Shown here one piece after another: positions 1 through 64,000 of a stretch of 64,000 bases of DNA. A program made the position numbers and the translations under genes. The stretch covers positions 9,308-73,307 of the forward strand of contig JBAZBH010000004.1 of NCBI GenBank assembly GCA_041671565.1. Reading direction: 5' to 3'. The notes under the pieces are model-generated. The model searched no databases. It saw nothing but the letters and a program-made list of their open reading frames with translations, and had not been told where the DNA came from. Source of the DNA: Patescibacteria group bacterium. GTDB lineage: Bacteria; Patescibacteriota; Patescibacteriia; JACRDY01. Numbering within the stretch: position 1 is the first letter of the stretch; the number at the start of each line of letters is the position of its first letter.

Positions 1-228
1 GGCGCCACAACCGCTACTTATTTGAATAAAGTCGTTAGCCGGATCATCCTGGGCGGCGCTTTATTCCTCGGTATTATTGCGGTTTTGCCGTTAACGGTCC
101 GATACCTTACCGGCATGCAGACGCTGGCAATTGGCGGCACTTCGCTTTTGATTGTGGTGTCGGTGGTGATTGAAATTGTTAAACAAGTGGAATCACAGTT
201 GACGATGCGGGACTATGAAGGATTTTAG
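1..228 (+). CDS. secY: Preprotein translocase SecY, C-terminal fragment (gene begins upstream of window)
   Basis: Translation ends ...GGTSLLIVVSVVIEIVKQVESQLTMRDYEGF, the conserved SecY C-terminus (TM10 + QxESxLxxRxYEGF). The ORF-track Met at 22 is internal. Confidence 0.7.
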   Translation, partial: GATTATYLNKVVSRIILGGALFLGIIAVLPLTVRYLTGMQTLAIGGTSLLIVVSVVIEIVKQVESQLTMRDYEGF

Positions 229-268
229 GTAGGCAGGAGGATAGGAAGTTAGGAGGTTAGGAAGATAG
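228..268. repeat. AGGAGGTTAGGA-word repeat (same family as 1187-1268)
   Basis: aggtaggcaggaggataggaagttaggaggttaggaagatagg. Confidence 0.5.
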
Positions 269-290
269 GCGCCCGAGGGGCGTTCTTTTT
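268..290 (+). terminator. Intrinsic terminator after secY (GC hairpin cgccc-gag-gggcg + T-run)
   Basis: ggcgcccgaggggcgttctttttt directly after the secY stop. Confidence 0.5.
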
Positions 291-292
291 TG

Positions 293-452
293 TAGATTTA
301 AGAATCAAGAATAAATGCCCAATGCCCAAGCTCCAATGTCCAATCAAATCCCAATGACCAATGTCCAACCCCAACGGGGTCGCTTCGGGATTACCACCTT
401 TGGTCATTGGACATTGATTGGACATTGGGATTTGGATATTGGACATTTTTAC
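293..452. repeat. CCAATG-word palindromic intergenic element (family shared with 57640-57680, 60783-60999, 61861-62045)
   Basis: aatgcccaatgcccaagctccaatgtccaat...ggtcattggacattgattggacattgggatt. Internal inverted symmetry. The ORF-track entries 315..503 and 249..455 are translations of this repeat. Confidence 0.65.
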
Positions 453-577
453 CATAGTTATTCGTTCAAGTCAGAATCATTGATATTCTTAAAATTACCC
501 TAAAATTAAACTATTTTCGCCATTTGCTTTAGAATAATTTTTTTGTTATAATAGCCTCGTTAATTAAACCAATTTTT

Positions 578-1186
578 ATGGTGTTTCTACCGTGGCAAAA
601 GAGCAATTTCTGGCAAAATGAAAAACTGCGCGAAGCGGTCGGTTTTAGCTTAGAAATCATTAAAATCGTCATTATTTCTCTGGCCATCATTTTTCCGGTG
701 CGCTATTTTCTGATTCAGCCGTTTTATGTCAAAGGCGCGTCGATGGAGCCGAATTTTTATAATCACGAGTATTTGATTATCAATGAGATTTCCTATCGGT
801 TTGAAGCGCCCGTCCGCGGCGAGATTGTGGTTTTCCGGCCGCCGAATGGGCCAGCCGGCGATTTCTTTATCAAACGGATTATTGGTTTGCCGGGCGACCG
901 GGTGGTGGTCCAAGACGGTAAAATCAAGATTTTTAACGAAACTCATCCTACTGGAGTGGTTTTAGATGAAACCCAGTATTTGGAGCGGCGGCTAGTGACC
1001 GCCGGCAATTCAGATGTGACACTCGGCGCTAATGAATATTTTGTTTGCGGCGACAACCGGCCTTCTAGCCTTGATTCACGGACTTTTGGGCCGATCAAGG
1101 CGAGCAGTATTGTCGGCAAGGTTTGGTTGCGCGGCTGGCCCTTTGACCGGGTGACGATTTTCGGAGTGCCGGCGTATAATTTATAG
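578..1186 (+). CDS. lepB: Signal peptidase I
   Basis: N-terminal TM, then GASMEPNF (Ser box), VVFRPP, FIKRIIGLPGD (Lys box), YFVCGDNRPSSLDSRTFGPI. Confidence 0.9.
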   Translation: MVFLPWQKSNFWQNEKLREAVGFSLEIIKIVIISLAIIFPVRYFLIQPFYVKGASMEPNFYNHEYLIINEISYRFEAPVRGEIVVFRPPNGPAGDFFIKRIIGLPGDRVVVQDGKIKIFNETHPTGVVLDETQYLERRLVTAGNSDVTLGANEYFVCGDNRPSSLDSRTFGPIKASSIVGKVWLRGWPFDRVTIFGVPAYNL

Positions 1187-1268
1187 GAGGTTAAGAGGAT
1201 AGGAGGTTAGGATGATAGGAGGCTTATTTTCCTATCCTCTTATCATCCTATCCTCCTAACTACCTATT
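1187..1268. repeat. AGGAGGTTAGGA-word hairpin element
   Basis: aggaggttaagaggataggaggttaggatgataggagg / cctatcctcttatcatcctatcctcctaac form a near-perfect inverted repeat between lepB and hisS. Confidence 0.65.
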
Positions 1269-1269
1269 T

Positions 1270-2664
1270 ATGCCTAAGAAAAAAATTATCAAAAATCACA
1301 TGCCAGTAAAAAAAATCAGCCCGACACAGACCAAGGCCGAAAGAGAAGTGGTGGCCGAGGAAAAACGCGAAAAAATCCGCAAGGGTTTTCAGTTGCTCCG
1401 GGGAATGAAGGATATCTTGCCATCCGATCAGCCGGCTTGGCAGTTTTTGTATAAAAAAGCCGAGGAATTGACTGGTTTTTATGGCTTCAGGCGGATTGAG
1501 ACGCCGATTTTGGAGTCCAGTAATCTCTTTAAACGCTCGGTCGGCGATGTGACCGATATCGTGGAAAAGGAGATGTACACCTTCAATGATCCGGGCGGCG
1601 AGTCAGTTAGCCTGCGGCCAGAGGCGACCGCTTCAGTTTGCCGGGCTTACCTAGAACACGGTTTAATCAACCAACCTCAGCCAGTTAAACTCTGCTATTG
1701 GGGACCAATGTTTCGCCATGACCGGCCGCAAAACGGCCGTTACCGCCAGTTTCACCAATGGGGCGCGGAAACTATCGGCGAGATCAATCCGGCGGTGGAC
1801 GCGGAGTTAATTCTCTTGGCTTGGTTGTTTTTCAAGGAAATCGGCCTTAAAGTCAATCTGCAAATCAACAGCATCGGCTGTCCGAACTGCCGGCCGGAAT
1901 ATAAAAAGAATTTGGTGGCTTATTACCGCCGCAAGAAAAAGCACTTGTGCGCGGACTGCCAGCGGCGGCTCCTTAAAAATCCGTTGCGGCTTTTGGATTG
2001 CAAAGAAGAAGGTTGCCAAGAGGCCAAGGCCGAGGCGCCGCAGATTATTGATTGGCTGTGTGAGGAATGTAAAAATCACTTCATGAAAGTTTTGGAGTAT
2101 TTGGATAGCATGGAAATACCTTACCAATTGGATAATTTCTTGGTGCGCGGCCTGGATTATTACACCAAAACCATTTTTGAATTTTATCCGGCGGCCGCGG
2201 CGAAAGAAGGCGAAGAAGCCACGCGCCAGTCGGCTCTCGGCGGGGGCGGGCGCTATGACGGCCTTTTGGAAATTTTGGGCGGCCGGCCGACTCCGGGCGG
2301 CGGCTTTAGCCTGGGGATTGAACGGATTATCAATGAAATGCGCCGCCAAGAAGTGGAGCCGACGGTAAAAAAACCGCCGCAGATATTTCTCGCTCAGATT
2401 GGCGAGCAAGCGAAGCAAAAGGCTTTCCGGCTTTTTGAGGAACTCCGCCGGGAAAAATTACCCGCCGGCCAGATGTTTGGCAAAGACAGCCTGAAAGCCC
2501 AACTAGAAATCGCCGATAAAATGGGCGTTAAATATGTTTTGATTTTGGGCCAAAAAGAAATCTTGGAAGATACGGTCCTGCTCCGCGACATGGACGGCGG
2601 AGTGCAGGAAACCATTGGCTTTGACCGCGCGGTGGCCGAAGTCAAGAAGAAATTAAAGAGCTAA
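1270..2664 (+). CDS. hisS: Histidyl-tRNA synthetase (class II) with Cys-rich insertion
   Basis: LLRGMKDILPSD, RYRQFHQWGAE (motif 2), GGGGRYDGL (motif 3), C-terminal anticodon-binding domain. Insertion: CPNC...CADC...CKEEGC...CEEC. Confidence 0.9.
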   Translation: MPKKKIIKNHMPVKKISPTQTKAEREVVAEEKREKIRKGFQLLRGMKDILPSDQPAWQFLYKKAEELTGFYGFRRIETPILESSNLFKRSVGDVTDIVEKEMYTFNDPGGESVSLRPEATASVCRAYLEHGLINQPQPVKLCYWGPMFRHDRPQNGRYRQFHQWGAETIGEINPAVDAELILLAWLFFKEIGLKVNLQINSIGCPNCRPEYKKNLVAYYRRKKKHLCADCQRRLLKNPLRLLDCKEEGCQEAKAEAPQIIDWLCEECKNHFMKVLEYLDSMEIPYQLDNFLVRGLDYYTKTIFEFYPAAAAKEGEEATRQSALGGGGRYDGLLEILGGRPTPGGGFSLGIERIINEMRRQEVEPTVKKPPQIFLAQIGEQAKQKAFRLFEELRREKLPAGQMFGKDSLKAQLEIADKMGVKYVLILGQKEILEDTVLLRDMDGGVQETIGFDRAVAEVKKKLKS

Positions 2665-2797
2665 ACGCGATGCTAAATGCGATGCTAATCTACGAATGAC
2701 CCCAGCATACGCGGGGCAGGCATGCGAATGCTACAAATAAGGCTCCGCATTTGTAGATTCGCATGTAATCCGTAGCATTCGCATCGCTTCCAGCCAG
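2665..2797. repeat. GCGAATGCTACGAAT-word palindromic element (family with 27895-27960 and 30950-31100)
   Basis: gcgatgctaaatgcgatgctaatctacgaatg...cgcatttgtagattcgcatgtaatccgtagcattcgcatcgc; inverted symmetry. Confidence 0.6.
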
Positions 2798-2863
2798 ATG
2801 GACAAAGCGAGCCACGCGAATTATCGGCGGAGATTAACAGTTAGTCATTATATTCTTTATAAT

Positions 2864-3199
2864 ATGTGTGTGTTTTGCCAGATTATTAATAAAGAGATCC
2901 CGTCAAAACTGTTGTTTGAAGATGATGAAATGGTGGCTTTCCCTGATATTAAGCCGTCGACGGCGGTCCACCTTTTAATTGTCCCCAAAAAGCATTTGGC
3001 GTCTTTAGCCGAAGTGGATGACTTGGACCAAGAGCTTTTGGGTCGGCTCTTGTACCGGGCGAAAGAGCTGGCGGCGGAACAGGGGATTGCTGAAGGCGGT
3101 TATAAGATCGTGATCAATACCGGCAAAGACGGCGGCCAAATTGTGCCGCATTTACACCTGCACCTTTTGGGCGGCGAGCCGCTAAAACATCCGGTTTAA
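2864..3199 (+). CDS. HIT-family (histidine triad) nucleotide hydrolase
   Basis: MCVFCQII N-terminus and HLHLHLLGG (HxHxHxx) motif. The 111 aa length fits Hint. The ORF-track start at 2798 would add 22 atypical residues overlapping the repeat. Confidence 0.8.
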   Translation: MCVFCQIINKEIPSKLLFEDDEMVAFPDIKPSTAVHLLIVPKKHLASLAEVDDLDQELLGRLLYRAKELAAEQGIAEGGYKIVINTGKDGGQIVPHLHLHLLGGEPLKHPV

Positions 3200-3325
3200 G
3201 GCTGTGAATTTGCCACCAGATTCCTTTTGACAGCGTTGGTTTTTAATGATATTATTTAGTTGAGATTAGCTAATAAATAACAGGATAGCTTTATGGCTAT
3301 TCTGACTTAGAAAGGCAGGTGTAAC

Positions 3326-3556
3326 ATGTCAGAAGTCAAACGGAAAAAAGGCGAATCTTTCGAGGCGCTTTTACGGCGGTTTAATAAGACCACAATTCGC
3401 AGTGGCCGGATTTTACAAGCCAAGAAAATCCAGTTTTATCGCAAGCCGAAAAATAAAAGCGCGCGCAAGACCTCCGCTCTCCGCTCCAAAGAGCTGCGGG
3501 AAAAGCGCGAGTATTTGCGTAAAATCGGCAAATTACCCGAAGAATATCAAAGATAA
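3326..3556 (+). CDS. rpsU: 30S ribosomal protein S21
   Basis: MSEVKRKKGESFEALLRRFNK...FYRKP; basic 76 aa protein. Confidence 0.85.
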   Translation: MSEVKRKKGESFEALLRRFNKTTIRSGRILQAKKIQFYRKPKNKSARKTSALRSKELREKREYLRKIGKLPEEYQR

Positions 3557-3561
3557 AATTT

Positions 3562-4002
3562 GTGTCTTTACTGGAAACTATTGAGCAAGATTTCCAAGCG
3601 GCGATGAAAAGCCGGACCGCAACCGTAGTTTCTACTCTACGGTTGCTTAAGGCTGAAATCATGAAAAAAGAGCGCGCCGGCAAGGAGCTGAAAGCTTTGA
3701 CTGAGGAGGAAGTAGCGGCGGCAGTAAAAGGCCAGATTAAACAGCGGCAGGATTCGATTGCCGAATACCAGAAGGCTGGTCGGGCTGATTTAGCCGAGCC
3801 GGAAGAGGCCGAGCTCAAGATTCTCCAGAAATATCTGCCCGAACAGCTGTCCGAGGCGGAAATTGAAAAGCTGGTTGAGGCGGCCGCCGCGGAAGTCGGT
3901 ACAGCCAATTTTGGCCAGCTGATGGGCGCGGTGATGAAAAAAGTCGGCGGCGCGGCGGACGGTAGTGTGGTTAGCCGGCTAGTTAAAAACAAAATAGTCT
4001 GA
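3562..4002 (+). CDS. yqeY: GatB/YqeY-domain protein
   Basis: LRLLKAEI, LKILQKYLPEQLSEAEIEKLV, GQLMGAVMKK; GTG start; ends with TGA. Confidence 0.8.
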   Translation: MSLLETIEQDFQAAMKSRTATVVSTLRLLKAEIMKKERAGKELKALTEEEVAAAVKGQIKQRQDSIAEYQKAGRADLAEPEEAELKILQKYLPEQLSEAEIEKLVEAAAAEVGTANFGQLMGAVMKKVGGAADGSVVSRLVKNKIV

Positions 4003-4179
4003 GATGGTTACAAAATTGTTTTTGCCGTAATTTGTCCTTTTTGGCTAAGGCTTCGTCAAGGTAGCGACAAAATTATTTTCGTCGTAGCTCGGCTACGGCT
4101 CAAATCATTTTGTCGCCCTTTCCTCGCCTTAACCAAAAAGTCCTAAATTCCGCCTAAAAACAGTTTTGTAACCATCTCA
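4001..4179. repeat. 179 bp palindromic element with 18 bp perfect terminal inverted repeats
   Basis: gagatggttacaaaattg ... cagttttgtaaccatctc. Internal arms are also mutually complementary (ggctaaggc / gccttaacc). A tataaat box follows immediately. Confidence 0.6.
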
Positions 4180-4208
4180 CAGTAAATAGTTATAAATTGG
4201 GCGAGAAG

Positions 4209-6536
4209 ATGGCGGGTTACTTCAAATTTTTTAAACCCATGAGCCCCAAGAAAAACAAAAAAATCCTAGTGAGTTTTGCCGGCATTGTTTTAGTGCTGGT
4301 TTTTTTATTATTGGGCGTGAAGCTGGCTTTAGCCTTAGATCAAACGACACTGGGCCTGCAACCGGTCGCCGAGAGCACGATTTTGCCGACAACCGACATT
4401 CGGGTGATTGTGGCGCGGATTATCCAGGTGGCGCTCGGCGTAGTCGGCCTGCTGTCGGTCGGCATGATTATCTATGCCGGCTGGCTTTGGATGACTTCAG
4501 GCGGGGAAGAGGATAAGATCAGTGAGGCTAAGAAAACCATGCTGAACTGGGCGATTGGTCTAATTATTATTTTTCTCGCTTTTGCGATTGTTACCTTTAT
4601 TTTCCAGATGCTGGGCGTGCAGATGGACGGGTTTATCTTCAGCGAGCGGCCGGGGACTAATAGCTTCGGCACTGGGGCGCTCGGCAACGGCATTATCGAG
4701 AGCCATTATCCGGCCCGGGACGCCGTTGGCATACCGCGCAACACACGGATCATTGTGACTTTTAAAGAGGCAATAAGCTTGTCGACGATATTTGATGCGG
4801 CGGCTGGTATTAGGCAAACTGAAAATCCGGTAACTCATGTGATTAAATACAGCGGTTTTTTAAATAGCGACAATATTAAAATTTTTGCTAAAGAATTAGA
4901 TGATGCCGCCACCACGGAGATCGAAGGCGCTCTCGCCTCAACTGAAGTGACCGTGGTGACGATTGATAAAAAAACTTTTACTTTTTCGCCGCCTTTACTC
5001 GGCAGCCAGTCGCATAATATGGATTATGCCGTGCGGCTGGGCGAGGGGTTGAAAAAATCTAACGGCGACAACGCTTTTCCGGCCGGAATAAACAGTTTTT
5101 ACATCTGGCAGTTCCAAGTCAGCACTTTTCTCGATATCACGCCGCCGCGAGTGGTGGATTTTTTCCCGCAACATGACCCACTGGGCGGAACGCCGGAATA
5201 CCGGAATGCGATTGTCCAGATTACTTTTGACGAGGCAATTGATCCGACCACGGTTGACCGACTGACGGTTTATGAGCTTGATGCGCCTAACGGATTGATA
5301 ACGAAACCGGTTGTCGGCAAATTTAGTATCTCCAATCAATATAAAACCTTGGAATTTGTGCCGGATGATTTTTGCGGGGTGAACTCTTGCGGCGACGAAA
5401 TTTTCTGTTTGCCGAAGGACACCAATCTTAAAGTGGTGGCGCCGGCCGGCACTTTATATATTGATCCCATTACTCATGAACCTTCTCCGGATTGGCCGGC
5501 TAAGAGCGATGGATTGGATGGCATTACCGATGTCTGTGCCAACTCGCTTAACGGCAACGGCACGGCGGGCGCGATTTGCGCGGATGACCGCGAAGTGGAA
5601 ATAGACGGCGCGTTTCCGTTTAATTGTTTAGGTAATACCGCGGCCGAGGTTGGCGGGGTGCCGGTGGTTCATCTTGGCCATTGCGCTTGCGCCATCGGTC
5701 CCAATCCGGCGCCAACGGCGGTTCAGGGCGCCACCCCACCACATTGGGATAACTTTGTCTGGCAGTTTAAAGCGGGCGATGAGATAAAAGTTACCCCGCC
5801 GCTGCTGGAAGAAATCAAACCCGGGCCGACCATTGACGATCGGAGTTGGGTGAATCTGGCGGCGGCGGCCACCGGCAAATTTGACGGACGGATGATGGGC
5901 CAGACCCTGACTAGCGACAATATTAGGCTAAAAACCGATAATAAAATTTTGTTTCCGCCGGATACTACCCAGCCTTTAGACGAGACGGATTTCCTTTGGT
6001 ATTTTATCCATTTTGATAACGAAGGCACTCCCCACCAAGTCCCGGCTTGCCAAAAAGCGTCGGCAACCAGAGAACTTAATTGTACAGACTTGGCCGGGTC
6101 GCAAGCGATGTGCCAGAATTCGGCTTGGCAGTGCCATTGGGTTAGTCCTAATGAATGTTTTTATGGTTGGCCGGATATCGAAGATCGGCCACAATGTTCG
6201 GATATTACTAATGAGGCCGAGTGCGGGCAAACTAGCGGCATTTGCGCTTGGCAACCGACCGGCGGAGTGAACACCACCTACAAAACCAAAGTTTATATTG
6301 AGCACCGGCCGTATCAAGAGACGCTAAGGACTCAATCGTCAGCTTTTGACTATTCAACGCATTTTCTTTCCGGGGTTAAAGATGTTTATCAGAATTGCTA
6401 TAAACCTTCCAGTTTACATGTTAATGCGACTGATTGGTGTGACGGTACTGATTCTTGTTGTATTAGTCAGTATTATTATTCTTATACTGGGGCGTGTCCG
6501 GAGCCTTTGCCGGTGGATTGGACGCCGGAAGAATAA
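4209..6536 (+). CDS. Surface protein with N-terminal T4SS-pilin-like (TrbC/VirB2-like) TM domain and Cys-rich C-terminus
   Basis: Signal/TM segment, then DIRVIVARIIQVALGVVGLLSVGMIIYAGWLWMTSGG...AIGLIIIFLAFAIVTF (pilin-like two-helix domain). About 600 aa extracellular region with a C-terminal CxW Cys cluster. Start is uncertain (TTG 4197, ATG 4209 or ATG 4239). Confidence 0.7.
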   Translation: MAGYFKFFKPMSPKKNKKILVSFAGIVLVLVFLLLGVKLALALDQTTLGLQPVAESTILPTTDIRVIVARIIQVALGVVGLLSVGMIIYAGWLWMTSGGEEDKISEAKKTMLNWAIGLIIIFLAFAIVTFIFQMLGVQMDGFIFSERPGTNSFGTGALGNGIIESHYPARDAVGIPRNTRIIVTFKEAISLSTIFDAAAGIRQTENPVTHVIKYSGFLNSDNIKIFAKELDDAATTEIEGALASTEVTVVTIDKKTFTFSPPLLGSQSHNMDYAVRLGEGLKKSNGDNAFPAGINSFYIWQFQVSTFLDITPPRVVDFFPQHDPLGGTPEYRNAIVQITFDEAIDPTTVDRLTVYELDAPNGLITKPVVGKFSISNQYKTLEFVPDDFCGVNSCGDEIFCLPKDTNLKVVAPAGTLYIDPITHEPSPDWPAKSDGLDGITDVCANSLNGNGTAGAICADDREVEIDGAFPFNCLGNTAAEVGGVPVVHLGHCACAIGPNPAPTAVQGATPPHWDNFVWQFKAGDEIKVTPPLLEEIKPGPTIDDRSWVNLAAAATGKFDGRMMGQTLTSDNIRLKTDNKILFPPDTTQPLDETDFLWYFIHFDNEGTPHQVPACQKASATRELNCTDLAGSQAMCQNSAWQCHWVSPNECFYGWPDIEDRPQCSDITNEAECGQTSGICAWQPTGGVNTTYKTKVYIEHRPYQETLRTQSSAFDYSTHFLSGVKDVYQNCYKPSSLHVNATDWCDGTDSCCISQYYYSYTGACPEPLPVDWTPEE

Positions 6537-6548
6537 AAAATAAATAGC

Positions 6549-9500
6549 ATGTTTAAGAAATTCAGTAAAATTTTTTTGGTGCTAGGTTTGACCGCAGTTT
6601 TGTTGCTGACGGCTTTTGGCGTCAGAACCGCGCTGGCGGCTGATGCCACTGACCTCGGTTTGTCTTATGTTAGCAATAACACCATATTGCCGACCGGCGA
6701 CATTCGGGTGTTGATTGCCAATATCATCCGCTACGCGCTGGGACTCCTCGGGATCGTGGCGGTGGTGATTTGCCTTTACGGCGGCTGGCTGTATATGACT
6801 TCGCAGGGCAATGAAGAGCAGACCACCAGGGCTAAAGCCGTTCTCCGCGACGGGCTGATCGGCCTCGCGATTATTTTGCTCGCTTTTGCCATTGTTTCCT
6901 TGGTCTTTAATTTCTTGGTTAATGCCACTAACCCAGGAGAAAGCTGCGCGCCTGGTGATCCGCCTCGGGGTTGCAATTGGGCTCCAGGACCTAATTGTTC
7001 TGGCACTCAACGCTGTGAGAGTAATAACCGTTGGGGCGGTTGTATTCCCAATTACCCGATACCACCTGAGTGCGAACTTCGTGATCAATTCTATATTCAT
7101 CATTTTTCGCCGCCACCTTATCCGCCGGTTACCGACCCATCAAAAATTGGTTATTGGCATGCGATTAAAGTCCGCAATGCGACCGAGGAGATAACTTTTA
7201 GCATGGCGGTTAATCCCGAGACTTTATTTGAAACCGCGCCAGATTCAGCGGCGTCGACTGCGGAGCCGGCTTTTATTGTGAGTAAAACATTTTTAAGTTT
7301 AAGCGGTGTTGATTATAGCGACCACTTGGTGATGACGGCGTCCAAGACCGGAAACGGAATAGAGATATTGTCAAACGGACAGAATGTGGCGCCTCTGGCT
7401 GACGGCATAAATAATTTCAAGTGGGCGGTCGTCAAGGTGACTGGCGGAAATTGGTCGGGCGACAACATCACGGTGATATTCCGGACTGATCAAATAACCA
7501 ATCAAGGTGATCTAGAGAGCTGGCTCGGCCAGCACAATGACATTGACGCGGGAAATTATACGGTGGTCAATATATTTGCGGTGGAAATTGCGGCCGCCGG
7601 GGTAGGCCATGACTACTTTACAGAATTCCCGCCAGCGGCCACCTATGCCGCCGGATCCGATCCGGCTGGCAGTATTTATTTGAACTACAGCGCGGCGGAG
7701 GCCGCCCAATCTGGTTCGGCGCGCATTAAGGTTTATAATCTCGGTATTACTTATGACCCAGCGAGCGCTGATCCGGCTAGGCATTTAGACGCGGTGGGCC
7801 AGCAACTTAAAGATATGTCAGAAGCTGATCTCAAGGCTTTGATGTTGCCCGATAAGCAAGTAGCCGGTGATTTGGTGGTGGTCAATGGGACAATAGTAGC
7901 GTTTAACCCGTCCGCGCCTTGCCCGGCAGGCCATGAGACTTTCTTTTGCTTTGATCAAAATACGGCCTATGGTGTGCTGGTGCTACCGGGTGTGGAAAGC
8001 CAGACGGGCAAACGGCTATTAGTGGACAGCGCTTGGCCTGATTTTGCTTACTTCTTGACCGGCGACAAAATCGACACCGAAGCGCCGGCAGTTACCTTAA
8101 ATATGCCGTTTGAAGGCCAGGGAGTTTGCGCCGACCAGTTTAACTTATCACCCGCCCAGAGCAATCTACAAAGTGACGCTCGGGATGACACCGAGATTAC
8201 GCGGGTGGCTTATTCAGTTTATGACGCTTCCGGTCCCCGGGGGCAATTGCCGATTCATTATTTTATTGATGGTGGCACTGGAAAAATTATGCCGAATACA
8301 GAAGCGTTATGGCATATTGACTATCCGAGCGGCGGACCGCTACCCGATAAGTATATTTCTTATGGTTCTTGGGATACTTATGGCTTTACATTTGTTACTC
8401 CACCACCACCGCGGGTGACTGTCAAAGCCGAAGCTCATGACTGGAATTTGAGTGTGGAAGACAGTAATACGGTGGTGATGCGGGCGGATCACTGTTGTAA
8501 TGGGAAAAAAGACCTCGATGAAACCGGAGTTGATTGCGGCGGGGCGTGGTGCGGCGGTTGTGACGGCGACGCTTGCAGTCTGGATACACAGTCTTGCCAG
8601 CCTGATCCCACGCTTTGCGCTTCCAGTTTTTGCGATCCGACCACCTGTGTTTGCCGGCATTTGCCAATCATTACTGAGGTGGATCCGGGTAATGGCGCGC
8701 CCGGCAATTTTATTACTATTTATGGCAAGTTTTTTGGGTCGCAGATCGGGCAAGTGGTATTTCTCGGCGCGGCTGGAGCCGGCGACGATAAAGTTGCTAA
8801 ATTACCGAACGAAATTAACCCGGCTTGCGGCAATACCTGGCAAGATGAACAGATTGTGGTGGCGGTGCCAACTGGCGCGGTTGATGGCCCAATTAAGGTG
8901 GTGACGGCGGGCGGCTTGGAAGACACCACCGAGTCCGGACCTTTACACCAAAGATATCCGGAAGAAGTGGTAATGACTTTTGATGTTAATCTGACTTTGC
9001 GGCCGGGGGCTTGTTTACTTCGTCCCGCGAGCGGTAAATTTAGCGAACAGGTGGATATTGTTGGCACCGGCTTTGGCCTGGGCACCGGCACTAGTGACAA
9101 AGTTTATTTTGGTACTATCGTTGGACCGGCAGTGGCTAACAGTTGGACACAAACGACGGTCGGGGCGCAGGTGCCAAATATCGCGGGCGGGCAAACCGTG
9201 GCGGTCAAAGTGCAAGTTGGGGCGGAGCAGAGCAATGGGCTGAGGTTTAATGTTACCGACGAAGGGGATAATAATTTTCCGCAGATTAATTATTTGGATC
9301 CGGTTGATGGCAATATCGGCCAATATGTGACAATTTTTGGCAAGAATTTTGGCGGCGACACCGGCACGGTGTTGTTCACTTATAACGCCGGCAGTGAAGC
9401 TCAGACCGCGTGGGGCGACTTTAATTTTCCGGCCGGTTGCGGCCAGACTTGGTCTGATAGCCAGATCATTGTTAAAGTGCCGCCGAGCTTTTTAAGTATT

Positions 9501-12500
9501 GGCGAGGTTCCCGGCGGGCCGCTGGTGTTGAATGTTAATTATAAGGTTAGCGTCAAGCGCCGGAACGACGGAGCCGAGAGCAATGCCGTGACCTTTTCCA
9601 CGGTTGATCGGGCGCTTAGCCCGGGCATTTGCCGCCTGAATCCGGACAACGGCCCGGAGGGCACGCCGGTTTACGCGTTGGGTGAAAATTTTGGCGCTTC
9701 CGATGAAGAGAAGAACGGATTTTTATTCTTTTCTTTAACTAAAGCTGATAATGTCGCCCGTGCCGGAGTGCCGCTCTGGGGCGATACCGCGGCTAAAGTT
9801 TTTGTGCCAGCGGAAGCCAATACCGGACCGGCTTATCTTTATAATCAAGGCTATTTTCCTTATACCGGCAAAAGCAATGAGGTTGGTTTCCGGGTCGGCG
9901 CCTGCACCCAAAATCTTTGCAATAATTATCCTGATGGCCTGGCCTGTAATAGCGGTAATCGCGGTCAACACGCGCCGGACGGCGCTCGCTGTTGGCTGTG
10001 TCTCGCTAACGGCTGGGAGTGGGATTACACGGCCGCGGATTGCAGCAGTCAGTTTAAAGATTGTTGCGATGACGGCGTTTGTTTAGATAAAAAATCCACT
10101 AACCCTCAGCCTTGCGCCACCCGCGGCAACAATTCTTCGCTTGCCTGGGCGTTTTCGACTGGTGAGATACCGGTTTATCCCCGCGTGGTGGAGGAGTGCA
10201 CTCAGTCGCTAAGTTGCAATCAAGCTAATCTGCCCAGCCCCAGCCCTTGGACGCCGGATTTTGACATTGATCGGGAATATGAGCTGGCTTGCAGTAACTC
10301 GGTAATTACCGCCCGTTTTACCGCGCCTATGAAACCGACTTCTTTTATTTATTTGACGGCGAGAAGTCCAGATGTCTATAAAGATGGCACTGGCGCCATT
10401 CAGCCAGCGTCAGCCACGGCCACGGTTGAAGTTAAAAAATGCGTAACCGCGGTGGTGGTTGATAATCATTTTATTAGTTGCAGTAACTGGGATAATCCGC
10501 TGCCGGGCGAACCGGAAATGCCGCCCAGCCCTGATAGTTTTCAATTTTATCCCGGCAGTAAAGCCGTCGGCACGGCGTTAGACCCTGATAGCTGGTATCA
10601 AGTGACACTTTTTGGCCGGCCGGCCGGGCAGACAAGCGGGGGACTGGTGGGGGTGAATGACTATCCGTTGCAGCAGAATTATGTTTGGCAATTTAAAACC
10701 CGTTCGGCTGCTGACGAGCCTTGCAAGGTGGGCTGTGTGACTGTGACGCCACCCAGTGTCACCGCCAGATTTTTAGGGCCTCTTCATCATTATAGCGCCG
10801 ATGGGATTGAGGGCGATCTTTGGTATCACCAGGCCTTTATTAGCGCCGAAGATAGCCCCTGTAATTTAATTAATGCCAGCGCTTATGGTTGGCTCTGGTA
10901 TGCGACTCAAAATGAGTTTATTAGGAAAGGTGCACGGGTAAACCATATCGCCTATAATCGGGTGAATGGCGCGCCGGATAAGCAGTTGGTTACCGCCCAG
11001 TTTGAGACCGCCGGTTTGCCAGTATTGTTGTGGGCCGAAGAAACATCTAGTCATCATAAAAATAAGGGCGATGTGTATGTCGATCTGGTTGACCCGCAGA
11101 TTATCGCCCGCTGGCCGGATTGTGGCACGGCTTGCGTTAACGCGCAGATTGGCGCGGCGTTTAACACCGAGATGGTCGCAAACGATTTTGATAGCGCCGA
11201 TACGGTTCAACTATTTTCCTGCGGCACTGATGCCACTTGTTCCGGCGTTATGGCCAGCGTGCCAATCAGCGATGTTTTTTATCAAGATCAAGACCAGCGC
11301 GCAACTTTACCGCCCGGCCATTATTTTCACGAATTAACCTTTAACGCCTCGGCGGCGCTCCTACCTAACATCTATTATCGGGTGGTGATCAAAAATACGG
11401 TTCAGAGCGTTGACGGCGTCTTTTTGACCATACCCAATGCCGCTGATCGTTATGACAGCAATCCGCAGGATGGCAATGTTGACGGTTATAGCTGGATTTT
11501 CAAAACTAAAAATGATTTTAACCTTTGCGCGATCGGTCGGGTGGCGGTGTCGCCCGCGGCGGCCAAACTGATTTGGATACCGGATTACCAGTTTTTTGGC
11601 GCGCAGGCTTATGGCTTTCCTGATGATTGCAACCAGTATGGCCAACGATTGGTTAATAGCTCTTACGCTTGGGATTGGGCGGCGACGGATAAAGCTAATG
11701 AACCACCATACGAAAATCCGGTGGCCAGAATTTCTCAGGTGCCGGCAGTCGGTTGCGGCAACGGCCTGATCAACCGCGGCGAGGACTGCGACGCTGGCCC
11801 GCGGAACGGCTTAGTTGGCAGTGGTTGCACGACCCAGTGTTTACATACCGGCAGTGTGGCTGGCGGCACTTGTCGTAATGGCGTGGTGGATGTTGGCGAG
11901 GAATGTGATTATGGTGAATTGGTAAATAATGATGATGACAGTACTAATTATAGCTTAAAATATTGTGATTCCGTCACTTGTTTGCGGTTGGGTAACGGCA
12001 ATAGCGGCACGGTTTGCGGCAACGGCCTCTTGGAGCCTGGCGAAGCGTGCGACACACTCTTTGAACCCAATGGCGATGATAGCGATGGTTGCACTGACCA
12101 CTGTACTCATTCTGGTAGTTTGCCGCTAGCCGCTGGCGGCACTTGCGGCGACGGCCGAGTGGGTCTGGGTGAGGAATGTGAAAGTTGTCTGGTGTGCCAA
12201 GGGGGGACGGCAGCTAATAACTGTTCGGCTAAAGAGCCAACCGCGGCGGCTTGCATCATGCCTTGTTCAGTGCGGACAGCCACTACACCTTACTGGGAAT
12301 GCACGGGGGCGACTGGTTGTTCGGCTAAAGGTGAAACCTCTTGCCGCGCTGACAATGCCTGTGTCTGGACCAGAAGAACTTTAGCCTGCGAGACACCGAC
12401 GGCATCCAGCGAGGGTTGTTACACTAATTGTTTATTACTAAATGGCGATTTGTATAAATATTCCGGCAGTAATTATTCAACTTCTATGTCGGTTTGCCAT

Positions 12501-15500
12501 AACGGTCTGGTGGAAATCGGCGAGGAGTGCGATTTGGGGCTGCCAATCAATATTGGCGGCGCGGATAATTATAGATTAAATCAGTGTAACTCTGCCAATT
12601 GTTTGAATGCCGGCGCTCCAATTTTAACAACTTATGCGCCGGCCGGCCCGTTTCAGATTGCCACTTCGGTTAATGAAGGCTTTTCTGAAATCACCGCGGC
12701 GGCCGGCGGGTTTTGCGCTAGCGACCACAGTAAAGCTTGCGTAGCCAATTTTGATTGTCCGGTTAATGACACCTGCGACATTAGCCTCCAAAAGAAGAAT
12801 GACCCGGTGTCCGAACTGGAAGTGGTCTGCCATCTGGCCGCTGAAGATTGCCCTTATTCCACGCCTAGCGACCTTTTTCCCAGAGGACTAGATAGCAATG
12901 GTTGTTGCCGTCTGCGGCCGCAAGTCGCGGTGATGGTGCCGGCCAATAACCCTGACTCGGATTGGGAGTGTGTCGGTCCGGGTACTTGTTCGAGTAACGG
13001 CCGTAGCGCTTGCCTAGCGGATACTTCATGTTCTTGGACTAGAAAAAATGCGGTTTGCCGCAATACCGTGATCACGGCTTCGTTTAACTATCCTGATGGC
13101 ACCGTTACATTAGAGGCCATGGATGCCAGTAGTTTTACCAAAGATAATGTGGTTTTGGAATATAATAACGGCTTGAATGTCTGTCCGGGAGCGCCGGTCA
13201 GTTTCTTACAAAATAAGTTCCCCTGGATTAAAGTGTTTGGCCAAGATGGCTTGTTATCTTGGGGTTATCACAAGTTAGGGGAGCTAGCCAAAAAGTTTTT
13301 GGGCCAAGACGCTTTAGCCGATGCCCGGCCGGAGGATATCTGGTGTCCGGTCAAGTCTTCAGTCACCGGCAGCGGGGATAAATTGGAGGTTAATCTCTTA
13401 GAAATGTTGCCGGCGAATAAGCAAATCCGGGTGGTAGTGAAAGAAGGTGTGAAAGACAGCCACGGCACGCCGCTCGGTAATTTCAATCACCGAATAGTTG
13501 ACGGGCTCGATATCTCTTGCAACGACCGAGATGGCAATGCTAATGGCTGTAATAGTTTTGTTTGGACCTTTAATACCGGCGCGGATATTTGTCTTTTAAA
13601 CCGAGTAGTGGTTGATCCGCTACAGGCTTCTTTGAACTACCATTTTGACGCCGCCACCCAGCTTGATGGCAGTTATTACGACCCGAAAGCCACCGCCAAG
13701 AGTTCTAACGGCCCGATCCAAATGGTGCCGGGGACTTATAGTTGGACTTGGAGTTGGTCTAAGGGCAGTTTGCCGGACGCCGTGGCGACGATGACTGATA
13801 ATCGATATTGTTCCGAAAATCCGTCGCAGGTTTGCACTAATAATACTGTTGCTTGCGCTAATGACAAAGGCGCTTGCACGGCTGACGCCGCGCCGAGCGT
13901 TTTAAAACATTGTTCCGGCGATCCAACGGTTGATTGCACCGCTGACGCCACGGTTTGTAAACCAAATTGCGTTTCTCACGACCAGCAAAAGGTTATGGCC
14001 CAGCAGCAAAACGGCGAAGGTGTGATCACCGCCACGGCTAAAGTTAATCAGGTTGACCCGTCGCTCGTGAGTGAAACTTTACTGGGCGCGGCTTATTCCG
14101 GCGAGTCGCAACTGGTGGTTTTCTTCTGCAATAATCCTTGGCCGCGGGTTTGTAAACATTATGATGCTAATTCTAACTCGTGGTTAACAAGCAGTCCTTT
14201 AACACCTTGTCAGATTGGTGATGATTTACTTGATGATGATTGCGCGGCGGGGGACAGTTGCAGTTTTGACGCTTGGGGACTGGAAGATTCGTCAGACACA
14301 GCGGTTCCGGCTTTCTTAAGCAATCCGGTTTATACCAATTTTAAAACTTATTATTGCCGCGATGCCGGCGCTGCTGACCGGACTAGCGACGATTTGCCCT
14401 CACTCGCTTTCCCGCCAACCGTGATTCCGCCCAATATACAGCCGCTCGGAGTGGGCGGCAGTAGCCAGCTTCTGCGGCACATGCTCCTGCCACGGGCGAT
14501 TGATTCCTCCTTCTGGGGGAGTGAGATTGGCGGTTCCAGCGACGCGGTGATTATCAGCGTGGAAAAAAATATTGAGCACCTTTCGCCGGCGCTTTGGTTC
14601 ACCGAGAAGTTCGGCGGCGCGCCCACGGCGGAAAAAGTTGACGGCTATGAGGCGGTCAATTCGGGCAACACGCATTATATCAACGCCGGTAATTTTGTGC
14701 CGGCCACCGGGGAAACTAATTATGGCCCCTGCGTCTTGCCTGCCGGTAACGGTGTTTGTCGGCTACAACCGTCGTTAGCTTGTCAAAATGACGGGCAGTG
14801 CCGTGTGCCTAGCGATAGTAGTTGGACTAGTAGAACCAGTATCCCTGATCGGAGTTGGCAGTCGGTCGCTTATGGTAATGGTAAATTTGTTGCCGTGGGT
14901 CAAACTGATATAGTGATAACTTCACCGGATGGCATTAACTGGACTAGTCAAACCGCCATTAATAATACCTGGCAATCCGTCACCTATGGCAACGGCATCT
15001 TTGTGGCAGTGAATGATTCTAACACCGGTGATCGGGTAATGACTTCGCCAGATGGCATTACTTGGACCAGCCGACCAGCTGATTATGGCCAATATACTCA
15101 ATGGCAATCCGTCACCTTTGGCAATGGTAAATTTGTGATGGTGAATAGCAATGGTACTGGCAATCAAGCGATGACTTCACCGGATGGCATTAATTGGACT
15201 AGTCAAACCACGCCGACCCCCAATAATAGTTGGTCTGCCGTCACCTACGGCAATGGTTTGTTTGTGGCCGTGGCTGATTCTGGCGCTGGCGTAATGACTT
15301 CACCGGATGGCATTACTTGGACCAGCCGCACCGCCGTTGATAGTGAATGGCGATCTGTCACCTATGGCAACGGCTTATTTGCAGCCGTGGCAATATCATC
15401 TGGCTCCCATCCTAGAGTAATGACCTCACCGGACGGCATTACTTGGACTAGCCGAACTGCCCCGGCTCAGCTTTGGTCATCCGTCACCTATGGCAATGGC

Positions 15501-18500
15501 TTGTTTGCGGCCGTGGCTTATTCTGGTACCGGCAATCAAGCCATGACTTCACCGGATGGCATTACTTGGACCAGCCAAACTCCCGCTCATAATTTTTGGT
15601 CCGCCGTCACCTATGGCAATGGCTTGTTTGTGGCGGTGGCTTATGGCGGCGGCACTGGCAATCGAGTGATGACTGCTTCGCTCTCAGCCGGTGGGGAAAC
15701 CGATTATGGGCCTTGTGATATTGCTACCGGCGGCACTTGTGAACTCAACTCGTCTTTAGCTTGCCAAAATGATGGCCAGTGCACGGTTCATAGCGGCGGC
15801 GGTGTCAACGATCGTTTATACACCAATATTTACATTTTGTCCCAGACCGAGAATTCTAATTCCAACACCAATAATATCTTCCAACAGTTGTTGAGGAATT
15901 TAACCTTTAACACCAATATCCCCAGCTCTAATACTTGTTTTAAACAAATCGGGGCCACCCCCCAAGAAATTTTGGACGCCGATGGCAATCCGGTGGTCTG
16001 TAGCCAAGATGCCGACTGTTATCGCTGTTCTCCGAACATTTCTGTCGCCAATCCTAACCCGGATAAGATTTGCGAGATTAGTGACGATTGCGCGGCGCCC
16101 GGAACCACGGCGTTGGAGTGTGATGCCGATCGTCCCGGTGTCACCATTACTTGCAACAGCCCCAAACTTAAAGTTACCCGCAATGTCAAACGGGCGGCGG
16201 ATATTCATGATACGCGCAGTCTCCTGGCGGCCTATGGCGAACAGCATAAAGTTGATAATATCAAAACTTACCCGAGTTTAGCCGCCGGCAGTTATCTTAA
16301 TGGCCAATCTTACAGCGCTTGGCCGTCCTGGCAGGCGACGCTGGGCAATGCGCTTGGCCGCACGCTGGCAATTGATCCGCTGAATGCTTTTTATGGTTGT
16401 AGCGCGCCTTATAATTCTACCACTTGCTGGGACCAGAAGACCCTGCGGTTTGCTTGTCCGGCGAAGTCTTACACCTATTATTACAGCGTGGCGCCGGATC
16501 TGAAGACTTATCGGCTGCTGGCTAATTTTGAGCAGTTTAGCACTACGCCGATAGCCGATCTTTGGGATGTGTTTAAAGATTATGAAAGCGTATTGCAGGA
16601 GGTTTGTTATAACTTTGAAGGGCGGAATTTTGACGATTACGACCAGGACGGTGTCAAAGACAGCGTGGATAATTGTCCGGGCGACAAGAATGGCTATACC
16701 TTGCCTTGCGACGGTTCTAATGACGGACTGTGCTGTCCGTACGACGATGTTCGCTTTTGTTGCCCTTATTATAATCCTGATATGCCAGATACTGATCCGG
16801 GTTTTGATGCCATGATAGCGGCGGTACGGGATAATTGCGGCCACACCAGGACCGGCCAAGCCGATACTGACGGTGATGGTATTGGCAATACTTGCGAAGA
16901 TTGTCCGAATGACGCCAACCATAATGACGCGGATAACGACGGCTTATGTGGGCAGGAGGATAATTGCTGGATGATTAGTAACCCAGAACAATTGGATAGT
17001 GATAATAGCTGTCCGGAGCCGCCATTTTATACCAGCGGCGCTGATCCCCAAACTTACGATCCGGCCTGCGGCGATGTTTGCGATTCTACCTGTCGCGGCC
17101 TGGGCGATGATGATTGCCAACAGGTTTGTGAGGGTAATAATAATGTTTGGTTAAATCAGGGCGGGCAGTCTAACTGTTGCGGCGACGATCCGGGTGAAGG
17201 CGCGGTGGGGACGATTGAAACCGGTAGCCAGTGCTTTGACGGCATTGACAACAACTGCGACGGCCGGATTGACGAAAGTGTTGACCCGGACAGCGACGGC
17301 GCCGGCTCCTGCGACCGGCCGGTGGCGGATTGTAATAACGATCCCGCCAGCCGTCCCGTTAGCGGTTCCGATATCTATCCTGGGGCAACCGAAGATTGTT
17401 ATAATAATATTGATGATAATTGCAATGGATTACTCGACGCCGCTGATCCGCAGTGCGCTCTTGTTACTTTTTCTCTTTCTGAAGCCATAACCCCGACTAC
17501 CGATTCTTATTATATTAAATTTACTAAAGATGATGATCCTAATTTTGTCGGTATGGTCGGGGCGCCGCAGGGCGTTTCCTATGGCCTACCCAATGAATTA
17601 GTTTGTTTTGGCACTAATACTTCCGGTGTCGTGCCAGCGCCATACCGAGCCTGCTTTGATAAATCCGGGCAAAGACCATTTTCAGATTTTCAAGGGTTTA
17701 TTTTGCCAGTCGGTAACTATACGGCCGAGATTTATCCAATTGAACCTAGTTCGGCGGTTGGCGATTATAGCCTGACGGCCAGCCAAAATGTTGCCGTTAC
17801 TGATATTTCTCATCCTAGCTGTGTTAATAATAACTACCTTAATTATGGCGCGGCTGACGGCGGACATTGCCTGCCGTGGAGCCATACCGAGTTTTGGGCC
17901 GACGCCTCTGATTGCGCCCTGACTGTCGGGGGGAACCATTATACTGATCCTAACTATTTACAAGCTTGGGGCGTGGATGGAAATGTTTTAACCACGCCAA
18001 CGAGAGAGCAACAACATTGTTTCAATCTCGCGCCGACTGATAAATATTACACTTTTCGGTTGGATAGCGACCATAGTGTTTTAAACGCGCCTTTACCCGA
18101 CTTTGAAAATACTTTTGTCGGCGCTGAATATGATTGGCAAGGTGTGGCTTATGGCGAGAACACATTTGTGGCGATTAGCGCTGACAAGGTAATGACTTCA
18201 GCTGACGGCGCCACTTGGATTGCCCGTAACGGTGGCGGCATGCAAGATTGGCATAGTGTGGCCTATGGCGGTGGCAAATTTGTGGCCGTAGCCAATAACG
18301 GCCACGCTGGCCTTAAAAGGGTGACGATTTCCGATGACGGCATTACTTGGCGGTATGGGATGTCTACCGGAGATCGAGAGGATGATTATCAGAGCATTGC
18401 TTATGGCGGTGGCAAATTTGTGGCCGTGGCTAGCGGCACTGGCAATCGAGTTATAACTTCGTCTGATGGCATCGCCTGGACTGCCCACGCTACTCCAAAC

Positions 18501-19082
18501 AACAATGATTGGCAAAGTGTGGCTTATGGCGTTGTCCAGAGCCGCGGCACATTCGTGGCCGTGGCTAATTCCGGCACCGGCCGGATTATGACTTCAACGG
18601 ATGGCGCCAGTTGGACGGCTTTAAATATCGGCGACGCTTATGATTGGCAGAGTGTGGCTTATGGCGAGGGCAAGTTTGTGGCGGCGGGCACTGATAGCGC
18701 GGGCAAATTAGTTGAAGCCTTTTCCGATGGCGCTAGTTGGACAGTCAATGTTTCGGCTAATACCGGCAAAGTGTATGCCTTGGCTTATGGCGGCGGCACA
18801 TTTGTGGCCGTGGTTGATAGCGCCGCGGGTAAGCAAGTAATAACTTCACCTGATGGCGCTAGTTGGACACCTTCGCCCAACCACACGCTGGATAATGATT
18901 GGCGGAGCATTGCTTATGGCGGCGGTAAGTTTGTGGCCGTGGCTAGTTCCGGCGTGGGCAACCGAGTGATGACTTCTTATAATGGCATTGATTGGGAACC
19001 CCAAGCCGCGGCGGTTTCGCCTAACCCAGTTTATTGGGATCCGGATGTTTTAATTAAATTTAGGTTTACCGTTACACATTAA
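6549..19082 (+). CDS. Giant (4177 aa) surface/adhesin-like protein with the same N-terminal pilin-like domain, followed by IPT/TIG domains, Cys-rich repeats, TSP3 Ca-binding repeats and two BNR/Asp-box beta-propellers
   Basis: N-term DIRVLIANIIRYALGLLGIVAVVICLYGGWLYMTSQG...LAFAIVSLVF. IPT/TIG-like ITEVDPGNGAPGNFITIYGKFFG (x3). CGNGxxExGEECD Cys-rich repeats. DQDGVKDSVDNCPGD / DTDGDGIGNTCEDCPND TSP3 repeats. About 7 + 8 repeats of WxSVxYGNGxFVAV...MTSPDGITWT, where SxDGxTW is the BNR/Asp-box. Confidence 0.8.
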   Translation: MFKKFSKIFLVLGLTAVLLLTAFGVRTALAADATDLGLSYVSNNTILPTGDIRVLIANIIRYALGLLGIVAVVICLYGGWLYMTSQGNEEQTTRAKAVLRDGLIGLAIILLAFAIVSLVFNFLVNATNPGESCAPGDPPRGCNWAPGPNCSGTQRCESNNRWGGCIPNYPIPPECELRDQFYIHHFSPPPYPPVTDPSKIGYWHAIKVRNATEEITFSMAVNPETLFETAPDSAASTAEPAFIVSKTFLSLSGVDYSDHLVMTASKTGNGIEILSNGQNVAPLADGINNFKWAVVKVTGGNWSGDNITVIFRTDQITNQGDLESWLGQHNDIDAGNYTVVNIFAVEIAAAGVGHDYFTEFPPAATYAAGSDPAGSIYLNYSAAEAAQSGSARIKVYNLGITYDPASADPARHLDAVGQQLKDMSEADLKALMLPDKQVAGDLVVVNGTIVAFNPSAPCPAGHETFFCFDQNTAYGVLVLPGVESQTGKRLLVDSAWPDFAYFLTGDKIDTEAPAVTLNMPFEGQGVCADQFNLSPAQSNLQSDARDDTEITRVAYSVYDASGPRGQLPIHYFIDGGTGKIMPNTEALWHIDYPSGGPLPDKYISYGSWDTYGFTFVTPPPPRVTVKAEAHDWNLSVEDSNTVVMRADHCCNGKKDLDETGVDCGGAWCGGCDGDACSLDTQSCQPDPTLCASSFCDPTTCVCRHLPIITEVDPGNGAPGNFITIYGKFFGSQIGQVVFLGAAGAGDDKVAKLPNEINPACGNTWQDEQIVVAVPTGAVDGPIKVVTAGGLEDTTESGPLHQRYPEEVVMTFDVNLTLRPGACLLRPASGKFSEQVDIVGTGFGLGTGTSDKVYFGTIVGPAVANSWTQTTVGAQVPNIAGGQTVAVKVQVGAEQSNGLRFNVTDEGDNNFPQINYLDPVDGNIGQYVTIFGKNFGGDTGTVLFTYNAGSEAQTAWGDFNFPAGCGQTWSDSQIIVKVPPSFLSIGEVPGGPLVLNVNYKVSVKRRNDGAESNAVTFSTVDRALSPGICRLNPDNGPEGTPVYALGENFGASDEEKNGFLFFSLTKADNVARAGVPLWGDTAAKVFVPAEANTGPAYLYNQGYFPYTGKSNEVGFRVGACTQNLCNNYPDGLACNSGNRGQHAPDGARCWLCLANGWEWDYTAADCSSQFKDCCDDGVCLDKKSTNPQPCATRGNNSSLAWAFSTGEIPVYPRVVEECTQSLSCNQANLPSPSPWTPDFDIDREYELACSNSVITARFTAPMKPTSFIYLTARSPDVYKDGTGAIQPASATATVEVKKCVTAVVVDNHFISCSNWDNPLPGEPEMPPSPDSFQFYPGSKAVGTALDPDSWYQVTLFGRPAGQTSGGLVGVNDYPLQQNYVWQFKTRSAADEPCKVGCVTVTPPSVTARFLGPLHHYSADGIEGDLWYHQAFISAEDSPCNLINASAYGWLWYATQNEFIRKGARVNHIAYNRVNGAPDKQLVTAQFETAGLPVLLWAEETSSHHKNKGDVYVDLVDPQIIARWPDCGTACVNAQIGAAFNTEMVANDFDSADTVQLFSCGTDATCSGVMASVPISDVFYQDQDQRATLPPGHYFHELTFNASAALLPNIYYRVVIKNTVQSVDGVFLTIPNAADRYDSNPQDGNVDGYSWIFKTKNDFNLCAIGRVAVSPAAAKLIWIPDYQFFGAQAYGFPDDCNQYGQRLVNSSYAWDWAATDKANEPPYENPVARISQVPAVGCGNGLINRGEDCDAGPRNGLVGSGCTTQCLHTGSVAGGTCRNGVVDVGEECDYGELVNNDDDSTNYSLKYCDSVTCLRLGNGNSGTVCGNGLLEPGEACDTLFEPNGDDSDGCTDHCTHSGSLPLAAGGTCGDGRVGLGEECESCLVCQGGTAANNCSAKEPTAAACIMPCSVRTATTPYWECTGATGCSAKGETSCRADNACVWTRRTLACETPTASSEGCYTNCLLLNGDLYKYSGSNYSTSMSVCHNGLVEIGEECDLGLPINIGGADNYRLNQCNSANCLNAGAPILTTYAPAGPFQIATSVNEGFSEITAAAGGFCASDHSKACVANFDCPVNDTCDISLQKKNDPVSELEVVCHLAAEDCPYSTPSDLFPRGLDSNGCCRLRPQVAVMVPANNPDSDWECVGPGTCSSNGRSACLADTSCSWTRKNAVCRNTVITASFNYPDGTVTLEAMDASSFTKDNVVLEYNNGLNVCPGAPVSFLQNKFPWIKVFGQDGLLSWGYHKLGELAKKFLGQDALADARPEDIWCPVKSSVTGSGDKLEVNLLEMLPANKQIRVVVKEGVKDSHGTPLGNFNHRIVDGLDISCNDRDGNANGCNSFVWTFNTGADICLLNRVVVDPLQASLNYHFDAATQLDGSYYDPKATAKSSNGPIQMVPGTYSWTWSWSKGSLPDAVATMTDNRYCSENPSQVCTNNTVACANDKGACTADAAPSVLKHCSGDPTVDCTADATVCKPNCVSHDQQKVMAQQQNGEGVITATAKVNQVDPSLVSETLLGAAYSGESQLVVFFCNNPWPRVCKHYDANSNSWLTSSPLTPCQIGDDLLDDDCAAGDSCSFDAWGLEDSSDTAVPAFLSNPVYTNFKTYYCRDAGAADRTSDDLPSLAFPPTVIPPNIQPLGVGGSSQLLRHMLLPRAIDSSFWGSEIGGSSDAVIISVEKNIEHLSPALWFTEKFGGAPTAEKVDGYEAVNSGNTHYINAGNFVPATGETNYGPCVLPAGNGVCRLQPSLACQNDGQCRVPSDSSWTSRTSIPDRSWQSVAYGNGKFVAVGQTDIVITSPDGINWTSQTAINNTWQSVTYGNGIFVAVNDSNTGDRVMTSPDGITWTSRPADYGQYTQWQSVTFGNGKFVMVNSNGTGNQAMTSPDGINWTSQTTPTPNNSWSAVTYGNGLFVAVADSGAGVMTSPDGITWTSRTAVDSEWRSVTYGNGLFAAVAISSGSHPRVMTSPDGITWTSRTAPAQLWSSVTYGNGLFAAVAYSGTGNQAMTSPDGITWTSQTPAHNFWSAVTYGNGLFVAVAYGGGTGNRVMTASLSAGGETDYGPCDIATGGTCELNSSLACQNDGQCTVHSGGGVNDRLYTNIYILSQTENSNSNTNNIFQQLLRNLTFNTNIPSSNTCFKQIGATPQEILDADGNPVVCSQDADCYRCSPNISVANPNPDKICEISDDCAAPGTTALECDADRPGVTITCNSPKLKVTRNVKRAADIHDTRSLLAAYGEQHKVDNIKTYPSLAAGSYLNGQSYSAWPSWQATLGNALGRTLAIDPLNAFYGCSAPYNSTTCWDQKTLRFACPAKSYTYYYSVAPDLKTYRLLANFEQFSTTPIADLWDVFKDYESVLQEVCYNFEGRNFDDYDQDGVKDSVDNCPGDKNGYTLPCDGSNDGLCCPYDDVRFCCPYYNPDMPDTDPGFDAMIAAVRDNCGHTRTGQADTDGDGIGNTCEDCPNDANHNDADNDGLCGQEDNCWMISNPEQLDSDNSCPEPPFYTSGADPQTYDPACGDVCDSTCRGLGDDDCQQVCEGNNNVWLNQGGQSNCCGDDPGEGAVGTIETGSQCFDGIDNNCDGRIDESVDPDSDGAGSCDRPVADCNNDPASRPVSGSDIYPGATEDCYNNIDDNCNGLLDAADPQCALVTFSLSEAITPTTDSYYIKFTKDDDPNFVGMVGAPQGVSYGLPNELVCFGTNTSGVVPAPYRACFDKSGQRPFSDFQGFILPVGNYTAEIYPIEPSSAVGDYSLTASQNVAVTDISHPSCVNNNYLNYGAADGGHCLPWSHTEFWADASDCALTVGGNHYTDPNYLQAWGVDGNVLTTPTREQQHCFNLAPTDKYYTFRLDSDHSVLNAPLPDFENTFVGAEYDWQGVAYGENTFVAISADKVMTSADGATWIARNGGGMQDWHSVAYGGGKFVAVANNGHAGLKRVTISDDGITWRYGMSTGDREDDYQSIAYGGGKFVAVASGTGNRVITSSDGIAWTAHATPNNNDWQSVAYGVVQSRGTFVAVANSGTGRIMTSTDGASWTALNIGDAYDWQSVAYGEGKFVAAGTDSAGKLVEAFSDGASWTVNVSANTGKVYALAYGGGTFVAVVDSAAGKQVITSPDGASWTPSPNHTLDNDWRSIAYGGGKFVAVASSGVGNRVMTSYNGIDWEPQAAAVSPNPVYWDPDVLIKFRFTVTH
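14850..15700 (+). repeat. Tandem ~135 nt coding repeats (7 BNR/Asp-box blades) inside the giant ORF
   Basis: Repeated ...tggcaatccgtcacctatggcaatggc...atgacttcaccggatggcattacttggacc... Confidence 0.65.
18128..19005 (+). repeat. Second tandem BNR/Asp-box blade array (about 8 blades) at the C-terminus of the giant ORF
   Basis: Repeated DWQSVAYGGGKFVAV...MTSxDGxxWT units. Confidence 0.6.
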
Positions 19083-19091
19083 CGCTAAAAT

Positions 19092-19586
19092 ATGGTATTT
19101 TTGCCCGCTAACGATCCGATGCAACCGGATAAAAACCGCAAGTTAATCTACGCGATTGTTGCCGTGGCAGTTTTGATTTTAGTGGTTTTTGGTTATATTC
19201 TATTGAAGTGGTGGCAGAGGCCGCCTGCCGAACCGCAGGGACAGACGCCGGCAATTAACCAACCAGTTAATGAGGCGCCGGCAGTTAATCAGCCAACCGC
19301 CGAAAACCCAGAAGGCAAGCCTTCGGCGGGCGAAGTAACCAAGGTTAAGGGGGAAAATGGCAATTATTTAACTTTGGCCGAAGTAGAGAAAATATTAAGT
19401 GAAGCTAAGCCGGTTCTGGGGCCAGACGCGGATAATGACGGCCTGAGCGACAGTGAGGAAAAGTTTTATGGCACAGATAAGAATAACCCCGACACTGACG
19501 GCGACGGCTATAAAGACGGGGAAGAGGTGCAAAAAGGCTACAATCCGCTTGGCCCCGGCCGCGACATCAAGATCTTTACTCAATAA
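19092..19586 (+). CDS. Small TM-anchored protein with bacterial TSP3-type Ca-binding repeats (paralog 1 of 3)
   Basis: N-terminal TM; PAINQPVNEAPAVNQP linker; GPDADNDGLSDSEEKFYGTDKNNPDTDGDGYKDGEEVQKGYNPLGPG. Confidence 0.65.
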   Translation: MVFLPANDPMQPDKNRKLIYAIVAVAVLILVVFGYILLKWWQRPPAEPQGQTPAINQPVNEAPAVNQPTAENPEGKPSAGEVTKVKGENGNYLTLAEVEKILSEAKPVLGPDADNDGLSDSEEKFYGTDKNNPDTDGDGYKDGEEVQKGYNPLGPGRDIKIFTQ

Positions 19587-19613
19587 ATAATAATAATTAA
19601 TTTTTTAAAATCT

Positions 19614-20396
19614 ATGTTTGATGATGCCAAAAAACCAGACACGGCTGTAAACACCGAAGACATTTTCTCGGAAGTGGATCAGACGCCAGCCACGCCAGTT
19701 CGCCAGCCGTTTAACCAACCAGCGGTTCCGCCAGCGCCGGGTATGCCTGAGCCGGGATTTCCCAGTATGGGCGGCGGCCGGCCGTGGCTCAAGATTGTCT
19801 TGGTGGTTTTGATAGTTTTGGCAGTGGTGGTTTTGGGGGCGGTAGCCGCGAAATTTTTGTGGCCGACCGGCAATACGCCAGCCATTAATTCCACGCCAAC
19901 TTTAAACCTGAATAGCGCCATTAACCAAGAGCCGGCGTTGAATTTAAACCAGCCAATTATTAATCAAGATGAAGTAGAGCCTTTAATCAATGAGCCGGTA
20001 GCAGCGCCCTTGGACAGCGACAGCGACGGGCTAACCGACGCCGATGAGATAAAATATGGCACCAATCCTTATTTGCCGGACACGGATTTGGACGGTTTGT
20101 TTGATAAAGAAGAGATCGAAATTTACAAAACCAATCCGCTCAACGCCGATACTGACGGTGACAGCTACCAAGACGGGGCAGAGGTGAAAGGCGGTTATAA
20201 CCCGAATGGTCCTGGCCGGCTCTACAGTCCGGCGGCGCCCGCCACTAATTCGAATCAAACCGCTACCCCGAGTTCAAGTTTTACCTGCCCAACTGCCACC
20301 GAGACCACCAACTGTATGCCGGTTTTAACTAGCGAACGAGCTATCTTTTGCCAATGGGTCAAAGACAATTGCCCGAATGCTAAAATTGTTTACTAA
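19614..20396 (+). CDS. Small TM-anchored TSP3-repeat protein (paralog 2 of 3)
   Basis: TM helix; N/P/Q-rich linker; [68 protein letters not shown]; Cys-containing C-terminus. Confidence 0.65.
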
Positions 20397-20398
20397 TT

Positions 20399-21397
20399 AT
20401 GTTCAATTGGGGCAAGAAAAACACGGCCACGCCCGCGGTTAAGCCAAAACCGGCGGCCAAATTGCGGCCGGAAGAAATCCAGGTGATGCCGCGGCAGTTT
20501 TTTGCTACCTCGCATTCAGGGCTTAGTTCTCGCGCCAAAGTGATTATTCTTGTAGTTTTATGTCTAATTTTAATTGGCGCTTTGGTGGTGTTTTTCGCGG
20601 TTGACTGGCGAACAGTTAATCAGTTGGCAGTTAATTCCACTCCGGCAGTTAACGAACCGGTGGTTGCTCCGGCAGTAGAAGAAGCGCCGGTGGCGGTTAA
20701 TGCTAATATTAACGCCGAAGCTTTGCCTGAGGTGAATGCCAATCAGCCGACTACGGAAGTTAAGCCAATCGCTGAAGAAACGCCGACAACCGGCGGCGCG
20801 ATAACGCCAGTGTCGTCGCCAGTGACGGTTAAGCTAACCAGCGGGCCGGATGCTGATGGCGACGGTCTGACTGACGCCGAAGAAGCGGCGCTGGGCACCA
20901 ATCCAAACAAGCCCGATACCGACGCCGATGGTTATGTAGACGGCCAAGAGGTGAGGAGCGGTTTCGACCCGTTATTGCCCAATAAGACGCTAAGCGCTTC
21001 CAAAGCGGTCCAGAATTATGCCAGTCCGATTTATCATTATAACTTGTTTTATCCCGCCGCCTGGAAGGTACGGGCGATGGATGAAACCGGCGCCCAACTG
21101 ATTATTCAGCCGCCGGCCGGCAAAGAGTTTCTCGAGGTGATTGTGATTGAGGGCGTTAGCGGCGGCCTTGGCAAGTGGTATCAGACTTATGTTAGCCAGT
21201 CGGCCAGCCAGCCGGCGGTCGCTCAGCTTAATAGCTGGCAGATAATCTATAGCGACGATCATTTAACCGCTTATTTAAGTCAGCCGGACCTGAAGCAGGT
21301 ATTTATTGTTAATTATAATAACGCCGGGCAAGCGGAGTTAAGCTGGCAGACAATTTTTCAGCTGGTGATTAATAGTTTTAAGCTGGCGGCTAGTTAA
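20399..21397 (+). CDS. TM-anchored TSP3-repeat protein with extra C-terminal domain (paralog 3 of 3)
   Basis: TM; [25 protein letters not shown] linker; [46 protein letters not shown]. Confidence 0.65.
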
Positions 21398-21405
21398 TAA
21401 AACGG

Positions 21406-21885
21406 ATGCGAATAGAAATAAACAAACAAGTGCGGTCGCCAATCAGCCCGCGGCTAGTTGAAAAAATCGGCCGGGCGTTTGTTTCGCTGGTTTTGGTTAA
21501 TTGGCGGGAAGTATCGCTTGGCATAGTGGGGGACAGCGAGATAAAAAAGTTGAATCGCCGTTATCGCCACCATGATCAAGTGACCGATGTTCTCAGTTTT
21601 GCCGTCTCGCCTGATAATTTTCCCGCAGCCAGCGTGGTTACCGGCGGTGAGATTATCATTTGTTATCCGCAGGCCGTCCGCCAGGCCAAAGCCGCCGGGC
21701 GGCCGATTGCCGAGGAATTCAGTTGGCTTTTAATCCACGGTTTGTTGCATCTGTCCGGTCTGGACCATGAGAAAAGCGCCAAAGAAGCCAAAATTATGGC
21801 TCGTTTGGAAGAAAATTTGTTATCTCAGATTTGGCGAAAAAAGGCAAAAAGAGGTATAATTAGGCAAGTTAAAAAAAGCCGATAG
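21406..21885 (+). CDS. ybeY: Endoribonuclease YbeY (rRNA maturation)
   Basis: HGLLHLSGLDHE zinc-binding motif (HxxxHxxGxDH). Confidence 0.85.
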   Translation: MRIEINKQVRSPISPRLVEKIGRAFVSLVLVNWREVSLGIVGDSEIKKLNRRYRHHDQVTDVLSFAVSPDNFPAASVVTGGEIIICYPQAVRQAKAAGRPIAEEFSWLLIHGLLHLSGLDHEKSAKEAKIMARLEENLLSQIWRKKAKRGIIRQVKKSR

Positions 21886-21896
21886 TCATCAACAAT

Positions 21897-23150
21897 ATGT
21901 CTTCCGAAGAATTAATCACTGGCCTGGATGTTGGTTCAGCTACCATTCGTATGGTAGTGGGCCAGCGGTCGGCCGAACAAAAACTTAATATCATTGCCGC
22001 CGCCGAGGTGTCGGCTGAAGGTATTAGCAAAGGCACGATTGTTAGTATTGAAGACGCGGTCGCTAGCATTAATAAATGCTTGGAAAAGACCGAAAAAATT
22101 GCCGGCGCCGCCATGGAAAAAGCCTGGGTGGGTATTTCCGGCAGTCATATTATTTGTCAGGAATCAAAAGGGGTGGTGGCGATTTCCCGGTCGGACGGCG
22201 AGATTACCGAAGAGGATGTGGATCGGGCGATTGAGGCCGCGCGGACCGTAGCGACCCCGTCCAATTACGAGATTTTGCATGTGATTCCACGGTCTTTCAG
22301 TATTGACGGCCAGACCAACATCAAAGACCCGGTGGGCATGTCCGGTATTCGCTTGGAGGTAGACACGCAGATTATTCAAGGCCTAGGCTCGCAAATCAAA
22401 AATTTGACCAAATGCGTTTATCGCACCGGCCTGGATATTGAGGATTTAGTTTTATCAATTTTGGCGGCGGCGGAAGCGGTGCTGACCAATCGCCAGCGGG
22501 AACTTGGTGTGGTTTTGGTTAACATCGGCGCGGCGACCACTTCCTTGATAGTTTTTGAAAACGGCGATGTTTTACATACGGCCGTTTTGCCGATTGGTTC
22601 TGACCATATTACTTCGGATATTGCCATTGGCCTGCGGGTTTCAATCGATACCGCCGAGCAAGTGAAGCTGAACTACGGCACAGCCTCAGCCAAAGATATT
22701 TTGAAAAAAGAAGAAATTGATTTATTTGACCTCGACCAGACCGTCACTCAAACTGACAGTGTGGTTTCTCGCAAATATGTGGCGGAAATCATTGAGGCGC
22801 GGGTGGAAGAAATCTTTGAAAAAATAGACGCCGAGCTGAAAAAAGTTGAACGATCCGGCAGTCTGCCGGCCGGCGTGGTTTTGATCGGCGGCGGCGCCAA
22901 GTTGCCCGGCGTGGTGGATCTCGCCAAAAGAAAACTAAAACTGCCGGCTTGCCTGGGTTTTGCCCAAAATCTAACTTCGGCGATTGATAAAGTGCAGGAC
23001 CTAGGCTTTCTCACGGCTGTGGGTTTGGTCGTCTGGGGTGACCAACTAACTCGCGGCAAAAAACGCGGTTTTTCTTTGTCGCAGTTTAAGAGCGTGGCGG
23101 TCGTCGGGGAGAAGATTCGCGGGTGGTTTAAGGGCATCAGCGGCAACTAG
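21897..23150 (+). CDS. ftsA: Cell division protein FtsA
   Basis: ITGLDVGSATIRMVVGQ actin-like N-terminus; SHSP/actin fold motifs; followed by ftsZ. Confidence 0.9.
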   Translation: MSSEELITGLDVGSATIRMVVGQRSAEQKLNIIAAAEVSAEGISKGTIVSIEDAVASINKCLEKTEKIAGAAMEKAWVGISGSHIICQESKGVVAISRSDGEITEEDVDRAIEAARTVATPSNYEILHVIPRSFSIDGQTNIKDPVGMSGIRLEVDTQIIQGLGSQIKNLTKCVYRTGLDIEDLVLSILAAAEAVLTNRQRELGVVLVNIGAATTSLIVFENGDVLHTAVLPIGSDHITSDIAIGLRVSIDTAEQVKLNYGTASAKDILKKEEIDLFDLDQTVTQTDSVVSRKYVAEIIEARVEEIFEKIDAELKKVERSGSLPAGVVLIGGGAKLPGVVDLAKRKLKLPACLGFAQNLTSAIDKVQDLGFLTAVGLVVWGDQLTRGKKRGFSLSQFKSVAVVGEKIRGWFKGISGN

Positions 23151-23244
23151 ATTTATTCCAGTTTTAGGATGTTTATGATATAATATCGGTAGTTATCTGT
23201 TACTGTTGATAAATTGAGTAAGATTAGTATTCATCATTATTTTT

Positions 23245-24405
23245 ATGGCTGAGGTCAAGCCCGACATTGAAACTTTTGCCAAGATAAAAGTTTTGGGCAT
23301 CGGCGGCTCCGGCGGTTCGGCTCTCAACCGGATGATCGCCGCCAAAATTAAAGGCGTGGAATTTATTGCCATCAATACCGATGTGCAAGCGCTTTATTAT
23401 TGTCAGGCGCAGAAGAAAATCCATATTGGCAAGGCGGTGACCAAGGGCCTCGGCGCCGGCATGGATCCGGATTTGGGCCGGTCGGCGGCGGAAGAAAACC
23501 AAAACGAGATCCGCGACGCGGTGCGTGACGCTGATATGATTTTTATCACTTGCGGGCTAGGCGGCGGCACTGGCACGGGCGCGGCGCCGATTGTCGCCGA
23601 GATTTGCCGCGATGTTGGGGCGTTGACGGTCGCAGTAGTCACCAAGCCGTTTGCTTTTGAAGGCGCGCAACGGCGGGCGATCGCCGAAAAAGGTTTGGAA
23701 GAATTGCAGAGCCGGGTGGACACGATTATCACTATTCCCAATGACCGCCTCCTGCAAATTATTGATAAAAAAACCCTGCTTTTGGACGCTTTTAATATCG
23801 TTGACGACATCTTGCGCCAAGGCGTGCAGGGCATTTCCGAGTTGATTACCATTCCGGGTTTGATCAATGTGGACTTTGCCGATGTTAAGGCGATCATGAA
23901 AGACAGCGGTTCGGCTTTGATGGGCATTGGCCAGAGTAAAGGCGATAACCGGGCGATTGAAGCCGCTAAATCGGCGGTTGCGTCGCCGCTTTTGGAACTT
24001 TCCATGGAAGGCGCCAAGGGCATCTTATTTACCATTTGCGGTTCTAAGAATCTAGCCATGCAAGAGGTGAGTGAGGCGGCGAAGGTGATTACCGCTTCGG
24101 CTGACCCGGACGCTAAGATTATCTTTGGCGCGGTGATCAATGAAGACATGGGCGATGACATCAAGATTACGGTGGTGGCGACCGGTTTTGAAAAAGGCCG
24201 CAAGCCGTCGGAGGCCATGAATCAGCCGACCGGTTATAAGCCCAGCCGGTTTATTAGCCGGCGCCAAGACGAGGCGGAGGCCGAAGAGAGCGATGACGAA
24301 GATGATGTTAAGCCGCGGGTTTTCGGGCGCAAAAAAGTAGAAGATAAGCCGGCAGATGATGAGGAATTGGATATCCCGGCTTTCATCAGAAAAAAAATGA
24401 AGTAA
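23245..24405 (+). CDS. ftsZ: Cell division GTPase FtsZ
   Basis: [13 protein letters not shown], tubulin signature [10 protein letters not shown], acidic C-terminal tail with DIPAFIRKK. Confidence 0.95.
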
Positions 24406-24802
24406 ATTAGATAGCGGAGTAACGAGGCCTCTGGCCTCGTTGTGTTTTTAGCACAATCTCAGGTTGTGTTTTTTAGTTTATCTTACTAATTTTCTTTTGC
24501 CCATCGCCTGCGGCGGGCTTTGCTACTTTCTGTGACCAGAAAGTAGCGCAAAGAGTCCCGGGGTGGCCCCGCATGCGCAGGGGCAGGCAAAAAGCCCGAT
24601 CTTCGTGGCACCTGGGTTCTTCTCGCCCCGCCTCACCTCGCAGTCGCTACCTTTGGTTCTATTACCCCTATATATCGCTTTGCGGCAACATATATTTACT
24701 AGTTAGTAGAAAGGGTCGGTTCGTCTCGGTCCGCCAACTGGCGGACACCCCGGACCCCGATTCTGGTTGGTTTTGTACTTTTGAATAAAAGACACTGTAG
24801 AG
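24406..24802 (+). repeat. ~400 nt non-coding element, copy A (second copy at 48556-48989)
   Basis: Shares with copy B the 5' block aaattagatagcggagtaacgRggcc..ggcc.cgttgtgttttt, the core tactttctgtgaccagaaagta..aaagagtc..gggg, gttcttctcgccccgc and the 3' block ttttgaataaaagacactgtagag. Confidence 0.6.
24421..24449 (+). terminator. Intrinsic terminator after ftsZ
   Basis: aacgaggcctctggcctcgtt hairpin + gtgttttt. Confidence 0.6.
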
Positions 24803-24888
24803 ATGTTCTTAAATAAAAACTTAATTTGTATGAGGATGGTAGTTTGTTTCTGGCTTTTTGCGGTTATTTTTGCTAAGATAAGAGTAAT

Positions 24889-26298
24889 ATGGCATTAAAA
24901 CTCCACAATACTTTAACGCGGCAAAAGGAAGAATTCCGCCCGTTACGGGGCAAAAAGGTCACGATGTATCATTGCGGCCCGACGGTTTATTGGACTCAGC
25001 ATATCGGTAATCTGCGGGGGATGGTGATGGCTGATTTAGTAGTTCGGACCTTGAAGTATCTGGGCTATAAAGTTAAATTGGCGCGCAATTACACTGATGT
25101 TGGCCACCTAACTTCCGACGGTGACGAGGGCGAGGATAAGATGGCAAAGGGCGTTAAGCGGGAAGGCTTGTCGCCGCGCCAAATTGCCAAGAAATATATC
25201 AAAATTTTTGAGCATGATTATCGCGCCGTGAATGTTTTGGAGCCGGATTATAAGCCGCGCGCCACCAAGTATATTAAGGAAATGATTAAGTTGGTGCAGG
25301 AGTTAATAGCCAAAGATTATGCTTATCCGACTGATTTAGCGATATATTTTGATGTAACTAAGGCGGCTAATTACGGCCAACTTTCCGGCCAAGGGTTAGC
25401 TGATAAACTGGAAGGCGCGGGTAAAGGCGAGGTGGAAGACGGGCAAAAAAAACACCCGGCGGATTTTGCTTTATGGTTTTTTAAAGCCGGACGGCACCAA
25501 AACGCGCTGCAATTTTGGCCCTCGCCGTTTCAGTCGCCTTTAGTAAGAAGGGGGATTGGTTTTCCTGGCTGGCATATCGAGTGTTCGGCCATGGCGCGGA
25601 AACTGCTTGGCAAAACTCTGGACCTGCACATGGGCGGCATTGAACATATTGCTGTCCATCATACTAATGAAATCGCCCAGAGCGAAGCGGCTAATGGCGT
25701 CAAATTCGTTAATTATTGGCTCCACAACGAACATTTGTTAGTCAATGACCGCAAGATGGCCAAATCCGAAGGCACGGGCTACAGCTTGGCGGAAGTGGAG
25801 GAAAAAGGTTTTGGCCCACTCGCGCTCCGTTTTTTCTTTTTGCAGGCGCATTACCGCGGCAAGCAGAATTTTACTTGGGAAGCGCTCGGCGCGGCCGCGA
25901 GCGGACTCCAAAATATTTATAACCAAGTTAGGGAATTGGGCGGTAAAAAGGGCAAAATTAGCATTGAGTTTAAAAATAAGTTCATCGAGAAAATTAGCGA
26001 CGATTTCAATTTACCGCAGGCTTTAGCCGTAGTTGCCGAGATGTTGAAAGCGGATTTGCCGGCCAAAGATAAGCTGGCGACGATTTTGGATTTTGATAAG
26101 GTTTTGGGGCTGGGTTTAGGCAAACTGAAAAAAGAAAAACTAACCATCCCAGCGGCAGTTAAACAGTTGGCTGAAGACAGATTAAAGGCCCGTTTGGTTA
26201 AAGATTGGGCTAGATCTGACGAGTTGAGAAAGAAAATCGGGGAGCTGGGTTACACGGTTGAAGACGATAAAGACGGTTATCAGATCAAAAAAAAGTGA
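24889..26298 (+). CDS. cysS: Cysteinyl-tRNA synthetase
   Basis: MYHCGPTVY..HIGN (HIGH), KMAKSEGT (KMSKS), Cys-binding GWHIECSAM. Confidence 0.9.
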   Translation: MALKLHNTLTRQKEEFRPLRGKKVTMYHCGPTVYWTQHIGNLRGMVMADLVVRTLKYLGYKVKLARNYTDVGHLTSDGDEGEDKMAKGVKREGLSPRQIAKKYIKIFEHDYRAVNVLEPDYKPRATKYIKEMIKLVQELIAKDYAYPTDLAIYFDVTKAANYGQLSGQGLADKLEGAGKGEVEDGQKKHPADFALWFFKAGRHQNALQFWPSPFQSPLVRRGIGFPGWHIECSAMARKLLGKTLDLHMGGIEHIAVHHTNEIAQSEAANGVKFVNYWLHNEHLLVNDRKMAKSEGTGYSLAEVEEKGFGPLALRFFFLQAHYRGKQNFTWEALGAAASGLQNIYNQVRELGGKKGKISIEFKNKFIEKISDDFNLPQALAVVAEMLKADLPAKDKLATILDFDKVLGLGLGKLKKEKLTIPAAVKQLAEDRLKARLVKDWARSDELRKKIGELGYTVEDDKDGYQIKKK

Positions 26299-26345
26299 TA
26301 ATTTAATAAAGAGACGCGCCGCGGCGCGTCTCTACTAGTGCTAAC

Positions 26346-26900
26346 ATGTCAGATGATAAATTTAAGAATAAATATCGGATACCGTCGGCGCGTTTAAAAA
26401 ATCATGATTATTCCGGGGTTGGTCTATATTCGGTGACCATTTGTGTGAAAGATAGAAAATGTTGCTTGGGGGAGATTAAAGACGACAAGGTGGTTTTATC
26501 AGCGATTGGAGAGATAGTTAGAGAAGAATTGCTAAAAACGCCACAAATGCTGCCGAATGTTTTATTGGATACCTGGATAATAATGCCGAATCATATTCAT
26601 GCCATTTTTGAGATCATGTCTACCGGCGTAGAGACGCGCCGCGGCGCGTCTCCGCAGAATCAATTTGGTCAAATTTTTAGAAATTCCATCCCCGTTATTA
26701 TTAATCAATTTAAGGGTTCGGTCGTTCGTCGCATAAACCAAAAATACGGCCCCGGCCATTTTGCCTGGCAACCGCGCTATTACGACCATATCATCGCCGA
26801 TGAAAGGGAATATAACAATGTTGCTCAGTATATTCTGGATAACCCGAGCCAATGGCCGAAAGACGAGAATAACCCAGTAAACTTTAAAAATGCCAAATAA
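26346..26900 (+). CDS. REP-associated tyrosine transposase (RAYT) / IS200-like Y1 HUH transposase
   Basis: HuH motif IIMPNHIHAIF and catalytic Tyr region QPRYYDHII. The palindrome gagacgcgccgcggcgcgtctc lies upstream (26311-26334) and again inside the ORF (26628-26651). Confidence 0.75.
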   Translation: MSDDKFKNKYRIPSARLKNHDYSGVGLYSVTICVKDRKCCLGEIKDDKVVLSAIGEIVREELLKTPQMLPNVLLDTWIIMPNHIHAIFEIMSTGVETRRGASPQNQFGQIFRNSIPVIINQFKGSVVRRINQKYGPGHFAWQPRYYDHIIADEREYNNVAQYILDNPSQWPKDENNPVNFKNAK

Positions 26901-27837
26901 ACTGTTTAAAAGTCAGCCGCTTCTCGCTCTCGCGCCGATGGCCGGAATTACGGACTCGGCGTTTCGTTTGTTGTGCCGCGAATCGGGCGCTGATTTGGTG
27001 TACTCGGAAATGGTTTCGGCTGACGGGCTGGTTTATGGCAAAAAAAGTTGGGAATTGGTTAAATTCAGTTCACGGGAAAGGCCAATTGTCATTCAACTTT
27101 TTGGCAAGAAGCCGGACAAATTCGCCGCCGCGGCCGCGATGATTGTCCGGAAAATCAAGCCCGAGGCGATTGACATCAATATGGGTTGTCCGGCCAAAAA
27201 AGTCGTGCGCTCCGGCCACGGTGTTGTCCTGATGCAAGACCCGGCGCTCGCTTGCCAGATTGTCCAAGCCGTCAAAAAGGCGGTTGGCGATAAATGTTTA
27301 GTCTCGGTCAAAACACGCCTCGGCTTTAGCAACAAAAAAGAGATTTTATCGTTCGCGCCCAAACTGGAAAAGGCCGGTATGGATTTTCTCTGCCTGCACG
27401 GCCGGACTTACCCCCAAGGATTCAGCGGCGAGGTTGATTTACTGATGATTAAAAAAGTTAAAGATTTGCTTAAAATTCCGGTTCTCGCGAACGGCGGAGT
27501 GAAAACGCCGGAACAAGCCGCGGCGATGTTAAAAGTGACCGGCGCGGACGGGCTGGCGCTCGGCTTGGGAACTTTGGGCCGGCCGTGGTTATTTCAAGAA
27601 ATCAAAGAATTTTTAAATACGGGCGCTTACCGCGAACTAACTTGGTCGGAGATTAAAAAAGTAATGATGCGCCAGGCTAAACTCGCTTATCAGCAAAAGG
27701 GGAGTTTCGGCCTAGTGGAACTGCGAAAGCACTTGTGTTGGTACACTAAGGGCCATGCGGGCGCCGCCGAGTGGCGGGCGCGGCTAGTACGAGTGGAAAC
27801 GCTCCGGGATATCCAAAAGATTTTAAAAGAGATATAG
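26890..27837 (+). CDS. dus: tRNA-dihydrouridine synthase
   Basis: LAPMAGITDSAFRLL, IDINMGCPAKKV (FMN/catalytic Cys region), TIM-barrel Dus family. Confidence 0.85.
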   Translation: MPNKLFKSQPLLALAPMAGITDSAFRLLCRESGADLVYSEMVSADGLVYGKKSWELVKFSSRERPIVIQLFGKKPDKFAAAAAMIVRKIKPEAIDINMGCPAKKVVRSGHGVVLMQDPALACQIVQAVKKAVGDKCLVSVKTRLGFSNKKEILSFAPKLEKAGMDFLCLHGRTYPQGFSGEVDLLMIKKVKDLLKIPVLANGGVKTPEQAAAMLKVTGADGLALGLGTLGRPWLFQEIKEFLNTGAYRELTWSEIKKVMMRQAKLAYQQKGSFGLVELRKHLCWYTKGHAGAAEWRARLVRVETLRDIQKILKEI

Positions 27838-27894
27838 TTTAATTAATAGTTTTGGTTATTTATAATCATTTGTCGGTAATTCATATTAATCGTG

Positions 27895-27960
27895 TTATTT
27901 ATCCGGCTGGAAGCGATGCGAATACTACGAATTACATGCGAATGATGCGAATAATAAGGC
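27895..27960. repeat. GCGAATGCTACGAAT-word element (copy 2)
   Basis: ggctggaagcgatgcgaatactacgaattacatgcgaatgatgcgaat. Confidence 0.55.
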
Positions 27961-28028
27961 AATCAATTAACATAAGCGGTTTATAAAACAACCATTTAAC
28001 CAGGGCTCAAGTTGGCAGGAGGGCAAAC

Positions 28029-28400
28029 ATGAGTGAGGCAAATGGTTCTGGTAAGTGCCAGGTTTGCGGTTTTGATTTCAGAGTCGTGATTAGCGATTCG
28101 GAAGAAGCCAAACGGCTGGCGGAAGTGTGCCGGCGCGGCCGGCCGGTTCTTAAAGAACCGCGATTGGCGGTTGGTTTGTGGGTTTGGGCGACATTACCGA
28201 GCCAGAATGGCAACGGCATCCAGCCAGCGGTGGTCGGCCGGATCCGGGAGGTTATTTGGCTGAACGCGTTCACTGCGGTTTATCCCGAACGGCCGCATGC
28301 CATTGTGTATGCCGTTGAACTGTCCGACGGCCAAATAGTCAGGCTGCCCGATCGGTTAAAAGTCATCAGCATCCATCCAAGATCTTTGCAGGTAACATAA
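28029..28400 (+). CDS. Hypothetical protein with N-terminal CxxC
   Basis: ORF with RBS ggcaggaggg; CQVCGFDF; no recognisable family. Confidence 0.4.
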   Translation: MSEANGSGKCQVCGFDFRVVISDSEEAKRLAEVCRRGRPVLKEPRLAVGLWVWATLPSQNGNGIQPAVVGRIREVIWLNAFTAVYPERPHAIVYAVELSDGQIVRLPDRLKVISIHPRSLQVT

Positions 28401-28401
28401 A

Positions 28402-28437
28402 AGGCGGCATTTCATCAATGGCCGCCTTGTTTTTTTA
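28402..28437 (+). terminator. Intrinsic terminator
   Basis: aaggcggcatttcatcaatggccgcctt + gttttttt. Confidence 0.6.
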
Positions 28438-28640
28438 AAAAAGAGAATCAAGAATTAAGAATCATGAATCAAGAAGCCCTTTTTATTCTCTTATTCTTAA
28501 TTCTAGTTCTGATTTCTTAATAACTACTTGGTATATGGTATATCGTATATGGTATGTGGCTGCTAAGTTTACTTGGTTCTTTAGAGATTAACTTGGTATT
28601 AAACCCTCTTGATTCATGATTCTAGCTTCATGATTCTCCT
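28438..28640. repeat. Composite palindromic element: GAATCAAGAATTAAGAATC-word arms around a ggtatatggtatatcgtatatggtatgtgg core (inverted copy at 57606-57815)
   Basis: gagaatcaagaattaagaatcatgaatcaag ... cttgattcatgattctagcttcatgattctc. Confidence 0.65.
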
Positions 28641-28642
28641 TC

Positions 28643-29575
28643 CTACCACCACCGTTTCTTCTTGAAAATTAGAATTAAAACTCCCGCCACCACCGCCATC
28701 AGCGCGATAATCAGCCAAAAATCCGCTGGCTGGCCAACGAGGGGGTGATAGACCGTATTCATGCCAAAGATGAAGGCGAGGAGGTTAATTGGCATGAAAA
28801 TCACCGAAATAATGGTCAGGGTTTTGATAATCTGGCTTAGCTGATAAGAGGCGAGCGAAGCGTGAGTTTCATACAGGGCGTTAACCGTGTTTTGGCAGTT
28901 TTCCAGTGTGTCCCAGATTTCTTTTGATTGTTCCACCAGATTTTTAAAGCGGAGTTCCAGCTTCTGGCCCGGCAAAAGGCGGTCGCCCGCTTCCATCAAC
29001 CGGTAGATCAGGTTTTTATGGGTTTGCATCGCCTGGCGGAAATTAACGATATTTTTTTTGATCAGGGCAATCTCCCGGATTAATTTTGGCCCTGGGGCGG
29101 TGAAGATCTGGCTTTCAATCTGGTTAACATCGTTATTGAGATGGGCGAGCATGGGGAAACAGTATTCGGTCAAGCGGTTGAGGAGTTCATAAAGCAAAGC
29201 CGCCGGGCCGCCGCTGAGCAGGTGGGCAAACATTTCCGTGTCCTTTTGGCAAAGGGCAAAAAAGTCGCGAAGGGGCGGCAATTGGCTGTCGTGGCAGGTG
29301 ACGAGAAAATTTTGGCCGATAAAAAAGTCCACTTCCACGGCTTTAATCTCCCGGGTGGGGCGGTTATAAATCGGGAAAAGCAAGGTTAAAAACAAGTAAT
29401 CGCGCCGTTCCAGGAGTTTGGGCCGGTTGTTGGGCGGCAGGCAGTCTTTGAGGTCGAGCGGGTCAAAATCAAAGTTTTTCTTCAGCCAGTTGATCTCGCA
29501 GAGTGTATTCTGGGTGGCATTAACCCACTGGTAGTTGTTTTCGCGCAAGAGATGGATGTGTTTGGGTTGAGGCAT
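28643..29575 (-). CDS. corA: CorA-family Mg2+/Co2+ transporter
   Basis: Two C-terminal TMs with GMN motif (FIFGMNTV), acidic N-terminal funnel domain, KKRWW terminus. Confidence 0.75.
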   Translation of the reverse strand: MPQPKHIHLLRENNYQWVNATQNTLCEINWLKKNFDFDPLDLKDCLPPNNRPKLLERRDYLFLTLLFPIYNRPTREIKAVEVDFFIGQNFLVTCHDSQLPPLRDFFALCQKDTEMFAHLLSGGPAALLYELLNRLTEYCFPMLAHLNNDVNQIESQIFTAPGPKLIREIALIKKNIVNFRQAMQTHKNLIYRLMEAGDRLLPGQKLELRFKNLVEQSKEIWDTLENCQNTVNALYETHASLASYQLSQIIKTLTIISVIFMPINLLAFIFGMNTVYHPLVGQPADFWLIIALMAVVAGVLILIFKKKRWW

Positions 29576-29600
29576 ATTTTTGTTTTAAAATTATTCAATC

Positions 29601-30233
29601 CTATTTTTTTCCGTCCCATTCTGATAAAAATTCATTTAAAAAGTTTTTCATAAAGATTACCCTCCGTTTGGCTATATATTTTGCAGTCTTTGTATACATT
29701 TTTGAGTCAAGTAGTAATAGTTTCTCATAAAAATGATTAACCATCGTTTTACTCCCACCAATAAAAGTCGGGTTGGGCCTAATGTCGGGATCATGAATTG
29801 GCCTATTTTTGCTGACGCAGTATTGAACCGTTCGAATTACGCCAATAGCTCCAACTGCGTCCATGGCATCACAATCAGCAATTATTTTTGCTTCTATAGT
29901 TTTAGGTTCTCCAATTTCGTCAGACCAAGAATGGGTTAATATGCAATCGGCAATGGGGTCAAGTATTTTAGGTGTAAGTTTAAATTGTTTGAGAAATGTT
30001 TTTGCAACCGAAGCACAAGATTTGGTATGGGTAAATGCTGGACCGTGCTCGCCAATGTCATGCAATAAAGCGGCAAGTTGCACTATAAACACATTAGCCT
30101 TTTCCTTTTTAGCTATCTTTTCTGCTATTTTAAACACTCTTATAACATGCCAATAATCATGACCCGAATTATCACTAAGTAACTTTTTTTTAATAAAGCT
30201 TTTAGTTTTTTGAAGAATTTCTTTTTTATTCAT
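29601..30233 (-). CDS. HD-domain phosphohydrolase
   Basis: H...HD motif (YWHVIRV ... LLHDIGE). Confidence 0.7.
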   Translation of the reverse strand: MNKKEILQKTKSFIKKKLLSDNSGHDYWHVIRVFKIAEKIAKKEKANVFIVQLAALLHDIGEHGPAFTHTKSCASVAKTFLKQFKLTPKILDPIADCILTHSWSDEIGEPKTIEAKIIADCDAMDAVGAIGVIRTVQYCVSKNRPIHDPDIRPNPTFIGGSKTMVNHFYEKLLLLDSKMYTKTAKYIAKRRVIFMKNFLNEFLSEWDGKK

Positions 30234-30408
30234 TTGCGTTGTCTTAAGAATATTAACTGTATTGCATGGTTGGTTATTATCAGATTTTGTGATATTGGTT
30301 GAAATTATTATAACATATTTATGCCGGCCGCCGAAATCGGTTTTTCTTTTTTGCGGTTTTTTGTTATAATAATGCCAGTTAAATCAAGGATGGTTAACCC
30401 TAGAAATT

Positions 30409-30918
30409 ATGCCTTTAGATAAAAATCGGCAGGCAGAGCTGGCGCGGGAGGCGGTTCGGCCGCCAACAGAAACCAAGATTGAGTCAGCGCCAAAGCCGTC
30501 AACGGAAATTAGCCAAGAGAATCGGCCGGAGAAGCAGTTTTTGGGCGAGGTCAAGGCTGGTCCGGAAAGGGCGGCCGCGGCGAGTATTGTTAGTCCGGCT
30601 CATCCTAACGCTGTCGCTGACCGCGAATCCGAAAAACTTCATGAAATTGAAGAGATTTTGGCCGAAGATTTGGAGGAGATTTACCTCGGTCTTTCGCCCG
30701 CCAAAAAAGAAGAGTTTAAACGGGAGGGCGAAAAAGCCGCTTCTTTAATTTTAGTCTTGTTGCGGCAAGTTAAAATTCATACCGCCAAAATTTACCGTTT
30801 GATCCGCCGGTGGCTCAAAATTATTCCCGGAGTCAGCCGTTATTTTCTTGCCCAAGAAGCAAAAATCAAAGCCGATCGGTTAGTGGCCGATGAGGAAAGG
30901 GAAAGGCAAAGAAGATAA
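30409..30918 (+). CDS. Hypothetical charged protein
   Basis: ORF after a ttgttataat promoter-like box; low-complexity E/K/R-rich. Confidence 0.4.
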   Translation: MPLDKNRQAELAREAVRPPTETKIESAPKPSTEISQENRPEKQFLGEVKAGPERAAAASIVSPAHPNAVADRESEKLHEIEEILAEDLEEIYLGLSPAKKEEFKREGEKAASLILVLLRQVKIHTAKIYRLIRRWLKIIPGVSRYFLAQEAKIKADRLVADEERERQRR

Positions 30919-30949
30919 TTGCGTTGATAATTTACGGAATTAGGTTTAT

Positions 30950-31100
30950 TGATCTGGCTGTAATGCGATGCGAATGCTACGAATTACATACGAATGCTAC
31001 AAATTATGCCGATCATTATGTATAATTTTAACTATTTTTACCGTCGTCTTTATTCGTAGATTCGCATGTAATTCGTAGCATTCGCATCGCTTCTTAGCGT
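30950..31100. repeat. GCGAATGCTACGAAT-word palindromic element (copy 3)
   Basis: ggctgtaatgcgatgcgaatgctacgaattacatacgaatgctacaaat ... cgtagattcgcatgtaattcgtagcattcgcatcgc. Confidence 0.6.
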
Positions 31101-31107
31101 CGCTTTT

Positions 31108-33792
31108 ATGGGCCAAACTGATGTTTTTAACCAATTTGACCAAACCCAAAAGTTGGGTGATTTCGGTCAGACCGCCGCGGCGGGCGGGCAGTCTTTGTTA
31201 AGCCAGCCAGTGGTGGCCGGGGTTTTGTATTTTATTTTGTTTATCGCGATCGTGGTTGCTGGTTTGGCGCTTTTGCGGTTTTTGTTAATTGCTTTGCGGC
31301 GCCGGTTGGCGACTTTTAACCGGGTGGTGTTGCAAGTTCTCCTGCCCAAAGAGTCGGAGGAACAGGCGGAGAAAGAAGAAGCGATCCAGAAAAAAGACAT
31401 TAAAGAAGTGATCGCCGAGGTAGAGGGGCTCTACGCCGCCTTGATCGGCACGGCGCGGCCGCATAATTGGGGTTATTGGTGGTACGCTTTTCGGCGGTTT
31501 TGGACCGGCCACCACAGCCATTTGTCCTTGGAAATGGTGGCTTGGCAGGATAAAATCAAGTTTTATCTGGTCACGCCGAAGCACTTGGCGGAATATGTGG
31601 AGAAGCAAATTCACGCCGCTTACCCGGACGCCACGGTGGAAAAAACGAGTGACTATAATATCTTTACGCCTCACGGCGCGGTGGCCGGCAGTTACCTTTG
31701 TCCCAGCCGCAGCCAGATTTTGCCGCTCCGGACTTATAAAAAAATGGACTTTGATCCGCTGGAGTCAGTCACCAGCAATCTGTCCAAGTTTGAGGCGGAG
31801 GACGGCGTGGCGATTCAACTTCTGGTCCGGCCCGGCAAAAGCAAATGGCGCAGCCAGGGGATTGGCATTGCCAAAAAAATGCACCAAGGTGAGACGCTGG
31901 AAAACGCCTTGCGGGGACAAAGCGGTTGGTTGAATTTTATCGGTTGGAGTTTTGGCTTACCTTATAAAGGGTTGAAATTTTTGGTGGACAACTTTTTCGT
32001 CACCGCGCCGAAACCGGGCGCGGAAAAGCCGGCCGGGGAAATGAGCGAAGGCGATAAAATGCGCCACGCGCCGGTCCGGATACTGAAACGGGAAGAAGAG
32101 CTGATTCAGGCGCTGGAAGAAAAATACGCCAAACCCTGTTTTGAAGCCAATCTGCGGCTGGTGGTTTCGGCTAAAACCCCGGAACGGACGACAATACTCC
32201 TCCGCAGTGTTATTGGTTCGTTTTCGCAGTTCAGCTCCACTTCCATTAATAATCAGCTCAAAGGGCCGCTCCTTTGGTTCAAGAGCATGTTTATCAATGA
32301 TTTTATCTGCCGCAACTTCCGGGAGTTTAAAAAATTTATCATTTCCAGCGAAGAATTGGTTAGTTTGTATCATTTCCCGCTGTCTTTCAATGAAACGCCA
32401 AATATCGTTTGGCTGCCTTCCCGCCGCGCCGCGCCGCCAGTGGATTTGCCCACCGAAGGCATTATCTTGGGCAAGAGTGTTTATCGCGGGCAAGAGAAAT
32501 TGGTGCGGCTGCAAAAGGACGACCGCCGGCGCCACACTTATATCATCGGTAAATCCGGCACCGGTAAATCGTTTCTCCTCGCCAATATGGCAATCCAGGA
32601 CATCCAGGCCGGCGAGGGTGTTTGTATTATCGATCCGCACGGCGATTTGGTGGACGATGTTTTTGAGCGGGTGCCGAAAGAGCGCGCCGACGATGTGATT
32701 TTATTTGACCCGGCGGACATTGAGCGGCCGATGGGTTTAAACTTATTAGAATACGATCCGCGCTACCCGGAGCAGAAAACTTTTGTGATCAACGAAATGA
32801 TCAAGATTTTTGACAAGCTTTATGACCTTAAACAAACCGGCGGGCCGATGTTTGAGCAATACATGCGGAACGCCATGCTTTTGGTCATGGAAGACCCGGA
32901 GAGCGGTTCCACTCTAATGGAGATTTCCAAGGTTTTGGTTGATCCGGATTACCGCCGTTACAAAATCAGTAAATGCCAGACGCAAGTAGTCAAGGACTTT
33001 TGGGTGAAAGAAGCGGAAAAAGCCGGCGGCGAGGCGGCCCTTGCCAACATGGTGCCTTACATTACTTCCAAATTAACCTCTTTTATTTCCAATGATTTCA
33101 TGCGGCCGATTATCGGCCAACAGCACAGCGCCATCAACTTCCGCGATGCCATGGACAGCGGCAAAATCCTGCTGGTTAAACTGTCTAAAGGGCGCCTGGG
33201 CGACATTAACACCAATTTAGTCGGCATGATGATGGTCGGCAAGATCCTGATGGCCGCCCTTAGCCGGACGGATATGCCGAAAGAAAAGCGCCGAGATTTT
33301 TACCTGTATATCGACGAGTTCCAAAACTTTACGACCGACAGCATTGCGGTGATTTTGTCCGAGGCGCGGAAATACATGCTTAACTTGATTATTGCCCACC
33401 AGTATATTGGCCAATTGGTGAAGCATGACGACACCACCATCAAGGACGCGGTCTTTGGCAATGTCGGCACGATGATTGCTTTCAAAATCGGCGCCGAAGA
33501 CGCCGAGCATATCGCCAAGGAGTTCGCCCCGATTGTTAACCAGTTTGACTTGATCAATGTCGAGCGCTTCAACGCCTACATCAAACTCTTGATCAACAAC
33601 CAAGCCTCGCGGCCGTTTAACCTCCAGACTCTGATTTTGCCGCCGGGCAACCCGGAATTATCCCAAAAAATCAAAGAACTCTCGCGCCTCAAATACGGCC
33701 ACGACCGGGCAAGCGTGGAGCGGGAGATTATTGAACGGAGCCGCTCGGCCGAGTTTTCTTTGGGTAAAGTTGACAAAGAGGCGAAAATCTAG
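31108..33792 (+). CDS. Membrane-anchored FtsK/HerA-superfamily ATPase, VirB4/TraC- or DUF87-like (T4SS-type)
   Basis: N-terminal TM (VVAGVLYFILFIAIVVAGLALL); Walker A IIGKSGTGKS followed by IIDPHGDL; Walker B LYIDEFQNF; about 450 aa N-domain before the P-loop, as in VirB4. Confidence 0.6.
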   Translation: MGQTDVFNQFDQTQKLGDFGQTAAAGGQSLLSQPVVAGVLYFILFIAIVVAGLALLRFLLIALRRRLATFNRVVLQVLLPKESEEQAEKEEAIQKKDIKEVIAEVEGLYAALIGTARPHNWGYWWYAFRRFWTGHHSHLSLEMVAWQDKIKFYLVTPKHLAEYVEKQIHAAYPDATVEKTSDYNIFTPHGAVAGSYLCPSRSQILPLRTYKKMDFDPLESVTSNLSKFEAEDGVAIQLLVRPGKSKWRSQGIGIAKKMHQGETLENALRGQSGWLNFIGWSFGLPYKGLKFLVDNFFVTAPKPGAEKPAGEMSEGDKMRHAPVRILKREEELIQALEEKYAKPCFEANLRLVVSAKTPERTTILLRSVIGSFSQFSSTSINNQLKGPLLWFKSMFINDFICRNFREFKKFIISSEELVSLYHFPLSFNETPNIVWLPSRRAAPPVDLPTEGIILGKSVYRGQEKLVRLQKDDRRRHTYIIGKSGTGKSFLLANMAIQDIQAGEGVCIIDPHGDLVDDVFERVPKERADDVILFDPADIERPMGLNLLEYDPRYPEQKTFVINEMIKIFDKLYDLKQTGGPMFEQYMRNAMLLVMEDPESGSTLMEISKVLVDPDYRRYKISKCQTQVVKDFWVKEAEKAGGEAALANMVPYITSKLTSFISNDFMRPIIGQQHSAINFRDAMDSGKILLVKLSKGRLGDINTNLVGMMMVGKILMAALSRTDMPKEKRRDFYLYIDEFQNFTTDSIAVILSEARKYMLNLIIAHQYIGQLVKHDDTTIKDAVFGNVGTMIAFKIGAEDAEHIAKEFAPIVNQFDLINVERFNAYIKLLINNQASRPFNLQTLILPPGNPELSQKIKELSRLKYGHDRASVEREIIERSRSAEFSLGKVDKEAKI

Positions 33793-33832
33793 CTATAATT
33801 AGCTATAAAAATCAAAACAATACCAAAACCAA

Positions 33833-34444
33833 ATGACCAGTAAAAAACAAAAAGACGACGATTTTTTGGAATTTGCCGAGGAGGTTCCCGGAGAAGATCA
33901 GTTGGCAGGCCAAAAATTAGCGGTCGTTAAAAAGATACTTTTGCAATTGCGCTCTAACCTCGACAAGGCGTTAAGGCTTTTGGATGAAGCCGGACCGGGG
34001 AACGCGACGCTGGTTTTGGAGAAACTGGAAGAAATCAAAAACGGCGCTTTTAACGAGCAGGAAGTGTTAAATAACGCGCAAGTGGTCGAAGGGGTTTTCG
34101 ACGGCCAGAAAATGGTGGGCGCCGATGGCCGGGAATATCAAGTGCCGCCGAACTACGCTTCCAAGTCAAAGTTGGTGGAGGGCGATATTCTGAAACTGAC
34201 GATTGATAACCGCGGCAATTTCATTTACAAACAAATCAGCCCGATTGAACGATCGCGGGTCAAAGCCAAACTTTTCCAAGACGCCGAGACGCGGCAGTAC
34301 TTTGCCACCGCCGGCAGTAAGCGTTGGAAACTCTTGACCGCGGCGGTGACTTATTTCAAAGGCAGTCCGGATGACGAAGTGATAATCCTGATTCCGCAGA
34401 AAAGCAAGTCGGCCTGGGCGGCAGTTGAAAATATAGTGAAATAG
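33833..34444 (+). CDS. Hypothetical protein
   Basis: ORF in operon position after the ATPase; no recognisable motif. Confidence 0.4.
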   Translation: MTSKKQKDDDFLEFAEEVPGEDQLAGQKLAVVKKILLQLRSNLDKALRLLDEAGPGNATLVLEKLEEIKNGAFNEQEVLNNAQVVEGVFDGQKMVGADGREYQVPPNYASKSKLVEGDILKLTIDNRGNFIYKQISPIERSRVKAKLFQDAETRQYFATAGSKRWKLLTAAVTYFKGSPDDEVIILIPQKSKSAWAAVENIVK

Positions 34445-34496
34445 TTTTGGCCTCCCATGTCGTCGCTGTTTACTGTTAAAATCAACAATCGTGGTT

Positions 34497-34632
34497 AAAA
34501 GTTCAAAACCCAAAGTTCAAAGTTCAAATCAAGTTCAAATGCCAAAAGGTGGCTTCACGGTTAGCCAAGAATAGCATTTGATATTTGAACTTGATTTGAA
34601 CTTTGGGTTTTGAACTTTGAACTTTTGGCCGT
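34497..34632. repeat. GTTCAAAGTTCAAAT-word palindromic element
   Basis: gttcaaaacccaaagttcaaagttcaaatcaagttcaaatg ... catttgatatttgaacttgatttgaactttgggttttgaactttgaac. Confidence 0.65.
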
Positions 34633-34667
34633 GTTTATTGGTTTAAATGGCTATTATGTAATTTTTT

Positions 34668-35312
34668 ATGGTTCGTAAGCCGATATATCAAATAGTATTT
34701 CTGGGCCCTCAGGGTTCGGGCAAAGGCACGCAAGCCGAAAAGCTGGCGGCCGATTTTAAAATTCCGGTGATTGCCACCGGCCAGATTTACCGTGATGAAG
34801 CCAAAAAGAAAACCGTTTTGGGCGACAAAGTTGCCAGTTGCGTTAACCAGGGCAAACTGGTGCCGGACGATATTACTAACGATTTGATTATTCGGCGCCT
34901 CGGCAAAAAAGATTGCCGCCGCGGCTTTATTCTCGATGGTTATCCGCGGACTTTGGCGCAGGCCGAGGCCTTGGCGGCGATTACTTCTTTAACCCAGGCG
35001 ATTTCGATTGATCTGCCTGACCGCGAGGCGATTGCGCGGATTGCCGGCCGGCTGATTTGCAATGAATGCGGCGCTACTTATCACTTGAAAGCCAATCCGC
35101 CGCAGGAGCCAGGTATTTGCGATAAGTGCGGCGCGGCGCTGTTAGCGCGCAAAGACGACCAAGCCGAAGCGGCTTTACGCCAGCGGTTGGCGATTTATCA
35201 TGAGCAGATTGACCCGATTGTTAAATTTTATGAAAATCAGGGGATTTTGTGCCGAATTGACGGCCGACAGAGCATTGACGAGGTTTATCGGGCAGTGAAG
35301 AAAGTCTTTTAA
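34668..35312 (+). CDS. adk: Adenylate kinase (Zn-lid type)
   Basis: IVFLGPQGSGKGTQ P-loop, GFILDGYPRT, lid CNECGATYH...CDKCGAAL. Confidence 0.9.
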   Translation: MVRKPIYQIVFLGPQGSGKGTQAEKLAADFKIPVIATGQIYRDEAKKKTVLGDKVASCVNQGKLVPDDITNDLIIRRLGKKDCRRGFILDGYPRTLAQAEALAAITSLTQAISIDLPDREAIARIAGRLICNECGATYHLKANPPQEPGICDKCGAALLARKDDQAEAALRQRLAIYHEQIDPIVKFYENQGILCRIDGRQSIDEVYRAVKKVF

Positions 35313-35314
35313 GT

Positions 35315-35392
35315 ATTCAGGGAACAGTATTCGGGGATCAGGGAGGGGTTCAAATTCACCGTTCATGGATATAATCCCCTGAATACTCTTTA
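35315..35392. repeat. Palindromic terminator-like element (GTATTCAGGGGAT arms)
   Basis: tattcagggaacagtattcggggat ... atcccctgaatactc. Confidence 0.55.
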
Positions 35393-35396
35393 ATTT

Positions 35397-36161
35397 ATGA
35401 TTACTACCAAAACCGAGGAAGATATCAAAAAACTGGCTTACAGCGGCCGGTTGCTGGGTAAAATTTTAAAGCAACTGGTCAAGGCGGCCAAGCCCGGTGT
35501 TAGCACGCAGGAGTTGGACATGATGGCCGAAGATTTAATCCGGCGCGCCGGCGGCCGGCCGGCTTTCAAAGGTTATCAGGGCAGTCGCAACGATCCGCCG
35601 TTTCCTTCCACTATTTGCGCTTCCGTCAATAACGAACTGGTCCACGCGCCGGCTTCGGCGCGGCGGTTGAAAGACGGCGATATTCTTAGTATTGATATTG
35701 GTATGAATTACGAAGATTTATACACGGATATGGCGACCACCGCGCCGATTGGCCATATTCCGAGCGAGATTAAAAGGCTTTTGCGGGTGACGGAAAAGTC
35801 TTTGACTCTCGGGATTAAACAAGTCAAACCCGGAAACTTCGTCCACGATATTTCTCGCGCGGTCCAGACTTATGTTGAGGGGCAGGGGATGGCGGTGGTC
35901 AAAGATTTATTCGGCCATGGCGTCGGCTACGCCGTCCACGAAGATCCGCGGATTCCCAATTTCTTGGCCGAGAACCAGCCGCGGGTGGAGTTGCGGCCCG
36001 GCATGGTGATTGCGATTGAACCAATGGTCAGCCTGGGCACGGACAAAATTGCCACACTGGACGACGAGTGGACGGTAGTGACGGCCGACGGCAAGCTTTG
36101 CGCTCATTTTGAACACACGGTGGCGGTCACGGCGAAAGGACATCTCATACTTACTAAATGA
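35397..36161 (+). CDS. map: Methionine aminopeptidase type I
   Basis: SIDIGMNYED, FGHGVGYAVHE, EPM, FEHTVAVT metal ligand motifs. Confidence 0.9.
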   Translation: MITTKTEEDIKKLAYSGRLLGKILKQLVKAAKPGVSTQELDMMAEDLIRRAGGRPAFKGYQGSRNDPPFPSTICASVNNELVHAPASARRLKDGDILSIDIGMNYEDLYTDMATTAPIGHIPSEIKRLLRVTEKSLTLGIKQVKPGNFVHDISRAVQTYVEGQGMAVVKDLFGHGVGYAVHEDPRIPNFLAENQPRVELRPGMVIAIEPMVSLGTDKIATLDDEWTVVTADGKLCAHFEHTVAVTAKGHLILTK

Positions 36162-36165
36162 TTAT

Positions 36166-36290
36166 AGGAGATTTGATGAACGGAAGGGTTTAATAGGTTG
36201 ATAGGTTGTTAAGTCGTTAGGTGGTTATGGCGCCGCCTGCGGCGGCGCAAACCTAACAACTTAACGACCTATCAACCTAACCACTATTCT
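36166..36290. repeat. TAGGTNGTTAGG-word palindromic element (family with 36686-36760, 56116-56212, 56775-56830)
   Basis: ggtttaataggttgataggttgttaagtcgttaggtggttatggcgccgcctgcggcggcgcaaacctaacaacttaacgacctatcaacctaacc. Confidence 0.65.
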
Positions 36291-36291
36291 T

Positions 36292-36684
36292 ATGTCCAAA
36301 ATCCTCGGCATCGACTACGGCAGTAAAAGGATCGGCCTGGCGCTCGGCGACGAAGAAAGCCGTCTCGCTCTGCCTTTTGATGTCGTCGATAACCAGCGGG
36401 GGATGATTGGCGAATTGCGGCGGATTATTGAAGGCGAAAAAATTTACCGGCTGGTGGTCGGGTTGCCGCTTAACATGTCCGGCGGCGAGACCCAAAAAAC
36501 CGCTGAAGTCCGGCAGTTTATTGAGCTACTCGAACAAAATTTTAATCTGGCGGTGATTACCGAGGATGAACGGTTGACTTCCAAGGCGGCCGACAGCCTT
36601 TTCCGTTCTTACCGGCAAAAATACGACCGCGACGCCATCGCCGCGATGGTGATCTTGCAGGGGTATTTAGATAAAATCAAGTAG
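36292..36684 (+). CDS. ruvX: Putative pre-16S rRNA nuclease / Holliday junction resolvase-like YqgF
   Basis: ILGIDYGSKRIGLALGD RNase H-like N-terminus. Confidence 0.85.
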   Translation: MSKILGIDYGSKRIGLALGDEESRLALPFDVVDNQRGMIGELRRIIEGEKIYRLVVGLPLNMSGGETQKTAEVRQFIELLEQNFNLAVITEDERLTSKAADSLFRSYRQKYDRDAIAAMVILQGYLDKIK

Positions 36685-36685
36685 G

Positions 36686-36760
36686 CAGGTGGTTAGGTCG
36701 TTAGGTCGTTAGGTTTGCGGCGCCATAACCACCTAACTACCTATCAACCTAACCACTACC
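36686..36760. repeat. TAGGTNGTTAGG-word element
   Basis: gcaggtggttaggtcgttaggtcgttaggtttgcggcgccataaccacctaactacctatcaacctaacc. Confidence 0.6.
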
Positions 36761-37486
36761 ATGGAATACTTCACCCAAGCCATTGTCCTCAGTAAAACCG
36801 GCGTTCGGGAATACGACCGCCTTTTTTGTCTTTATACCAAGCATTTGGGTAAAACCACGGTCCTCGCTCGCGGCGCTCGGCGGCCGGGCAGCAAGATGGC
36901 CGGGCACCTAGAACCGTTTGGTTTATTAGCTGTTAAAATCGCCATCGGCCGCGGCCAGCCGCTCCTCGCCAATGTGGAAACCTTAAAGCGCTATCAAAAC
37001 ATTCTTAAAAATCTGGAGCTGATTAAATTGGCGCGCCGTTCAACGGCTTTAGTCGACCGGCTGGTTAAAGAGGGGAGTTGCGATTTGGGGATTTTACAGC
37101 TTCTGAACCAAATTCTGGAGCTTCTAAATTCGCCGGCCGCTAGCCTGCCGACCAAAGTTTTTCTAGTCCAAGTTTTTCAGCTTCAACTTCTAGGCCACCT
37201 CGGTTACCGGCCGGAGCTCGGGCAGTGTTTAGTCTGCCGGCAGAAGCTTCAGCCCGCAGGCAACTTCTTTGATCCGTTAAAAGGCGGCGTTGTCTGCCCG
37301 GCTTGCCAAGCGAAAGTTGTTGATTTACATCAGGCCAGAGTCATTAGCGCGCCGGAAATCAAACTTTTGCGGTTGGCTCTCGGCGAGAAGCTGTCATTTT
37401 TTGCCGGCAAGCGGGTGGCGGCGGAGTTAGCCACCAGTGTTGGCGCGATCATTGATTCTTTTGTCCGAGTGGTGAGTGAGAAGTAA
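36761..37486 (+). CDS. recO: DNA repair protein RecO
   Basis: OB-fold N-terminus (AIVLSKTGVREYDRLFCLYTKHLGK) and CLVC...CPAC zinc motif. Confidence 0.8.
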   Translation: MEYFTQAIVLSKTGVREYDRLFCLYTKHLGKTTVLARGARRPGSKMAGHLEPFGLLAVKIAIGRGQPLLANVETLKRYQNILKNLELIKLARRSTALVDRLVKEGSCDLGILQLLNQILELLNSPAASLPTKVFLVQVFQLQLLGHLGYRPELGQCLVCRQKLQPAGNFFDPLKGGVVCPACQAKVVDLHQARVISAPEIKLLRLALGEKLSFFAGKRVAAELATSVGAIIDSFVRVVSEK

Positions 37487-37522
37487 ACTTGACTTTTTAT
37501 GCCATTATGCTATACTAACATT

Positions 37523-37579
37523 ATGAAAACTTACCAAGCCGTGAATAATAATAACAATAATAACCAGCTACGGGGCTGA
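37523..37579 (+). CDS. Putative 18-codon Asn-rich leader peptide MKTYQAVNNNNNNNQLRG
   Basis: tatact -10 box at 37511-37516. ATG at 37523; 7 of 18 codons are Asn; TGA stop. A terminator/antiterminator follows. Confidence 0.35.
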   Translation: MKTYQAVNNNNNNNQLRG

Positions 37580-37604
37580 GAGGTTTTCTATTAATAAAAA
37601 CCTA

Positions 37605-37637
37605 AGGCCCCGTGAAAGCGGGGCTTCTTTGAATTTT
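37605..37637 (+). terminator. Intrinsic terminator / attenuator hairpin
   Basis: ggccccg-tgaaag-cggggc + ttctttgaatttt. The upstream cggggc (37571-37576, inside the last leader codons) can pair alternatively with gccccg. Confidence 0.5.
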
Positions 37638-37750
37638 ACGGACTTCTCAAGTTCGCCGCAGGCGAACGCCGAGAAGGCCAGAGTAAAATTCATCCGCCGA
37701 ATCCAGCTGCAGAACCCTGCGGCTGGAGAAGGCGGATAGTTGTTTGCTAG

Positions 37751-37806
37751 GCTCTGGGGTAGTTTAATGGTAAAACGCCTGGCTGCCTGCCCGCAATGCT
37801 CTGCGC
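37751..37806 (+). pseudogene. Degenerate 5'-half copy of tRNA-Asn
   Basis: gctctggggtagtttaatggtaaaacgcctggctg closely mirrors the genuine 5' half gctctgggatagttcagtggtagaacgcctggctg. Confidence 0.5.
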
Positions 37807-37878
37807 TCTGGGATAGTTCAGTGGTAGAACGCCTGGCTGTTAACCAGGATGTCGCAGGTTCGAATCCTGCTCCCAGAG
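37807..37878 (+). tRNA. tRNA-Asn (GTT)
   Basis: Cloverleaf: acceptor tctggga/tcccaga (U1-A72 as in E. coli tRNA-Asn); D stem gttc/gaac; anticodon loop ctGTTaa; T arm gcagg-ttcgaat-cctgc; CCA not encoded. Confidence 0.85.
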
Positions 37879-37880
37879 CA

Positions 37881-37920
37881 TAGCGCAGGCAGGCGGGCGT
37901 TCGATTCCTCCCCCCAGAGC
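37881..37920 (+). pseudogene. Degenerate 3'-half copy of tRNA-Asn
   Basis: gcgggcgttcgattcctccccccagagc mirrors the genuine gcaggttcgaatcctgctcccagagc; acceptor complementarity to the upstream 5' pseudo-half (gctctgggg/ccccagagc). Confidence 0.5.
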
Positions 37921-37967
37921 TTAATAGATAATACTTGGCCGCTTAATCTTTACTCTAAATTAAGATA

Positions 37968-40184
37968 ATGGTAATATATAGGTATATGCCATGGAAACTT
38001 CCGATCCCATCAAAAATAAAAAGGATTGAGACAAAGGATAAAAAAGAAGCGGCTAGTTTTAAAAAAGCCGGTTTTTCTCAAAAAAGAATGAAAAGCGGCA
38101 AGTTTGTTTTAGAAAGAAAACTCCCAAAATGGGAATACTTTCAAGAAAAAGTTCGTGTATTTTTAGATGTTCTTGGATTTCAGGATATTGAATGTGGACA
38201 ATCGGCTCGATTGGGGAGATATCAGATTGATGTTTTTGGTGGGTACGAAGGGACCTTTTTGGTTTTTGAATGCAAAAGTGTTAACGAACCAAAGCGAAAA
38301 ACGATTAGACAGATTATAAATGATTTTGCCGGAAAAAAAGCAGAAATAGAGCAAGCAATAAGAGAAAGATTTGGTTCTAAATACAATGAAGTTAAATTTA
38401 TTTTAGCTCTCGAAGAAATAGACATTTTAGAAGAAGATGAAAAAACTGCTCGTGAAAATGATATTTATATATGGGGTAGTAGTTATTTAAAAACTGGTGA
38501 AGATCTCTTTTCACTTATTGGTCCGTTGGCTTTACATTATGTTTTAAAAGAATTAGGTGTTAGTTCAAAACCCATTAAAGATGAGGAAGGAGGGGCTGAT
38601 TATAAAGTTCCAAGTTTTCGTATAACGGTGGGAGATCAACAATTATATAGTTTTTTTCTTCCTGCCGAAAAATTGTTAAATTTAGTGTATGTTTTTCGTC
38701 TTCAGCCGGGGAATGAAGATGCCTATCAAAGATTTATTTCAAAAAAACGTATTCTCGGAACAAAAGATGAAATTGGTATAACTGATTTTATAAACAACGG
38801 CGGATTTTTTAAAAACACCGTTGTTTGTAGTTTTGAAAGGCAAGTCCATTTTGAGGCAAAACCAACTGGTCTTTTATTGCAATCAACAAATATAGAATTT
38901 GGTATTTTGAGCATTCCAAAATTATATGGAACAGTTTGGGTTATTGATGGACAACATAGAATCTATGGTTATGCCGGTGCAAATCCTGAAACTAAAAAAT
39001 CACATATTGGGATAATGGCTTATCAAGATATTGAAAAAAAACGTCAAGCAAAAGATTTTATTGATATTAATCAAAAACAAAAATCAGTAGATCCTAATAC
39101 TCTTTGGGATTTACTTTCCCAAACAGATCCATATTCAATGCAGGGTGCGATAACAAAAATTGCTCGCGGATTGAATAAAAATGGAATTTTTAAAAATAAA
39201 ATTTTAATTCCAGGGAAAATGTTTCATGGTAAAAAATCATTATATCCATTAAAAATAGCCAATATTTGTAATAGTTTGTATGATCGCAGATTACTTGACT
39301 ATAAAGGCCGCGACAATTTATATAAAAGAACTTCAGATGTAGCGGATAGTAATTATTACCCGGATAGTGTTATAAACTACCCAGTAGATGTCCTTAATCA
39401 GTATTTTTCTTTACTTTGGGATATTGCAGACAAAACTCCAGAATGGAGAAAGGGGTTTATCATTCAAAATAATGGATTTAATATTTTTTTGCGCGTTCTC
39501 GCAGAAGTTTTGAAATTTCAAAAAGGCAATTGGGATAAACAGGTAGCAAAAGAATTAATGGATGAACCATTGAAATTATATTTTGAAGAGCAGTTTGAAA
39601 AAATAAAAGATATAAGGATCTCAACAAGTAATGAGGCGGGTAGAGCAAAGGTTGCTTTAGAAATTATAAAGCATATTAACCAGAAACAAGAGTCTTTTGC
39701 CCGTGAATTTATTGCGGAAACAGAAAAAAGAGAACGGTCGGCTTTTGAAAAATTAGAGCCTTATCAAACATTAAAAGAATTAGAAACAAGTTTAAGGGTT
39801 TTTATTGAGGAAAAATTAAAGCAATTAACACCAAATTGGTGGAAACAAAGAATCCCATCGGATGTTCAGGAAAAAGCTGAAGAAAACATGGCTAAAAACG
39901 AAAGTCCTTGGCCATGGGTACCAATAGAGGAAAAATCGCCGATCTTTTATATTAATTTTCCTGATTATGGGAAAATAATTCAAAGAAAAGATAACTGGAA
40001 TGATATTTTTTCAAAAATATTTAAAGATTCTAATATAATCTTTTCTTGGTTGAGGGAGTTGGAGGATATCCGCAATAAAATTGCCCATTTTCGTCCTATT
40101 TCCGTTGAAGAGTCTACCACCCTTAGACTTAATACAAGTAAAATTATAAAAACTATCAAACCAACAGAAGAGAAAGAGGAGTAG
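37968..40184 (+). CDS. Three-domain fusion: PD-(D/E)xK (Mrr_cat-like) nuclease + DGQHR (DndB-like ParB-fold) domain + C-terminal HEPN (Rx4H). Candidate defense protein on an AT-rich islet.
   Basis: N-term FLDVLGFQDIECGQSARLGRYQIDVFGGYEGTFLVFECKS (D..ExK); middle GTVWVIDGQHRIYGY; C-term WLRELEDIRNKIAHFRP (R-N-K-I-A-H). About 36% GC versus about 50% flanking. An alternative start at 37986 is possible. Confidence 0.75.
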   Translation: MVIYRYMPWKLPIPSKIKRIETKDKKEAASFKKAGFSQKRMKSGKFVLERKLPKWEYFQEKVRVFLDVLGFQDIECGQSARLGRYQIDVFGGYEGTFLVFECKSVNEPKRKTIRQIINDFAGKKAEIEQAIRERFGSKYNEVKFILALEEIDILEEDEKTARENDIYIWGSSYLKTGEDLFSLIGPLALHYVLKELGVSSKPIKDEEGGADYKVPSFRITVGDQQLYSFFLPAEKLLNLVYVFRLQPGNEDAYQRFISKKRILGTKDEIGITDFINNGGFFKNTVVCSFERQVHFEAKPTGLLLQSTNIEFGILSIPKLYGTVWVIDGQHRIYGYAGANPETKKSHIGIMAYQDIEKKRQAKDFIDINQKQKSVDPNTLWDLLSQTDPYSMQGAITKIARGLNKNGIFKNKILIPGKMFHGKKSLYPLKIANICNSLYDRRLLDYKGRDNLYKRTSDVADSNYYPDSVINYPVDVLNQYFSLLWDIADKTPEWRKGFIIQNNGFNIFLRVLAEVLKFQKGNWDKQVAKELMDEPLKLYFEEQFEKIKDIRISTSNEAGRAKVALEIIKHINQKQESFAREFIAETEKRERSAFEKLEPYQTLKELETSLRVFIEEKLKQLTPNWWKQRIPSDVQEKAEENMAKNESPWPWVPIEEKSPIFYINFPDYGKIIQRKDNWNDIFSKIFKDSNIIFSWLRELEDIRNKIAHFRPISVEESTTLRLNTSKIIKTIKPTEEKEE

Positions 40185-40305
40185 GGGAGTTTTGTGGATG
40201 AATATCTATAAGTTGATATTCTCTGGGCGAGTATTGTCCCGAGAATTTTTTGTTTATCCTTTACCCCACCCTTGGGGATAACTGGCTATTTACCCCTTAA
40301 CGGCG

Positions 40306-40334
40306 TTGACTTTTGGCTAGCCGGGCTCTATAAT
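40306..40334 (+). promoter_or_regulatory. Near-consensus sigma70 promoter (TTGACT-17-TATAAT)
   Basis: ttgact tttggctagccgggctc tataat. Confidence 0.6.
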
Positions 40335-40380
40335 TTTGCTAGTGTTAAAGCATAATCCTTTGGAGGGCGAGATAAATAAT

Positions 40381-40497
40381 ATGGTCCTAGACCAAGTGGC
40401 GATAGGTGAGAGTGAGCCGCCTAGCGGTTGTCGGTTTTTAAGCAAGTTAAATTTACAAAATAATTTATCGCTTGGTTTGATTATTCAGTCGTTTTAA
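40381..40497 (+). CDS. Possible 38 aa leader micro-ORF (MVLDQVAIGESEPPSGCRFLSKLNLQNNLSLGLIIQSF)
   Basis: ggaggg SD 14 nt upstream; spans a ccgcctagcgg hairpin + T-run; lies in the ~190 nt leader of the ATP-grasp/KamA cluster. Confidence 0.25.
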   Translation: MVLDQVAIGESEPPSGCRFLSKLNLQNNLSLGLIIQSF

Positions 40498-40525
40498 AAC
40501 CGGCTGTTTTTTAATTAACTAATTT

Positions 40526-41641
40526 ATGACCGAAGGCAACGGGACAAACGGGCAAAACAACAATGGCGTTGGCGCGGCGGCGGATAAAAGGGCCGCGGCT
40601 TTGGTTTTGCCGCAAAAAGTGGCGATCATTTACAGCGAGGTCAAGCGGGAGTATTTTCCTACAGAAACCCAGTATTTGACCGAGAAAGACGCGCTTCGCG
40701 ACGCCCAGGCGGTGGCCGGCTATTTGGAAAAACTGGGCGTGACGCCAATGCTTTATCCCGGCGACGCTGACTTGGCGGAGAAAATCCGTCACGACCGGCC
40801 GGAAATGCTGATCAATATGGTCGGTTCGGTCAAAGGCAATGAGTATCTGGCTTCCGCCATTCCGGCGCTCGCCGAGCTCCTAGACATTCCTTATACTGGC
40901 GCCGGCATTTTGGGCGAGTCGCTCGCTTACAATAAATTTCTGGTTAAAAAACTTTTACAGCAAAACGGCGTGCCGGTACCCAACTACCAGCTGTTTAGTG
41001 ACCAAAATGATTTTCTCGACCCGACACTGCGGTTTCCGGTCATTTCCAAACTCAATGAAATTCATGGCGCCGTGGAAATTACCAAAGACGCCGTGTCCGA
41101 GAACGAAAAGCATTTGCGGGCGCGGCTCAGTTTCCTGATCAAAACCTACGAACAGCCGGTTTTGGTGGAGGAGTTTATCGCCGGCCGGGAAATTTCCGCC
41201 ATGCTTTTGGAAGGTTTGAACAAAAAGGTTTATCTTGCCGAAAAGGTTTTTAACAAGCCGGATGAAAAATACGCCTTTGCCACTTTTGAAGACCAGTGGT
41301 TGGAAGAGGCCTCAGGCAAAGCGCCATTCACTTACCAAAAGTTTCAGGACAATATTCTCAAAGAATATGTGAAAAAAGCCTTTGAAATCACCAAAATGGC
41401 TGACTATGGCAAGTTTGATGTCCGGCTGGATAACTCCGGCCGCTACTACTTTGTGGACTGCAACAGCAACCCGGCGTTTGGCCCGAAAGAAGTGGACTGC
41501 GCCATTGCCAATATCCTTGATCTTTACGGTGTCTCTTTTTTAGAAATTTTGCGGCGGCTCCTCCTTAACACCGCCCGCGACGCCAAGTCCAAGATTTCGC
41601 CCAGCCCGGATTCTGGCGATGACAGCAATAATGAAAAGTAA
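40526..41641 (+). CDS. ATP-grasp ligase, D-alanine--D-alanine ligase family (paralog 1)
   Basis: Ddl-like N-domain (KVAIIYSEV...LGVTPMLYP), central LAELLDIPYTGAG, ATP-grasp core KLLQQNGVPVP...PVISKLNEIHGA...VLVEEFIAGREIS, C-terminal VDCNSNPAFG. Confidence 0.7.
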   Translation: MTEGNGTNGQNNNGVGAAADKRAAALVLPQKVAIIYSEVKREYFPTETQYLTEKDALRDAQAVAGYLEKLGVTPMLYPGDADLAEKIRHDRPEMLINMVGSVKGNEYLASAIPALAELLDIPYTGAGILGESLAYNKFLVKKLLQQNGVPVPNYQLFSDQNDFLDPTLRFPVISKLNEIHGAVEITKDAVSENEKHLRARLSFLIKTYEQPVLVEEFIAGREISAMLLEGLNKKVYLAEKVFNKPDEKYAFATFEDQWLEEASGKAPFTYQKFQDNILKEYVKKAFEITKMADYGKFDVRLDNSGRYYFVDCNSNPAFGPKEVDCAIANILDLYGVSFLEILRRLLLNTARDAKSKISPSPDSGDDSNNEK

Positions 41642-41644
41642 TTT

Positions 41645-42676
41645 ATGAAGAAGCTTAACCTAGGCTTCATCTATAATGTCCGCCACACGGCGCCGGATTT
41701 AAACAATCCGCAGTATTTGCTGGAAGCGGAATTTGACACGCCGGAGACGATTGCCGGCATCACCGGGGCGTTGGAAAGTTTGGGCCACACGGTTTATCCG
41801 GTGGAGGCGGACGAAGACGCTTACCCTAAACTCAAAGAATTAAAAGGCAAAGTTGATTTGGTTTTTAATGTTGCTGAAGGCATTCGCGGCGCCGACCGTG
41901 AAGCGCAGTTGCCGGCGATGATGGAAATGCTCGGCTTGCCTTACACTGGGCCGCCGCCGATCGGCTACGCTTTAGGTTTAAACAAAGCCGTGGCCAAAGA
42001 AATCCTGGCTTATTACCACATTTTAACCCCGCGCTGGCGGACAGTTTCGCGTTTAGAAGAATTGGAACAAAAGCAGTTTGATTTTATGCCGGTGATTGCG
42101 AAGCCGCTGTCCGAAGGCTCGAGCAAGGGGATACAAGCTAAGAATTTAGTTCATAATTTAGCCGACTTAAAAACCATCACGGCGGAACTTTTGGCGGCCT
42201 ATCATCAGCCGGTGCTTTTGGAGGAATATCTGCCGGGCCGCGAGTTTACCGTTGGCGTGATTGGCACGCCACCAGAGGTCCTGCCGATCATCGAGGTGTC
42301 GTTTGACGCTTTACCCCCGGAGATGCCCAAATTTGACCATTTTGAGGCTAAATGGGTATATGACAATCCGGCCACGGAGGCTGATCCGCTGGTTTGCCCG
42401 GCCGTTCTTTCGCCGGAGCTGGAAGGGCAGATCAAGAACCTTTGCCTGCAGGCGTTTGATGTCCTGGAAATGGCGGACTGGGCGCGGTTTGATGTGCGGC
42501 TCGACAAGAATAATTTACCCCACATCTTGGAAGTTAACTGCCCGCCGGGGATTATCCCGGACCCGAAAGAAAATTCCCGCTTTCCGCGGGCGGCGCGGAC
42601 CGCTGGTTACAGTTTCCCGCAAATGTTAGAAAAAATATTGCTGTCGGCTTGCCACAAAACTCTCGCCCCACCTTAG
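41645..42676 (+). CDS. ATP-grasp ligase, D-alanine--D-alanine ligase family (paralog 2)
   Basis: FNVAEGIRGADREAQLPAMMEMLGLPYTGP (Ddl N-domain), PVIAKPLSEGSSKGI, VLLEEYLPGREFTVGVIG, LEVNCPPGI. Confidence 0.7.
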   Translation: MKKLNLGFIYNVRHTAPDLNNPQYLLEAEFDTPETIAGITGALESLGHTVYPVEADEDAYPKLKELKGKVDLVFNVAEGIRGADREAQLPAMMEMLGLPYTGPPPIGYALGLNKAVAKEILAYYHILTPRWRTVSRLEELEQKQFDFMPVIAKPLSEGSSKGIQAKNLVHNLADLKTITAELLAAYHQPVLLEEYLPGREFTVGVIGTPPEVLPIIEVSFDALPPEMPKFDHFEAKWVYDNPATEADPLVCPAVLSPELEGQIKNLCLQAFDVLEMADWARFDVRLDKNNLPHILEVNCPPGIIPDPKENSRFPRAARTAGYSFPQMLEKILLSACHKTLAPP

Positions 42677-42716
42677 AAAACTGGTTAAAACCTGCCCGGC
42701 CATCCGCCGGCAGTTT

Positions 42717-43574
42717 GTGCCGAGCGCGAAGGAGGGGAAAGACGAAGTCCTGACTTCGACTGACCCGCTGATGGAAGAGCACTTTACCGTCACCCGCGGC
42801 CTGGTCCACAAATATGGCAATCGCGCTTTGGTTCTTCTGACTATGAATTGCGCCGCTTACTGCCGGTTTTGCACGCGCCGCCGGTCAGTGTCGGATATTC
42901 AAAAGGGGATGATTACGCCCGCCGACATCAAGAAAATGGTTAGTTATGTCAGAAAGCACCGGGAAATCACCGAGCTGATTTTTTCCGGCGGTGATCCGCT
43001 GACCGTGCCGGCGATTTTAAAAATGGCTTTACGGCAGTTTGCTAGTTTGCCGCAGATTAAAGTCATCCGGGTGGGTTCGCGCCTGCCGGTGTCGAACCCC
43101 GCGGCCGTTAATCGCCAAGTGATTTCGGCGCTTCAGGAAGTTAAAAAGCAACCATTATATCTCATGCTCCACTTTGAACATCCGGCGGAAATCACGCCGG
43201 CAACGGTTGCGGCGGTTAAACGGCTGCAGTCAGTTGCCACCATGACGCTGTCGCAGTCGGTTTCGCTGAAAGGTGTTAATGACTCAGTTAAAACGCTTTA
43301 CGAGCTTTTCAGCCGGCTGGTGGAAATCGGGGTCAAGCCTTATTACCTTTACCGTTGTGACCCAGTCAAAGGAGCCGAGCATTTTATTGTGGATTTTAAA
43401 AAAGAAGTCCGAATTTTTACCGAACTTCGTAAACGCCTCAGCGGTCTCGCCACGCCCCTGTATGTCATTGACGCGCCCGACGGCGCCGGCAAAATTCCCG
43501 TGCCGCTCGATTTCTGGCAGTTTGACGCTACTGGTTACCGAGATTTCCGGGGGAAGAAGTTGAAAGTGATTTAG
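42717..43574 (+). CDS. KamA-family radical SAM protein (lysine 2,3-aminomutase / EpmB-like), short form
   Basis: CAAYCRFCTRRR (Cx3Cx2C cluster in the KamA-specific CRxCxRR context); SGGDPL; only 285 aa. Confidence 0.7.
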   Translation: MPSAKEGKDEVLTSTDPLMEEHFTVTRGLVHKYGNRALVLLTMNCAAYCRFCTRRRSVSDIQKGMITPADIKKMVSYVRKHREITELIFSGGDPLTVPAILKMALRQFASLPQIKVIRVGSRLPVSNPAAVNRQVISALQEVKKQPLYLMLHFEHPAEITPATVAAVKRLQSVATMTLSQSVSLKGVNDSVKTLYELFSRLVEIGVKPYYLYRCDPVKGAEHFIVDFKKEVRIFTELRKRLSGLATPLYVIDAPDGAGKIPVPLDFWQFDATGYRDFRGKKLKVI

Positions 43575-43612
43575 ATAGCCGATAGCACATAGCTCATAGC
43601 CGATAGTTGGAC
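43575..43612. repeat. GATAGCCGATAGC-word repeat
   Basis: gatagccgatagcacatagctcatagccgatag. Confidence 0.45.
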
Positions 43613-43643
43613 GAGTTGTAAGTTCTTCTTTTTATAATAAAAT

Positions 43644-44984
43644 ATGGAAGGGATACTCGTTATAATAGGGATAGCTATAATTTGGGGAATAATTTCTTGG
43701 TTTATTGAAATTTTTTCTAATTCAAAAAGATACTTAGAATTAAAGCCAAAACTAGATAATTTAGAAAAAGCAACGAAGGAGCAAGAATTAAAAATTTTAA
43801 ACAATGCGGCAAAATTAGAGGCAGAGTCACAGAAAAGATTAGATGAATTTTCGCAAAAAGTTAAGAAAACAAGCGACGAATTTGAGCTAAAAGAAAAATT
43901 ATGGAATGAACAGATGCAGAGGGAGATAGGTGAAATTCAAAAAATAGCTAAACAAAAATCAATGGGATTTCCTTGGTTAGCCGAAGCATATGCAGATTAT
44001 TTCACATTAGAAGATTATAAATTAGAAAAATATCTAAAAGATAAAAAACATCCAGCATATACTGCCGCAGAAAATGTAAGGATTATTAAAAATGAAAAGA
44101 GGGAATTATTGAAGGAAAATAAAATAGTCAGATATAAAATTAATTATTTTGAAAAATTATTTCCATGGCTCTCCGAATTAATTGCTGAAGACGAAGACGA
44201 ATATATTCCAGTTAGAATTGATAATATAGATGATGACAATAATGAAGATAGGGTTAAAGATTTTCTTACACCAGAAGAATACAAAAATCTTCCCTCTGTC
44301 GAAAGAAATCAAATAGCCCTAGATAGATATTTGAAAAATAGAAATAAGTCAAAATGGGCGATTGGCAGAGATTATGAAATGTATGTTGGGTATTTATATG
44401 AACAAGCCGGGTATTCTATCGAATACAAAGGAATTCTCGATGGTTTTGAAGATCTGGGTAGAGATATTATTGCTAAAAAGGGTGGTGAAGTTTGTATTAT
44501 CCAATGTAAACACTGGGCACAATATAAGGAGATACATGAAAAACATATTTTTCAACTCTTTGGAACAACGATGGAATATTGGATAAATAATTATCAAGCT
44601 GTGAGGAGCCAATTAAATTTATTCTCTCAAAATTTGAATAGTAATAATGCACCTAAAAGTTTTGAAGAATTTGCAAAATTTTTAAATGAAAATAAACTTC
44701 GGCCAATATTTTTTACATCAACAAAACTATCTAATAAAGCCAAGGAAATGGCAAATGCCTTGAGCGTTGAAATTAGAGAAAACGAATCACCTGGCGAATT
44801 TCCAAGAATCAAATGTAATATAAATAGCGACGAGTTTAGTTATCCAACAAAAATTTATCACCTGCCAATGGATCAGCAATATGATCGGACTATAATAGGT
44901 AATCGTTCAGGAGAGTTTTATGCTTTTACGGTTAAACAGGCAGAAGATGCTGGATTTAGGCGAGCTTTTAAGCACAGATTTTAG
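43644..44984 (+). CDS. Membrane-anchored coiled-coil protein with Mrr_cat-like (PD-(D/E)xK) restriction-endonuclease domain; AT-rich islet
   Basis: N-terminal TM; about 120 aa K/E-rich coiled coil; GRDYEMYVGYLYEQAGYSIEYKGILDGFEDLGRDIIAKKGGEVCIIQCKHW (Mrr_cat pattern). About 31% GC. Confidence 0.6.
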   Translation: MEGILVIIGIAIIWGIISWFIEIFSNSKRYLELKPKLDNLEKATKEQELKILNNAAKLEAESQKRLDEFSQKVKKTSDEFELKEKLWNEQMQREIGEIQKIAKQKSMGFPWLAEAYADYFTLEDYKLEKYLKDKKHPAYTAAENVRIIKNEKRELLKENKIVRYKINYFEKLFPWLSELIAEDEDEYIPVRIDNIDDDNNEDRVKDFLTPEEYKNLPSVERNQIALDRYLKNRNKSKWAIGRDYEMYVGYLYEQAGYSIEYKGILDGFEDLGRDIIAKKGGEVCIIQCKHWAQYKEIHEKHIFQLFGTTMEYWINNYQAVRSQLNLFSQNLNSNNAPKSFEEFAKFLNENKLRPIFFTSTKLSNKAKEMANALSVEIRENESPGEFPRIKCNINSDEFSYPTKIYHLPMDQQYDRTIIGNRSGEFYAFTVKQAEDAGFRRAFKHRF

Positions 44985-45061
44985 GTGATTCTTACTGCTC
45001 GTCATTCAAAAAATAAAATTAATATTATATATAAAAAAACACTTACCTTAGTTTTTTATAA

Positions 45062-45093
45062 AAAGGCTAAAGCCCGCGAAATGATTCGCGGGC
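45062..45093. terminator. Bidirectional intrinsic terminator
   Basis: aaaaaggctaaagcccgcgaaatgattcgcgggcttttt. Confidence 0.6.
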
Positions 45094-45108
45094 TTTTTGT
45101 GACGGTTG

Positions 45109-45312
45109 TCAGGAGGGCAGGCCGATATTGCCGGACAGCGCTTGGGCGATGATGCCCAGCAGTTTGACCAGCACTTCTTCCAGGCCGACGAAAATGCTCG
45201 GCAGGAAGAGTTTGATCACGACGATGGCCAGGGCCAGCGACAGCGCGCTTCTCATAGATTTTAGTCTATGAATTAGTCCAGCGAGGTTGAACCATTCAGC
45301 CGGGCTGACCAC
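45109..45312 (-). CDS. Possible small membrane protein (67 aa)
   Basis: Hydrophobic ORF on the opposite strand immediately after the bidirectional terminator; no family signal. Confidence 0.25.
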   Translation of the reverse strand: MVSPAEWFNLAGLIHRLKSMRSALSLALAIVVIKLFLPSIFVGLEEVLVKLLGIIAQALSGNIGLPS

Positions 45313-45434
45313 GCCCGCTGTTAGGCTGGCCTTTGGTTTCCCTCCTGGCGCAGTGCTCCTGCGTCAAGAGGGAAAATTGGCAATGTTCAGGGGGTAATAC
45401 CTTTTTAACTTATTTAATCAATCCTGCCAATGAT

Positions 45435-45463
45435 TTTGCTTTTTTGTCAACAGAGGTGTATAC
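45435..45463 (+). promoter_or_regulatory. Putative sigma70 promoter (TTGCTT-17-TATACT)
   Basis: ttgctt ttttgtcaacagaggtg tatact, about 60 nt upstream of the CYTH gene. Confidence 0.4.
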
Positions 45464-45522
45464 TGGAAGCAATTTTGAAAATTAGTAACATTATTTTTTT
45501 GCCGCCGTCTAAATAAGCGTTT

Positions 45523-46101
45523 ATGGCGATTGAATACGAGGCAACATTTTGGCCAGTTGATAAGGATGAAGTCAGAGACAGATTGAAACAAGCCGGCGCA
45601 AAACTTTTGCGGCCGGAATTTTTGCAACGGCGGTATAATTTTGCTTTGCCGGGCGTCGGTAAGGTGACGGACACTTGGCTCCGGGTGCGCGACGAGGGGG
45701 ATCAGATTACGATGAGCCTGAAAGGCGTTTACGGCGAGCGGATTGAAGACCAAAAAGAGATTTGCCTGAAAGTTGATAATTTTGAAGAAGCGAAAAATTT
45801 TCTGGAAGGCTTAAACTGCCAGATTAAATCTTACCAAGAGACCAAAAGAGAAATTTGGCAGCTTGACGGCGTCGAGATTGTGATTGACGAGTGGCCTTTT
45901 CTGGAGCCGCTGGTTGAAATCGAAGGCCCGGGTGAGGCGGCGGTCAAAGCCGCAGCCGTTAAGGCCGGGTTTGATTACACCACGGCGCAGTTTTGTTCCG
46001 TTGCCAAACTCTATAAAGACAAATATAACTTAGAATGGGACCAAATCAGCAACCAGACGCCGAAAATTGTTTTTGAAATGGCTAATCCGTTCGTTAAGTA
46101 G
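45523..46101 (+). CDS. CYTH-domain protein (class IV adenylyl cyclase / triphosphatase fold)
   Basis: IEYEATFWP (ExExK-type start), TWLRVRDEG, ...EPLVEIEG acidic tunnel motifs. Confidence 0.65.
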   Translation: MAIEYEATFWPVDKDEVRDRLKQAGAKLLRPEFLQRRYNFALPGVGKVTDTWLRVRDEGDQITMSLKGVYGERIEDQKEICLKVDNFEEAKNFLEGLNCQIKSYQETKREIWQLDGVEIVIDEWPFLEPLVEIEGPGEAAVKAAAVKAGFDYTTAQFCSVAKLYKDKYNLEWDQISNQTPKIVFEMANPFVK

Positions 46102-46115
46102 TTAAGAGGGGCTAT

Positions 46116-46748
46116 ATGGCTAATTGGGATAAAATTTATCGTGATTATAAAAAAGGAGGCGAGGCATGGGCAACTCTCAGTGAAGATATTCATCCGCTGT
46201 TTAAAAGCTTAATCAAGAAAACAAATTTTAAGTTTAAACAGGTTTTGGATATTGGCTGTGGTACCGGAAAATACGCCCTTTTCTTGACTGGCAAGGGATT
46301 TGCGGTTGATGGCATTGATTCTAGCGCTACCGCTATCCAAATGACTAAAGATTTACTTGGCAAGAAAGCCGGCCTAATAAAAAAGGCCAATATGTTTAAA
46401 TCGCGTATCGCTAAAGGCAAGTATGATTTGATAATTTCCGTGGCCACCATACATCACGGCGTTAAAAAAGATATTCAAAGTTTGATTGATAAAATATTTT
46501 TTTCTTTGGTGGCGGGTGGTAAGGCGTTTATTACTCTGCCAGACTTCGAAAGTTCAAAGAAATGGAATACCTTTAAAGATCATCAGGATTTGGGCGGCGG
46601 TACCTTCACTCCATTGTCCGGCCCGGAAAAAGGTTTGCCTCATAGTTTTTACACTAAGGTGGAAGTTCAAAAATTATTTACCCAATTTAGTAAGGTCAAA
46701 ATAAGCTTGGATAATATTGGTCGTTGGGTGGCTCAAGCGTCTAAGTAA
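46116..46748 (+). CDS. Class I SAM-dependent methyltransferase
   Basis: VLDIGCGTGKYALFL (motif I), GFAVDGIDSS (motif II). Confidence 0.75.
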   Translation: MANWDKIYRDYKKGGEAWATLSEDIHPLFKSLIKKTNFKFKQVLDIGCGTGKYALFLTGKGFAVDGIDSSATAIQMTKDLLGKKAGLIKKANMFKSRIAKGKYDLIISVATIHHGVKKDIQSLIDKIFFSLVAGGKAFITLPDFESSKKWNTFKDHQDLGGGTFTPLSGPEKGLPHSFYTKVEVQKLFTQFSKVKISLDNIGRWVAQASK

Positions 46749-46791
46749 CAGATTTTATAACCTTTCAGAATAAAGTTTATTAAAACAGTTT

Positions 46792-48552
46792 ATGAAATAC
46801 AACACTAAAAAAACTCTCAGTTACTACTTGCGGGCGGCGAGCCACTATCCGTTCTCCGGCCTGAGTTTGGTGTTGGCGGCGATTAGCTCCACGGTTGCTA
46901 CCAGTATTATCCCTTTATATTTTAAGGATCTTTTTGATGTGCTGAGCGCCGGCGCGCCGAGCGATTCGGCGGTTAGTCGGCTGTTTGGGATTTTGGCCAT
47001 GATTATTGGTTTGAGCCTTTTGGAGTGGCTGTTTTGGCGGCTGGCGACTTGGGCGGCGATTTATTTTCAGAATCATGTCATTATTGATTTAAGTAATTCT
47101 TGTTTTGCTTATCTCCATCGCCATTCGGTTACTTTCTTCAATAACAATTTCGCCGGTTCGCTGGTTAAGCGGGTCAAATGGTTTTCCGGCGCTTTTGAAA
47201 ATATCGCCGATGCCATTGTCTGGCGGATTGTGCCGCTAGTCGTTAATATCATCATGATTATTACGATTTTGTCTTTTCGCAATCGCTTGTTGGCGGGCGC
47301 GGTGGGGTTGTGGATTGCGTTTTTTCTCACGGTTAATTGGATATTTACCAAATACAAACTCCGTTATGATATCGCCCGGAGCGCGGCCGAAACCAGCATT
47401 ACCGGCTTGCTCGCCGACACCATTGGCAATCAAAGCTCGGTCAAGCTGTTTAACGGTTATTGGCGCGAGCTGAAAAGATTTGCCGCTTCGGCGGCTAAAT
47501 TGGGCGAGGCCCGCCGGCTGACTTGGAGTTTGGACATGTATTTTGAGGCGGTGCAGGGCCTATTAACCTTGGTTTTGGAAGTGGGAATTTTTTATTTGGC
47601 GATCAGATTGTGGCAGCAAGGCCTGGTGACGGTTGGTGATTTCGTTTTACTGCAATCTTATGTTCTGACGATTATTATGCGGGTGTGGGACTTTGGCAAA
47701 ACCGTTCGTCAGATTTACGAGCGCCTGGCTGATGCCGAGGAAATGACGATAATTCTGGAAACGCCGCACGAGATCCAAGATCTGCCAGCTGCCAAAAGTT
47801 TAAAAGTGCCGGCCGGCCGGATTGAGTTTAAAAATGTTGACTTTGCCTATCATCAAACCCGGAAAGTATTGAAGAAATTTAATTTAATTATCCAGCCGCA
47901 TGAACGGTTGGCGCTCATCGGGCCGTCGGGCGCCGGCAAAAGCACGGTGGTGCGGCTGCTCCTGCGTCAGCATGATTTAACCGCCGGGGAGATCTTGATT
48001 GACGGGCAAAATATCTCTGAAGTCACCCAGGAAAGTCTGTGGCAAAATATCAGCTGGGTGCCGCAGGATCCGATTTTGTTTCACCGGACGCTGAAGGAAA
48101 ATATCCGCTATGGCCGGCCGAGCGCCACCAACGCCGAAGTCTTGGCCGCCGCCAGAGCCGCCCATTGCCATGAGTTTATTAAAAATTTCCCTGAAGGTTA
48201 TGATACTTTCGTTGGCGAGCGGGGAGTGAAGCTTTCCGGCGGCGAACGCCAGCGGGTGGCGATTGCCCGGGCGATACTCCGTAACGCGCCGATCTTGATC
48301 TTGGATGAAGCTACTTCCAGCCTGGACTCTGAGTCTGAAGGCCTGATTCAAGATGCGCTGAATAAATTAATGGTTAATAAAACCGTGATTGTGATTGCCC
48401 ACCGGCTGTCCACGATTAGAAAAATGGACCGGATTATTGTGGTGGACCGTGGCGGCATCATTGAAGAAGGCGCGCATGACGACCTGACCGGCAAGGCCGA
48501 TGGCTTATACAGCCGGTTGTGGCGGATGCAGGCGGGCGGGTTTTTGAAGTAA
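46792..48552 (+). CDS. ABC exporter, fused permease + ATPase (MsbA-like)
   Basis: 6 TM N-domain; IGPSGAGKST Walker A; LSGGERQRVAIARA signature; ILILDEATSSLD Walker B. Confidence 0.9.
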   Translation: MKYNTKKTLSYYLRAASHYPFSGLSLVLAAISSTVATSIIPLYFKDLFDVLSAGAPSDSAVSRLFGILAMIIGLSLLEWLFWRLATWAAIYFQNHVIIDLSNSCFAYLHRHSVTFFNNNFAGSLVKRVKWFSGAFENIADAIVWRIVPLVVNIIMIITILSFRNRLLAGAVGLWIAFFLTVNWIFTKYKLRYDIARSAAETSITGLLADTIGNQSSVKLFNGYWRELKRFAASAAKLGEARRLTWSLDMYFEAVQGLLTLVLEVGIFYLAIRLWQQGLVTVGDFVLLQSYVLTIIMRVWDFGKTVRQIYERLADAEEMTIILETPHEIQDLPAAKSLKVPAGRIEFKNVDFAYHQTRKVLKKFNLIIQPHERLALIGPSGAGKSTVVRLLLRQHDLTAGEILIDGQNISEVTQESLWQNISWVPQDPILFHRTLKENIRYGRPSATNAEVLAAARAAHCHEFIKNFPEGYDTFVGERGVKLSGGERQRVAIARAILRNAPILILDEATSSLDSESEGLIQDALNKLMVNKTVIVIAHRLSTIRKMDRIIVVDRGGIIEEGAHDDLTGKADGLYSRLWRMQAGGFLK

Positions 48553-48555
48553 AAA

Positions 48556-48989
48556 ATAAATTAGATAGCGGAGTAACGGGGCCTTTGGCCCCGTTGTGTT
48601 TTTCGGAATGACCCCGCCGTGGCGGGGTCATTTTAGTTTGACCAAATAAGTTTATTTCGCTCCTGCGCGGGTCTTAACCGGCTGGTTTAGTAGGATGGCG
48701 AGTAGGGGCAATCCACGAATTGCCCTAAACTAATTACCTTAATTTATTACCTAAGTTTAGCCCTCGCCGGGTAGGCGTTACTTTCTGTGACCAGAAAGTA
48801 ACCAAAGAGTCTTGGGGGTTCCAGACGCGCGACTGCTCGCCACCTTAGTTCTTCTCGCCCCGCTCCGCCACTCCCGCTCGTCCGCCTCCGGCGGACTCGA
48901 CTCCCGTGGCTCCGCTCGGCGCGGCCTTCCGCCCCCAAACCCCCGACTGCTTGGCAATTATTATCTTTTGAATAAAAGACACTGTAGAG
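48556..48989 (+). repeat. ~430 nt non-coding element, copy B (see 24406-24802)
   Basis: Same conserved 5' terminator block, tactttctgtgaccagaaagta core, gttcttctcgccccgc and 3' ttttgaataaaagacactgtagag as copy A. Confidence 0.6.
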
Positions 48990-49000
48990 GAGTTCTGGAA

Positions 49001-49040
49001 AAAAACAAAAACCACCTTAAATTAAAGTGGTGTTTTTGTT
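49001..49040. terminator. Bidirectional terminator (serves zupT on the - strand)
   Basis: aaaaacaaaaaccaccttaaattaaagtggtgtttttgtt. Confidence 0.55.
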
Positions 49041-49047
49041 AATTTTA

Positions 49048-49791
49048 TTATTCACTAATCAGTAATCCGGCGCCGTACATGACGGCGAGGCCGAGGAGTA
49101 GGACTAAAAAATGAATCAAGGTATTTTTGGTGCCACGGTCTTGGTTGGTCATGGGGACCAGGTCAGTGAGGGCGATATAGATAAAGTTGCCGGTCGCTAG
49201 AGCGATCAAAATCAGGCTGAGCGATTGGACTTCGCCTTTCAGAAACCAAACAAATAAACCGCCCACCAGGCTACCGGCGGCCGAGAGCAGGTTATAAAAA
49301 ATAATCTTGCCAGGCTTCATTTGATTGTGGAGCATCACGGCGAAATCGCTGATTTCTTGGGGAATTTCGTGAAATAAGACGGCTAGAGTGGTAATAATGC
49401 CCAGGCGGAAATCAACCAGAAACGCGCCGGCGATAATCGTGCCATCCAGGAAATTATGGATGGTGTCGCTAATGATTATTAAAGTGCTGGAAGTGTGGAC
49501 CTCACATTCGTCATTTTCATGGCAATGGTAGACGATTAACAGCTTTTCCAAGAGGTAGAAAATTAAGATACCAAGTAAAACCAAAATTAGCGATGTTTCC
49601 ACTTTTGGCGACCCATTAATCAATTCCGGCAGTAAATGGGTGAAAACCGCCACCAACATGGCGCCAATAGCAAAAGAAACCATGAAGCCGGAGATTCTTT
49701 TGGCGCGGTTTTCTTGCCACAATAACAGCAAGCCGCCAGATAAGCCTAAAAAACCGGAAAGGGCGATAGCGAGGATAATATAGAGTAGCAT
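49048..49791 (-). CDS. zupT: ZIP-family zinc/metal transporter
   Basis: HNFLDG and HEIPQEISDF ZIP signatures; 8 TM. Confidence 0.8.
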   Translation of the reverse strand: MLLYIILAIALSGFLGLSGGLLLLWQENRAKRISGFMVSFAIGAMLVAVFTHLLPELINGSPKVETSLILVLLGILIFYLLEKLLIVYHCHENDECEVHTSSTLIIISDTIHNFLDGTIIAGAFLVDFRLGIITTLAVLFHEIPQEISDFAVMLHNQMKPGKIIFYNLLSAAGSLVGGLFVWFLKGEVQSLSLILIALATGNFIYIALTDLVPMTNQDRGTKNTLIHFLVLLLGLAVMYGAGLLISE

Positions 49792-49923
49792 AGCTTAAGT
49801 TAAAAGTTAGGAATGAATTTGTAGTCTTATTTTAACCAATTATTCCGTATAAAGCAAATTGAGTCGGCTCATTTTGACTTTGGGGGTAAATTACCCTATA
49901 ATTAAATAAAATAAGCTAAAATT

Positions 49924-51219
49924 ATGTCATTATCTTTAATTTCTCAATTGGCCGCTAAGGCGGGTGAAAGCGTGACGCTTGGTGGCTGGGTTTATAATTT
50001 CCGCTCTTCGGGCGGACTTTATTTTTTGCAACTGCGCGACGGTAGCGGGTTTATCCAGGCCGTAGTGGATAAAGAAAAAGTCAGTTCGGAAGTTTGGTCG
50101 GCCTGTGAAAAGATTACTATAGAATCATCAGTTGAAGTTACTGGCCAAGTAACCGAGCACCCCAAAAAACCGGGCGTGTTTGAATTGCAAGTTAGCGGCT
50201 TAAAAATTGTGCAGATTGCCGAGGAATATCCGATCGGCAAAAAAGAGCACGGGCCGGACTTTCTTTTGGACAACCGGCATCTGTGGCTCCGTTCTGGCCG
50301 GCAATGGGCGATTCAGCGGGTGCGCGACGCGATCATTACCGCGATTTACGAGTTTTATCACCAGCGCGGTTTTATTAAAATTGACACGCCGATTATCACG
50401 CCGAACGCTTGCGAGGGGGCAACGACTTTATTTGATATAAAATATTTTGACCAAGGCAAAGCTTATTTGTCGCAGTCCGGGCAACTTTATTTGGAAGCGG
50501 CGATTATGTCGGTCGGGCGAGGTTTTGATTTTGGTCCGGTATTCCGCGCCGAGAAAAGCAAGACGCGGCGGCATTTGGCCGAGTTTTGGATGATGGATGC
50601 CGAGGCGGCATTTGTTGACCACGAGGGCAATATGAAACTGCAAGAGGATATGATTTGTTATATTGTAGAATATTGCTTGACGCATTGCCAAACGGAATTG
50701 GCGCTTTTGGAACGCGACCTAGAACCGTTAAAAAAGATTAAGGCGCCGTTCACGCGTTTGACTTATACTGAGGCGATTAAAAAATTGCAAGAATTAGGTT
50801 CAGACATCAAGTTTGGCGAAGATTTGGGCAACGACGACGAAGGCCTATTAACCCAAGACAGCGCCGTGCCGGTTTTCGTCCACAAATGGCCGGCGGCGAT
50901 AAAGCCGTTTTACATGAAAGTCGATCCCGATAACGCCGAATTGGTTTTAAACGATGATTTAATCGGCGTTGAAGGCGCCGGCGAGCTGATTGGCGGCAGC
51001 CAACGCGAGGATAGTTATGAAATTTTGAAAGCGAAAATTGAAAAGGAAGGTTTAAAGGGCGAAGAATACCAGTGGTATTTGGATCTGCGGAAATACGGCA
51101 GTGTGCCGCACAGCGGTTTCGGCTTGGGTCTAGAACGAACCGTCGCTTGGATCGCCGGCGCCGAACACATCCGCGAGACCATTCCGTTCCCGCGGTTGAT
51201 TAATAGATTAAGGCCATAA
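49924..51219 (+). CDS. asnS: Asparaginyl-tRNA synthetase (class IIb)
   Basis: N-terminal OB fold, FRAEKSKTRRHLAEFWMMDAEAAF (motif 2 AsnRS type), GGSQRE, GFGLGLER (motif 3); 431 aa. Confidence 0.8.
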   Translation: MSLSLISQLAAKAGESVTLGGWVYNFRSSGGLYFLQLRDGSGFIQAVVDKEKVSSEVWSACEKITIESSVEVTGQVTEHPKKPGVFELQVSGLKIVQIAEEYPIGKKEHGPDFLLDNRHLWLRSGRQWAIQRVRDAIITAIYEFYHQRGFIKIDTPIITPNACEGATTLFDIKYFDQGKAYLSQSGQLYLEAAIMSVGRGFDFGPVFRAEKSKTRRHLAEFWMMDAEAAFVDHEGNMKLQEDMICYIVEYCLTHCQTELALLERDLEPLKKIKAPFTRLTYTEAIKKLQELGSDIKFGEDLGNDDEGLLTQDSAVPVFVHKWPAAIKPFYMKVDPDNAELVLNDDLIGVEGAGELIGGSQREDSYEILKAKIEKEGLKGEEYQWYLDLRKYGSVPHSGFGLGLERTVAWIAGAEHIRETIPFPRLINRLRP

Positions 51220-51274
51220 AAAATAATAAAAATAATAGCACTTTTTATTTTTAAGTGAGGAGGCAGTTAGGAGG

Positions 51275-51493
51275 TTGATTATGTGGAAATGGCTAAAAGA
51301 TTTTTGGGTAAAGATTTTTAGCGAGCCACATCGGACCGGTATGTGTCCGGTTTGTGATGAACAAGTGTCAATCACAAAAAAAGGCGGAAACTTTATAATC
51401 GAACTTCATTTTGAAGACGGCAGCAGCTATCTTCGCTGCGGCGGAAGTTCAGAAGAGCCGGTTGAAGGCACGGTTTCCCTCAAAGGCAGATAA
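51275..51493 (+). CDS. Small Zn-ribbon-like hypothetical protein
   Basis: Strong SD (gaggaggcagttaggagg); CPVCDE...RCGG. Confidence 0.45.
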   Translation: MIMWKWLKDFWVKIFSEPHRTGMCPVCDEQVSITKKGGNFIIELHFEDGSSYLRCGGSSEEPVEGTVSLKGR

Positions 51494-51538
51494 TATTTCC
51501 GCCTCCTCACTTAAGAATAAAAAATTAATTATAATTAT

Positions 51539-51976
51539 ATGGCCGAATTTAAACATTCAGCTTCGTTTAATCCGCAAGGTCAACCCAACTTTGTTACCAT
51601 TGCTTCCGGGCCGGTGATTATTAAAGATGGCAAAGTTTTGCTCGACAAACACGGCGATGATTTTTGGAAATTTCCGGGTGGGGCAGTGGAGAGCGGCAAC
51701 AGTTTCGAGGAAAACGCCAAGCGGGAAGTCAAAGAAGAGTTGGGGGTGGAAGTTGAGCTTAAAGGCGAGCCATATATTATCAGTTTTACGCGAGAGAAAG
51801 ACGGCAAAGAGGAGTTGGTGATTTTAATCCACTATTTGGCGGAGATCATCAGCGGTGAGCCGCAGGCCGGACAGGATGTGGTGGAATTTGGTTGGCACGA
51901 TGTTAACAGCTTGCCGGCTGACTGCGCGCCGAACATCAAGCCGGTGGTTGAATATTTTAGAACATTAAAACATTAA
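51539..51976 (+). CDS. NUDIX hydrolase
   Basis: Nudix box GGAVESGNSFEENAKREVKEELGVEV. Confidence 0.85.
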   Translation: MAEFKHSASFNPQGQPNFVTIASGPVIIKDGKVLLDKHGDDFWKFPGGAVESGNSFEENAKREVKEELGVEVELKGEPYIISFTREKDGKEELVILIHYLAEIISGEPQAGQDVVEFGWHDVNSLPADCAPNIKPVVEYFRTLKH

Positions 51977-52040
51977 AACACTAGAACATTAAAACCAAAC
52001 GAGGTCCGATGTTTTAATGTTTTTATGTTCTAGTGCTTTA
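51958..52040. repeat. ACATTAAAAC-word palindrome
   Basis: aacattaaaacactagaacattaaaacc...gatgttttaatgtttttatgttctagtgctttaatg. Confidence 0.5.
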
Positions 52041-53315
52041 ATGAATTATATGAAAGAGGCAATTAAGAAGATTTTCCGGAAAATCGGTCCTGGGTTTATC
52101 ACTGGCGCGGCGGACGATGACCCGTCAGGCATTGGCACTTATTCGGCGGCTGGCTCGCGGTTTGGTTTGGGCCAGCTGTGGACGCCACTCTTCACTTTTC
52201 CCTTGATGGCGGCGGTGCAAGAGATCTGCGCGCGGATTGGCCTGGTGACCGGCCGGGGACTAGCCGGAGTGATTAGAAAAAATTATTCACGAAAGCTTTT
52301 ATTTTTTTGTGTTACTTTGTTAGTTATTGCCAATACCATTAATATCGGCGCCGATATTGGCGCGATGGCGAGCGCCGTTGGCCTTTTGACCTCGCGAGCA
52401 TCCTTTGCTTTTACCGCCGGAGCGTTAACTTTTCTGATTTTGGCCTTGGAAATTTTTGTGCCGTATCGGGTTTATGCCAGGTTTTTGCGCATTTTTGCTT
52501 TCTCTCTATTCGCTTATTGGCTGACGGCGCTGTTTATCAAAATCAACTGGACGGAAGTGGCGACGCGGACTTTCTGGCCGCAATGGCAATGGAATTTTGA
52601 TTATATTTTAATTTTGGTCGGCGTTTTTGGCACCACCATCTCACCTTATCTTTTTTTCTGGCAAGCTTCCGAAGAAGTGGAAGAAGAAATTATTGAAGGC
52701 CGGTGGTCGATCAAGTCGCGTCAGGGCGCAACACTGCCGGAGATTAAAGATATGCGCGAGGATGTATTTATTGGCATGCTCTTTTCCAATATTACGATGT
52801 TTTTTGTTATCTTGGTCGCCGGCTCGACGCTCTTTGCCAACGGTGTTTTTAATATTGAAACCGCCGAACAAGCGGCATCGGCTTTAAAGCCGCTCGCGGG
52901 GGATTGGGCGTATTTACTTTTTACTTTGGGGATTATCGGCGTTGGCTTGCTGGCAATACCGGTGCTGGCCGGATCGGCGGCCTACGCGGTTAGCGAGGCG
53001 TTGAAGTTGCGCGAGGGCTTGGGTTTGAAATGGAATCAGGCCAAGGGTTTTTACGCTATTATTTTATTGGCTACCGTAGTTGGTTTAGGCATGAATTTTT
53101 TGGGGATCAATCCGATGCAGGCGCTCCTTTACACCGCGGTCCTGAACGCCATCATTTCCGTGCCGCTCCTGTTTGTGATTATGAAAGTGGGTAATGACGG
53201 GAAAATCATGGGTGAATTCAAAAACGGCCCGTTAGCAAACTTTCTAGGCTGGGCGGCGACAATTGTTATGACGCTTGGCGCGGTCGTTTTATTCATTAGT
53301 TTTATCGTGAAATAA
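52017..53315 (+). CDS. mntH: NRAMP-family divalent metal (Mn2+) transporter
   Basis: GPGFITGAADDDPSGIGTYSAAGSRFGLGQLWTPLF and MAAVQEICARIGLVTG NRAMP signatures. The true start is probably the ATG at 52041 or 52050. Confidence 0.8.
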   Translation: MFLCSSALMNYMKEAIKKIFRKIGPGFITGAADDDPSGIGTYSAAGSRFGLGQLWTPLFTFPLMAAVQEICARIGLVTGRGLAGVIRKNYSRKLLFFCVTLLVIANTINIGADIGAMASAVGLLTSRASFAFTAGALTFLILALEIFVPYRVYARFLRIFAFSLFAYWLTALFIKINWTEVATRTFWPQWQWNFDYILILVGVFGTTISPYLFFWQASEEVEEEIIEGRWSIKSRQGATLPEIKDMREDVFIGMLFSNITMFFVILVAGSTLFANGVFNIETAEQAASALKPLAGDWAYLLFTLGIIGVGLLAIPVLAGSAAYAVSEALKLREGLGLKWNQAKGFYAIILLATVVGLGMNFLGINPMQALLYTAVLNAIISVPLLFVIMKVGNDGKIMGEFKNGPLANFLGWAATIVMTLGAVVLFISFIVK

Positions 53316-53317
53316 AT

Positions 53318-53965
53318 ATGGCGGCGAAAATCAGTGAAATTTATTTTGTCCGCCATGGCGAGTCAACCAATAATGTTGAAGGCACTTTTGTCCAGGAGAA
53401 TAAGCACTGGCTGACGGCCAAAGGTGAAAAACAAGCGCAAAATCTTATAAAAGTTTTAAGAAAAGAAAAATTTGACTTGATTGTCACTTCTAGTTACGAG
53501 CGGACGCAGTTGACCGCCTGGCCCCTGCTTAAAAAACATAAAAAAGATTTTGTAGTCTGGCCGGTGCAAGAGTTTACGCCGTTGCCCAGCAAGCGGTACT
53601 CAAAATTAACCATCGCTGAGCGGCGGCGTTTAAACACCGCCTATTGGGAGAAATGTGATCCTGGTTATCAGGCCGACCGCGGCACAGAAAATTATATTGA
53701 TTTTATAAAAAGAATCGATGCCGTAAAAAAGCGGATTCTCAAAGGAAACTTTAAAAAGATTGTTATTTTTACCCACGGCGCTTTTATTCGTCATTTTATC
53801 TGGCGCAATTTTTATCCGCGAAGGAAAATTGATAATCAAGCAATGTTGTCAGGGGCGAGAGTCGGTTGGGGGTTGGCGATAAAAAATACCGAAATAATTA
53901 AAGCCATTAAAATCAATAATAAATTATATTTTGGAGAATTGGACTCCCGCCATTTAAAAAATTAA
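53318..53965 (+). CDS. Histidine phosphatase (phosphoglycerate mutase-like) family protein
   Basis: IYFVRHGES (RHG motif), second His in FTHGAFIRH. Confidence 0.75.
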   Translation: MAAKISEIYFVRHGESTNNVEGTFVQENKHWLTAKGEKQAQNLIKVLRKEKFDLIVTSSYERTQLTAWPLLKKHKKDFVVWPVQEFTPLPSKRYSKLTIAERRRLNTAYWEKCDPGYQADRGTENYIDFIKRIDAVKKRILKGNFKKIVIFTHGAFIRHFIWRNFYPRRKIDNQAMLSGARVGWGLAIKNTEIIKAIKINNKLYFGELDSRHLKN

Positions 53966-54055
53966 AACGCCAAAGCAATTTATATTTCAAGATTTAAGAA
54001 AATTAATTACTGAGTTTTATTCTTAAATCCTAAATCTTAATTCTTAAATCTATTC
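53966..54055. repeat. TTAAGAATC / TTCTTAAATC-word repeat
   Basis: caagatttaagaaaattaattactgagttttattcttaaatcctaaatcttaattcttaaatc. Confidence 0.5.
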
Positions 54056-54058
54056 ATT

Positions 54059-55480
54059 ATGAAAACCTACATCAACGAAACTTTAACTAAAGTTGGGGAG
54101 ACGGTGGAGCTCAAAGGCTGGGTGCATGTTAAGCGCGATATGGGCAAGATTTCTTTTATTGATCTGCGCGACTCCACCGGGATTATTCAAGTCGTTTTGG
54201 TGCCCGGGGAAATGGATGAGAGCAAAGATTTGGTCAAAGAATTGCGGCCGGAGTTTGTGGTGGCGATTAAAGGCGTGGTTCAGGAACGGAATGCCAAGAG
54301 CGTTAACGCGGAAATGCCGACTGGCAAAATTGAGGTGCTCGCCAAAAATTTGGTGATTATCAATGAAGCGGCCCTGGCGCCGTTTGAGATTAACACCGAA
54401 GAGCGGCAGGCGAACGAAGAACTGCGGTTGAAATACCGTTATTTGGACCTGCGCCATCCGCGCCTCGCTAAAAACTTGCAAGCGCGTTCGGCGGTTATCC
54501 GCTTTGTGATTGATTATCTGGCGGATCAAGGTTTTACTTATCTGCAAACGCCGATTTTGTCCAAATCCACTCCCGAAGGCGCTCGCGATTACTTAGTCCC
54601 TTCCCGGGTGCACCAGGGCCAGTTTTTCGCGCTACCGCAGTCGCCCCAGCAGTATAAACAGCTTTTGATGGTGGCCGGCTTTGAACGATATTTTCAAATC
54701 GCGCCGTGTTTCCGTGATGAAGACGCGCGGGCCGACCGCAGTCCGGGCGAGTTTTATCAACTGGATATTGAAACTTCATTTTTCAGCCAAGACGAGATTC
54801 TCCAGTTAGTCGAAGGCATGTTCACCACCATGATTAAAAAACTGTTTCCGGAAAAGCATTTTACTTTTTCACCTTGGCCGCGGTTAAAGCACGACGAAGT
54901 TAAGGCGAAATATCAGAGCGACAAGCCGGATCTGCGGAAAGATAAAAATGATCCGAATGAATTGGCTTTCGCCTGGGTAGTGGATTTTCCGCTCTTTACC
55001 GAGCAGAGAGAAGACGATTTTTTCCATGGTTCGGGAGCCGGTAAGTGGGCGCCGTCGCACCACATGTTTACCCGACCGAAAGACGAGGACTTGGCGCTTT
55101 TAGACAAGGATCCGGGCAAAGTCCATTCTTATCAGCATGATTTAGTCTTGAACGGCATTGAGGTGGGCGGCGGGTCGGTCAGAATCCACGACCCGAAACT
55201 CCAGGAAAAGGTTTGGGATTTAATTGGTTTTACCGCCGCGCAGAAAGAGCAGTTTAAGCATTTGATTGAAGCTTTCCAATACGGCGTGCCACCGCATGGC
55301 GGTATCGCGCCGGGTTTAGATCGGCTGGTTTCACTTCTTTGCGGCGAAAAAAATATCCGTGAAGTGATCGCTTTCCCCTTGACCGGCGACTGCCGCGATC
55401 CGTTGATGGAAGCGCCATCCGCCGTAACCAAAGAACAGTTGGATGAGCTCGGAATTGAAATTAAAAAAAAGAAAAAATAA
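54059..55480 (+). CDS. aspS: Aspartyl-tRNA synthetase, short form lacking the GAD insertion
   Basis: FRDEDARADRSPGEFYQLDIETSF (AspRS motif 2), QSPQQYKQLLMVAGFERYFQIAPCFRDE, GGGSVRIHD, GIAPGLDRL (motif 3); 473 aa. Confidence 0.85.
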   Translation: MKTYINETLTKVGETVELKGWVHVKRDMGKISFIDLRDSTGIIQVVLVPGEMDESKDLVKELRPEFVVAIKGVVQERNAKSVNAEMPTGKIEVLAKNLVIINEAALAPFEINTEERQANEELRLKYRYLDLRHPRLAKNLQARSAVIRFVIDYLADQGFTYLQTPILSKSTPEGARDYLVPSRVHQGQFFALPQSPQQYKQLLMVAGFERYFQIAPCFRDEDARADRSPGEFYQLDIETSFFSQDEILQLVEGMFTTMIKKLFPEKHFTFSPWPRLKHDEVKAKYQSDKPDLRKDKNDPNELAFAWVVDFPLFTEQREDDFFHGSGAGKWAPSHHMFTRPKDEDLALLDKDPGKVHSYQHDLVLNGIEVGGGSVRIHDPKLQEKVWDLIGFTAAQKEQFKHLIEAFQYGVPPHGGIAPGLDRLVSLLCGEKNIREVIAFPLTGDCRDPLMEAPSAVTKEQLDELGIEIKKKKK

Positions 55481-55492
55481 ACTATCAAAAAT

Positions 55493-55741
55493 ATGGCAGA
55501 AAAAATTGGTGGAGTGGGCGCGCCTAAATCAGAAAATAAGGTGTTGCCGCCGGAGAAGATTGGACGGGTTGGCGATCGGCGGCAAAATTTACCGACTGAG
55601 GCGCCAGAAGGCGCCGGCGCCGAACCAAATAAAAGTCCGTTGGAAAAAGAAGATACAGTAACGATTAGCGATACCGCTAAAAAAATGGCGGCGTGGCAAA
55701 AACGCCGAGAAAAAGAGTTGACTAGCGATAATGAGAAATAA
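55493..55741 (+). CDS. Hypothetical protein
   Basis: ORF with low-complexity G/P/E-rich sequence. Confidence 0.35.
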   Translation: MAEKIGGVGAPKSENKVLPPEKIGRVGDRRQNLPTEAPEGAGAEPNKSPLEKEDTVTISDTAKKMAAWQKRREKELTSDNEK

Positions 55742-55821
55742 TTTAAAGCAGGTTCTTAAGCTTGGTTTAGTTGTTTTTTATAATAAAATCAGCTATAATT
55801 TAAAGGTTAGGAGGATGTTTT

Positions 55822-56115
55822 ATGCGTCTTTCCGCCTTACAACGGCATATCTTGCGCCAGTGCTTCCAGGCGCGAAAAAAACTTAGCCGGGCGCGGTTAG
55901 TTGATTTTTATAATAACGCCAAAAACAAACCAAAAAGCGAGGACCAAATTAATATCATTACCAAGAGTATTGAGCGGCTGATTACTAAAGGCCTGTTAGT
56001 CGGTTACGGCGTTAAAACCGCGGAAAAGTGGTTTATTCGCGAGATTAGCTTGACGCGGGCAGGCCAAAAGGCGGCGCGCGAGGCGCTGGGCAAACAGCAG
56101 AAACTCAAGATTTAG
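55822..56115 (+). CDS. Small basic hypothetical protein, possible winged-helix
   Basis: SD aggagg 8 nt upstream; basic 97 aa. Confidence 0.4.
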   Translation: MRLSALQRHILRQCFQARKKLSRARLVDFYNNAKNKPKSEDQINIITKSIERLITKGLLVGYGVKTAEKWFIREISLTRAGQKAAREALGKQQKLKI

Positions 56116-56212
56116 TTGTTAGGTTGTTAAGTTGTTAGGTAGTTAGGTGCGGCTCCGCCGAAGGCGGAGCCGCCATAACGACTTAACGACCTAACTACTT
56201 AACCACTACTTT
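56116..56212. repeat. TAGGTNGTTAGG-word palindromic element
   Basis: ttgttaggttgttaagttgttaggtagttaggtgcggctccgccgaaggcggagccgccataacgacttaacgacctaactacttaacc. Confidence 0.65.
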
Positions 56213-56213
56213 T

Positions 56214-56774
56214 ATGATCAACCAAAAAGTCCTCAACTACCTTAATAAACAAAAAGTTGGCTTCACCGTGATTGACCACAAAAAGATTTTTACGGCTTAT
56301 GATTTGGCGCAGACGCTTAAAATGGATTTAAAAAAAGTTGCCAAAACACTACTGGTGCAAGCCGACAAAAAGTTTGTGATCGTGATTGTGCCGGCGCATT
56401 ATCGGCTGGATTTTAAAAAGCTCAAAAAAGTTCTAAAAGCGAAGCAAATCAAGATTCCTTCCGAGAAGATTATGGAAAAAGTTTTAAAGGTGAAAGTTGG
56501 CGGCATCACGCCGTTTGGCGCTTTGCACGGGCTGGAAACGGTGGTGGATAAGAGCCTCTTAAAAACTCAAGAAACCATTCTTAACGCCGGCAGTTTTACC
56601 CAGAGTTTGCGGTTGAAAGTTAAGGATTTCCTTAAAATGGAAGAAGCTAGACTCGGCAGTTTTGTGGAATCGGCGGGGTATAAGAAGCCAAAGGTTAATA
56701 AACCCAAAAAAGTGAAAGCCAAAAAGGCAAAGAAAATTAAGAAAGTTAATAGAGTTAATAAAAAGAAAAAATAG
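56214..56774 (+). CDS. ybaK: YbaK/ProX-type aminoacyl-tRNA deacylase domain protein with Lys-rich tail
   Basis: FTVIDHKKIFTAYDLAQTL...VKVGGITPFG; C-terminal KPKKVKAKKAKKIKKVNRVNKKKK. Confidence 0.65.
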   Translation: MINQKVLNYLNKQKVGFTVIDHKKIFTAYDLAQTLKMDLKKVAKTLLVQADKKFVIVIVPAHYRLDFKKLKKVLKAKQIKIPSEKIMEKVLKVKVGGITPFGALHGLETVVDKSLLKTQETILNAGSFTQSLRLKVKDFLKMEEARLGSFVESAGYKKPKVNKPKKVKAKKAKKIKKVNRVNKKKK

Positions 56775-56830
56775 AATCTAACTACCTAACTACCTATCAA
56801 CTTAACAACTTAACTACCTAACAACTAATC
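56775..56830. repeat. CTAACTACCTA-word repeat
   Basis: aatctaactacctaactacctatcaacttaacaacttaactacctaacaactaatcc. Confidence 0.55.
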
Positions 56831-56918
56831 CTATGACTTGTGGTTGCTGTTGCGGCGGGATGAAGAAAAAAACCGCCCCCAAAAAGAAAGTTAAAAAAGC
56901 GAAGAAAAAATAAACTCT

Positions 56919-57605
56919 GTGGTTTATCAGATAGCGAGTGAACAATTTTCCGGGCCGCTGGATTTGCTTTTACATTTGATTGAAGGCGAAAAACTGGATA
57001 TCACCAAGATCTCGTTGGCAAAAGTCGCCGACGAGTATTTGCGTTTCGTCCAGGCCGAAGCCAAAATCGATCCGCAGGATTTGGCGGATTTTTTGATGGT
57101 GGCTGCTAAGTTGATTTTGATTAAATCCAAAGCGTTGCTCCCTAATTTTGAACTTGAGGCCGAGGGTGACTTGGAAATTCAACTAAAACTTTACAAAGAG
57201 TTTTTGGCCGCGTCCAAGGTGGTGGAAGGGCTGATCAAGCAAAAAAAATTCAGCTATTCGCGCGAGAAATTGCCCGTGGGGATTGAGCCGGAGTTTAACC
57301 CGCCCAAAAAACTGACCGGCGAGAAAATGGCGGAAATTTTTTGGCTCGCTCTCGCGCGGCTGGAGCCGATTGTCCATTTGCCAGAGAAAACTCTAGAACG
57401 GGTGATTAACATCGAAGAGCGGATCCGGCACATTAAAGATTATATTATCAATAAAATTCAGACGACTTTTCATGAGATTGTCGGGCGCGGCGATAAAGCT
57501 GAAGCGATTGTCAGTTTTTTGGCGCTCCTGGAACTGGTGAAGCAGAGGACGCTGGTGATGGACCAGGAGGAGTTGTTCGGGGATATTACGGTAAAGAAAA
57601 TATAA
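56919..57605 (+). CDS. scpA: Segregation and condensation protein A
   Basis: FSGPLDLLLHLIEGEKLDITKISLAKVADEYL kleisin N-terminus. Confidence 0.85.
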   Translation: MVYQIASEQFSGPLDLLLHLIEGEKLDITKISLAKVADEYLRFVQAEAKIDPQDLADFLMVAAKLILIKSKALLPNFELEAEGDLEIQLKLYKEFLAASKVVEGLIKQKKFSYSREKLPVGIEPEFNPPKKLTGEKMAEIFWLALARLEPIVHLPEKTLERVINIEERIRHIKDYIINKIQTTFHEIVGRGDKAEAIVSFLALLELVKQRTLVMDQEELFGDITVKKI

Positions 57606-57815
57606 TAGCAGAATCAAGAATCATGAATTAAGAATCAAGAGTAAATGCCCAATGTCCAAATACCAATGACCAAGCAAACTTAGCAGCCGCATACGACATA
57701 CCATATACGATATACCGACCAAGATGATAAGTAGTTAGAATGGGAATAAAGAATTAGGAAATTAAGATCCGCCAGCTGGCGGGCTTAATTCTTAATTCTT
57801 AATTCTTAATTCTAC
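57606..57815. repeat. Composite element (GAATCAAGAATCATGAATTAAGAATC arms + CCAATG fragment + catacgacataccatatacgatatacc core); inverted copy of 28438-28640
   Basis: cagaatcaagaatcatgaattaagaatcaagagtaaatgcccaatgtccaaataccaatgacc...gcttaattcttaattcttaattcttaattc. Confidence 0.65.
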
Positions 57816-57819
57816 TTTT

Positions 57820-58374
57820 GTGTCTACCCTAAAATCCAAACTCGAAAGCCTATTATTCATTTCGCCGAAGCCTTTGTCGCTCGGTAAACTTGCCGAACTG
57901 ACCGAACAAGGCAAAGAAGCGGTGGGTGAGGCGCTAAAACAGCTAATGGTGGAAACTGCCGATCGTGGCATCGTCATTAAGCAGGCGGATGATAAATTTC
58001 AAATGATGACTAGCGGCGACAACCATAAGCTGGCGCAGGATTTTGTTAAAGAAGAAATCACCGGTGAATTAACGCGGCCGTCACTGGAAACTCTAACCGT
58101 GGTTGCTTACCGCGGGCCGATAACCAAAACCGAGCTGGAGTTGATCCGCGGCGTGAACTGCAGTCTGATTTTACGGAATTTAATGATTCGCGGGCTAGTG
58201 GAAGAGAGCGAAGACAAGCAACGGGGTTTGCTTTATCAGGTTACGCTTGATTTTCTCAAACATTTAGGCCTGCAGCAGATCAGCGATTTGCCAGATTACC
58301 AAAAATTAAACCAAGATGAAAATCTGCAAAAACTGCTCGCCGCGACGCCGACAGCGCCAGAAGCCGTTGAATAA
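57820..58374 (+). CDS. scpB: Segregation and condensation protein B
   Basis: LESLLFISPKPLSLGKLAEL ... tandem winged-helix; GTG start. Confidence 0.85.
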   Translation: MSTLKSKLESLLFISPKPLSLGKLAELTEQGKEAVGEALKQLMVETADRGIVIKQADDKFQMMTSGDNHKLAQDFVKEEITGELTRPSLETLTVVAYRGPITKTELELIRGVNCSLILRNLMIRGLVEESEDKQRGLLYQVTLDFLKHLGLQQISDLPDYQKLNQDENLQKLLAATPTAPEAVE

Positions 58375-58386
58375 TACGATTAAATT

Positions 58387-59349
58387 ATGTTCTCGGTTTT
58401 ATTAAATTTAATTTTTTCCGTTATTTTAACTAAGGCTGATTGGCCGCAAGTTGAACGAGAGTATTTTATTGCGCCAATTGCTGAAACAGTTGAGATTATT
58501 CCGCAAAGCGGGGGAGACCAAGTTTATGCCGGTCGGCTCAAGTCCGCAGCGGATAAGCCGGTAGCGCCGAAGAAAATTAACCAAAACAGTTTAGGTGTGG
58601 AAGTGACGGCGCTTAGCGGATTAGCGGTTGATTGGGACAGCGGTAAGGTTTTGTGGGAGAAAAACTCCGGTGAGAAAAGGTCTTTGGCGAGCCTGACTAA
58701 ATTGATGACCGCCTTGGTTTTTCTGGAACATAATCCAGGCTGGGATAAAGAGGTGGAAATCACCGCCGAAGACCAGCGGGAAGGTGGCGCTAATTTTTTC
58801 TTGGTCGGTGAGACTACAACAGTTCGTGATTTATTTTATTCTACTTTAATTGGCTCGATCAATTGTTCGGCGGTGGCTTTAGCCCGTTCCACCGGTTTGA
58901 GCGAAGCTGACTTTGCCCGAGCGATGCAACAAAAAGCTAAAGCGTTGGACTTGGTATCGGCGATTTTTGTTGAACCGACCGGCCTGCTTGACGGCAATCA
59001 AGCCACAGCCGAGGACACGATAAAGCTTTTGCGGGCGGCGCTCGGCAATACGGCGATTGGCAATGCCACTACGCTGGGCAGTTATGAAGTTAATATTTTG
59101 AATAAAAATAGTAAACGGACGGTAAGTAATACTGATTGGCTTCTGGGCGGCTTTCTCAATCAATCACCTTATAGCATATTAGGCGGCAAGACCGGCTACA
59201 TTGATAACGCCGGCTATTGTTTGGGGCTTGGCGTGGAGCGCGGCGGCCGGCGAGTGCTTTCGGTGATGCTCGGCAGTAATAGCTTAGAAAACCGCTTTCA
59301 GGACACTAAGGCCGTGGTGGATTGGATTTTCCGTAATTATCAGTGGTAG
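58387..59349 (+). CDS. D-alanyl-D-alanine carboxypeptidase (peptidase S11, PBP5/6-like)
   Basis: SLASLTKLMT (SxxK), SINC (SxN), KTGY (KTG) motifs. Confidence 0.8.
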   Translation: MFSVLLNLIFSVILTKADWPQVEREYFIAPIAETVEIIPQSGGDQVYAGRLKSAADKPVAPKKINQNSLGVEVTALSGLAVDWDSGKVLWEKNSGEKRSLASLTKLMTALVFLEHNPGWDKEVEITAEDQREGGANFFLVGETTTVRDLFYSTLIGSINCSAVALARSTGLSEADFARAMQQKAKALDLVSAIFVEPTGLLDGNQATAEDTIKLLRAALGNTAIGNATTLGSYEVNILNKNSKRTVSNTDWLLGGFLNQSPYSILGGKTGYIDNAGYCLGLGVERGGRRVLSVMLGSNSLENRFQDTKAVVDWIFRNYQW

Positions 59350-59399
59350 AGTGATTTTTACAAGAAAACAAAAAATACCATATAAGTTATGGTATCTTT

Positions 59400-59476
59400 T
59401 GGTAGCTGGGGAGGGAGTTGAACCCTCGACCTCGGGCTTATGAGTCCCACGCTCTAACCAACTGAGCTACCCAGCC
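59400..59476 (-). tRNA. tRNA-Met (CAT), elongator-type, CCA encoded
   Basis: Reverse complement: ggctgggtagctcagttggttagagcgtgggactCATaagcccgaggtcgagggttcaactccctccccagctacca. Confidence 0.8.
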
Positions 59477-59514
59477 ACGAAATAAATATAAATTGTTAAA
59501 TTAACATAGTTTTA

Positions 59515-59580
59515 CGAGCCCCACGCTCTAACCAGCCCCGGGCCGACGACCCGCTAGGGCCGGGCCTGAGCTACCCAGCC
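59515..59580 (-). pseudogene. Pseudo-tRNA: 5' half of tRNA-Met interrupted by a GC-rich palindromic insertion
   Basis: Reverse complement ggctgggtagctcag[gcccggccctagcgggtcgtcggcccggggc]tggttagagcgtggggctc; no T arm. Confidence 0.5.
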
Positions 59581-59694
59581 AAGACTCAAAAACTTCTACC
59601 ATTTTAGATGAATATAGGGCAAAAGTCAACTTTATCCTTTGACAGTTTAGTAAATTTAGATTAGACTGATAACTGAATTAAGCTATTTTAACCG

Positions 59695-59778
<84 letters not shown>

Positions 59779-59858
59779 TTTAAAAAATTGGTTTAGATTC
59801 TTGCTTTTTTCCAAAAAAGAGAATATAGTATAATCCTCTATTAAATATCGCGGGGTAG

Positions 59859-59935
59859 AGCAGTCTGGCAGCTCGTCGGGCTCATAACCCGAAGGTCGTC
59901 GGTTCAAATCCGACCCCCGCAACCAAGAAACTATT
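59859..59935 (+). tRNA. Initiator tRNA-fMet (CAT), CCA encoded
   Basis: C1xA72 mismatch; three G-C pairs in the anticodon stem (tcgggctCATaacccga); tataat box at 59840. Confidence 0.8.
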
Positions 59936-60017
59936 TTTGAATAAAAAGTAGTTTTTTGTTTGAAAAAATGTTATAATTAAGCCACGCGTTAATATAAAGG
60001 TTAGGTTTAATTAAGGT

Positions 60018-60782
60018 ATGGCGAGAGTAATTTCCATTGTTAATCAGAAAGGCGGAGTGGGGAAGACCACGACCGCGGTGAATCTGGCGGCTTATCTCGC
60101 TAAATACGGCCGCAATGTTTTGCTGGTTGATATGGATCCGCAGGCGAACGCCACTTCGGGCCTAGGAATCGACCATCAGACTTTGCCCTATGGCATTTAT
60201 GAGGTAATTGCCGGTCTGCAGCCTTTGCGCCAAGTGGTGGTGGGCACAGCGCACGCGGGGCTAAAAGTGGCGCCGGCGACGATTTCGCTTGCTGGGGCGA
60301 GTGTGGAACTGGTTAATGAAGCGGAAAGGGAATTTAAGCTTTATCGCGCTCTTTTGGAAGGGGCCGGGGCTTATGATTATATTTTAGTTGACTGTCCGCC
60401 GTCACTCGGTTTAATCACGATTAACAGCTTAACCGCCGGCGATGAAGTGCTGATTCCGGTCCAAGCCGAGTATTACGCCCTAGAAGGACTGGGTCAGCTT
60501 TTAAACACTATTAATTTAGTCAAAGAGAATTTAAAGCCGAATTTAAATATCTTGGGCGCGGTGTTGACCATGTATGACCGCCGCAACAAACTGTCCAATG
60601 AAGTGATGGAACAGCTTTACCAGTATTTTCCTAACCGAATTTTCCGTTCCGTGATTCCGCGGGTGGTGCAACTGGCGGAAGCGCCGTCGCACGGTAAATC
60701 AATTTTGCATTATCGGCCGTTGTCGCGCGGCGCTTGGGCCTATGACCGGCTGGCAAGGGAAGTGATGGCAACGGAAAAATAG
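60018..60782 (+). CDS. parA: Chromosome partitioning ATPase ParA/Soj
   Basis: ISIVNQKGGVGKTTTAVNLAA deviant Walker A. Confidence 0.9.
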   Translation: MARVISIVNQKGGVGKTTTAVNLAAYLAKYGRNVLLVDMDPQANATSGLGIDHQTLPYGIYEVIAGLQPLRQVVVGTAHAGLKVAPATISLAGASVELVNEAEREFKLYRALLEGAGAYDYILVDCPPSLGLITINSLTAGDEVLIPVQAEYYALEGLGQLLNTINLVKENLKPNLNILGAVLTMYDRRNKLSNEVMEQLYQYFPNRIFRSVIPRVVQLAEAPSHGKSILHYRPLSRGAWAYDRLAREVMATEK

Positions 60783-60999
60783 ATTTAAGAATTAAGATTT
60801 AGGATTTAAGAATGCCGGTCATTAGAGTTTAAACTATAAACCTAGTTAAAAATGTCCAATATCCAAATCCCAATATCCAATCAATGTCCAATGACTAAAG
60901 GTGGTAATTGGACATTGGTCATTGGGATTTGATCGGTCATTGGAGCTTGGGCATTGGGCATTTATTCTTAAATCTTAAATCTTAAATCTACTTAAAAAT
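60783..60999. repeat. CCAATG-word palindromic element flanked by TTAAGAATC / TTAAATC-word arms
   Basis: aatgtccaatatccaaatcccaatatccaatcaatgtccaatgactaaaggtggtaattggacattggtcattgggatttgatcggtcattggagcttgggcattgggcatttattcttaaatcttaaatcttaaatc. Confidence 0.65.
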
Positions 61000-61860
61000 A
61001 TGTCTCTCGGCCGCGGTCTAGATTCACTTATTCCCAAAAAGATTGTTTTGCCGTCCTCGCCTTCGCCTGACAAACCGGACGAAACCGTGGGCGGGGAGCG
61101 GATTTTGCAATTGGCGCCGAGCCAGATCGCGGTTAATCCGCACCAGCCGCGGCAGGAGTTTGGCCATGCTGACCTGGAAGAGCTGATTAATTCCATTAAG
61201 GAACACGGCATTCTGCAACCATTAATTGTGACTAAAGTTGGCAACGGCTATGAATTAATTGCCGGGGAGCGGCGGCTGCGCGCGGCCAAAGTTTTGGAAT
61301 TGGGGGCGGTGCCGGCGATTGTCCGTGAAGCGAGTGAAAACGAGAAACTGGAACTGGCGATTATTGAGAATATCCAGCGCAAAAATCTTAATCCAATCGA
61401 AGAGGCAGTGGCTTACCGGCGGCTAATGGAAGAGTTTTCCCTGACCCAAGAAGAAACTGCCAAGAAAGTCAGCAAGTCGCGGGCGGCCGTCGCCAATGTT
61501 CTCCGACTTTTAGATTTACCAGCCGAAGTGCAGGAGGCGATTTCCCAGGAAAAAATCTCTGAGGGCCACGCCAAAATCCTCGCCGGCATTAATGATCCGG
61601 CCGAGCAACTGAAATTTTTCAAAAAAATTGTTGAGGAAAAGCTTAATGTCCAGGATACCGCCACTGTCGTCCGGGCAACCAAACCGGGCAAAGCGGCGAA
61701 ACCTTTGGCCTTGCCCGACGCGGAAACTCTTGCCCAAGAAGAAACGCTCCGCGGCAAATTGGGGACTAAAGTAAAAATCGAGAAGCAGGGCGGGCGGGGC
61801 AAGATAATTGTAGAATTTTATTCAGAGGAGGAGTTGAGGGGGTTGATAGAAAGGATTTAG
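61000..61860 (+). CDS. parB: Chromosome partitioning protein ParB/Spo0J
   Basis: GILQPLIV, LIAGERRLRAAK ParB boxes; HTH; C-terminal dimerisation region. Confidence 0.9.
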   Translation: MSLGRGLDSLIPKKIVLPSSPSPDKPDETVGGERILQLAPSQIAVNPHQPRQEFGHADLEELINSIKEHGILQPLIVTKVGNGYELIAGERRLRAAKVLELGAVPAIVREASENEKLELAIIENIQRKNLNPIEEAVAYRRLMEEFSLTQEETAKKVSKSRAAVANVLRLLDLPAEVQEAISQEKISEGHAKILAGINDPAEQLKFFKKIVEEKLNVQDTATVVRATKPGKAAKPLALPDAETLAQEETLRGKLGTKVKIEKQGGRGKIIVEFYSEEELRGLIERI

Positions 61861-62045
61861 GATTTAAGAATAAATGCCCAATGACCAAGCTCCAATGACC
61901 AATCAATGTCCAATGACTAATGTCCAATAACCGACTTTTGGCATTTGGCATTGATTGGACATTGGGATTTGGAAATTGGACATTTTTAACTAGGTTTATG
62001 GTTTAAACGCGAACTGCCGGCATTCTTAAATTCTAAATCTTAAAT
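61861..62045. repeat. CCAATG-word palindromic element (near-copy of 293-452)
   Basis: ggatttaagaataaatgcccaatgaccaagctccaatgaccaatcaatgtccaatgactaatgtccaat...attgattggacattgggatttggaaattggacattttta. Confidence 0.65.
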
Positions 62046-62051
62046 CTTTTT

Positions 62052-62570
62052 ATGAAAATTATTGTTGGTCTCGGCAATCCCGGCAAAGAATACGCCAAAA
62101 CCCGCCATAATCTAGGCTGGTTGGTTTTGGATAAGCTGGCCGGCAAAAATAAATGGCAAGAGAATAAAAAAGCCAAAGCTTTATTTTTGGCCGCCGAAAT
62201 TGACGGGCAAGAAGCGCTACTGGTTAAACCGACGACTTTTATGAATAACTCCGGCCTGGCGGTTAGGGCGATGATAAAGAAATACAATTTAAAACCAAGC
62301 GACTTGATTGTGGTTCATGATGATAAAGACTTGGACTTCGGCCGGATCAAAGTGACCGGGGACTCTGGCTCCGCCGGGCATAACGGCGTTAAATCGTTAA
62401 TTGATGTTTTGGGCACACAAAAATTTATTCGCGTTCGAGTGGGAGTGAAAAATGAGTTATTAGAAAAAATGCCGACGGATAAGTTTGTTTTGGGGCGATT
62501 TAATAAGGAAGAAATCAAACAACTCGACAATATTCTTAAAGAAATAATTGCCAAAATATGCCAGAATTAG
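62052..62570 (+). CDS. pth: Peptidyl-tRNA hydrolase
   Basis: MKIIVGLGNPGKEYAKTRHNLGW, catalytic His region, VHDDKD. Confidence 0.9.
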   Translation: MKIIVGLGNPGKEYAKTRHNLGWLVLDKLAGKNKWQENKKAKALFLAAEIDGQEALLVKPTTFMNNSGLAVRAMIKKYNLKPSDLIVVHDDKDLDFGRIKVTGDSGSAGHNGVKSLIDVLGTQKFIRVRVGVKNELLEKMPTDKFVLGRFNKEEIKQLDNILKEIIAKICQN

Positions 62571-63733
62571 CAGGGGAATATCCGATAAAAGGGGATGAGG
62601 CCTTTTCCGCAGAAGCTAAGGAAAGCCAAATTGAGCCGGAAGGCATTGAATTTTCTATAGTAAAAGATTATAAAATACCGGGCAAGGAAGAAAGAGGCCA
62701 GCATGAGTTATTGGCTGAAGCTATGGGCCAATTAATCCATAAGATTAAAGAGGGCCATTATGCCAGCGTGGTATTTTTAGACAAAGCCGCTCGGCCGCTA
62801 GTTACAATGTTGCAGGATATGTGGCCGTATAATTTTGATGCCAATGGTAAATTGGTTGGCTTAGAAGAAGATGGGTCTCACTTACCAACCATAAATTTTT
62901 TAAATGTGGGTACGGAAACGGAAGAAGTTTTTACAAATTATTTTACCGGTAAAAAGAAGAAAAATTCTTTGATATCTGGGGCAGAAAAGCAATTGCAGAC
63001 GGCTACGGCGGCGAAAGATAATTTAGAAGAAACAATTTTGGCCGGTCCATATTCTAGGGCAATTGGTTATTTCCGATATCAAAACAGTTGGCTTGGTTAT
63101 CTTGAAGGTAAAAGTGAAGAAGAAAAAAAAGAAATAGAAAATATAGTAGAGATATTCTCAAAGGCTAAAGATGAAGTTGGGCATTGGAAAGATCTAGAGT
63201 CTCGGGTAAGAAATGAAGGATATTTTATTCCTCAATTTGTTGAAGATAATGATTACGCTAGATTAATGTCGTTGATTACCAATGATATGACTATTGAGGC
63301 TGTTGGCAAAGAAAAACTACAGAAGTTGGTAAAAGAGTATGCTTTGTTTAAAAATAGTGGGCCAGTATTAATTGTTGATGAATATTCTAATACCGGCCAA
63401 TCTTTGGAACTGGCAAAAAAAGTTATAGAAGCCGGCATGGCTTTAAAAGACAAAAATAATTTAATTGACGGATATAATTTTTCCGACGAGCGGCGAAGCT
63501 ATCTTTTTACAAAAGAAGATGGTTTTCGCGTTAATCCGCCTTGGCGAGAAAGCTCGTCTCAGTCGGAAATGAGAGGTGTCACTGGCGTAGTGGATCCGGC
63601 CGAAGGCGAATTGACCGCCGAAAAATATGGCCGAGAAAATCCAGAAGCCGCCAAGCGCGTACAACAACTGAGGGCTGAATTGCATGCCATCGCCAATAAA
63701 TATTTGGAAAAAGAAAAAGAAAGGTTGACATAA
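62558..63733 (+). CDS. Hypothetical protein with C-terminal phosphoribosyltransferase-like motif
   Basis: VLIVDEYSNTGQSL matches the type I PRTase PRPP-binding loop; the rest is unassigned. Confidence 0.4.
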   Translation: MPELAGEYPIKGDEAFSAEAKESQIEPEGIEFSIVKDYKIPGKEERGQHELLAEAMGQLIHKIKEGHYASVVFLDKAARPLVTMLQDMWPYNFDANGKLVGLEEDGSHLPTINFLNVGTETEEVFTNYFTGKKKKNSLISGAEKQLQTATAAKDNLEETILAGPYSRAIGYFRYQNSWLGYLEGKSEEEKKEIENIVEIFSKAKDEVGHWKDLESRVRNEGYFIPQFVEDNDYARLMSLITNDMTIEAVGKEKLQKLVKEYALFKNSGPVLIVDEYSNTGQSLELAKKVIEAGMALKDKNNLIDGYNFSDERRSYLFTKEDGFRVNPPWRESSSQSEMRGVTGVVDPAEGELTAEKYGRENPEAAKRVQQLRAELHAIANKYLEKEKERLT

Positions 63734-63833
63734 TAGTCGGTTGAGGTAAATATTGAAGCGGCTAAGAAGATGATTGAGGTGTTATAAAAGCAGCAAAGGT
63801 TTTAGTTCAGTTGATAAAGTAAAAATTGCGATA

Positions 63834-64000
63834 TGAGTGGTAACCAGAAAATTGAATCAAATATCTGGAAATACTATCTAGCGGTTTCGCTGGCTTATTT
63901 TGCATTTTATACGCCGATTATACAGCTATTTTATCTTGATCGCGGTTTAACTATTCTTAAAATCGCGATTCTGGGAATTGTCTGGACTATAGTAAAAATG
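63834..64000 (+). CDS. 5' end of a membrane protein gene (continues beyond the window)
   Basis: MSGNQKIESNIWKYYLAVSLAYFAFYTPIIQLFYLD... hydrophobic. Confidence 0.4.

Follow-up and report, generated by a model that had tools for sequence, protein, structure and literature searches.

A conserved Patescibacteria gene cluster joining VirB2-like pilin domains to the ectodomains of a putative attachment fibre

What is built when two neighbouring genes each join a pilin-type domain to a large ectodomain, outside any T4SS cluster? This question is raised by p1 and p2, which lie on the + strand of the window analyzed here (the whole 64-kb stretch of Patescibacteria DNA). In the public gene call p1 spans 4239-6536 and encodes 765 aa. 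The ORF list and its translation give p2, a predicted giant surface protein, as a single frame of 4177 aa at 6549-19082. The initial annotation placed both adjacent frames correctly but opened p1 at 4197, where the mechanical ORF begins at a TTG; P0125, a 100% match to p1, begins at residue 11 of the translation from 4209.

A 12.5-kb ORF could reflect an assembly or annotation artefact, namely a chimera, a collapsed repeat or the run-through of two genes. Such an origin would fit the DNA-level repetition of the propeller blades described below, as well as the nine related loci in which the counterpart of p2 residues 3070-3400 is a separate ORF. We regard it as highly improbable. The p2 frame runs for 4177 codons without interruption, GC content is even along the gene, and its homologous blocks keep the order seen in the single giant ORFs of two relatives, L006 (3453 aa) and L007 (3375 aa). 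The fused form is also commoner than the split one (49 loci versus 9), and the DNA repeats, at only 71-77% identity, are too divergent to make collapse likely. The initial annotation had itself raised the concern of an artefact, which orthologue collinearity and repeat divergence both argue against.

A shared VirB2-like hairpin at both N-termini

Each N-terminus consists of a signal-peptide-like helix followed by a two-helix domain common to p1 and p2 (48% identity over 122 aa, E 3e-35), of which no third copy occurs within the 64-kb window. In p2, the signal peptide (aa ~1-31, ending in TALA before AD) and the hairpin (helices 52-84 and 89-127) are encoded at 6549-6935 on the + strand. Searches with the T4SS_pilin profile PF18895 (cut-off 26.6 bits) gave 31.7 bits for p1; p2 reached 27.1 bits when the scan was restricted to its first 500 aa, against 23.6 bits over its whole length. 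The domains also match NCBIfam NF045849 (Mbov_0395 pilin-like) with E-values of 4.5e-9 for p1 and 3.2e-7 for p2, where the corresponding 35.9 and 29.9 bits fall under the family cut-off of 40. Inspection of an alignment of 66 free pilins and p1 reveals that the p2 domain aligns over its full length and retains all eight invariant residues of the free pilins, which at ~130 aa align end to end with the p1/p2 domain. AF2 models of both proteins predict a confident hairpin (pLDDT >90 in p2) followed by beta domains, and fold searches do not distinguish this hairpin from generic helical hairpins. Judged by profiles and alignment, the N-terminal domain of p1 and p2 belongs to the Patescibacteria pilin family PF18895, which is VirB2-like, in agreement with the shared pilin-like domain first proposed. 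The fusion of such domains to large ectodomains, also noted at the outset, is indeed common: the p1-type architecture recurs in 634 clusters at E<=1e-30, and the p2 core matches 76 proteins of 1.1-2.6 kaa, most with PF18895, TIG and Big_5.

Across related loci, median identity of the hairpin is 48%, close to that of HisS (52%) and LepB (55%), as opposed to 29-33% for the ectodomains. These values indicate that the hairpin is under strong constraint and is conserved like a housekeeping protein. Hairpins of p1 and p2 from the same genome share a median 62% identity (n=75), compared with 50-51% for cross-species orthologues, and fused hairpins are 47-49% identical to free pilins where orthologues are 50% identical to one another. 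This pattern bears on the pilus reading that goes back to the initial annotation, in which p1 and p2 would act as modular VirB2 pilins: a T4SS would extract their hairpins from the membrane and build them, together with free PF18895 pilins encoded elsewhere, into a conjugative-type pilus. As sparse or tip subunits, they would then display their giant ectodomains on the pilus. In solved F- and T-pilus structures the termini of VirB2-family subunits face outward, so a C-terminal fusion is compatible with a pilus in principle. The fused domains keep every free-pilin invariant residue as well as the conserved segment before helix 1, which would be superfluous for a mere anchor, and both their housekeeping-level conservation and their near-equal similarity to free pilins and to their own orthologues suit co-assembly with a T4SS pilin pool just as well as the reading we favor. 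Moreover, the pilin arrays of Patescibacteria T4SSs are essential, and these systems yielded no PrgB-type adhesin (PMC12102498, PMC10633639, PMC12857230).

Conserved synteny within a housekeeping block

The main new result is the conserved synteny of the p1/p2 cluster, whose order is LepB-HisS-YqeY-(pilin+Ig rod)-(pilin+giant)-TSP3_bac membrane proteins-YbeY-FtsA-FtsZ. Of 84 related Patescibacteria loci (about 80 related species), 74-78 contain the cluster: p1 is directly followed by p2 in 74, a p2 core occurs in 78, and lepB and hisS lie upstream in 68. It occurs in Uhr-, Magasanik-, Falkow- and Komeilibacteria and in Paceibacter/Parcubacteria MAGs. In every related locus with a long enough flank, TSP3_bac proteins and then ybeY-ftsA-ftsZ lie downstream; homologues of the TSP3_bac proteins follow the giant gene in 23 related loci. 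Within the window these are three small membrane proteins of 164, 260 and 332 aa (19092-21397, + strand), each with an N-terminal TM helix, a Pro/Ala-rich linker and TSP3_bac repeats of Ca-binding type (52.3, 43.8 and 47.5 bits; cut-off 25). Homology and gene order identify them as conserved members of the cluster. As part of the overall explanation developed below, and with the same confidence, slightly above even, p1 and p2 would open, as its first two genes, a surface-protein cluster that Patescibacteria inherit vertically and that includes these three proteins.

The yqeY/p1 intergenic region contains a near-perfect nucleic-acid hairpin of ~180 nt (4000-4180, + strand; MFE -83.4 kcal/mol, z = -14), the arms of which are the sole two matches to each other within the window. 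It had no match in an Rfam search, nor is it conserved ahead of p1 in five relatives. This element may be a leader, a terminator or MITE-like, and its membership in the locus is uncertain.

Further downstream and outside the cluster, an 894-aa membrane ATPase is encoded at 31108-33792 on the + strand. It had been labeled VirB4-like, a label that did not survive: its matches are to VirD4/TrwB coupling-protein models (TrwB_AAD_bind 38.1, T4SS-DNA_transf 28.4, TraG-D_C 22.0 bits), TrwB is its only PDB sequence match, and the VirB4 model TIGR00929, with a cut-off of 643, gives 20.5 bits. Coupling-protein ATPases reportedly number about two per Patescibacteria genome and are mostly unlinked to virB4 (PMC12102498). 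Between p2 and the ATPase lie ybeY, ftsA, ftsZ, cysS and dus, with corA and an HD protein on the opposite strand. Apart from this orphan coupling-protein-type ATPase, no T4SS genes were found in the 64-kb window, nor were any found in four gene-called related loci. The p1/p2 locus lies outside any T4SS cluster and within a housekeeping block.

These observations weigh against assembly into a pilus. In the window and the four gene-called relatives the locus never adjoins T4SS genes, and the ATPase that had been cited in its favor belongs with coupling-protein models and is unlinked to the locus. An ectodomain of ~4,000 aa on each subunit is incompatible with a homopolymeric pilus, the papers cited here on Patescibacteria T4SSs report no pilus of such a type in any Patescibacterium, and the fold searches do not separate the hairpin from generic ones. 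Display of p1 and p2 on a pilus is possible, but we consider it unlikely.

Ectodomain modules and their candidate roles

In its 765-aa numbering, p1 comprises a signal peptide, the PF18895 hairpin (~54-128), two Big_5 Ig-like domains (Pfam, 53.8 bits), more beta domains and a Cys-rich C-terminus. The AF2 model (pTM 0.67) places helices at 7-24, 54-86 and 91-128, followed by an all-beta region, for which Foldseek returns Ig domains of LdtMt2 and the S-layer protein SbsC.

The p2 ectodomain is longer and more varied. A Cys-rich knot (aa ~640-700) lies N-terminal of an IPT/TIG array (8900-9990, + strand; aa ~785-1145) that is kept in orthologues and reaches 45.3 bits with Pfam TIG; the match covers two overlapping fragments, each with two matched stretches. 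Five CGNG...GE(E/D)CD Cys-rich repeats follow (11760-12540, + strand; aa ~1740-1997). Four were recovered at aa 1775-1997 by a search for C(G/R/H)(N/D)G..GE(E/A)C(D/E), the fifth, with GEDCD, was read from the translation, and the motif columns are invariant in an alignment of three giants. A module termed p3, with a TSP3-like/MopE-like Ca/Cys-rich region, spans 15786-17485 on the + strand (aa ~3079-3645); it is 37-41% identical to the L006 and L007 giants and forms a separate ORF of 842-1270 aa in the nine split loci. MopE-type Cys motifs score above cut-off in p2 (33.6 bits) and DxDxDG occurs four times. Thus the TIG domains and Cys-rich repeats of the initial annotation hold, as do its ORFs and pilin domain; the TSP3 label fails for the giant itself, where TSP_3 (PF02412) stays at 18 bits, under its cut-off of 25, and the clear TSP3_bac matches are in the three downstream ORFs. 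The BNR label fares no better, and the accompanying interpretation is supported in part. In total p2 contains ~163 Cys residues, and no known adhesive domain was identified among the domain matches of p1 and p2. The giant had also been suspected of hypervariability. In contrast, it is collinear with L007 and L006 across ~3,600 residues (1-226, 352-1452, 1491-2719 and 3079-3645; 33-41% identity), and variation is limited to inserted or swapped modules.

The giant also contains two arrays of seven ~42-aa repeats each, at ~2767-3060 and 3860-4150. The repeat pattern and profile matches predict two seven-bladed beta-propellers. Beta-propellers of BNR type with Asp-boxes had been proposed; the two arrays stand, but they match EPTP and DUF6242, with no BNR family among the Pfam matches of p2. 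The canonical Asp-box (SxDxGxTW) is absent from p2, and the blades carry S-x-D-G-x-x-W, one residue shorter, in 11 copies. Propeller 1 (14706-15785, + strand; aa ~2720-3079; EPTP and DUF6242 matches) has no counterpart in the L006 and L007 giants, the nearest p2 orthologues, and is a clean insertion. It falls between the two matches to a 1020-aa ORF of another relative, L003; by homology, the insertion interrupts a module that some relatives encode as a secreted protein of its own. Propeller 2 (18126-19082, + strand) forms the C-terminus (DUF6242 33.5 bits, EPTP 31 bits), and the C-terminal 530 aa of p2 have no homology to the L007 tail.

Relatives of Propeller 1 at 50-68% identity comprise at least 580 metagenomic and at least 539 viral stretches, and proteins of 11 cultured phages are 27-47% identical to it. 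In Xanthomonas phage Xoo-sp13 (MN047793.1), a relative forms the C-terminus of a 1,439-aa "host specificity protein" whose gene adjoins tail sheath genes; such phage functions come from a few depositor annotations. A PHROGs search with Propeller 1 returned no annotated family. By sequence, Propeller 1 is part of a module family that viral contigs commonly carry. We take the propellers to be ligand-binding heads by analogy, a role supported by the insertion of Propeller 1, its viral relatives and the Xoo-sp13 protein.

Taken together, the explanation we favor, by a little over even probability, is a membrane-anchored attachment fibre with an oligomerizing pilin base. Both proteins would be exported by Sec via a cleavable signal peptide and held in the cytoplasmic membrane by the VirB2-type hairpin, with a predicted topology of N-terminus out, loop in and C-terminus out. 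Their disulfide-rich C-terminal regions would be exposed on the cell surface, p1 as a ~600-aa rod of Ig-like domains and p2 as a ~4,000-aa fibre of TIG/Big_5 stalk, Cys-rich repeats, p3 module, Ca-binding-type repeats and two propellers. The ~163 Cys residues of p2 and the Ig-like stalk domains support an extracellular location. Rather than acting as passive anchors only, the hairpins of p1 and p2 probably pack together, perhaps with free pilins, as an oligomeric membrane base, and the resulting structure would mediate attachment to a host cell or substrate. Such a role is consistent with the way Ig-like, Cys-rich and propeller modules are stacked.

Deep conservation beside ftsA/ftsZ could instead denote a structural envelope role. 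That is to say, the cluster could form a core structure, for example an S-layer-like coat, or a spacer that separates the membrane from the outer surface layer, with Ca-dependent cross-links from the TSP3_bac proteins and a need in cell integrity or division rather than host attachment. Its position beside ybeY-ftsA-ftsZ across Patescibacteria groups, the TSP3_bac proteins as conserved partners, and the resemblance of the p1 Ig-like chain to SbsC (Foldseek E 6e-5 over ~600 columns) all fit. The SbsC match has a TM-score of 0.14, however, and reflects generic Ig chains, and the synteny with ftsA/ftsZ may be general collinearity of small genomes. The ectodomains diverge fast, and their modules are gained, lost, fused and split, as with the p3 region and the propeller insertion; such turnover is typical of interaction surfaces rather than of lattice-forming proteins. 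We consider an envelope structure rather improbable.

Comparison with known systems

Among the closest known systems are the VirB2-like Patescibacteria T4SS pilins, which have the same domain as p1 and p2 (PF18895; Quinonero-Coronel et al. 2025, PMC12102498; Wang et al. 2023, PMC10633639). The two groups are 40-56% identical and share the signal peptide, the segment before helix 1, two hydrophobic helices and the invariant residues. In contrast, the free pilins are 108-231 aa long and often form arrays near virB4, whereas p1 and p2 continue for ~640 and ~4,050 residues after the domain, in a housekeeping block without VirB4, VirB6 or VirB3 nearby. Fused forms are not mentioned in that literature (PMC12102498, PMC10633639). 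The Mbov_0395 family of pilin-like conjugal transfer proteins of Mycoplasma ICEs (NF045849), whose members are small membrane proteins with two helices in monoderm conjugation systems, also matches both domains, with p1 and p2 below its cut-off; its model is only 80 positions long, so that family is a small protein without the ectodomains of p1 and p2.

Modular type IV pilins, among them PilB and PilC of Streptococcus sanguinis, have a functional module C-terminal to the pilin module, and an adhesin is thereby carried on the filament or anchor. The concept is the same, but the pilin superfamily differs, the cargo of p1 and p2 is far larger, and their translated N-termini show no class III prepilin leader. 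The seven-bladed propellers of phage tail and host-specificity proteins, as in Xoo-sp13, are a similar module, which in p2 is built into a surface protein encoded on a bacterial chromosome. Fibrillar adhesins resemble p1 and p2 in their great length, Ig-like repeat stalk (TIG, Big_5), putative distal binding modules and cell-surface anchor (Monzon et al. 2022, PMC9210967). They differ in having known adhesive domains and in being accessory, where the p1/p2 locus is core and syntenic; their anchor is a C-terminal LPxTG, and that of p1 and p2 is an N-terminal pilin-type hairpin.

Gene order and integrity of the giant reading frame

Two reading frames lie back-to-back on the forward strand, one at 4197-6536 encoding a protein termed p1 and the other at 6549-19082 encoding p2, a giant of 4177 aa. 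In public data p1 starts at the ATG at 4239, giving 765 aa, and an exhaustive search returned an exact database match (P0125), which aligns at 100% identity starting with residue 11 of the 4209 translation. Three small forward-strand frames follow p2 (19092-19586, 19614-20396 and 20399-21397) ahead of ybeY; each encodes a membrane protein in which a Pro/Ala-rich linker connects an N-terminal TM helix to TSP3_bac repeats. Intergenic gaps from p1 through to ybeY measure 2-27 nt. A promoter and terminator scan gave terminator-like sites at background level and no promoter-like site in the gap upstream of p1, so that co-transcription of p1, p2, the small frames and ybeY is only suggested, by gene spacing. 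The gap between yqeY and p1 also holds a near-perfect hairpin of ~180 nt (4000-4180, forward strand; MFE -83.4 kcal/mol, z = -14), which has no Rfam match and no second copy in the window; five relatives show no conserved equivalent upstream of p1. It may represent a leader, a terminator or a MITE-like element.

The initial annotation described two adjacent frames, and the giant proves to be genuine. DNA identity among its blade repeats is only 71-77%, GC content is uniform along the gene, and two near relatives, L007 and L006, each carry a collinear single giant frame (3375 and 3453 aa, respectively). We therefore rejected assembly error as the origin of the 12.5-kb frame, an explanation that we regard as extremely improbable. 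Residues 1-226, 352-1452, 1491-2719 and 3079-3645 of p2 align to the two relatives at 33-41% identity. Residues 2720-3078, comprising the first of two propeller-like arrays (propeller 1), are missing from both relatives and are, to judge from these alignments, a clean in-frame insertion. The C-terminal 530 residues, propeller 2 included, are not homologous to the L007 tail.

Gene order was compared across related loci. A genome-contig scan, alignment-based, restricted to one genome per species and using a pattern from within the pilin domain, recovered at least 573 stretches that encode a relative; the best 80 of these were taken for locus comparison, and counts are given over 84 loci. Adjacency of p1 and p2 is kept in 74 of the 84, the p2 core in 78, lepB and hisS upstream in 68, and yqeY in 62. 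TSP3_bac proteins are seen after the giant in 23 of the 84, and they follow it in essentially every locus with enough captured flank. The same contig scan with p1 alone as query gave no matches, and the first 1250 aa of p2 returned four proteins, all p1-type and aligned through the pilin domain alone. Inspection of the four gene-called loci (L001-L004) reveals the order signal peptidase, HisRS, a 700-900-aa pilin and Big_5 protein and the giant, which carries a PF18895 annotation in three of the four; where the flank suffices, TSP3_bac proteins, YbeY, FtsA and FtsZ come next. The C-terminal domain of the third small protein is conserved, matching a 437-aa frame in L004 and a 343-aa frame in L003. 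Complete giants measure ~1,550-3,590 aa, with two shorter split fragments set aside, making the p2 of the window the longest seen. The module at p2 residues 3070-3400 lies within the giant in 49 loci and forms a separate signal-peptide-bearing frame in nine.

Record titles place the cluster in Uhr-, Magasanik-, Falkow- and Komeilibacteria, Paceibacter and Parcubacteria; the HisS of the nearest genome (L008) is only 68% identical to that of the window. Many cluster contigs (L006, L007, L014, L015 and others) are titled 'uncultured Gammaproteobacteria bacterium' and one 'Candidatus Udaeobacter sp.', titles that look wrong for these MAGs.

The pilin-type N-terminal domain

The N-termini of p1 and p2 share 48% identity over 122 residues (E 3e-35), and the window holds no third copy of the domain. 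Both had been proposed to be T4SS-pilin-like, and an HMM search with PF18895 (T4SS_pilin) bears this out: p1 scores 31.7 bits against a gathering cut-off of 26.6, and p2 reaches 23.6 bits when scanned whole and 27.1 bits over its first 500 aa, which makes the membership of p2 borderline by this model. The NCBIfam model for the Mycoplasma-ICE "pilin-like conjugal transfer protein" matches both, under its cut-off. Searching with a profile built from both domains yielded 243 proteins, of which the best 120 are all stand-alone PF18895 proteins of 108-231 aa. These free homologues belong to Magasanikbacteria and other Patescibacteria, and several also match PF04956 (TrbC/VirB2). In an alignment of 68 sequences (66 free pilins, p1 and p2), p2 retains 8/8 invariant positions as well as the conserved stretch that precedes helix 1 of the free pilins. 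The ectodomains of p1 and p2 begin exactly where the free pilins end, ~10-15 residues past helix 2.

Each protein combines a Sec signal peptide with a two-helix hydrophobic hairpin whose polar loop is short. The AlphaFold2 model of p2 contains helices at residues 5-29 (signal), 52-84 and 89-127 with a hairpin pLDDT >90, and that of p1 shows the same arrangement (helices 7-24, 54-86 and 91-128). Fold searches do not separate this hairpin from any other helical hairpin and a PDB profile search with it was empty; family assignment thus rests on sequence profiles, by which the domain belongs to the PF18895 family. The signal peptide and two helices lead us to infer that both termini face outward and the loop inward, such that residues past ~130 would be extracellular, a location that fits the ~163 cysteines tallied in p2. 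Type IV (T4P) pilin identity was rejected, as the N-termini do not carry a class III prepilin leader (G↓F/M-T-L-x-E). They read as Sec-type signal peptides ending ALA↓xD followed by two helices, in contrast to the single N-terminal helix of T4P.

A plain membrane anchor is expected to conserve hydrophobicity rather than sequence. Across loci, median identity to the window is 48% for the pilin domain, compared with 52% for HisS, 55% for LepB, 33% for the p1 ectodomain and 29% for the p2 core. Pilin domains of p1 and p2 from the same genome share a median of 62% identity (n=75) versus 50-51% for p1-p1 or p2-p2 pairs across species, which suggests gene conversion or concerted evolution, or else co-adaptation; the window's own pair, at 48%, lies below the within-genome median. 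Fused domains are 47-49% identical to free pilins, about as close as to their orthologues. Given this conservation, the within-genome likeness and the closeness to free pilins, we read the hairpins as making specific contacts, most simply between p1 and p2 and possibly with the pool of free pilins too.

Modular ectodomains

The p1 ectodomain contains two Ig-like domains of the Big_5 type (53.8 bits) along with additional beta domains, and its model resembles the bacterial Ig-like chains of LdtMt2 and the S-layer protein SbsC. Big_5 is likewise matched by profile in p2. Several modules proposed for the giant from its sequence were recovered, namely IPT/TIG (PF01833, 45.3 bits against a cut-off of 20.9, two stretches in each of two overlapping fragments) and five Cys-rich CGNG...GE(E/D)CD repeats, located by motif scan and by reading the translation; MopE-type Cys motifs are over threshold. 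The proposed TSP3 repeats fared less well. TSP_3 (PF02412) reaches 18 bits against a cut-off of 25 in three stretches and is therefore sub-threshold. Four DxDxDG motifs occur at residues 3363-3584 of p2, and TSP3_bac (PF18884) is clear only in the three frames downstream.

The initial annotation also described two BNR beta-propellers. Two arrays are present, at residues ~2767-3060 (propeller 1) and ~3860-4150 (propeller 2), each with seven repeats of ~42 aa. Their motif, S-x-D-G-x-x-W, occurs in 11 copies and is one residue under Asp-box length; no canonical Asp-box (S-x-D-x-G-x-T-W) occurs in p2, and BNR Pfam models gave no match even at E<=1 on fragments. EPTP (41.8 bits) and DUF6242 (32.3-33.5 bits) both match the repeats with scores that exceed the respective cut-offs. 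On these grounds the BNR/sialidase assignment was rejected, and "BNR propeller" should read "seven-bladed propeller with Asp-box-like turn". The seven-bladed fold is itself deduced from the repeats. PDB sequence searches with the propellers gave weak matches to designed beta-trefoils with 42-aa repeats (E 1.6e-4) and one chance match, and a trefoil-like fold accordingly stands as an alternative drawn from a weak match.

The distribution of propeller 1 differs from that of the remaining protein. It is absent from 84/84 related loci within the captured stretches, and both propellers together occur only in the window's p2 among the loci compared. At least 580 metagenomic stretches contain relatives with 50-67% identity; the proteins concerned measure 290-4,550 aa, have no pilin domain and are otherwise unlike p2. 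IMG/VR holds 539 stretches with relatives at 50-68% identity, on phage-sized, jumbo and giant-virus contigs. Among cultured phages, 11 records match at 27-47% identity. In Xanthomonas phage Xoo-sp13 the match falls at the C-terminus of a 1,439-aa "host specificity protein" whose gene neighbours tail sheath genes, and other phage matches are labelled "baseplate wedge initiator" and "Ycf48-like". PHROGs offered no annotated family for any C-terminal module of p2. Propeller 1 is much more strongly conserved than other parts of p2 and is missing from the 84 loci, so it looks like a mobile, recently recruited, putative binding module. No reverse transcriptase was found among the ORFs scanned, and p2 as the target of a diversity-generating retroelement was rejected on that basis.

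The position of the cluster among housekeeping genes would suit a core envelope or S-layer-like structure. The ectodomains are modular and fast-evolving, which counts against such a structure, and we consider it improbable.

Linkage to T4SS genes and proposed role

Neither the ORFs scanned in the 64-kb window nor the 10 kb around the cluster in L001-L004 include VirB4, VirB6, VirB3 or TrsD. The frame at 31108-33792 (forward strand), earlier called a VirB4-like ATPase, was reassigned. Its 894-aa product scores 20.5 bits on TIGR00929 (cut-off 643.1) and 17.6 on NF045975 (cut-off 590), and VirB4 identity was rejected. It matches the TrwB/VirD4/TraG models PF10412 (38.1 bits against 20.5), PF02534 (28.4 against 20.1) and PF12696 (22.0 against 22), and its sole PDB sequence match is TrwB. 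All NCBIfam equivalogs fall far under their cut-offs, making the protein a distant member of the VirD4/TrwB coupling-protein family. One N-terminal TM helix is followed by ~400 aa with no family match and then the P-loop domain; neither of the small flanking ORFs (30409-30918 and 33833-34444) is matched by a Pfam or NCBIfam model. Between p2 and this ATPase lie housekeeping genes on both strands. Across 2,918 Patescibacteria genomes a published survey counts 5,713 coupling-protein homologues, most of them without linkage to virB4; in the sole species tested the homologue was dispensable (PMC12102498).

Several other features of the window were recorded. Between cysS and dus, a 184-aa ORF (26346-26900) carries a partial IS200-like Y1 transposase domain (27.2 bits). 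The segment 37807-40184, directly after the tRNA gene at 37807-37878, has a GC content of 0.32 versus ~0.49 elsewhere; its product is a protein of 738 aa that combines DndB-like and Swt1-type HEPN domains; its low GC after a tRNA gene and its domains make an acquired defence gene likely. A second lower-GC stretch (43644-44984, GC 0.39) encodes a 446-aa protein with an Mrr-type restriction endonuclease domain. Paralogous class II tRNA synthetases of the Asp/Asn/Lys type (49924-51219 and 54059-55480) lie 3 kb apart, and a stand-alone aminoacyl-tRNA editing domain protein is encoded at 56214-56774. A three-tRNA cluster followed by parA and parB occupies 59403-61860. Nearly all genes lie on the forward strand and cumulative GC skew climbs steadily, so the window probably sits on one replichore, and it may be near the origin.

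We hold with moderate confidence that p1 and p2 form a hairpin-anchored, Sec-exported surface assembly for binding a host or substrate. Both proteins would be exported through Sec and held in the membrane by their hairpins, which would together build an oligomeric base. From this base p1 would project as a short Ig rod and p2 as a long fibre whose distal propellers would bind a ligand on the host cell or substrate, with the TSP3_bac proteins as putative Ca-binding partners. That a T4SS instead builds the p1 and p2 hairpins into a pilus seems to us rather unlikely: the pilin domain is fully conserved and Patescibacteria T4SSs reportedly have no PrgB-type adhesin (PMC12102498), but linkage to T4SS genes is missing and a cargo of 4,000 aa would impose a steric load. 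The survey in question records pilin arrays and "no adhesins" (PMC12102498). It is also unlikely, in our judgement, that the hairpins are assembly-competent pilin modules which join free pilins in a filament or stub that depends on the T4SS, on a monoderm cell. Were that true, p1 and p2 would be the first 'modular VirB2 pilins' with giant adhesins, and the cluster of p1, p2 and TSP3_bac proteins would provide the Patescibacteria T4SS with its missing adhesin arm. This would help to explain why T4SS and pilin are essential for epibiotic growth, and phage-type propeller heads would tie host recognition directly to the secretion apparatus.

Patescibacteria account for much of bacterial diversity and apparently live attached to other cells; to our knowledge, their contact molecules besides type IV pili are largely unknown. 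Here two large surface proteins share a pilin-type domain as their conserved foot, in a cluster whose position is kept in ~80 species-level genomes. Conservation of the foot is on a par with that of housekeeping proteins, whereas modules are swapped in the exposed parts, among them a propeller family common in viral contigs. The cluster thus gives a concrete and widespread candidate for the attachment apparatus, or else for a core envelope structure, whose link, if any, to the essential T4SS is testable.

Patescibacteria VirB2-like pilins and pilin arrays have already been published (PMC12102498, PMC12857230, PMC10633639), and databases hold hundreds of fused homologues named "pilin" or "IPT/TIG domain-containing protein", so what the window contributes is a member of unusual length and with extra modules, not a new family. 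Our literature search found no description of pilin-fused giants, of the cluster or of its synteny, a result bounded by the reach of the search and not proof of absence. Free PF18895 pilins often lie in arrays near virB4, whereas no VirB4, VirB6, VirB3 or TrsD accompanies p1 and p2 among the ORFs scanned in the window; at 765 and 4177 aa p1 and p2 are also unlike the small stand-alone pilins of that family (~100-230 aa).

Follow-up and report, generated by a model that had tools for sequence, protein, structure and literature searches.

We found that the window, the 64-kb stretch of DNA analyzed here, carries two copies of an intergenic element of about 400 nt, and that both belong to a family with six recovered members: the two in the window (copies A and B), three on Ga0172379 contigs (L003, L004 and L005) and one on Ga0378408 (L048). 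Our best reading, which we put forward tentatively, is that this is a low-copy, dispersed family of structured noncoding RNAs and thus a candidate new structured RNA. On a similarly provisional footing, we regard copies A and B as paralogues, of subtypes A and B, within a lineage-restricted family. The genomes of Patescibacteria are tiny and densely packed with genes, and very few noncoding RNAs have been described in them. An element of ~300 nt that persists in five or more copies, its fold conserved between subtypes and between species, is therefore unlikely to be junk. Almost nothing is known about regulation in this group, to which the element, if it is expressed, would contribute a lineage-specific structured RNA; it would also be a tractable case for studying how such RNAs spread inside a reduced genome.

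The repeat pair itself is real. Four sequence blocks singled out in the first-pass annotation are each found at exactly two places in the window, always on the + strand and without mismatches (AAATTAGATAGCGGAGTAACG at 24404 and 48558, TACTTTCTGTGACCAGAAAGTA at 24524 and 48779, GTTCTTCTCGCCCCGC at 24616 and 48848, and TTTTGAATAAAAGACACTGTAGAG at 24779 and 48966), against a chance expectation of 0.00–0.02. Both copies had been described as starting right at a stop codon; copy A does, on the stop of ftsZ (24403–24405), and copy B starts 6 nt after the stop of an ABC-exporter gene (48552). The intrinsic terminator proposed for the start of the element was recovered by a terminator scan in both copies. 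Conserved blocks do lie at the ends originally assigned, with similarity continuing for ~8 nt more (..GTAGAGnnGTTCT, to 24810 and 48997). The emphasis on conserved termini around a freely differing interior was misplaced: the termini are detachable modules, the part common to every member is internal, further shared pieces lie in the interior (CAAAGAGTC, ACCCC(C)GA and a GTCCGCC..GGCGGAC hairpin), and helices there are kept by compensatory changes. Judged from sequence, the conserved unit is an interior core of ~230–320 nt and not the termini; the 5′ block of tandem terminators and the 3′ block are modules separable from it.

The six members had nhmmer E-values of 5e-103 to 1e-41; similarity is not confined to the terminator, and four additional copies exist beyond the window. 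L003, L004 and L005 are metagenome contigs of the same or a near-identical species; since another Ga0172379 contig is 99.3% identical to window positions 313–2664, these three copies probably come from the window's species. L048 is a divergent member from a sister species, and was the only addition from nhmmer and motif searches across all loci from relatives. The distribution is very narrow: 185,579 reference genomes, together with viral contigs, phages and plasmids, yielded no member. Two patterns were used to scan the GTDB representative genomes: a 20-mer from the near-invariant hairpin H2 (described below) gave no match, and CAAAGAGTC..CTTCTCGCCCCGC gave two, both chance matches by nhmmer. 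Three patterns returned only chance GC-rich matches from viral contigs, and BLAST against phages and plasmids returned none. At gathering thresholds, Rfam 15 recognized only four tRNAs in the window. No Rfam family fits the element at or near its gathering score: at E ≤ 10 on both copies, with models that included HEARO, group II intron, retron, T-box, riboswitches, 6S, RNase P and tmRNA, the best E-values were 0.65–0.68 (17.6–20.1 bits vs. gathering cut-offs of 35–38).

The core is predicted to fold on the + strand into a GC-rich hairpin that varies between copies (H1), a near-invariant 11- to 13-bp hairpin with a U(G/A)AC loop (H2), a CAAA(G/A)AG linker and a long-range helix (H3; GU-bulge-NNGGGG ... 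CCCCN′N′-AC) that would close a three-way junction. The junction would hold P-x, a short hairpin; a joining strand, invariant and rich in C/U (CACCUnnGUUCUUCUCGCCCCGC); and P-y, an arm whose length varies and which appears to tolerate inserted hairpins. The putative tail of the element is ACCCC(C)GA. In copy A (all features on the + strand), an AT-rich spacer (24477–24498) has a TAATTT box 8–13 nt before H1, seen in an alignment of six 5′ flanks, which is a possible −10 element. H1 (24499–24518) is a hairpin at the same place in all six members, with sequence and length varying between copies. H2 (24522–24547; GCTACTTTCTG, loop TGAC, CAGAAAGTAGC) has 11 bp, and its inner 22 nt are identical in five copies. 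The linker GCAAAGA and the 5′ arm of H3 follow (24548–24565; GT-C-CCGGGGTG), the arm pairing with 24746–24755 within the 3′ arm and its conserved CCCGA (24746–24760; CACCCCGGAC). Enclosed between the two arms are a hairpin specific to copy A (24567–24583; CCCCGCATGCGCAGGGG), which is a 21-nt insertion absent from L003, L004 and L005; P-x (24594–24609; GCCCGA-TCT-TCGTGGC), with equivalents in subtypes B and C; the invariant pyrimidine-rich joining strand (24609–24631; CACCTGGGTTCTTCTCGCCCCGC), predicted to be unpaired between P-x and P-y; and P-y (24626–24745), a long variable arm with an ATATAT hairpin tip and an inserted hairpin (24729–24746; GTCCGCCAACTGGCGGAC), whose internal pairs, from RNAalifold of the A-type copies, are tentative.

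Copy B, likewise on the + strand, has its H1 region (48760–48776) and H2 (48777–48802; GTTAC..GTAAC) at 48760–48802. The segment 48803–48863 holds the linker CAAAGA, the H3 5′ arm GT-C-TTGGGGG (48809–48818), P-x (48829–48840) and the joining strand (48841–48863), and 48858–48946 holds the P-y arm with hairpin GTCCGCCTCCGGCGGAC (48880–48896), the H3 3′ arm CCCCCAAAC (48932–48940) and CCCCGA. P-y is ~105 nt long in subtype A, 70 nt in B and 60 nt in C.

In the comparison of the three subtypes (A, B and C), the predicted pairing covaries. All 72 of 72 scored cells in H2, H3 and P-x pair, and eight of 24 pairs change on both sides with none broken, compared with 2.6 ± 1.4 in shuffles, a weak control because the helices were picked by eye and scored on hand-cut constructs; only three distinct subtypes underlie the covariation. 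Slid registers gave 0–1 pairs with two-sided changes. The changes fall at three positions in H2, at three pairs in H3 (where the B and C equivalents differ on both sides) and at two pairs in P-x (GCGA-CTGC-TCGC in B and GCGC-AAGTAA-GCGC in C). The GU..AC extension of H3, with its bulged base, is kept in all subtypes, and inserted hairpins are located at helix tips. Enforcing H3 costs 0–11.5 kcal/mol, and H3 is the minimum-energy fold for L004. Fold z-scores were −4.05 for copy A and −2.82 for copy B. Fold energy is uninformative about the strand, with the minus strand scoring as well or better; on the + strand, several changes confined to one side produce U-G pairs. The pairing within P-y is uncertain, as modeled by RNAalifold on the A-type copies (~13 of 86 pairs broken in one sequence). 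A helix proposed by the same program, AGAGUC/GAUUCU, was rejected after failing in L004 and L048. We also rejected an attenuator in which the 3′ arm of H3 re-pairs downstream, a hairpin that is not conserved in L004 or L048. No third segment with complementarity to J1 and X2, short motifs that co-vary, was found.

The 5′ module of copy A starts on the ftsZ stop with the conserved box AAATTAGATAGCGGAGTAACG (24404–24424, + strand), the core of which (TTAGATAGCGGAGTAA) is also found in L003 and, as a variant, in L004 (4929–4944). Two tandem intrinsic-terminator hairpins, each followed by a T-run, occupy 24419–24476 on the + strand (scan hits 24419–24443 and 24450–24470). The corresponding module of copy B (48558–48639, + strand) consists of the box, a scored terminator hairpin (48573–48597), a second hairpin (48608–48631) and then TTTTAGTTT. 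The three scan hits have the makeup of an intrinsic terminator, a GC-rich hairpin plus U-run on the strand of the upstream gene, and are directed along the + strand; hairpin sequences differ between the copies with pairing kept. Copy B has ~120 extra nt between terminators and core (48640–48759, + strand), holding a GTAG-tagged REP-like hairpin (GTAGGGGCAATCCACGAATTGCCCT, 48702–48726) 33 nt before H1, and the same spacing from H1 is seen for a GTAG-tagged hairpin in L004. The 5′ module is present in the three copies with a co-oriented upstream gene (A, B and L003) and absent from the three with a divergent one (L004, L005 and L048). The 3′ module of copy A (24774–24810, + strand) comprises a hairpin (TGTACTTTT, loop GAAT, AAAAGACA), CTGTAGAG and a small hairpin TAGAG-ATG-TTCTT, with 25 nt identical to copy B, where the module (48961–48997, + strand) is TTTTGAATAAAAGACACTGTAGAG plus TAGAG-GAG-TTCTG. 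Variants in L005 and L004 keep the pairing through U-G changes and a loop insertion, and the module is absent from the sister-species member L048. Copies A and B thus have near-identical ends and diverged cores; end modules and core have different histories, which a single RNA gene does not explain.

Upstream of the core, a strict sigma-70 scan detected no consensus promoter; a TAAT-type box 4–15 nt before H1 is the only promoter-like feature there. Downstream, the terminator scan identified a bidirectional hairpin (49008–49036) common to copy B and the convergent ZIP-transporter gene, and L005 is followed by an analogous terminator. Neither copy A nor L004 has a terminator of its own.

At 26346–26900, 1.5 kb from copy A, is a RAYT-like gene. 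It has an HUH motif and matches Pfam Y1_Tnp with 27.2 bits (cut-off 23) and NCBIfam REP_Tyr_transpos with E = 5e-15. The gene is bracketed by its own palindrome GTAGAGACGCGCCGCGGCGCGTCTC (26311–26335, minus strand; also 26628–26652 inside the ORF) and not by the element. GTAG-tagged palindromes adjoin copy B (48702–48726), L003 (263–288) and L004 (7660–7685), both arms of a REPIN-like doublet in L004 (4860–4944) repeat the TTAGATAGCGGAG box of the 5′ module, and the CTGTAGAG of the 3′ block shares only a GTAGAG head with the palindromes of the RAYT gene. GTAG-tagged REPs are hypothesized to be RAYT substrates (PMC3733652), and the element resembles REP/REPIN sequences (PMC3733652; PMC3116915) in being intergenic, palindromic, multi-copy and often just downstream of genes. 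Unlike these 20- to 40-nt hairpins or symmetric doublets, the core is branched, 230–320 nt long with a three-way junction, lacks a GTAG-hairpin architecture and has only ~5 copies; only the accessory hairpins beside the copies fit the REP definition. The element may have spread with the GTAG-tagged REP-like hairpins and the RAYT-like transposase gene, and their proximity offers a testable route for its spread. A link between this gene and the element is conjecture. In its strongest form, the element would be a new ornate class of RNA or ssDNA working together with the GTAG-tagged hairpins and the RAYT-like HUH transposase domesticated in this genome, either as a cargo-bearing unit that the enzyme copies within the chromosome or as an RNA cofactor or guide for it. 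We consider this quite improbable; if true, a RAYT would for the first time, to our knowledge, be functionally coupled to a large structured nucleic acid, and in a candidate-phyla-radiation bacterium.

The first-pass annotation had listed a mobile element among its options, and the dispersal of the copies is compatible with one. They sit at unrelated loci, with neighbor genes that include ftsZ, cysS, an ABC exporter, a ZIP transporter, a DsbA-like gene, secG, a DHOD-like gene, rplS and gmk. The ftsZ–cysS spacer occupied by copy A lacks the element in five related genomes: the spacer is only 92–147 nt in L041 and L045, and the ftsZ neighborhood is rearranged or elaborated in L037, L039 and L042. 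The rplS–DHOD spacer that holds the L005 copy is likewise free of the element in L048, where it spans only 118 nt. Five short-read or metagenome contigs end inside the element. Combined with the RAYT-like gene and its HUH motif, the palindromes beside three copies, the GTAGAG head, the TTAGATAGCGGAG doublet and the hypothesized REP–RAYT relation, these observations could point to a non-autonomous mobile DNA element (REPIN or IS200/IS605-type palindrome-associated) moved in trans as ssDNA by a Y1 (HUH) transposase such as the RAYT-like one, in which case the conserved hairpins would be DNA recognition structures and not RNA. We regard this as rather unlikely. The element is ~10 times the length of a REP and has a branched fold rather than a single hairpin; its internal helices are kept by compensatory changes that an end-recognized transposon would not need; its copy number is low; and the RAYT-like gene keeps its place (cysS–RAYT–dus) in a relative in which we saw no element over 21 kb. 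Half of the members do not have the proposed end modules. There are no terminal inverted repeats: the ends (TTAGATAGCGG.. or TTTGCCC.. vs. ..CTGTAGAGnnGTTCT) are not complementary by direct reading, and a repeat scan found none. Nor were target-site duplications found. The best direct repeats around the 3′ module are 6–8 nt and were equaled or beaten in 6%–59% of shuffles (flanking-repeat P-values of 0.5, 0.1, 0.06 and 0.6). On the features of an IS200/IS605-type non-autonomous element, the long form has hairpins near both ends and the 5′ module is missing in three of six members; to the left lie TAAA in A and B and TTGG in L003, with no fixed motif in common. Separable conserved modules, a variable middle, terminator-like and promoter-like signals and stable folds when transcribed are also combined in pneumococcal BOX, ERIC and Neisseria Correia elements, but their sequences are unrelated, and the present element differs in lacking terminal inverted repeats or TA duplications and in keeping internal helices by compensatory change across species.

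Distinctly unlikely, in our view, is that the copies are solo remnants of a larger element encoded elsewhere or lost, the orphaned RNA part of an IscB/TnpB system (a HEARO or omega-RNA guide/scaffold), an IS110 bridge RNA, a retron or a group II intron. This possibility, also raised in the first-pass annotation, draws on the resemblance to HEARO-type RNAs (RF02033), which are ~300 nt long with an ornate fold and occur in several dispersed intergenic copies per genome with mobile-like presence and absence, and on the separate histories of end modules and core. Yet no Rfam model matched at E ≤ 10, including those for HEARO, group II intron and retron, and none of the six copies adjoins a partner gene (nuclease, including HNH/IscB, transposase or reverse transcriptase), the neighbors all being housekeeping genes. 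The 64-kb window has no gene for a reverse transcriptase, TnpB, IscB or integrase. The element has no variable guide-like segment at either end, such as the 5′ guide of HEARO (H1 varies but is always a hairpin), and its distribution is much narrower. A cis-acting leader or 3′-UTR element (a riboswitch, a T-box for cysS or an attenuator) seems very improbable. Copy A directly precedes cysS and L004 precedes secG, and in the A-type copies and B the 3′ arm of H3 can re-pair with downstream sequence before a U-rich tract. The gene contexts largely refute this explanation, because the downstream gene is co-oriented in A and L004 but convergent in B (the ZIP transporter), L005 and L048 (rplS and gmk are among these convergent genes); moreover, the neighbors share no function, and no T-box or riboswitch model matches. 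Hardly credible is a type I toxin–antitoxin or small-protein locus, which the ~400-nt intergenic repeat, highly structured predicted transcript and long-range 5′–3′ pairing would recall through the ~400- to 500-nt LDR and QUAD (Sib-Ibs) repeats of E. coli. Unlike those, the element has no conserved small ORF on either strand. The regions of both copies are without a credible ORF, and no reading frame is open in all copies or conserved between subtypes, the indels of 1, 8 and 21 nt (the 1-nt one between H2 and CAAAGAG) shifting frames. No hydrophobic peptide is encoded, a six-frame query of copy A against 5.8 billion proteins matched none, and an exact look-up of ORFs inside the elements found none in public annotation.

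A structured noncoding RNA family had also been among the options first suggested, and it holds up as far as sequence evidence reaches, with additional copies and three helices that show two-sided changes. Under this preferred reading, we infer that the family unit is transcribed from the + strand as a putative stand-alone RNA of ~300 nt, which the tandem-terminator module would shield from read-through where the upstream gene is co-oriented. The RNA would act in trans via its invariant hairpin and single-stranded C/U-rich strand, on a partner that could be a protein or a G-rich nucleic acid, and the copies would have spread through duplication at the DNA level, perhaps by whatever process moves the GTAG-tagged REP-like hairpins seen beside several of them. 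The proposed RNA would resemble multi-copy trans-acting sRNA families with C-rich single-stranded motifs, such as RsaE/RoxS or the Qrr paralogues, in coming from intergenic cassettes that stand alone, in having paralogues within a genome and in containing an invariant C/U-rich stretch left unpaired; it would differ in being three to four times as long and in its three-way junction. Finally, we noted that two independent short-read contigs end at 48966 and 48975, in the 3′ module of copy B, and that the element accounts for recurrent contig breaks in assemblies of this lineage.

The window belongs to a metagenome-assembled genome of a Patescibacteria (candidate phyla radiation) bacterium, and its FtsZ, CysRS, and ABC-exporter proteins have entries at NCBI as MAG proteins. 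Copy A of the element (24406-24802) is in the spacer from the ftsZ stop codon (24405) to the cysS start (24889). Copy B (48556-48989) follows an ABC exporter gene that stops at 48552 and faces a convergent ZIP-transporter gene on the minus strand (49048-49791). The four shared blocks by which the first-pass annotation had paired these regions each occur exactly twice in the window with zero mismatches (0.00-0.02 expected from shuffles), and the terminator it had placed at the element start was recovered as hairpins opening both regions, two in tandem in copy A and one in copy B. Further copies, for which it had proposed a search, exist as well: a metagenome scan with a hairpin 20-mer added three on Ga0172379 contigs (L003, L004, and L005), and a sixth member was found in a sister species. 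By BLAST, copy A matches L005 at 84.4% identity over 314 nt, L003 at 81.2% over 277 nt, and L004 at 78.7% over 338 nt. A further Ga0172379 contig, L053, matches window positions 313-2664 at 99.3% identity, so these three copies most probably come from the same species as the window; one genome would then carry at least five copies (four A-type, one B-type). The sixth member, type C, is on the minus strand of the sister-species contig L048 (about 9260-9030), between gmk and rplS; nhmmer detected it at E = 1e-12, and at 1e-41 after the profile update. The FtsZ of this species is 83% identical to the window's.

No real match to the element was found in 185,579 GTDB representative genomes searched with two patterns, in viral contigs, or in phages and plasmids. 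Rfam, which the first-pass annotation had proposed as a check, yielded no family match at the gathering score or with the threshold relaxed to E <= 10. The simplest reading is that of a structured non-coding family, dispersed, low in copy number, and restricted to one lineage, with selection acting on the internal fold; we favor it tentatively, at a little under even confidence. Such a family would be a candidate new class of ncRNA with terminator and REP-like modules as detachable flanks.

The ends of the element and its core have, on alignment, separate histories. The 5' module (a TTAGATAGCGGAGTAAyG box and two hairpins, each followed by a U-run) is present in copies A and B and in L003 and absent from L004, L005, and L048, and the 3' block CTTTTGAATAAAAGACACTGTAGAG is carried by the A-type and B-type copies and missing from L048. 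All six members have in common the variable GC hairpin H1, the near-invariant hairpin H2, CAAA(G/A)AG, the 5' arm of the long-range helix H3, the short hairpin P-x, the joining strand CACCUnnGUUCUUCUCGCCCCGC, a variable arm, the 3' arm of H3, and ACCCC(C)GA. The earlier description of conserved ends therefore gives way to one in which the termini are separable and the interior is the part kept by every member. Copies A and B differ at three positions in the 46 nt of the 5' module, all compensatory in hairpin 1, and are identical at 25/25 positions of the 3' block, and their cores are far apart in sequence. L004 and L005 are close to copy A in the core and differ more in the 3' block.

Three helices (H2, H3, and P-x) are recognizable in each of the three subtypes. 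H2 is GCUACUUUCUG[UGAC]CAGAAAGUAGC in type A, GUUAC..GUAAC in type B (copy B), and CUUACUUUUUG[UAAC]CAAAAAGUAAG in type C. H3 is GU(C)CCGGGGU...ACCCCGGAC, GU(C)UUGGGGG...CCCCCAAAC, and GU(U)CCGGGGG...CCCCCGGAC, respectively, with the bulged base in the identical place, and P-x is CCGA..UCGG, GCGA..UCGC, and GCGC..GCGC. Covariation scoring used constructs excised from each subtype. Every one of the 72 scored cells pairs, and both sides change in eight of 24 pairs, compared with 2.6 +/- 1.4 in shuffles, for helices chosen by eye and only three distinct subtypes; slid registers gave 0-1 such pairs. Enforcing H3 placed the fold 0-11.5 kcal/mol above the unconstrained optimum, and for L004 the enforced fold coincides with that optimum. 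The constrained fold is a three-way junction closed by H3 and holding P-x and a long arm, an architecture that RNAalifold also returned for the A-type copies; pairing within the modeled long arm is uncertain. A further RNAalifold helix, AGAGUC/GAUUCU, was dropped since it fails in L004 and L048. Length differences between copies correspond to hairpins inserted at the tips of helices (copy A, 24567-24583 and 24729-24746; copy B, 48880-48896).

We infer that the element is transcribed, and from the plus strand. Terminators in the 5' module and downstream of copies B and L005 fit this strand, as do a few one-sided substitutions (H1 extension of L004 and L005; 3' hairpin of L005) that give U-G pairs on the plus strand and would read as C-A mismatches on the minus strand. 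Fold energies did not discriminate between the strands. Upstream of the core we found no consensus sigma-70 promoter, the sole candidate signal being a TAAT-type box 4-15 nt before H1. The tandem-terminator module accompanies three of three copies with a co-oriented upstream gene and zero of three with a divergent one, a match that is suggestive of an independent unit (n = 6 copies). A leader or riboswitch was rejected, the downstream genes being cysS, secG, or convergent genes. A coding role was likewise discarded given indels of 1, 8, and 21 nt between copies, no ORF common to the subtypes, and no protein homologue; a six-frame query against 5.8 billion predicted proteins gave no match.

A purely DNA-level mobile element, to which we give perhaps a one-in-several chance, is compatible with a structured ncRNA-type family. 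In favor of spread at the DNA level, across the ftsZ region of five relatives (FtsZ 82-86% identical to the window's), the ftsZ-cysS spacer is without the element in L041 (147 nt) and L045 (92 nt), and in L037, L039, and L042 the neighborhood is rearranged or elaborated, also without it. The rplS/DHOD-like spacer that houses the L005 copy is only 118 nt in L048, whose own copy sits in the neighboring gmk-rplS spacer. Independent short-read contigs terminate inside the shared blocks (two, L001 and L002, 36 nt past the ftsZ stop; L054 at window 48966; L055 at 48975), and L003 ends within the core. A classical MITE was rejected, as terminal inverted repeats and significant flanking direct repeats are lacking. 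That the copies are remnants of a larger RNA-plus-protein element is improbable: no partner gene adjoins any copy, all neighbors being housekeeping genes, and no gene for a reverse transcriptase, TnpB, IscB, or integrase occurs in the window. We give the remaining readings little weight.

At a distance of 1.5 kb from copy A is a RAYT-like gene (26346-26900), which has an HUH motif and scores 27.2 bits against Pfam Y1_Tnp (cut-off 23) and 55.6 bits, below the cut-off of 80, against the NCBIfam REP-associated tyrosine transposase. The GTAG-headed perfect palindrome GTAGAGACGCGCCGCGGCGCGTCTC occurs inverted 10 nt upstream of its start codon (26311-26335, minus strand) and again within the ORF (26628-26652), encoding VETRRGAS. 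The L039 orthologue retains a palindrome at the same codons (14026-14053) with a different center (GCAGCATGCTGC), and thus a hairpin is conserved inside the coding region. RAYT genes typically have their own repeats on their flanks and are hypothesized to mobilize GTAG-tagged REPs (PMC3733652). GTAG-tagged, REP-like hairpins of a different kind (GTAGGGGCGGACCCATGTGTCCGCCC and variants) occur at window 48702-48726, L003 263-288, L004 7660-7685 and 909-934, and L005 9332-9357 and 5971-5996; some of them adjoin copies B, L003, and L004, several directly upstream of the element and two 32-33 nt before H1. A REPIN-like inverted doublet in L004 (4860-4944, minus strand; arms TTAGATAGCGGAGCGACAC and GTGTCGCTCCGCTCTACTAA) has the 5'-module box TTAGATAGCGGAG in both arms and reuses a hairpin seen in L003. 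The 3' block terminus CTGTAGAG has its GTAGAG head in common with the RAYT-gene palindrome. Given these hairpins, the doublet, the shared head, and the hypothesized REP/RAYT link (PMC3733652), the accessory modules could plausibly have spread by a RAYT-linked route, as perhaps could the cassette as a whole; overall this is a conjecture. GTAGAG is a short motif, and the RAYT-like gene is syntenic in one relative where no element was seen. Solo 3'-block-like motifs (AAAGACGCGGTAGAGAAGTTTG and AAAAACACCGTAGATAAAATTC), without core and each closely followed by a terminator or REP-like hairpin, occur at L005 9286-9309 and L050 5610-5635, the latter about 1 kb past the window's right end.

Elsewhere in the window, a fusion of a DndB-like with a Swt1-type HEPN domain (37968-40184) and an Mrr-like restriction endonuclease (43644-44984) are likely defense genes amid housekeeping genes. 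A 341-nt gap contains a possible small RNA (about 40297-40437; no Rfam match), in which a near-consensus promoter (TTGACT-17-TATAAT) is separated by ∼110 nt from a hairpin and T-run resembling a terminator. Low-complexity arrays of 8-nt period (TAGGAGGT-type and CCAATG-type) form inverted pairs bracketing single genes (signal peptidase, ruvX, a tRNA-editing gene, and parB); arrays lie at 226-270/1222-1266, 36197-36236/36717-36756, 56112-56148/56792-56828, 294-493, and 60787-60981/61854-62048. Other versions of these arrays follow ftsZ in relatives, an 'aatcccaag' palindrome in L041 and a TTGTTAT tandem in L043. In the sister-species contig L048, ∼2 kb (4000-5900) adjoining a GIY-YIG gene has only tiny called ORFs (32-52 aa) and may be non-coding or decayed. 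Finally, window 4197-19082 encodes a protein of 779 aa that carries T4SS-pilin and Big_5 domains and, after it, a giant ORF of 4177 aa in which ∼125-nt repeats are numerous (families D1-D5 and D11-D15).

Follow-up and report, generated by a model that had tools for sequence, protein, structure and literature searches.

A predicted RAYT-type HUH nuclease gene with one REP palindrome upstream and an identical one in frame within its coding sequence

Few transposases illustrate domestication as well as the RAYTs. In the stretch of DNA analysed here, a window of 64 kb, a RAYT-like gene is accompanied by two copies of a perfect palindrome, one just ahead of its start codon and the other inside its own coding sequence. 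This arrangement raises the question of what the palindromes are to the enzyme, and how one of them came to be part of the gene that encodes it. The relevant features, in the coordinates of the window, are as follows.

24889–26298, plus strand: cysteinyl-tRNA synthetase gene (cysS), directly upstream of the RAYT gene; syntenic in locus L081, with 76% amino-acid identity.
26310–26336, minus strand: upstream REP, palindrome AGAGACGCGCCGCGGCGCGTCTCT then AC; GTAG foot on the minus strand, 5′-GTAGAGACG...
26346–26900, plus strand: predicted RAYT/TnpAREP-like Y1 HUH nuclease gene, 184 amino acids, with motifs of the subclass 2.4 type.
26592–26600, plus strand: HUH motif codons H83-I84-H85, in MPNHIHAIF; H83 and H85 invariant in 44 homologues.
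26616–26687, plus strand: variable loop, residues 91–114; predicted coil, with pLDDT below 50 at residues 97–103.
26628–26652, plus strand: internal in-frame REP GTAGAGACGCGCCGCGGCGCGTCTC; GTAG foot on the plus strand; encodes V-ETRRGAS.
26766–26798, plus strand: WQPRYYDHIIA segment, aligned to the GTAG-guide residues W94, Q95, E100, H101 and R104 of E. coli TnpAREP.
26829–26846, plus strand: Y motif YILDNP, with the putative catalytic Tyr162 and metal ligand Asn166; Y162, N166 and P167 invariant in 44 homologues.
26890–27837, plus strand: dihydrouridine synthase-like gene (dus), overlapping the RAYT stop; syntenic in L081, with 69% amino-acid identity.

Profile searches and structure prediction support the assignment of the ORF as a RAYT-type (REP-associated) Y1 HUH nuclease, as a first-pass annotation of this DNA had proposed for the 184-residue product with its MPNHIHAIF motif. 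The Pfam family Y1_Tnp (‘Transposase IS200 like’) matches above its cutoff, at 27.2 bits, covering the C-terminal half only, and the NCBIfam family REP_Tyr_transpos gives a partial match (E = 5e-15) that is split into two stretches around a loop; the half-match and the split match therefore indicate an insertion midway through the domain. Searched against solved structures, a profile built from 44 homologues matched one only, that of E. coli TnpAREP (4ER8), and the same structure is the top Foldseek match (E = 1.6e-7) of an AF2 model with a pLDDT of 86, followed by the TnpA proteins of ISDra2 and IS608. Identity to E. coli TnpAREP is only about 18–20%. The alignment to 4ER8 pairs LPEHMH with MPNHIH, and WQPRFWEHAIRN...YIYINP with WQPRYYDHIIAD...YILDNP; because of this alignment we assign the catalytic tyrosine to Y162 and the third metal ligand to N166, the counterparts of Y115 and N119 in the E. 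coli enzyme. The catalytic tyrosine had earlier been placed in PRYYDHII, which proved wrong: it falls in AQYILDNP, and WQPRYYDHII corresponds to the GTAG-recognition segment (PMC6006769).

Conservation follows the same residues. The NHIH motif occupies residues 82–85; all 44 homologues keep H83 and H85, and 43 keep N82. W141 and Q142, which align to E. coli W94-Q95, are likewise invariant. Position 151, which aligns with the GTAG-contacting R104 of E. coli TnpAREP, is alanine in the window protein and arginine or lysine in 39 of the 44 homologues. The gene is present in one copy in the 64-kb window, and the exact 184-residue protein was not found in the contig index. A 117-residue entry, P0001, was considered as a possible 5′-deleted variant and rejected; its underlying DNA is identical to that of the window, and it is therefore merely a shorter gene call.

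The palindrome is specific to this gene within the window. The 22-mer GAGACGCGCCGCGGCGCGTCTC occurs at exactly two sites in the whole 64 kb, 26311–26332 and 26631–26652, and searches that allowed up to three mismatches or the relaxed pattern GAGACG-N(2–24)-CGTCTC returned the same two sites only, with 0.00 and 0.02 sites, respectively, expected from shuffled sequences. The annotation had thus rightly noted a perfect 22-bp palindrome 12 nt upstream of the start and its identical recurrence in the ORF as ETRRGAS; the second copy is real, and only its coordinates, given as 26628–26651, were 1–3 nt off. The two copies have a run of 23 nt in common (AGAGACG...GTCTC). Upstream, the palindrome is perfect over 24 nt (26310–26333) and is housed in the 47-nt spacer between cysS and the RAYT gene, where it begins 12 nt past the cysS stop (26298) and ends 12 nt ahead of the RAYT ATG (26346); its foot is a CTAC on the 3′ side, hence GTAG on the minus strand. 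The internal copy lies ten residues past MPNHIHAIF, and its codons GAG ACG CGC CGC GGC GCG TCT encode ETRRGAS, residues 96–102. Its 3′ foot is degenerate (CCGC, not CTAC), so that each window REP is single-footed, with one of two feet kept per copy, and the two form an inverted pair when judged by their feet. Because Ala151 is atypical and each window REP is single-footed, GTAG recognition may be altered or weakened in this enzyme. Folded as single-stranded DNA, each copy is predicted to form a hairpin of 9–10 bp, at −12 to −14 kcal/mol. DNA that is 100% identical over 421 nt spanning both copies is present in two independent assemblies, ENA ERZ27249449, whose contig k141_417858 belongs to the same strain, and Logan SRR18595301; this excludes an assembly artefact.

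The window has no downstream REP, and the RAYT stop is overlapped by the start of dus, by 11 nt. Rfam searches gave tRNAs and noise only, both for the whole window (gathering thresholds) and for two sub-regions searched at E ≤ 1. A promoter and terminator scan found nothing at either palindrome, and a T-tract is absent after both hairpins; with the scan empty at both sites, we reject a reading as intrinsic terminators. The scan of the window also found no promoter-like site between cysS and the RAYT gene, so the latter is probably co-transcribed with its housekeeping neighbours. The hairpins may modulate this shared transcript, as an extra effect rather than an alternative explanation. No dispersed REP population was seen in the 64 kb, both copies being at the RAYT gene, and the other intergenic repeats of the window have no sequence in common with the RAYT palindrome; a link between the enzyme and these hairpin-rich repeats, suggested at first, is not borne out.

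Comparison with homologues places the internal copy in a broader pattern. The window protein has more than 1,200 relatives, the closest named ones being from Patescibacteria/CPR MAGs and others coming from Fischerella, Nostoc, Marinifilum and further Cyanobacteria and Bacteroidetes. For comparison, 80 homologous loci were retrieved, their genomes belonging to many phyla; 73–74 of these loci had scorable genes. A perfect hairpin with a stem of at least 9 lies between the HUH and WQ motifs in 50 of 74 loci and, when two mismatches are allowed, in 59 of 73, compared with 23% in a control segment from the same ORFs. Most of these internal palindromes follow the form GTAG-(AGACG / GGGC...)-...-CTAC, and their sequence varies from genome to genome. 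As many as 33 of the 50 are perfect through the centre, against about 6% expected if only a stem and a free 4-nt loop were needed. When aligned, the homologues differ widely in the length of the stretch that follows the HUH motif, a hypervariable segment in which the peptides VETRRGASLQ, VETHCNASLQ, RDAPWRVST and PRRGVST recur.

The reading frames of these palindromes indicate what is being conserved. Of the codon positions, the first is taken by the G of the GT[AG]G foot in 27 cases and the second in 13; the third, which would create an in-frame TAG, is never used. One and the same palindrome thus appears in two frames, as VET..ASLQ and as RD...VST peptides, and because it is read in both permissible frames, the conserved thing, as judged by these comparisons of sequence, is the DNA palindrome and not the peptide. 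The segment in homologues is therefore not shared coding sequence without palindromic character, the finding that would have spoken against an insertion; it is palindromic there too, and the sequences differ.

The site that receives the palindrome is a permissive one. In the AF2 model, residues 91–114 form a coil between the HUH strand (83–90) and a helix (115–134), and pLDDT falls below 50 at residues 97–103, the region of the REP-encoded peptide. Among 73 loci, the distance from HUH to WQ ranges from 43 to 103 amino acids; the shortest spacers (43–54 amino acids) belong to genes that lack a hairpin, and some genes hold two to three tandem or decayed REP copies in the loop. This pattern fits repeated insertion into a permissive loop. 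These observations speak for the internal copy as an in-frame insertion in a loop that varies, as had been surmised when comparison with orthologues was first proposed.

We compared internal palindromes with flanking sequence by a longest-common-substring test, with the upstream side set from the start of the protein match. The internal palindrome shares a run of at least 12 nt with its own flank (up to 1 kb) at 17 of 50 loci, compared with 2% when flanks of other loci are used. Across the homologous loci, matching copies crowd close to the gene: up to 300 nt away their density is 0.58 per kb, and farther out it drops to 0.008–0.03 per kb. At the same time, the window’s 22-mer is the internal REP of locus L087 (50% amino-acid identity) and the variant found in L081 is internal in L085; because this limited set of variants recurs in distant homologues, two identical copies at one locus need not have been copied recently. 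Four related loci of Patescibacteria type have an internal REP and lack a flanking partner within 2.5 kb.

The sole syntenic orthologue found, P0002 (loci L081 and L082), has the gene order cysS-RAYT-dus-corA and, in L081, identities of 62% for RAYT, 76% for cysS and 69% for dus; the overlap of the RAYT stop with the dus start is kept there. Its palindromes, GTAGAGACGCATTGCGATGCGTCTCTAC upstream and GTAGAGACGCATTGCAATGCGTCTCTAC internally, match each other and are unlike the window’s pair. Like most homologues, L081 has double-footed REPs, whereas the window copies are single-footed. Because L081 has a different variant at both positions, the comparison suggests that the two copies turn over together between syntenic orthologues. 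This is a single orthologous comparison, as the homologues at about 50% identity that were checked for synteny (P0004, P0005, P0008 and P0012) are not syntenic.

Outside the window, the exact 22-mer occurs in at least 119 metagenome contigs with GC contents from 34% to 70%, nearly always inside a full double-footed GTAGAGACGCGCCGCGGCGCGTCTCTAC, that is, GTAGAGACG...CGTCTCTAC. We searched the neighbourhood of 85 such sites for RAYT genes by tblastn with the 44 homologues. At 76 of the 85, no RAYT homology was found. Sequence reaches 1 kb or more to either side of 33 of these 76; at the other 43 it stops short of 1 kb on one side, so that a RAYT gene could sit beyond the end of the locus. Of the sites without RAYT homology, 45 are 600 nt or more away from both locus ends, and 23 of these 45 fall in stop-free frames of at least 150 amino acids. 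The 22-mer, being frequent in metagenomes and mostly without adjoining RAYT homology, is a widespread GTAG REP type and not private to the window gene.

How do the gene and its palindromes relate to published classes? Quentin, Siguier, Chandler and Fichant (2018, BMC Genomics 19:475) described REPs in frame within tnpAREP as a unique feature of TnpA-Y1 subclass 2.4, a group with the motifs NH[IFV]H, WQ and YIxNNP, proteins about 194 amino acids long, REPs of the ‘long’ or ‘double foot’ kind and a distribution mainly in Cyanobacteria, Bacteroidetes and ‘various phyla’ (PMC6006769). The window gene has NHIH; a WQ before the GTAG-recognition segment, with the atypical Ala151 as the R104 equivalent; YILDNP for YIxNNP, with D at the fourth position, where close homologues have N, D, T or L; a variable insertion between β3 (HuH) and αC; and an in-frame REP at 26628–26652. 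A GT[AG]G-footed REP within ±1,000 nt of the gene is supplied by the upstream copy (26310–26336), and both copies are GTAG-tagged REPs as defined by Di Nocera et al. 2013, that is, palindromes with GTAG at one end. By its motifs and the REP within the gene, rather than by the authors’ HMMs, the gene would thus be of the subclass 2.4, or RAYT group 4, type; for RAYT group 4, Bertels et al. 2017 reported modest repeat numbers, about 14 occurrences per replicon. Of the traits of a REPtron (Nunvar 2010; Bertels & Rainey 2011), the gene is single-copy, vertically inherited and not IS-like, with one copy in the window and synteny in L081 and L082, and it lacks inverted REPs on both sides, the inverted partner of the upstream REP being the internal copy. 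The multi-copy state, extragenic LE/RE hairpins and Y...Q of IS200/IS605 TnpA (subclass 1.1) are not found. A hairpin in a coding region is unusual in general, as had been remarked of this gene; a REP in the enzyme’s own gene is nonetheless an already published hallmark of subclass 2.4 (PMC6006769), and what is new here is the lineage and the genomic context. Beyond PMC6006769, our literature searches turned up no functional follow-up of subclass 2.4 and no account of RAYTs in Patescibacteria.

Taken together, the gene is very probably a single-copy, vertically inherited (‘domesticated’) RAYT/TnpAREP of the subclass 2.4 type, with both palindromes its cognate REPs and the internal one a tolerated in-frame loop insertion. 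This explanation draws on what is shown above: a TnpAREP-like fold with its catalytic residues, a REP that sits in a disordered loop, and a palindrome that is conserved as DNA and co-varies with the flanks. By analogy with E. coli TnpAREP and IS608, the enzyme would recognize a GTAG-footed hairpin in single-stranded DNA, cut it and rejoin it, and the hairpins of the window would be cleaved in this way. To our knowledge, binding and cleavage of REPs as single-stranded DNA have been demonstrated biochemically for E. coli TnpAREP only. The internal REP would be an in-frame insertion in the surface loop from the HUH strand to helix αC, adding about eight disordered residues that are tolerated, and the gene and its two palindromes would form a minimal ‘REPtron’. 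Copies would accumulate in and near the gene if the enzyme prefers to act in cis and the loop tolerates extra residues. The origin of the internal copy and its identity with its neighbour would then reflect the enzyme acting on its own gene, not selection on the peptide, possibly through insertion or replacement of copies on single-stranded DNA at the replication fork. The hairpins may incidentally influence the stability of the cysS 3′ end and the translation of RAYT.

Among other readings, one with a small chance of being right is that in streamlined genomes, which have hardly any intergenic space, the in-gene REP is a selected ‘safe-harbour’ master copy, sometimes the sole local substrate, of a domesticated RAYT that acts on its own locus. 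The enzyme would regenerate or homogenize hairpins in or beside its own gene, or gate its own expression, and RAYT and intragenic REP would be a self-contained, vertically inherited unit in which the REP is not a neutral passenger. The identity of the window copies, the replacement of both by another variant in the syntenic orthologue, the four loci without a flanking REP and the central perfection of 33 of the 50 internal palindromes are all consistent with this idea. We consider it improbable that the palindromes are primarily host regulatory elements, the upstream one a stabilizer of the cysS 3′ end, terminator or operator and the internal one a brake on a potentially toxic nuclease. The upstream copy does lie 12 nt past the cysS stop, a position downstream of an ORF that is typical of REPs (PMC3733652); the hairpins are strong (−12 to −14 kcal/mol), and with no promoter-like site between cysS and the RAYT gene they would be transcribed within one mRNA. 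However, no T-tract follows either hairpin and the terminator scan is empty there, and a cysS-specific role cannot explain a palindrome family that tracks RAYT genes across phyla and co-varies with flanks. Roles of the palindromes in regulation and as substrates are not mutually exclusive.

The identity of the two copies over 23 nt, their inverted orientation as judged by their single feet, with facing GTAG feet 297 nt apart, and the capacity of HUH Y1 enzymes to cut and rejoin single-stranded DNA at such hairpins (IS608, E. coli TnpAREP) would also suit a self-acting switch, in which the enzyme recombines the upstream and internal copies, inverts or excises its own 5′ half and toggles its expression. 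That is very unlikely: all three assemblies have the same intact orientation, and the four related loci with an internal REP alone indicate that the pair is not required. An autonomous mobile IS200/IS605-type element, with the palindromes as left-end and right-end subterminal hairpins, is extremely unlikely, even though the Y1 HUH fold is common to IS608 and ISDra2 TnpA, Pfam returns ‘Transposase IS200 like’ and a hairpin lies directly upstream of the gene, as at an IS200 left end. The second hairpin is intragenic, none lies downstream and the stop overlaps dus; there is one gene copy in 64 kb, and its position between cysS and dus is kept where these neighbours are only 69–76% identical; the hairpins are GTAG-footed REPs; and the residue at Tyr+4 is Asn, as in TnpAREP (N119), rather than Gln, as in IS608 (Q131) (PMC6006769). 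Finally, only its being in frame speaks for the internal palindrome as ordinary conserved coding sequence or chance, with coincidental identity to the upstream copy. Shuffles predict zero matches, homologues have different palindromes at the same site in two frames, and the segment it encodes is a loop modelled with low confidence, which some members lack, leaving this last reading a negligible probability.

For the domesticated RAYT with its cognate REPs, these results mainly confirm the current picture rather than change it. What has been published on subclass 2.4, whose enzymes have their target hairpin inside their own gene, is a single bioinformatic paper from 2018, and the arrangement is here extended to a probable Patescibacteria lineage, probably of ultra-small bacteria. 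Quantitative support is added by the two reading frames, the co-variation of internal and flanking copies, and the turnover of both copies between syntenic orthologues. Because the gene is wedged in a conserved cysS-RAYT-dus block in a region without dispersed REPs, it offers a clean minimal case, one enzyme and two hairpins, for the question of whether RAYTs act on their own locus.

Set against known systems, the window gene most resembles the members of subclass 2.4, with which it shares NHIH, WQ and a near-YIxNNP motif, a length of about 190 amino acids, the lack of a C-terminal extension domain, the hypervariable β3–αC insertion, a GT[AG]G-footed REP less than 1 kb away and a REP in frame in the gene. 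It differs from them in lineage, in its single-footed REPs, in having Ala for the conserved Arg/Lys at the R104 equivalent, and in being embedded in a cysS-RAYT-dus operon-like block with overlapping stop and start and no downstream REP.

The E. coli TnpAREP/REPtron (subclass 2.2; 4ER8; Ton-Hoang 2012, Messing 2012) is the best match in sequence and structure. The two have in common the HUH, WQ...H and YIxxNP layout and a single-copy gene with GTAG REP hairpins. By contrast, E. coli REPs are imperfect, bulged, purely extragenic and present in hundreds of copies, including on both sides of the gene, and the E. coli enzyme is without the loop insertion, whereas the window palindromes are perfect through the centre and one lies inside the ORF. 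With IS200/IS605 TnpA (IS608, ISDra2), the Y1 HUH fold and hairpin-guided chemistry on single-stranded DNA are in common; unlike those multi-copy mobile elements, which have hairpins outside the gene and Y...Q, the window gene keeps a fixed place among syntenic housekeeping genes, and its motif is the Y...N of RAYTs.

The insertion of short palindromes into genes has parallels of its own. Rickettsia palindromic elements (RPE), reportedly described by Ogata et al. in 2000, are short palindromes in frame inside protein-coding genes. The GTAG-tagged REP superfamily likewise includes intragenic REPs in other genes (Di Nocera et al. 2013; PMC3733652), and these and the RPE resemble the window’s internal copy in being short palindromes in frame at permissive surface positions, where they add a short peptide. 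The difference is that the host gene here encodes the very enzyme thought to mobilize the repeat, and that the same loop is used across the whole subclass.

The exact 28-mer GTAGAGACGCGCCGCGGCGCGTCTCTAC is present in at least 119 metagenome contigs, and the occurrence of one identical REP in source organisms so unlike one another (34-70% GC) is notable. At most of these sites there is no RAYT gene in the locus sequence examined (L089-L168). Of the interior sites, roughly one in two falls in a long stop-free frame. A single Patescibacteria metagenome-assembled genome (GCA_028714455.1) carries two RAYT paralogues, L085 and L088, in unlike contexts, whose internal REPs also differ (GTAGAGACGCATTGCAATGCGTCTCTAC versus TGTAGAGACAGGGTATACCCTGTCTCTACA); a flanking REP was sought within 2.5 kb of each and found at neither.

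REPs close to gene starts have misled gene annotation. In some homologues (P0002, P0021; L081 2983-3030), the called start is an ATG within the upstream REP, giving spurious 'MRLY...' N-termini, and the public record of the window RAYT gene holds a truncated product of 117 aa, although the DNA is identical.

The first-pass annotation had linked the RAYT to hairpin-rich intergenic repeats, by which it probably meant the first of the families listed here, whose facing arrays form long, imperfect hairpins. That link is not supported; these arrays have no sequence in common with the RAYT palindrome. The second family frequently adjoins TCTTAAATCTTAAAT-type arrays.

Intergenic repeat families and other elements of the window
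About 1177-1265, 36189-36286, 36681-36758, 56115-56208 and 56771-56835: repeats with an 8-nt period in inverted arrays, (GGTNGTTA)n opposite (TAACNACC)n
295-470, 57625-57698, 60832-60905 and 61854-62006: second intergenic family, AATGTCCAATGACCAAT-like units and their complement (GGACATTGG...)
54014-54078, 57784-57820, 60960-61016 and 62022-62074: TCTTAAATCTTAAAT-type arrays
24404-24802: non-coding element, copy 1, 399 nt, beginning at the stop codon of an ftsZ-like ORF
48558-48989: non-coding element, copy 2, 432 nt, beginning at the stop codon of a 586-aa ORF
14850-15680 and 18120-19000: long tandem repeats in coding sequence, in two large ORF regions

In the coding repeats the unit length is roughly 123-135 nt, or some 42 aa, with the motif ...YGNGKFVAV...MTSPDGITW...; these are probably beta-propeller-like repeats of surface proteins.

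The two non-coding elements are a paralogous pair with identical ends, 21 nt on the left (AAATTAGATAGCGGAGTAACG) and 25 nt on the right (CTTTTGAATAAAAGACACTGTAGAG). Immediately within the left end of each lies a terminator-like hairpin, and apart from a shared internal hairpin (TACTTTCTGTGACCAGAAAGTA with CAAAGAGTC) their interiors are divergent. Neither matched any family in an Rfam search; they could be a new type of ncRNA or a MITE/PATE-like element. Copy 2 alone contains GTAGGGGCAATCCACGAATTGCCC (48702-48725), a GTAG-footed hairpin of the 'GTAGGGGC' type, the cognate palindrome of RAYT loci L016 and L076. This hairpin could represent an orphan REP belonging to a second class.

Finally, residue 151 of the window RAYT (codon 26796-26798) is Ala, where the syntenic orthologue has Thr and 39 of 44 homologues have Arg or Lys. 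The position aligns with R104, the GTAG contact of E. coli TnpAREP. Ala151 and the single-footed REPs, taken together, may point to relaxed or altered hairpin recognition in this lineage.
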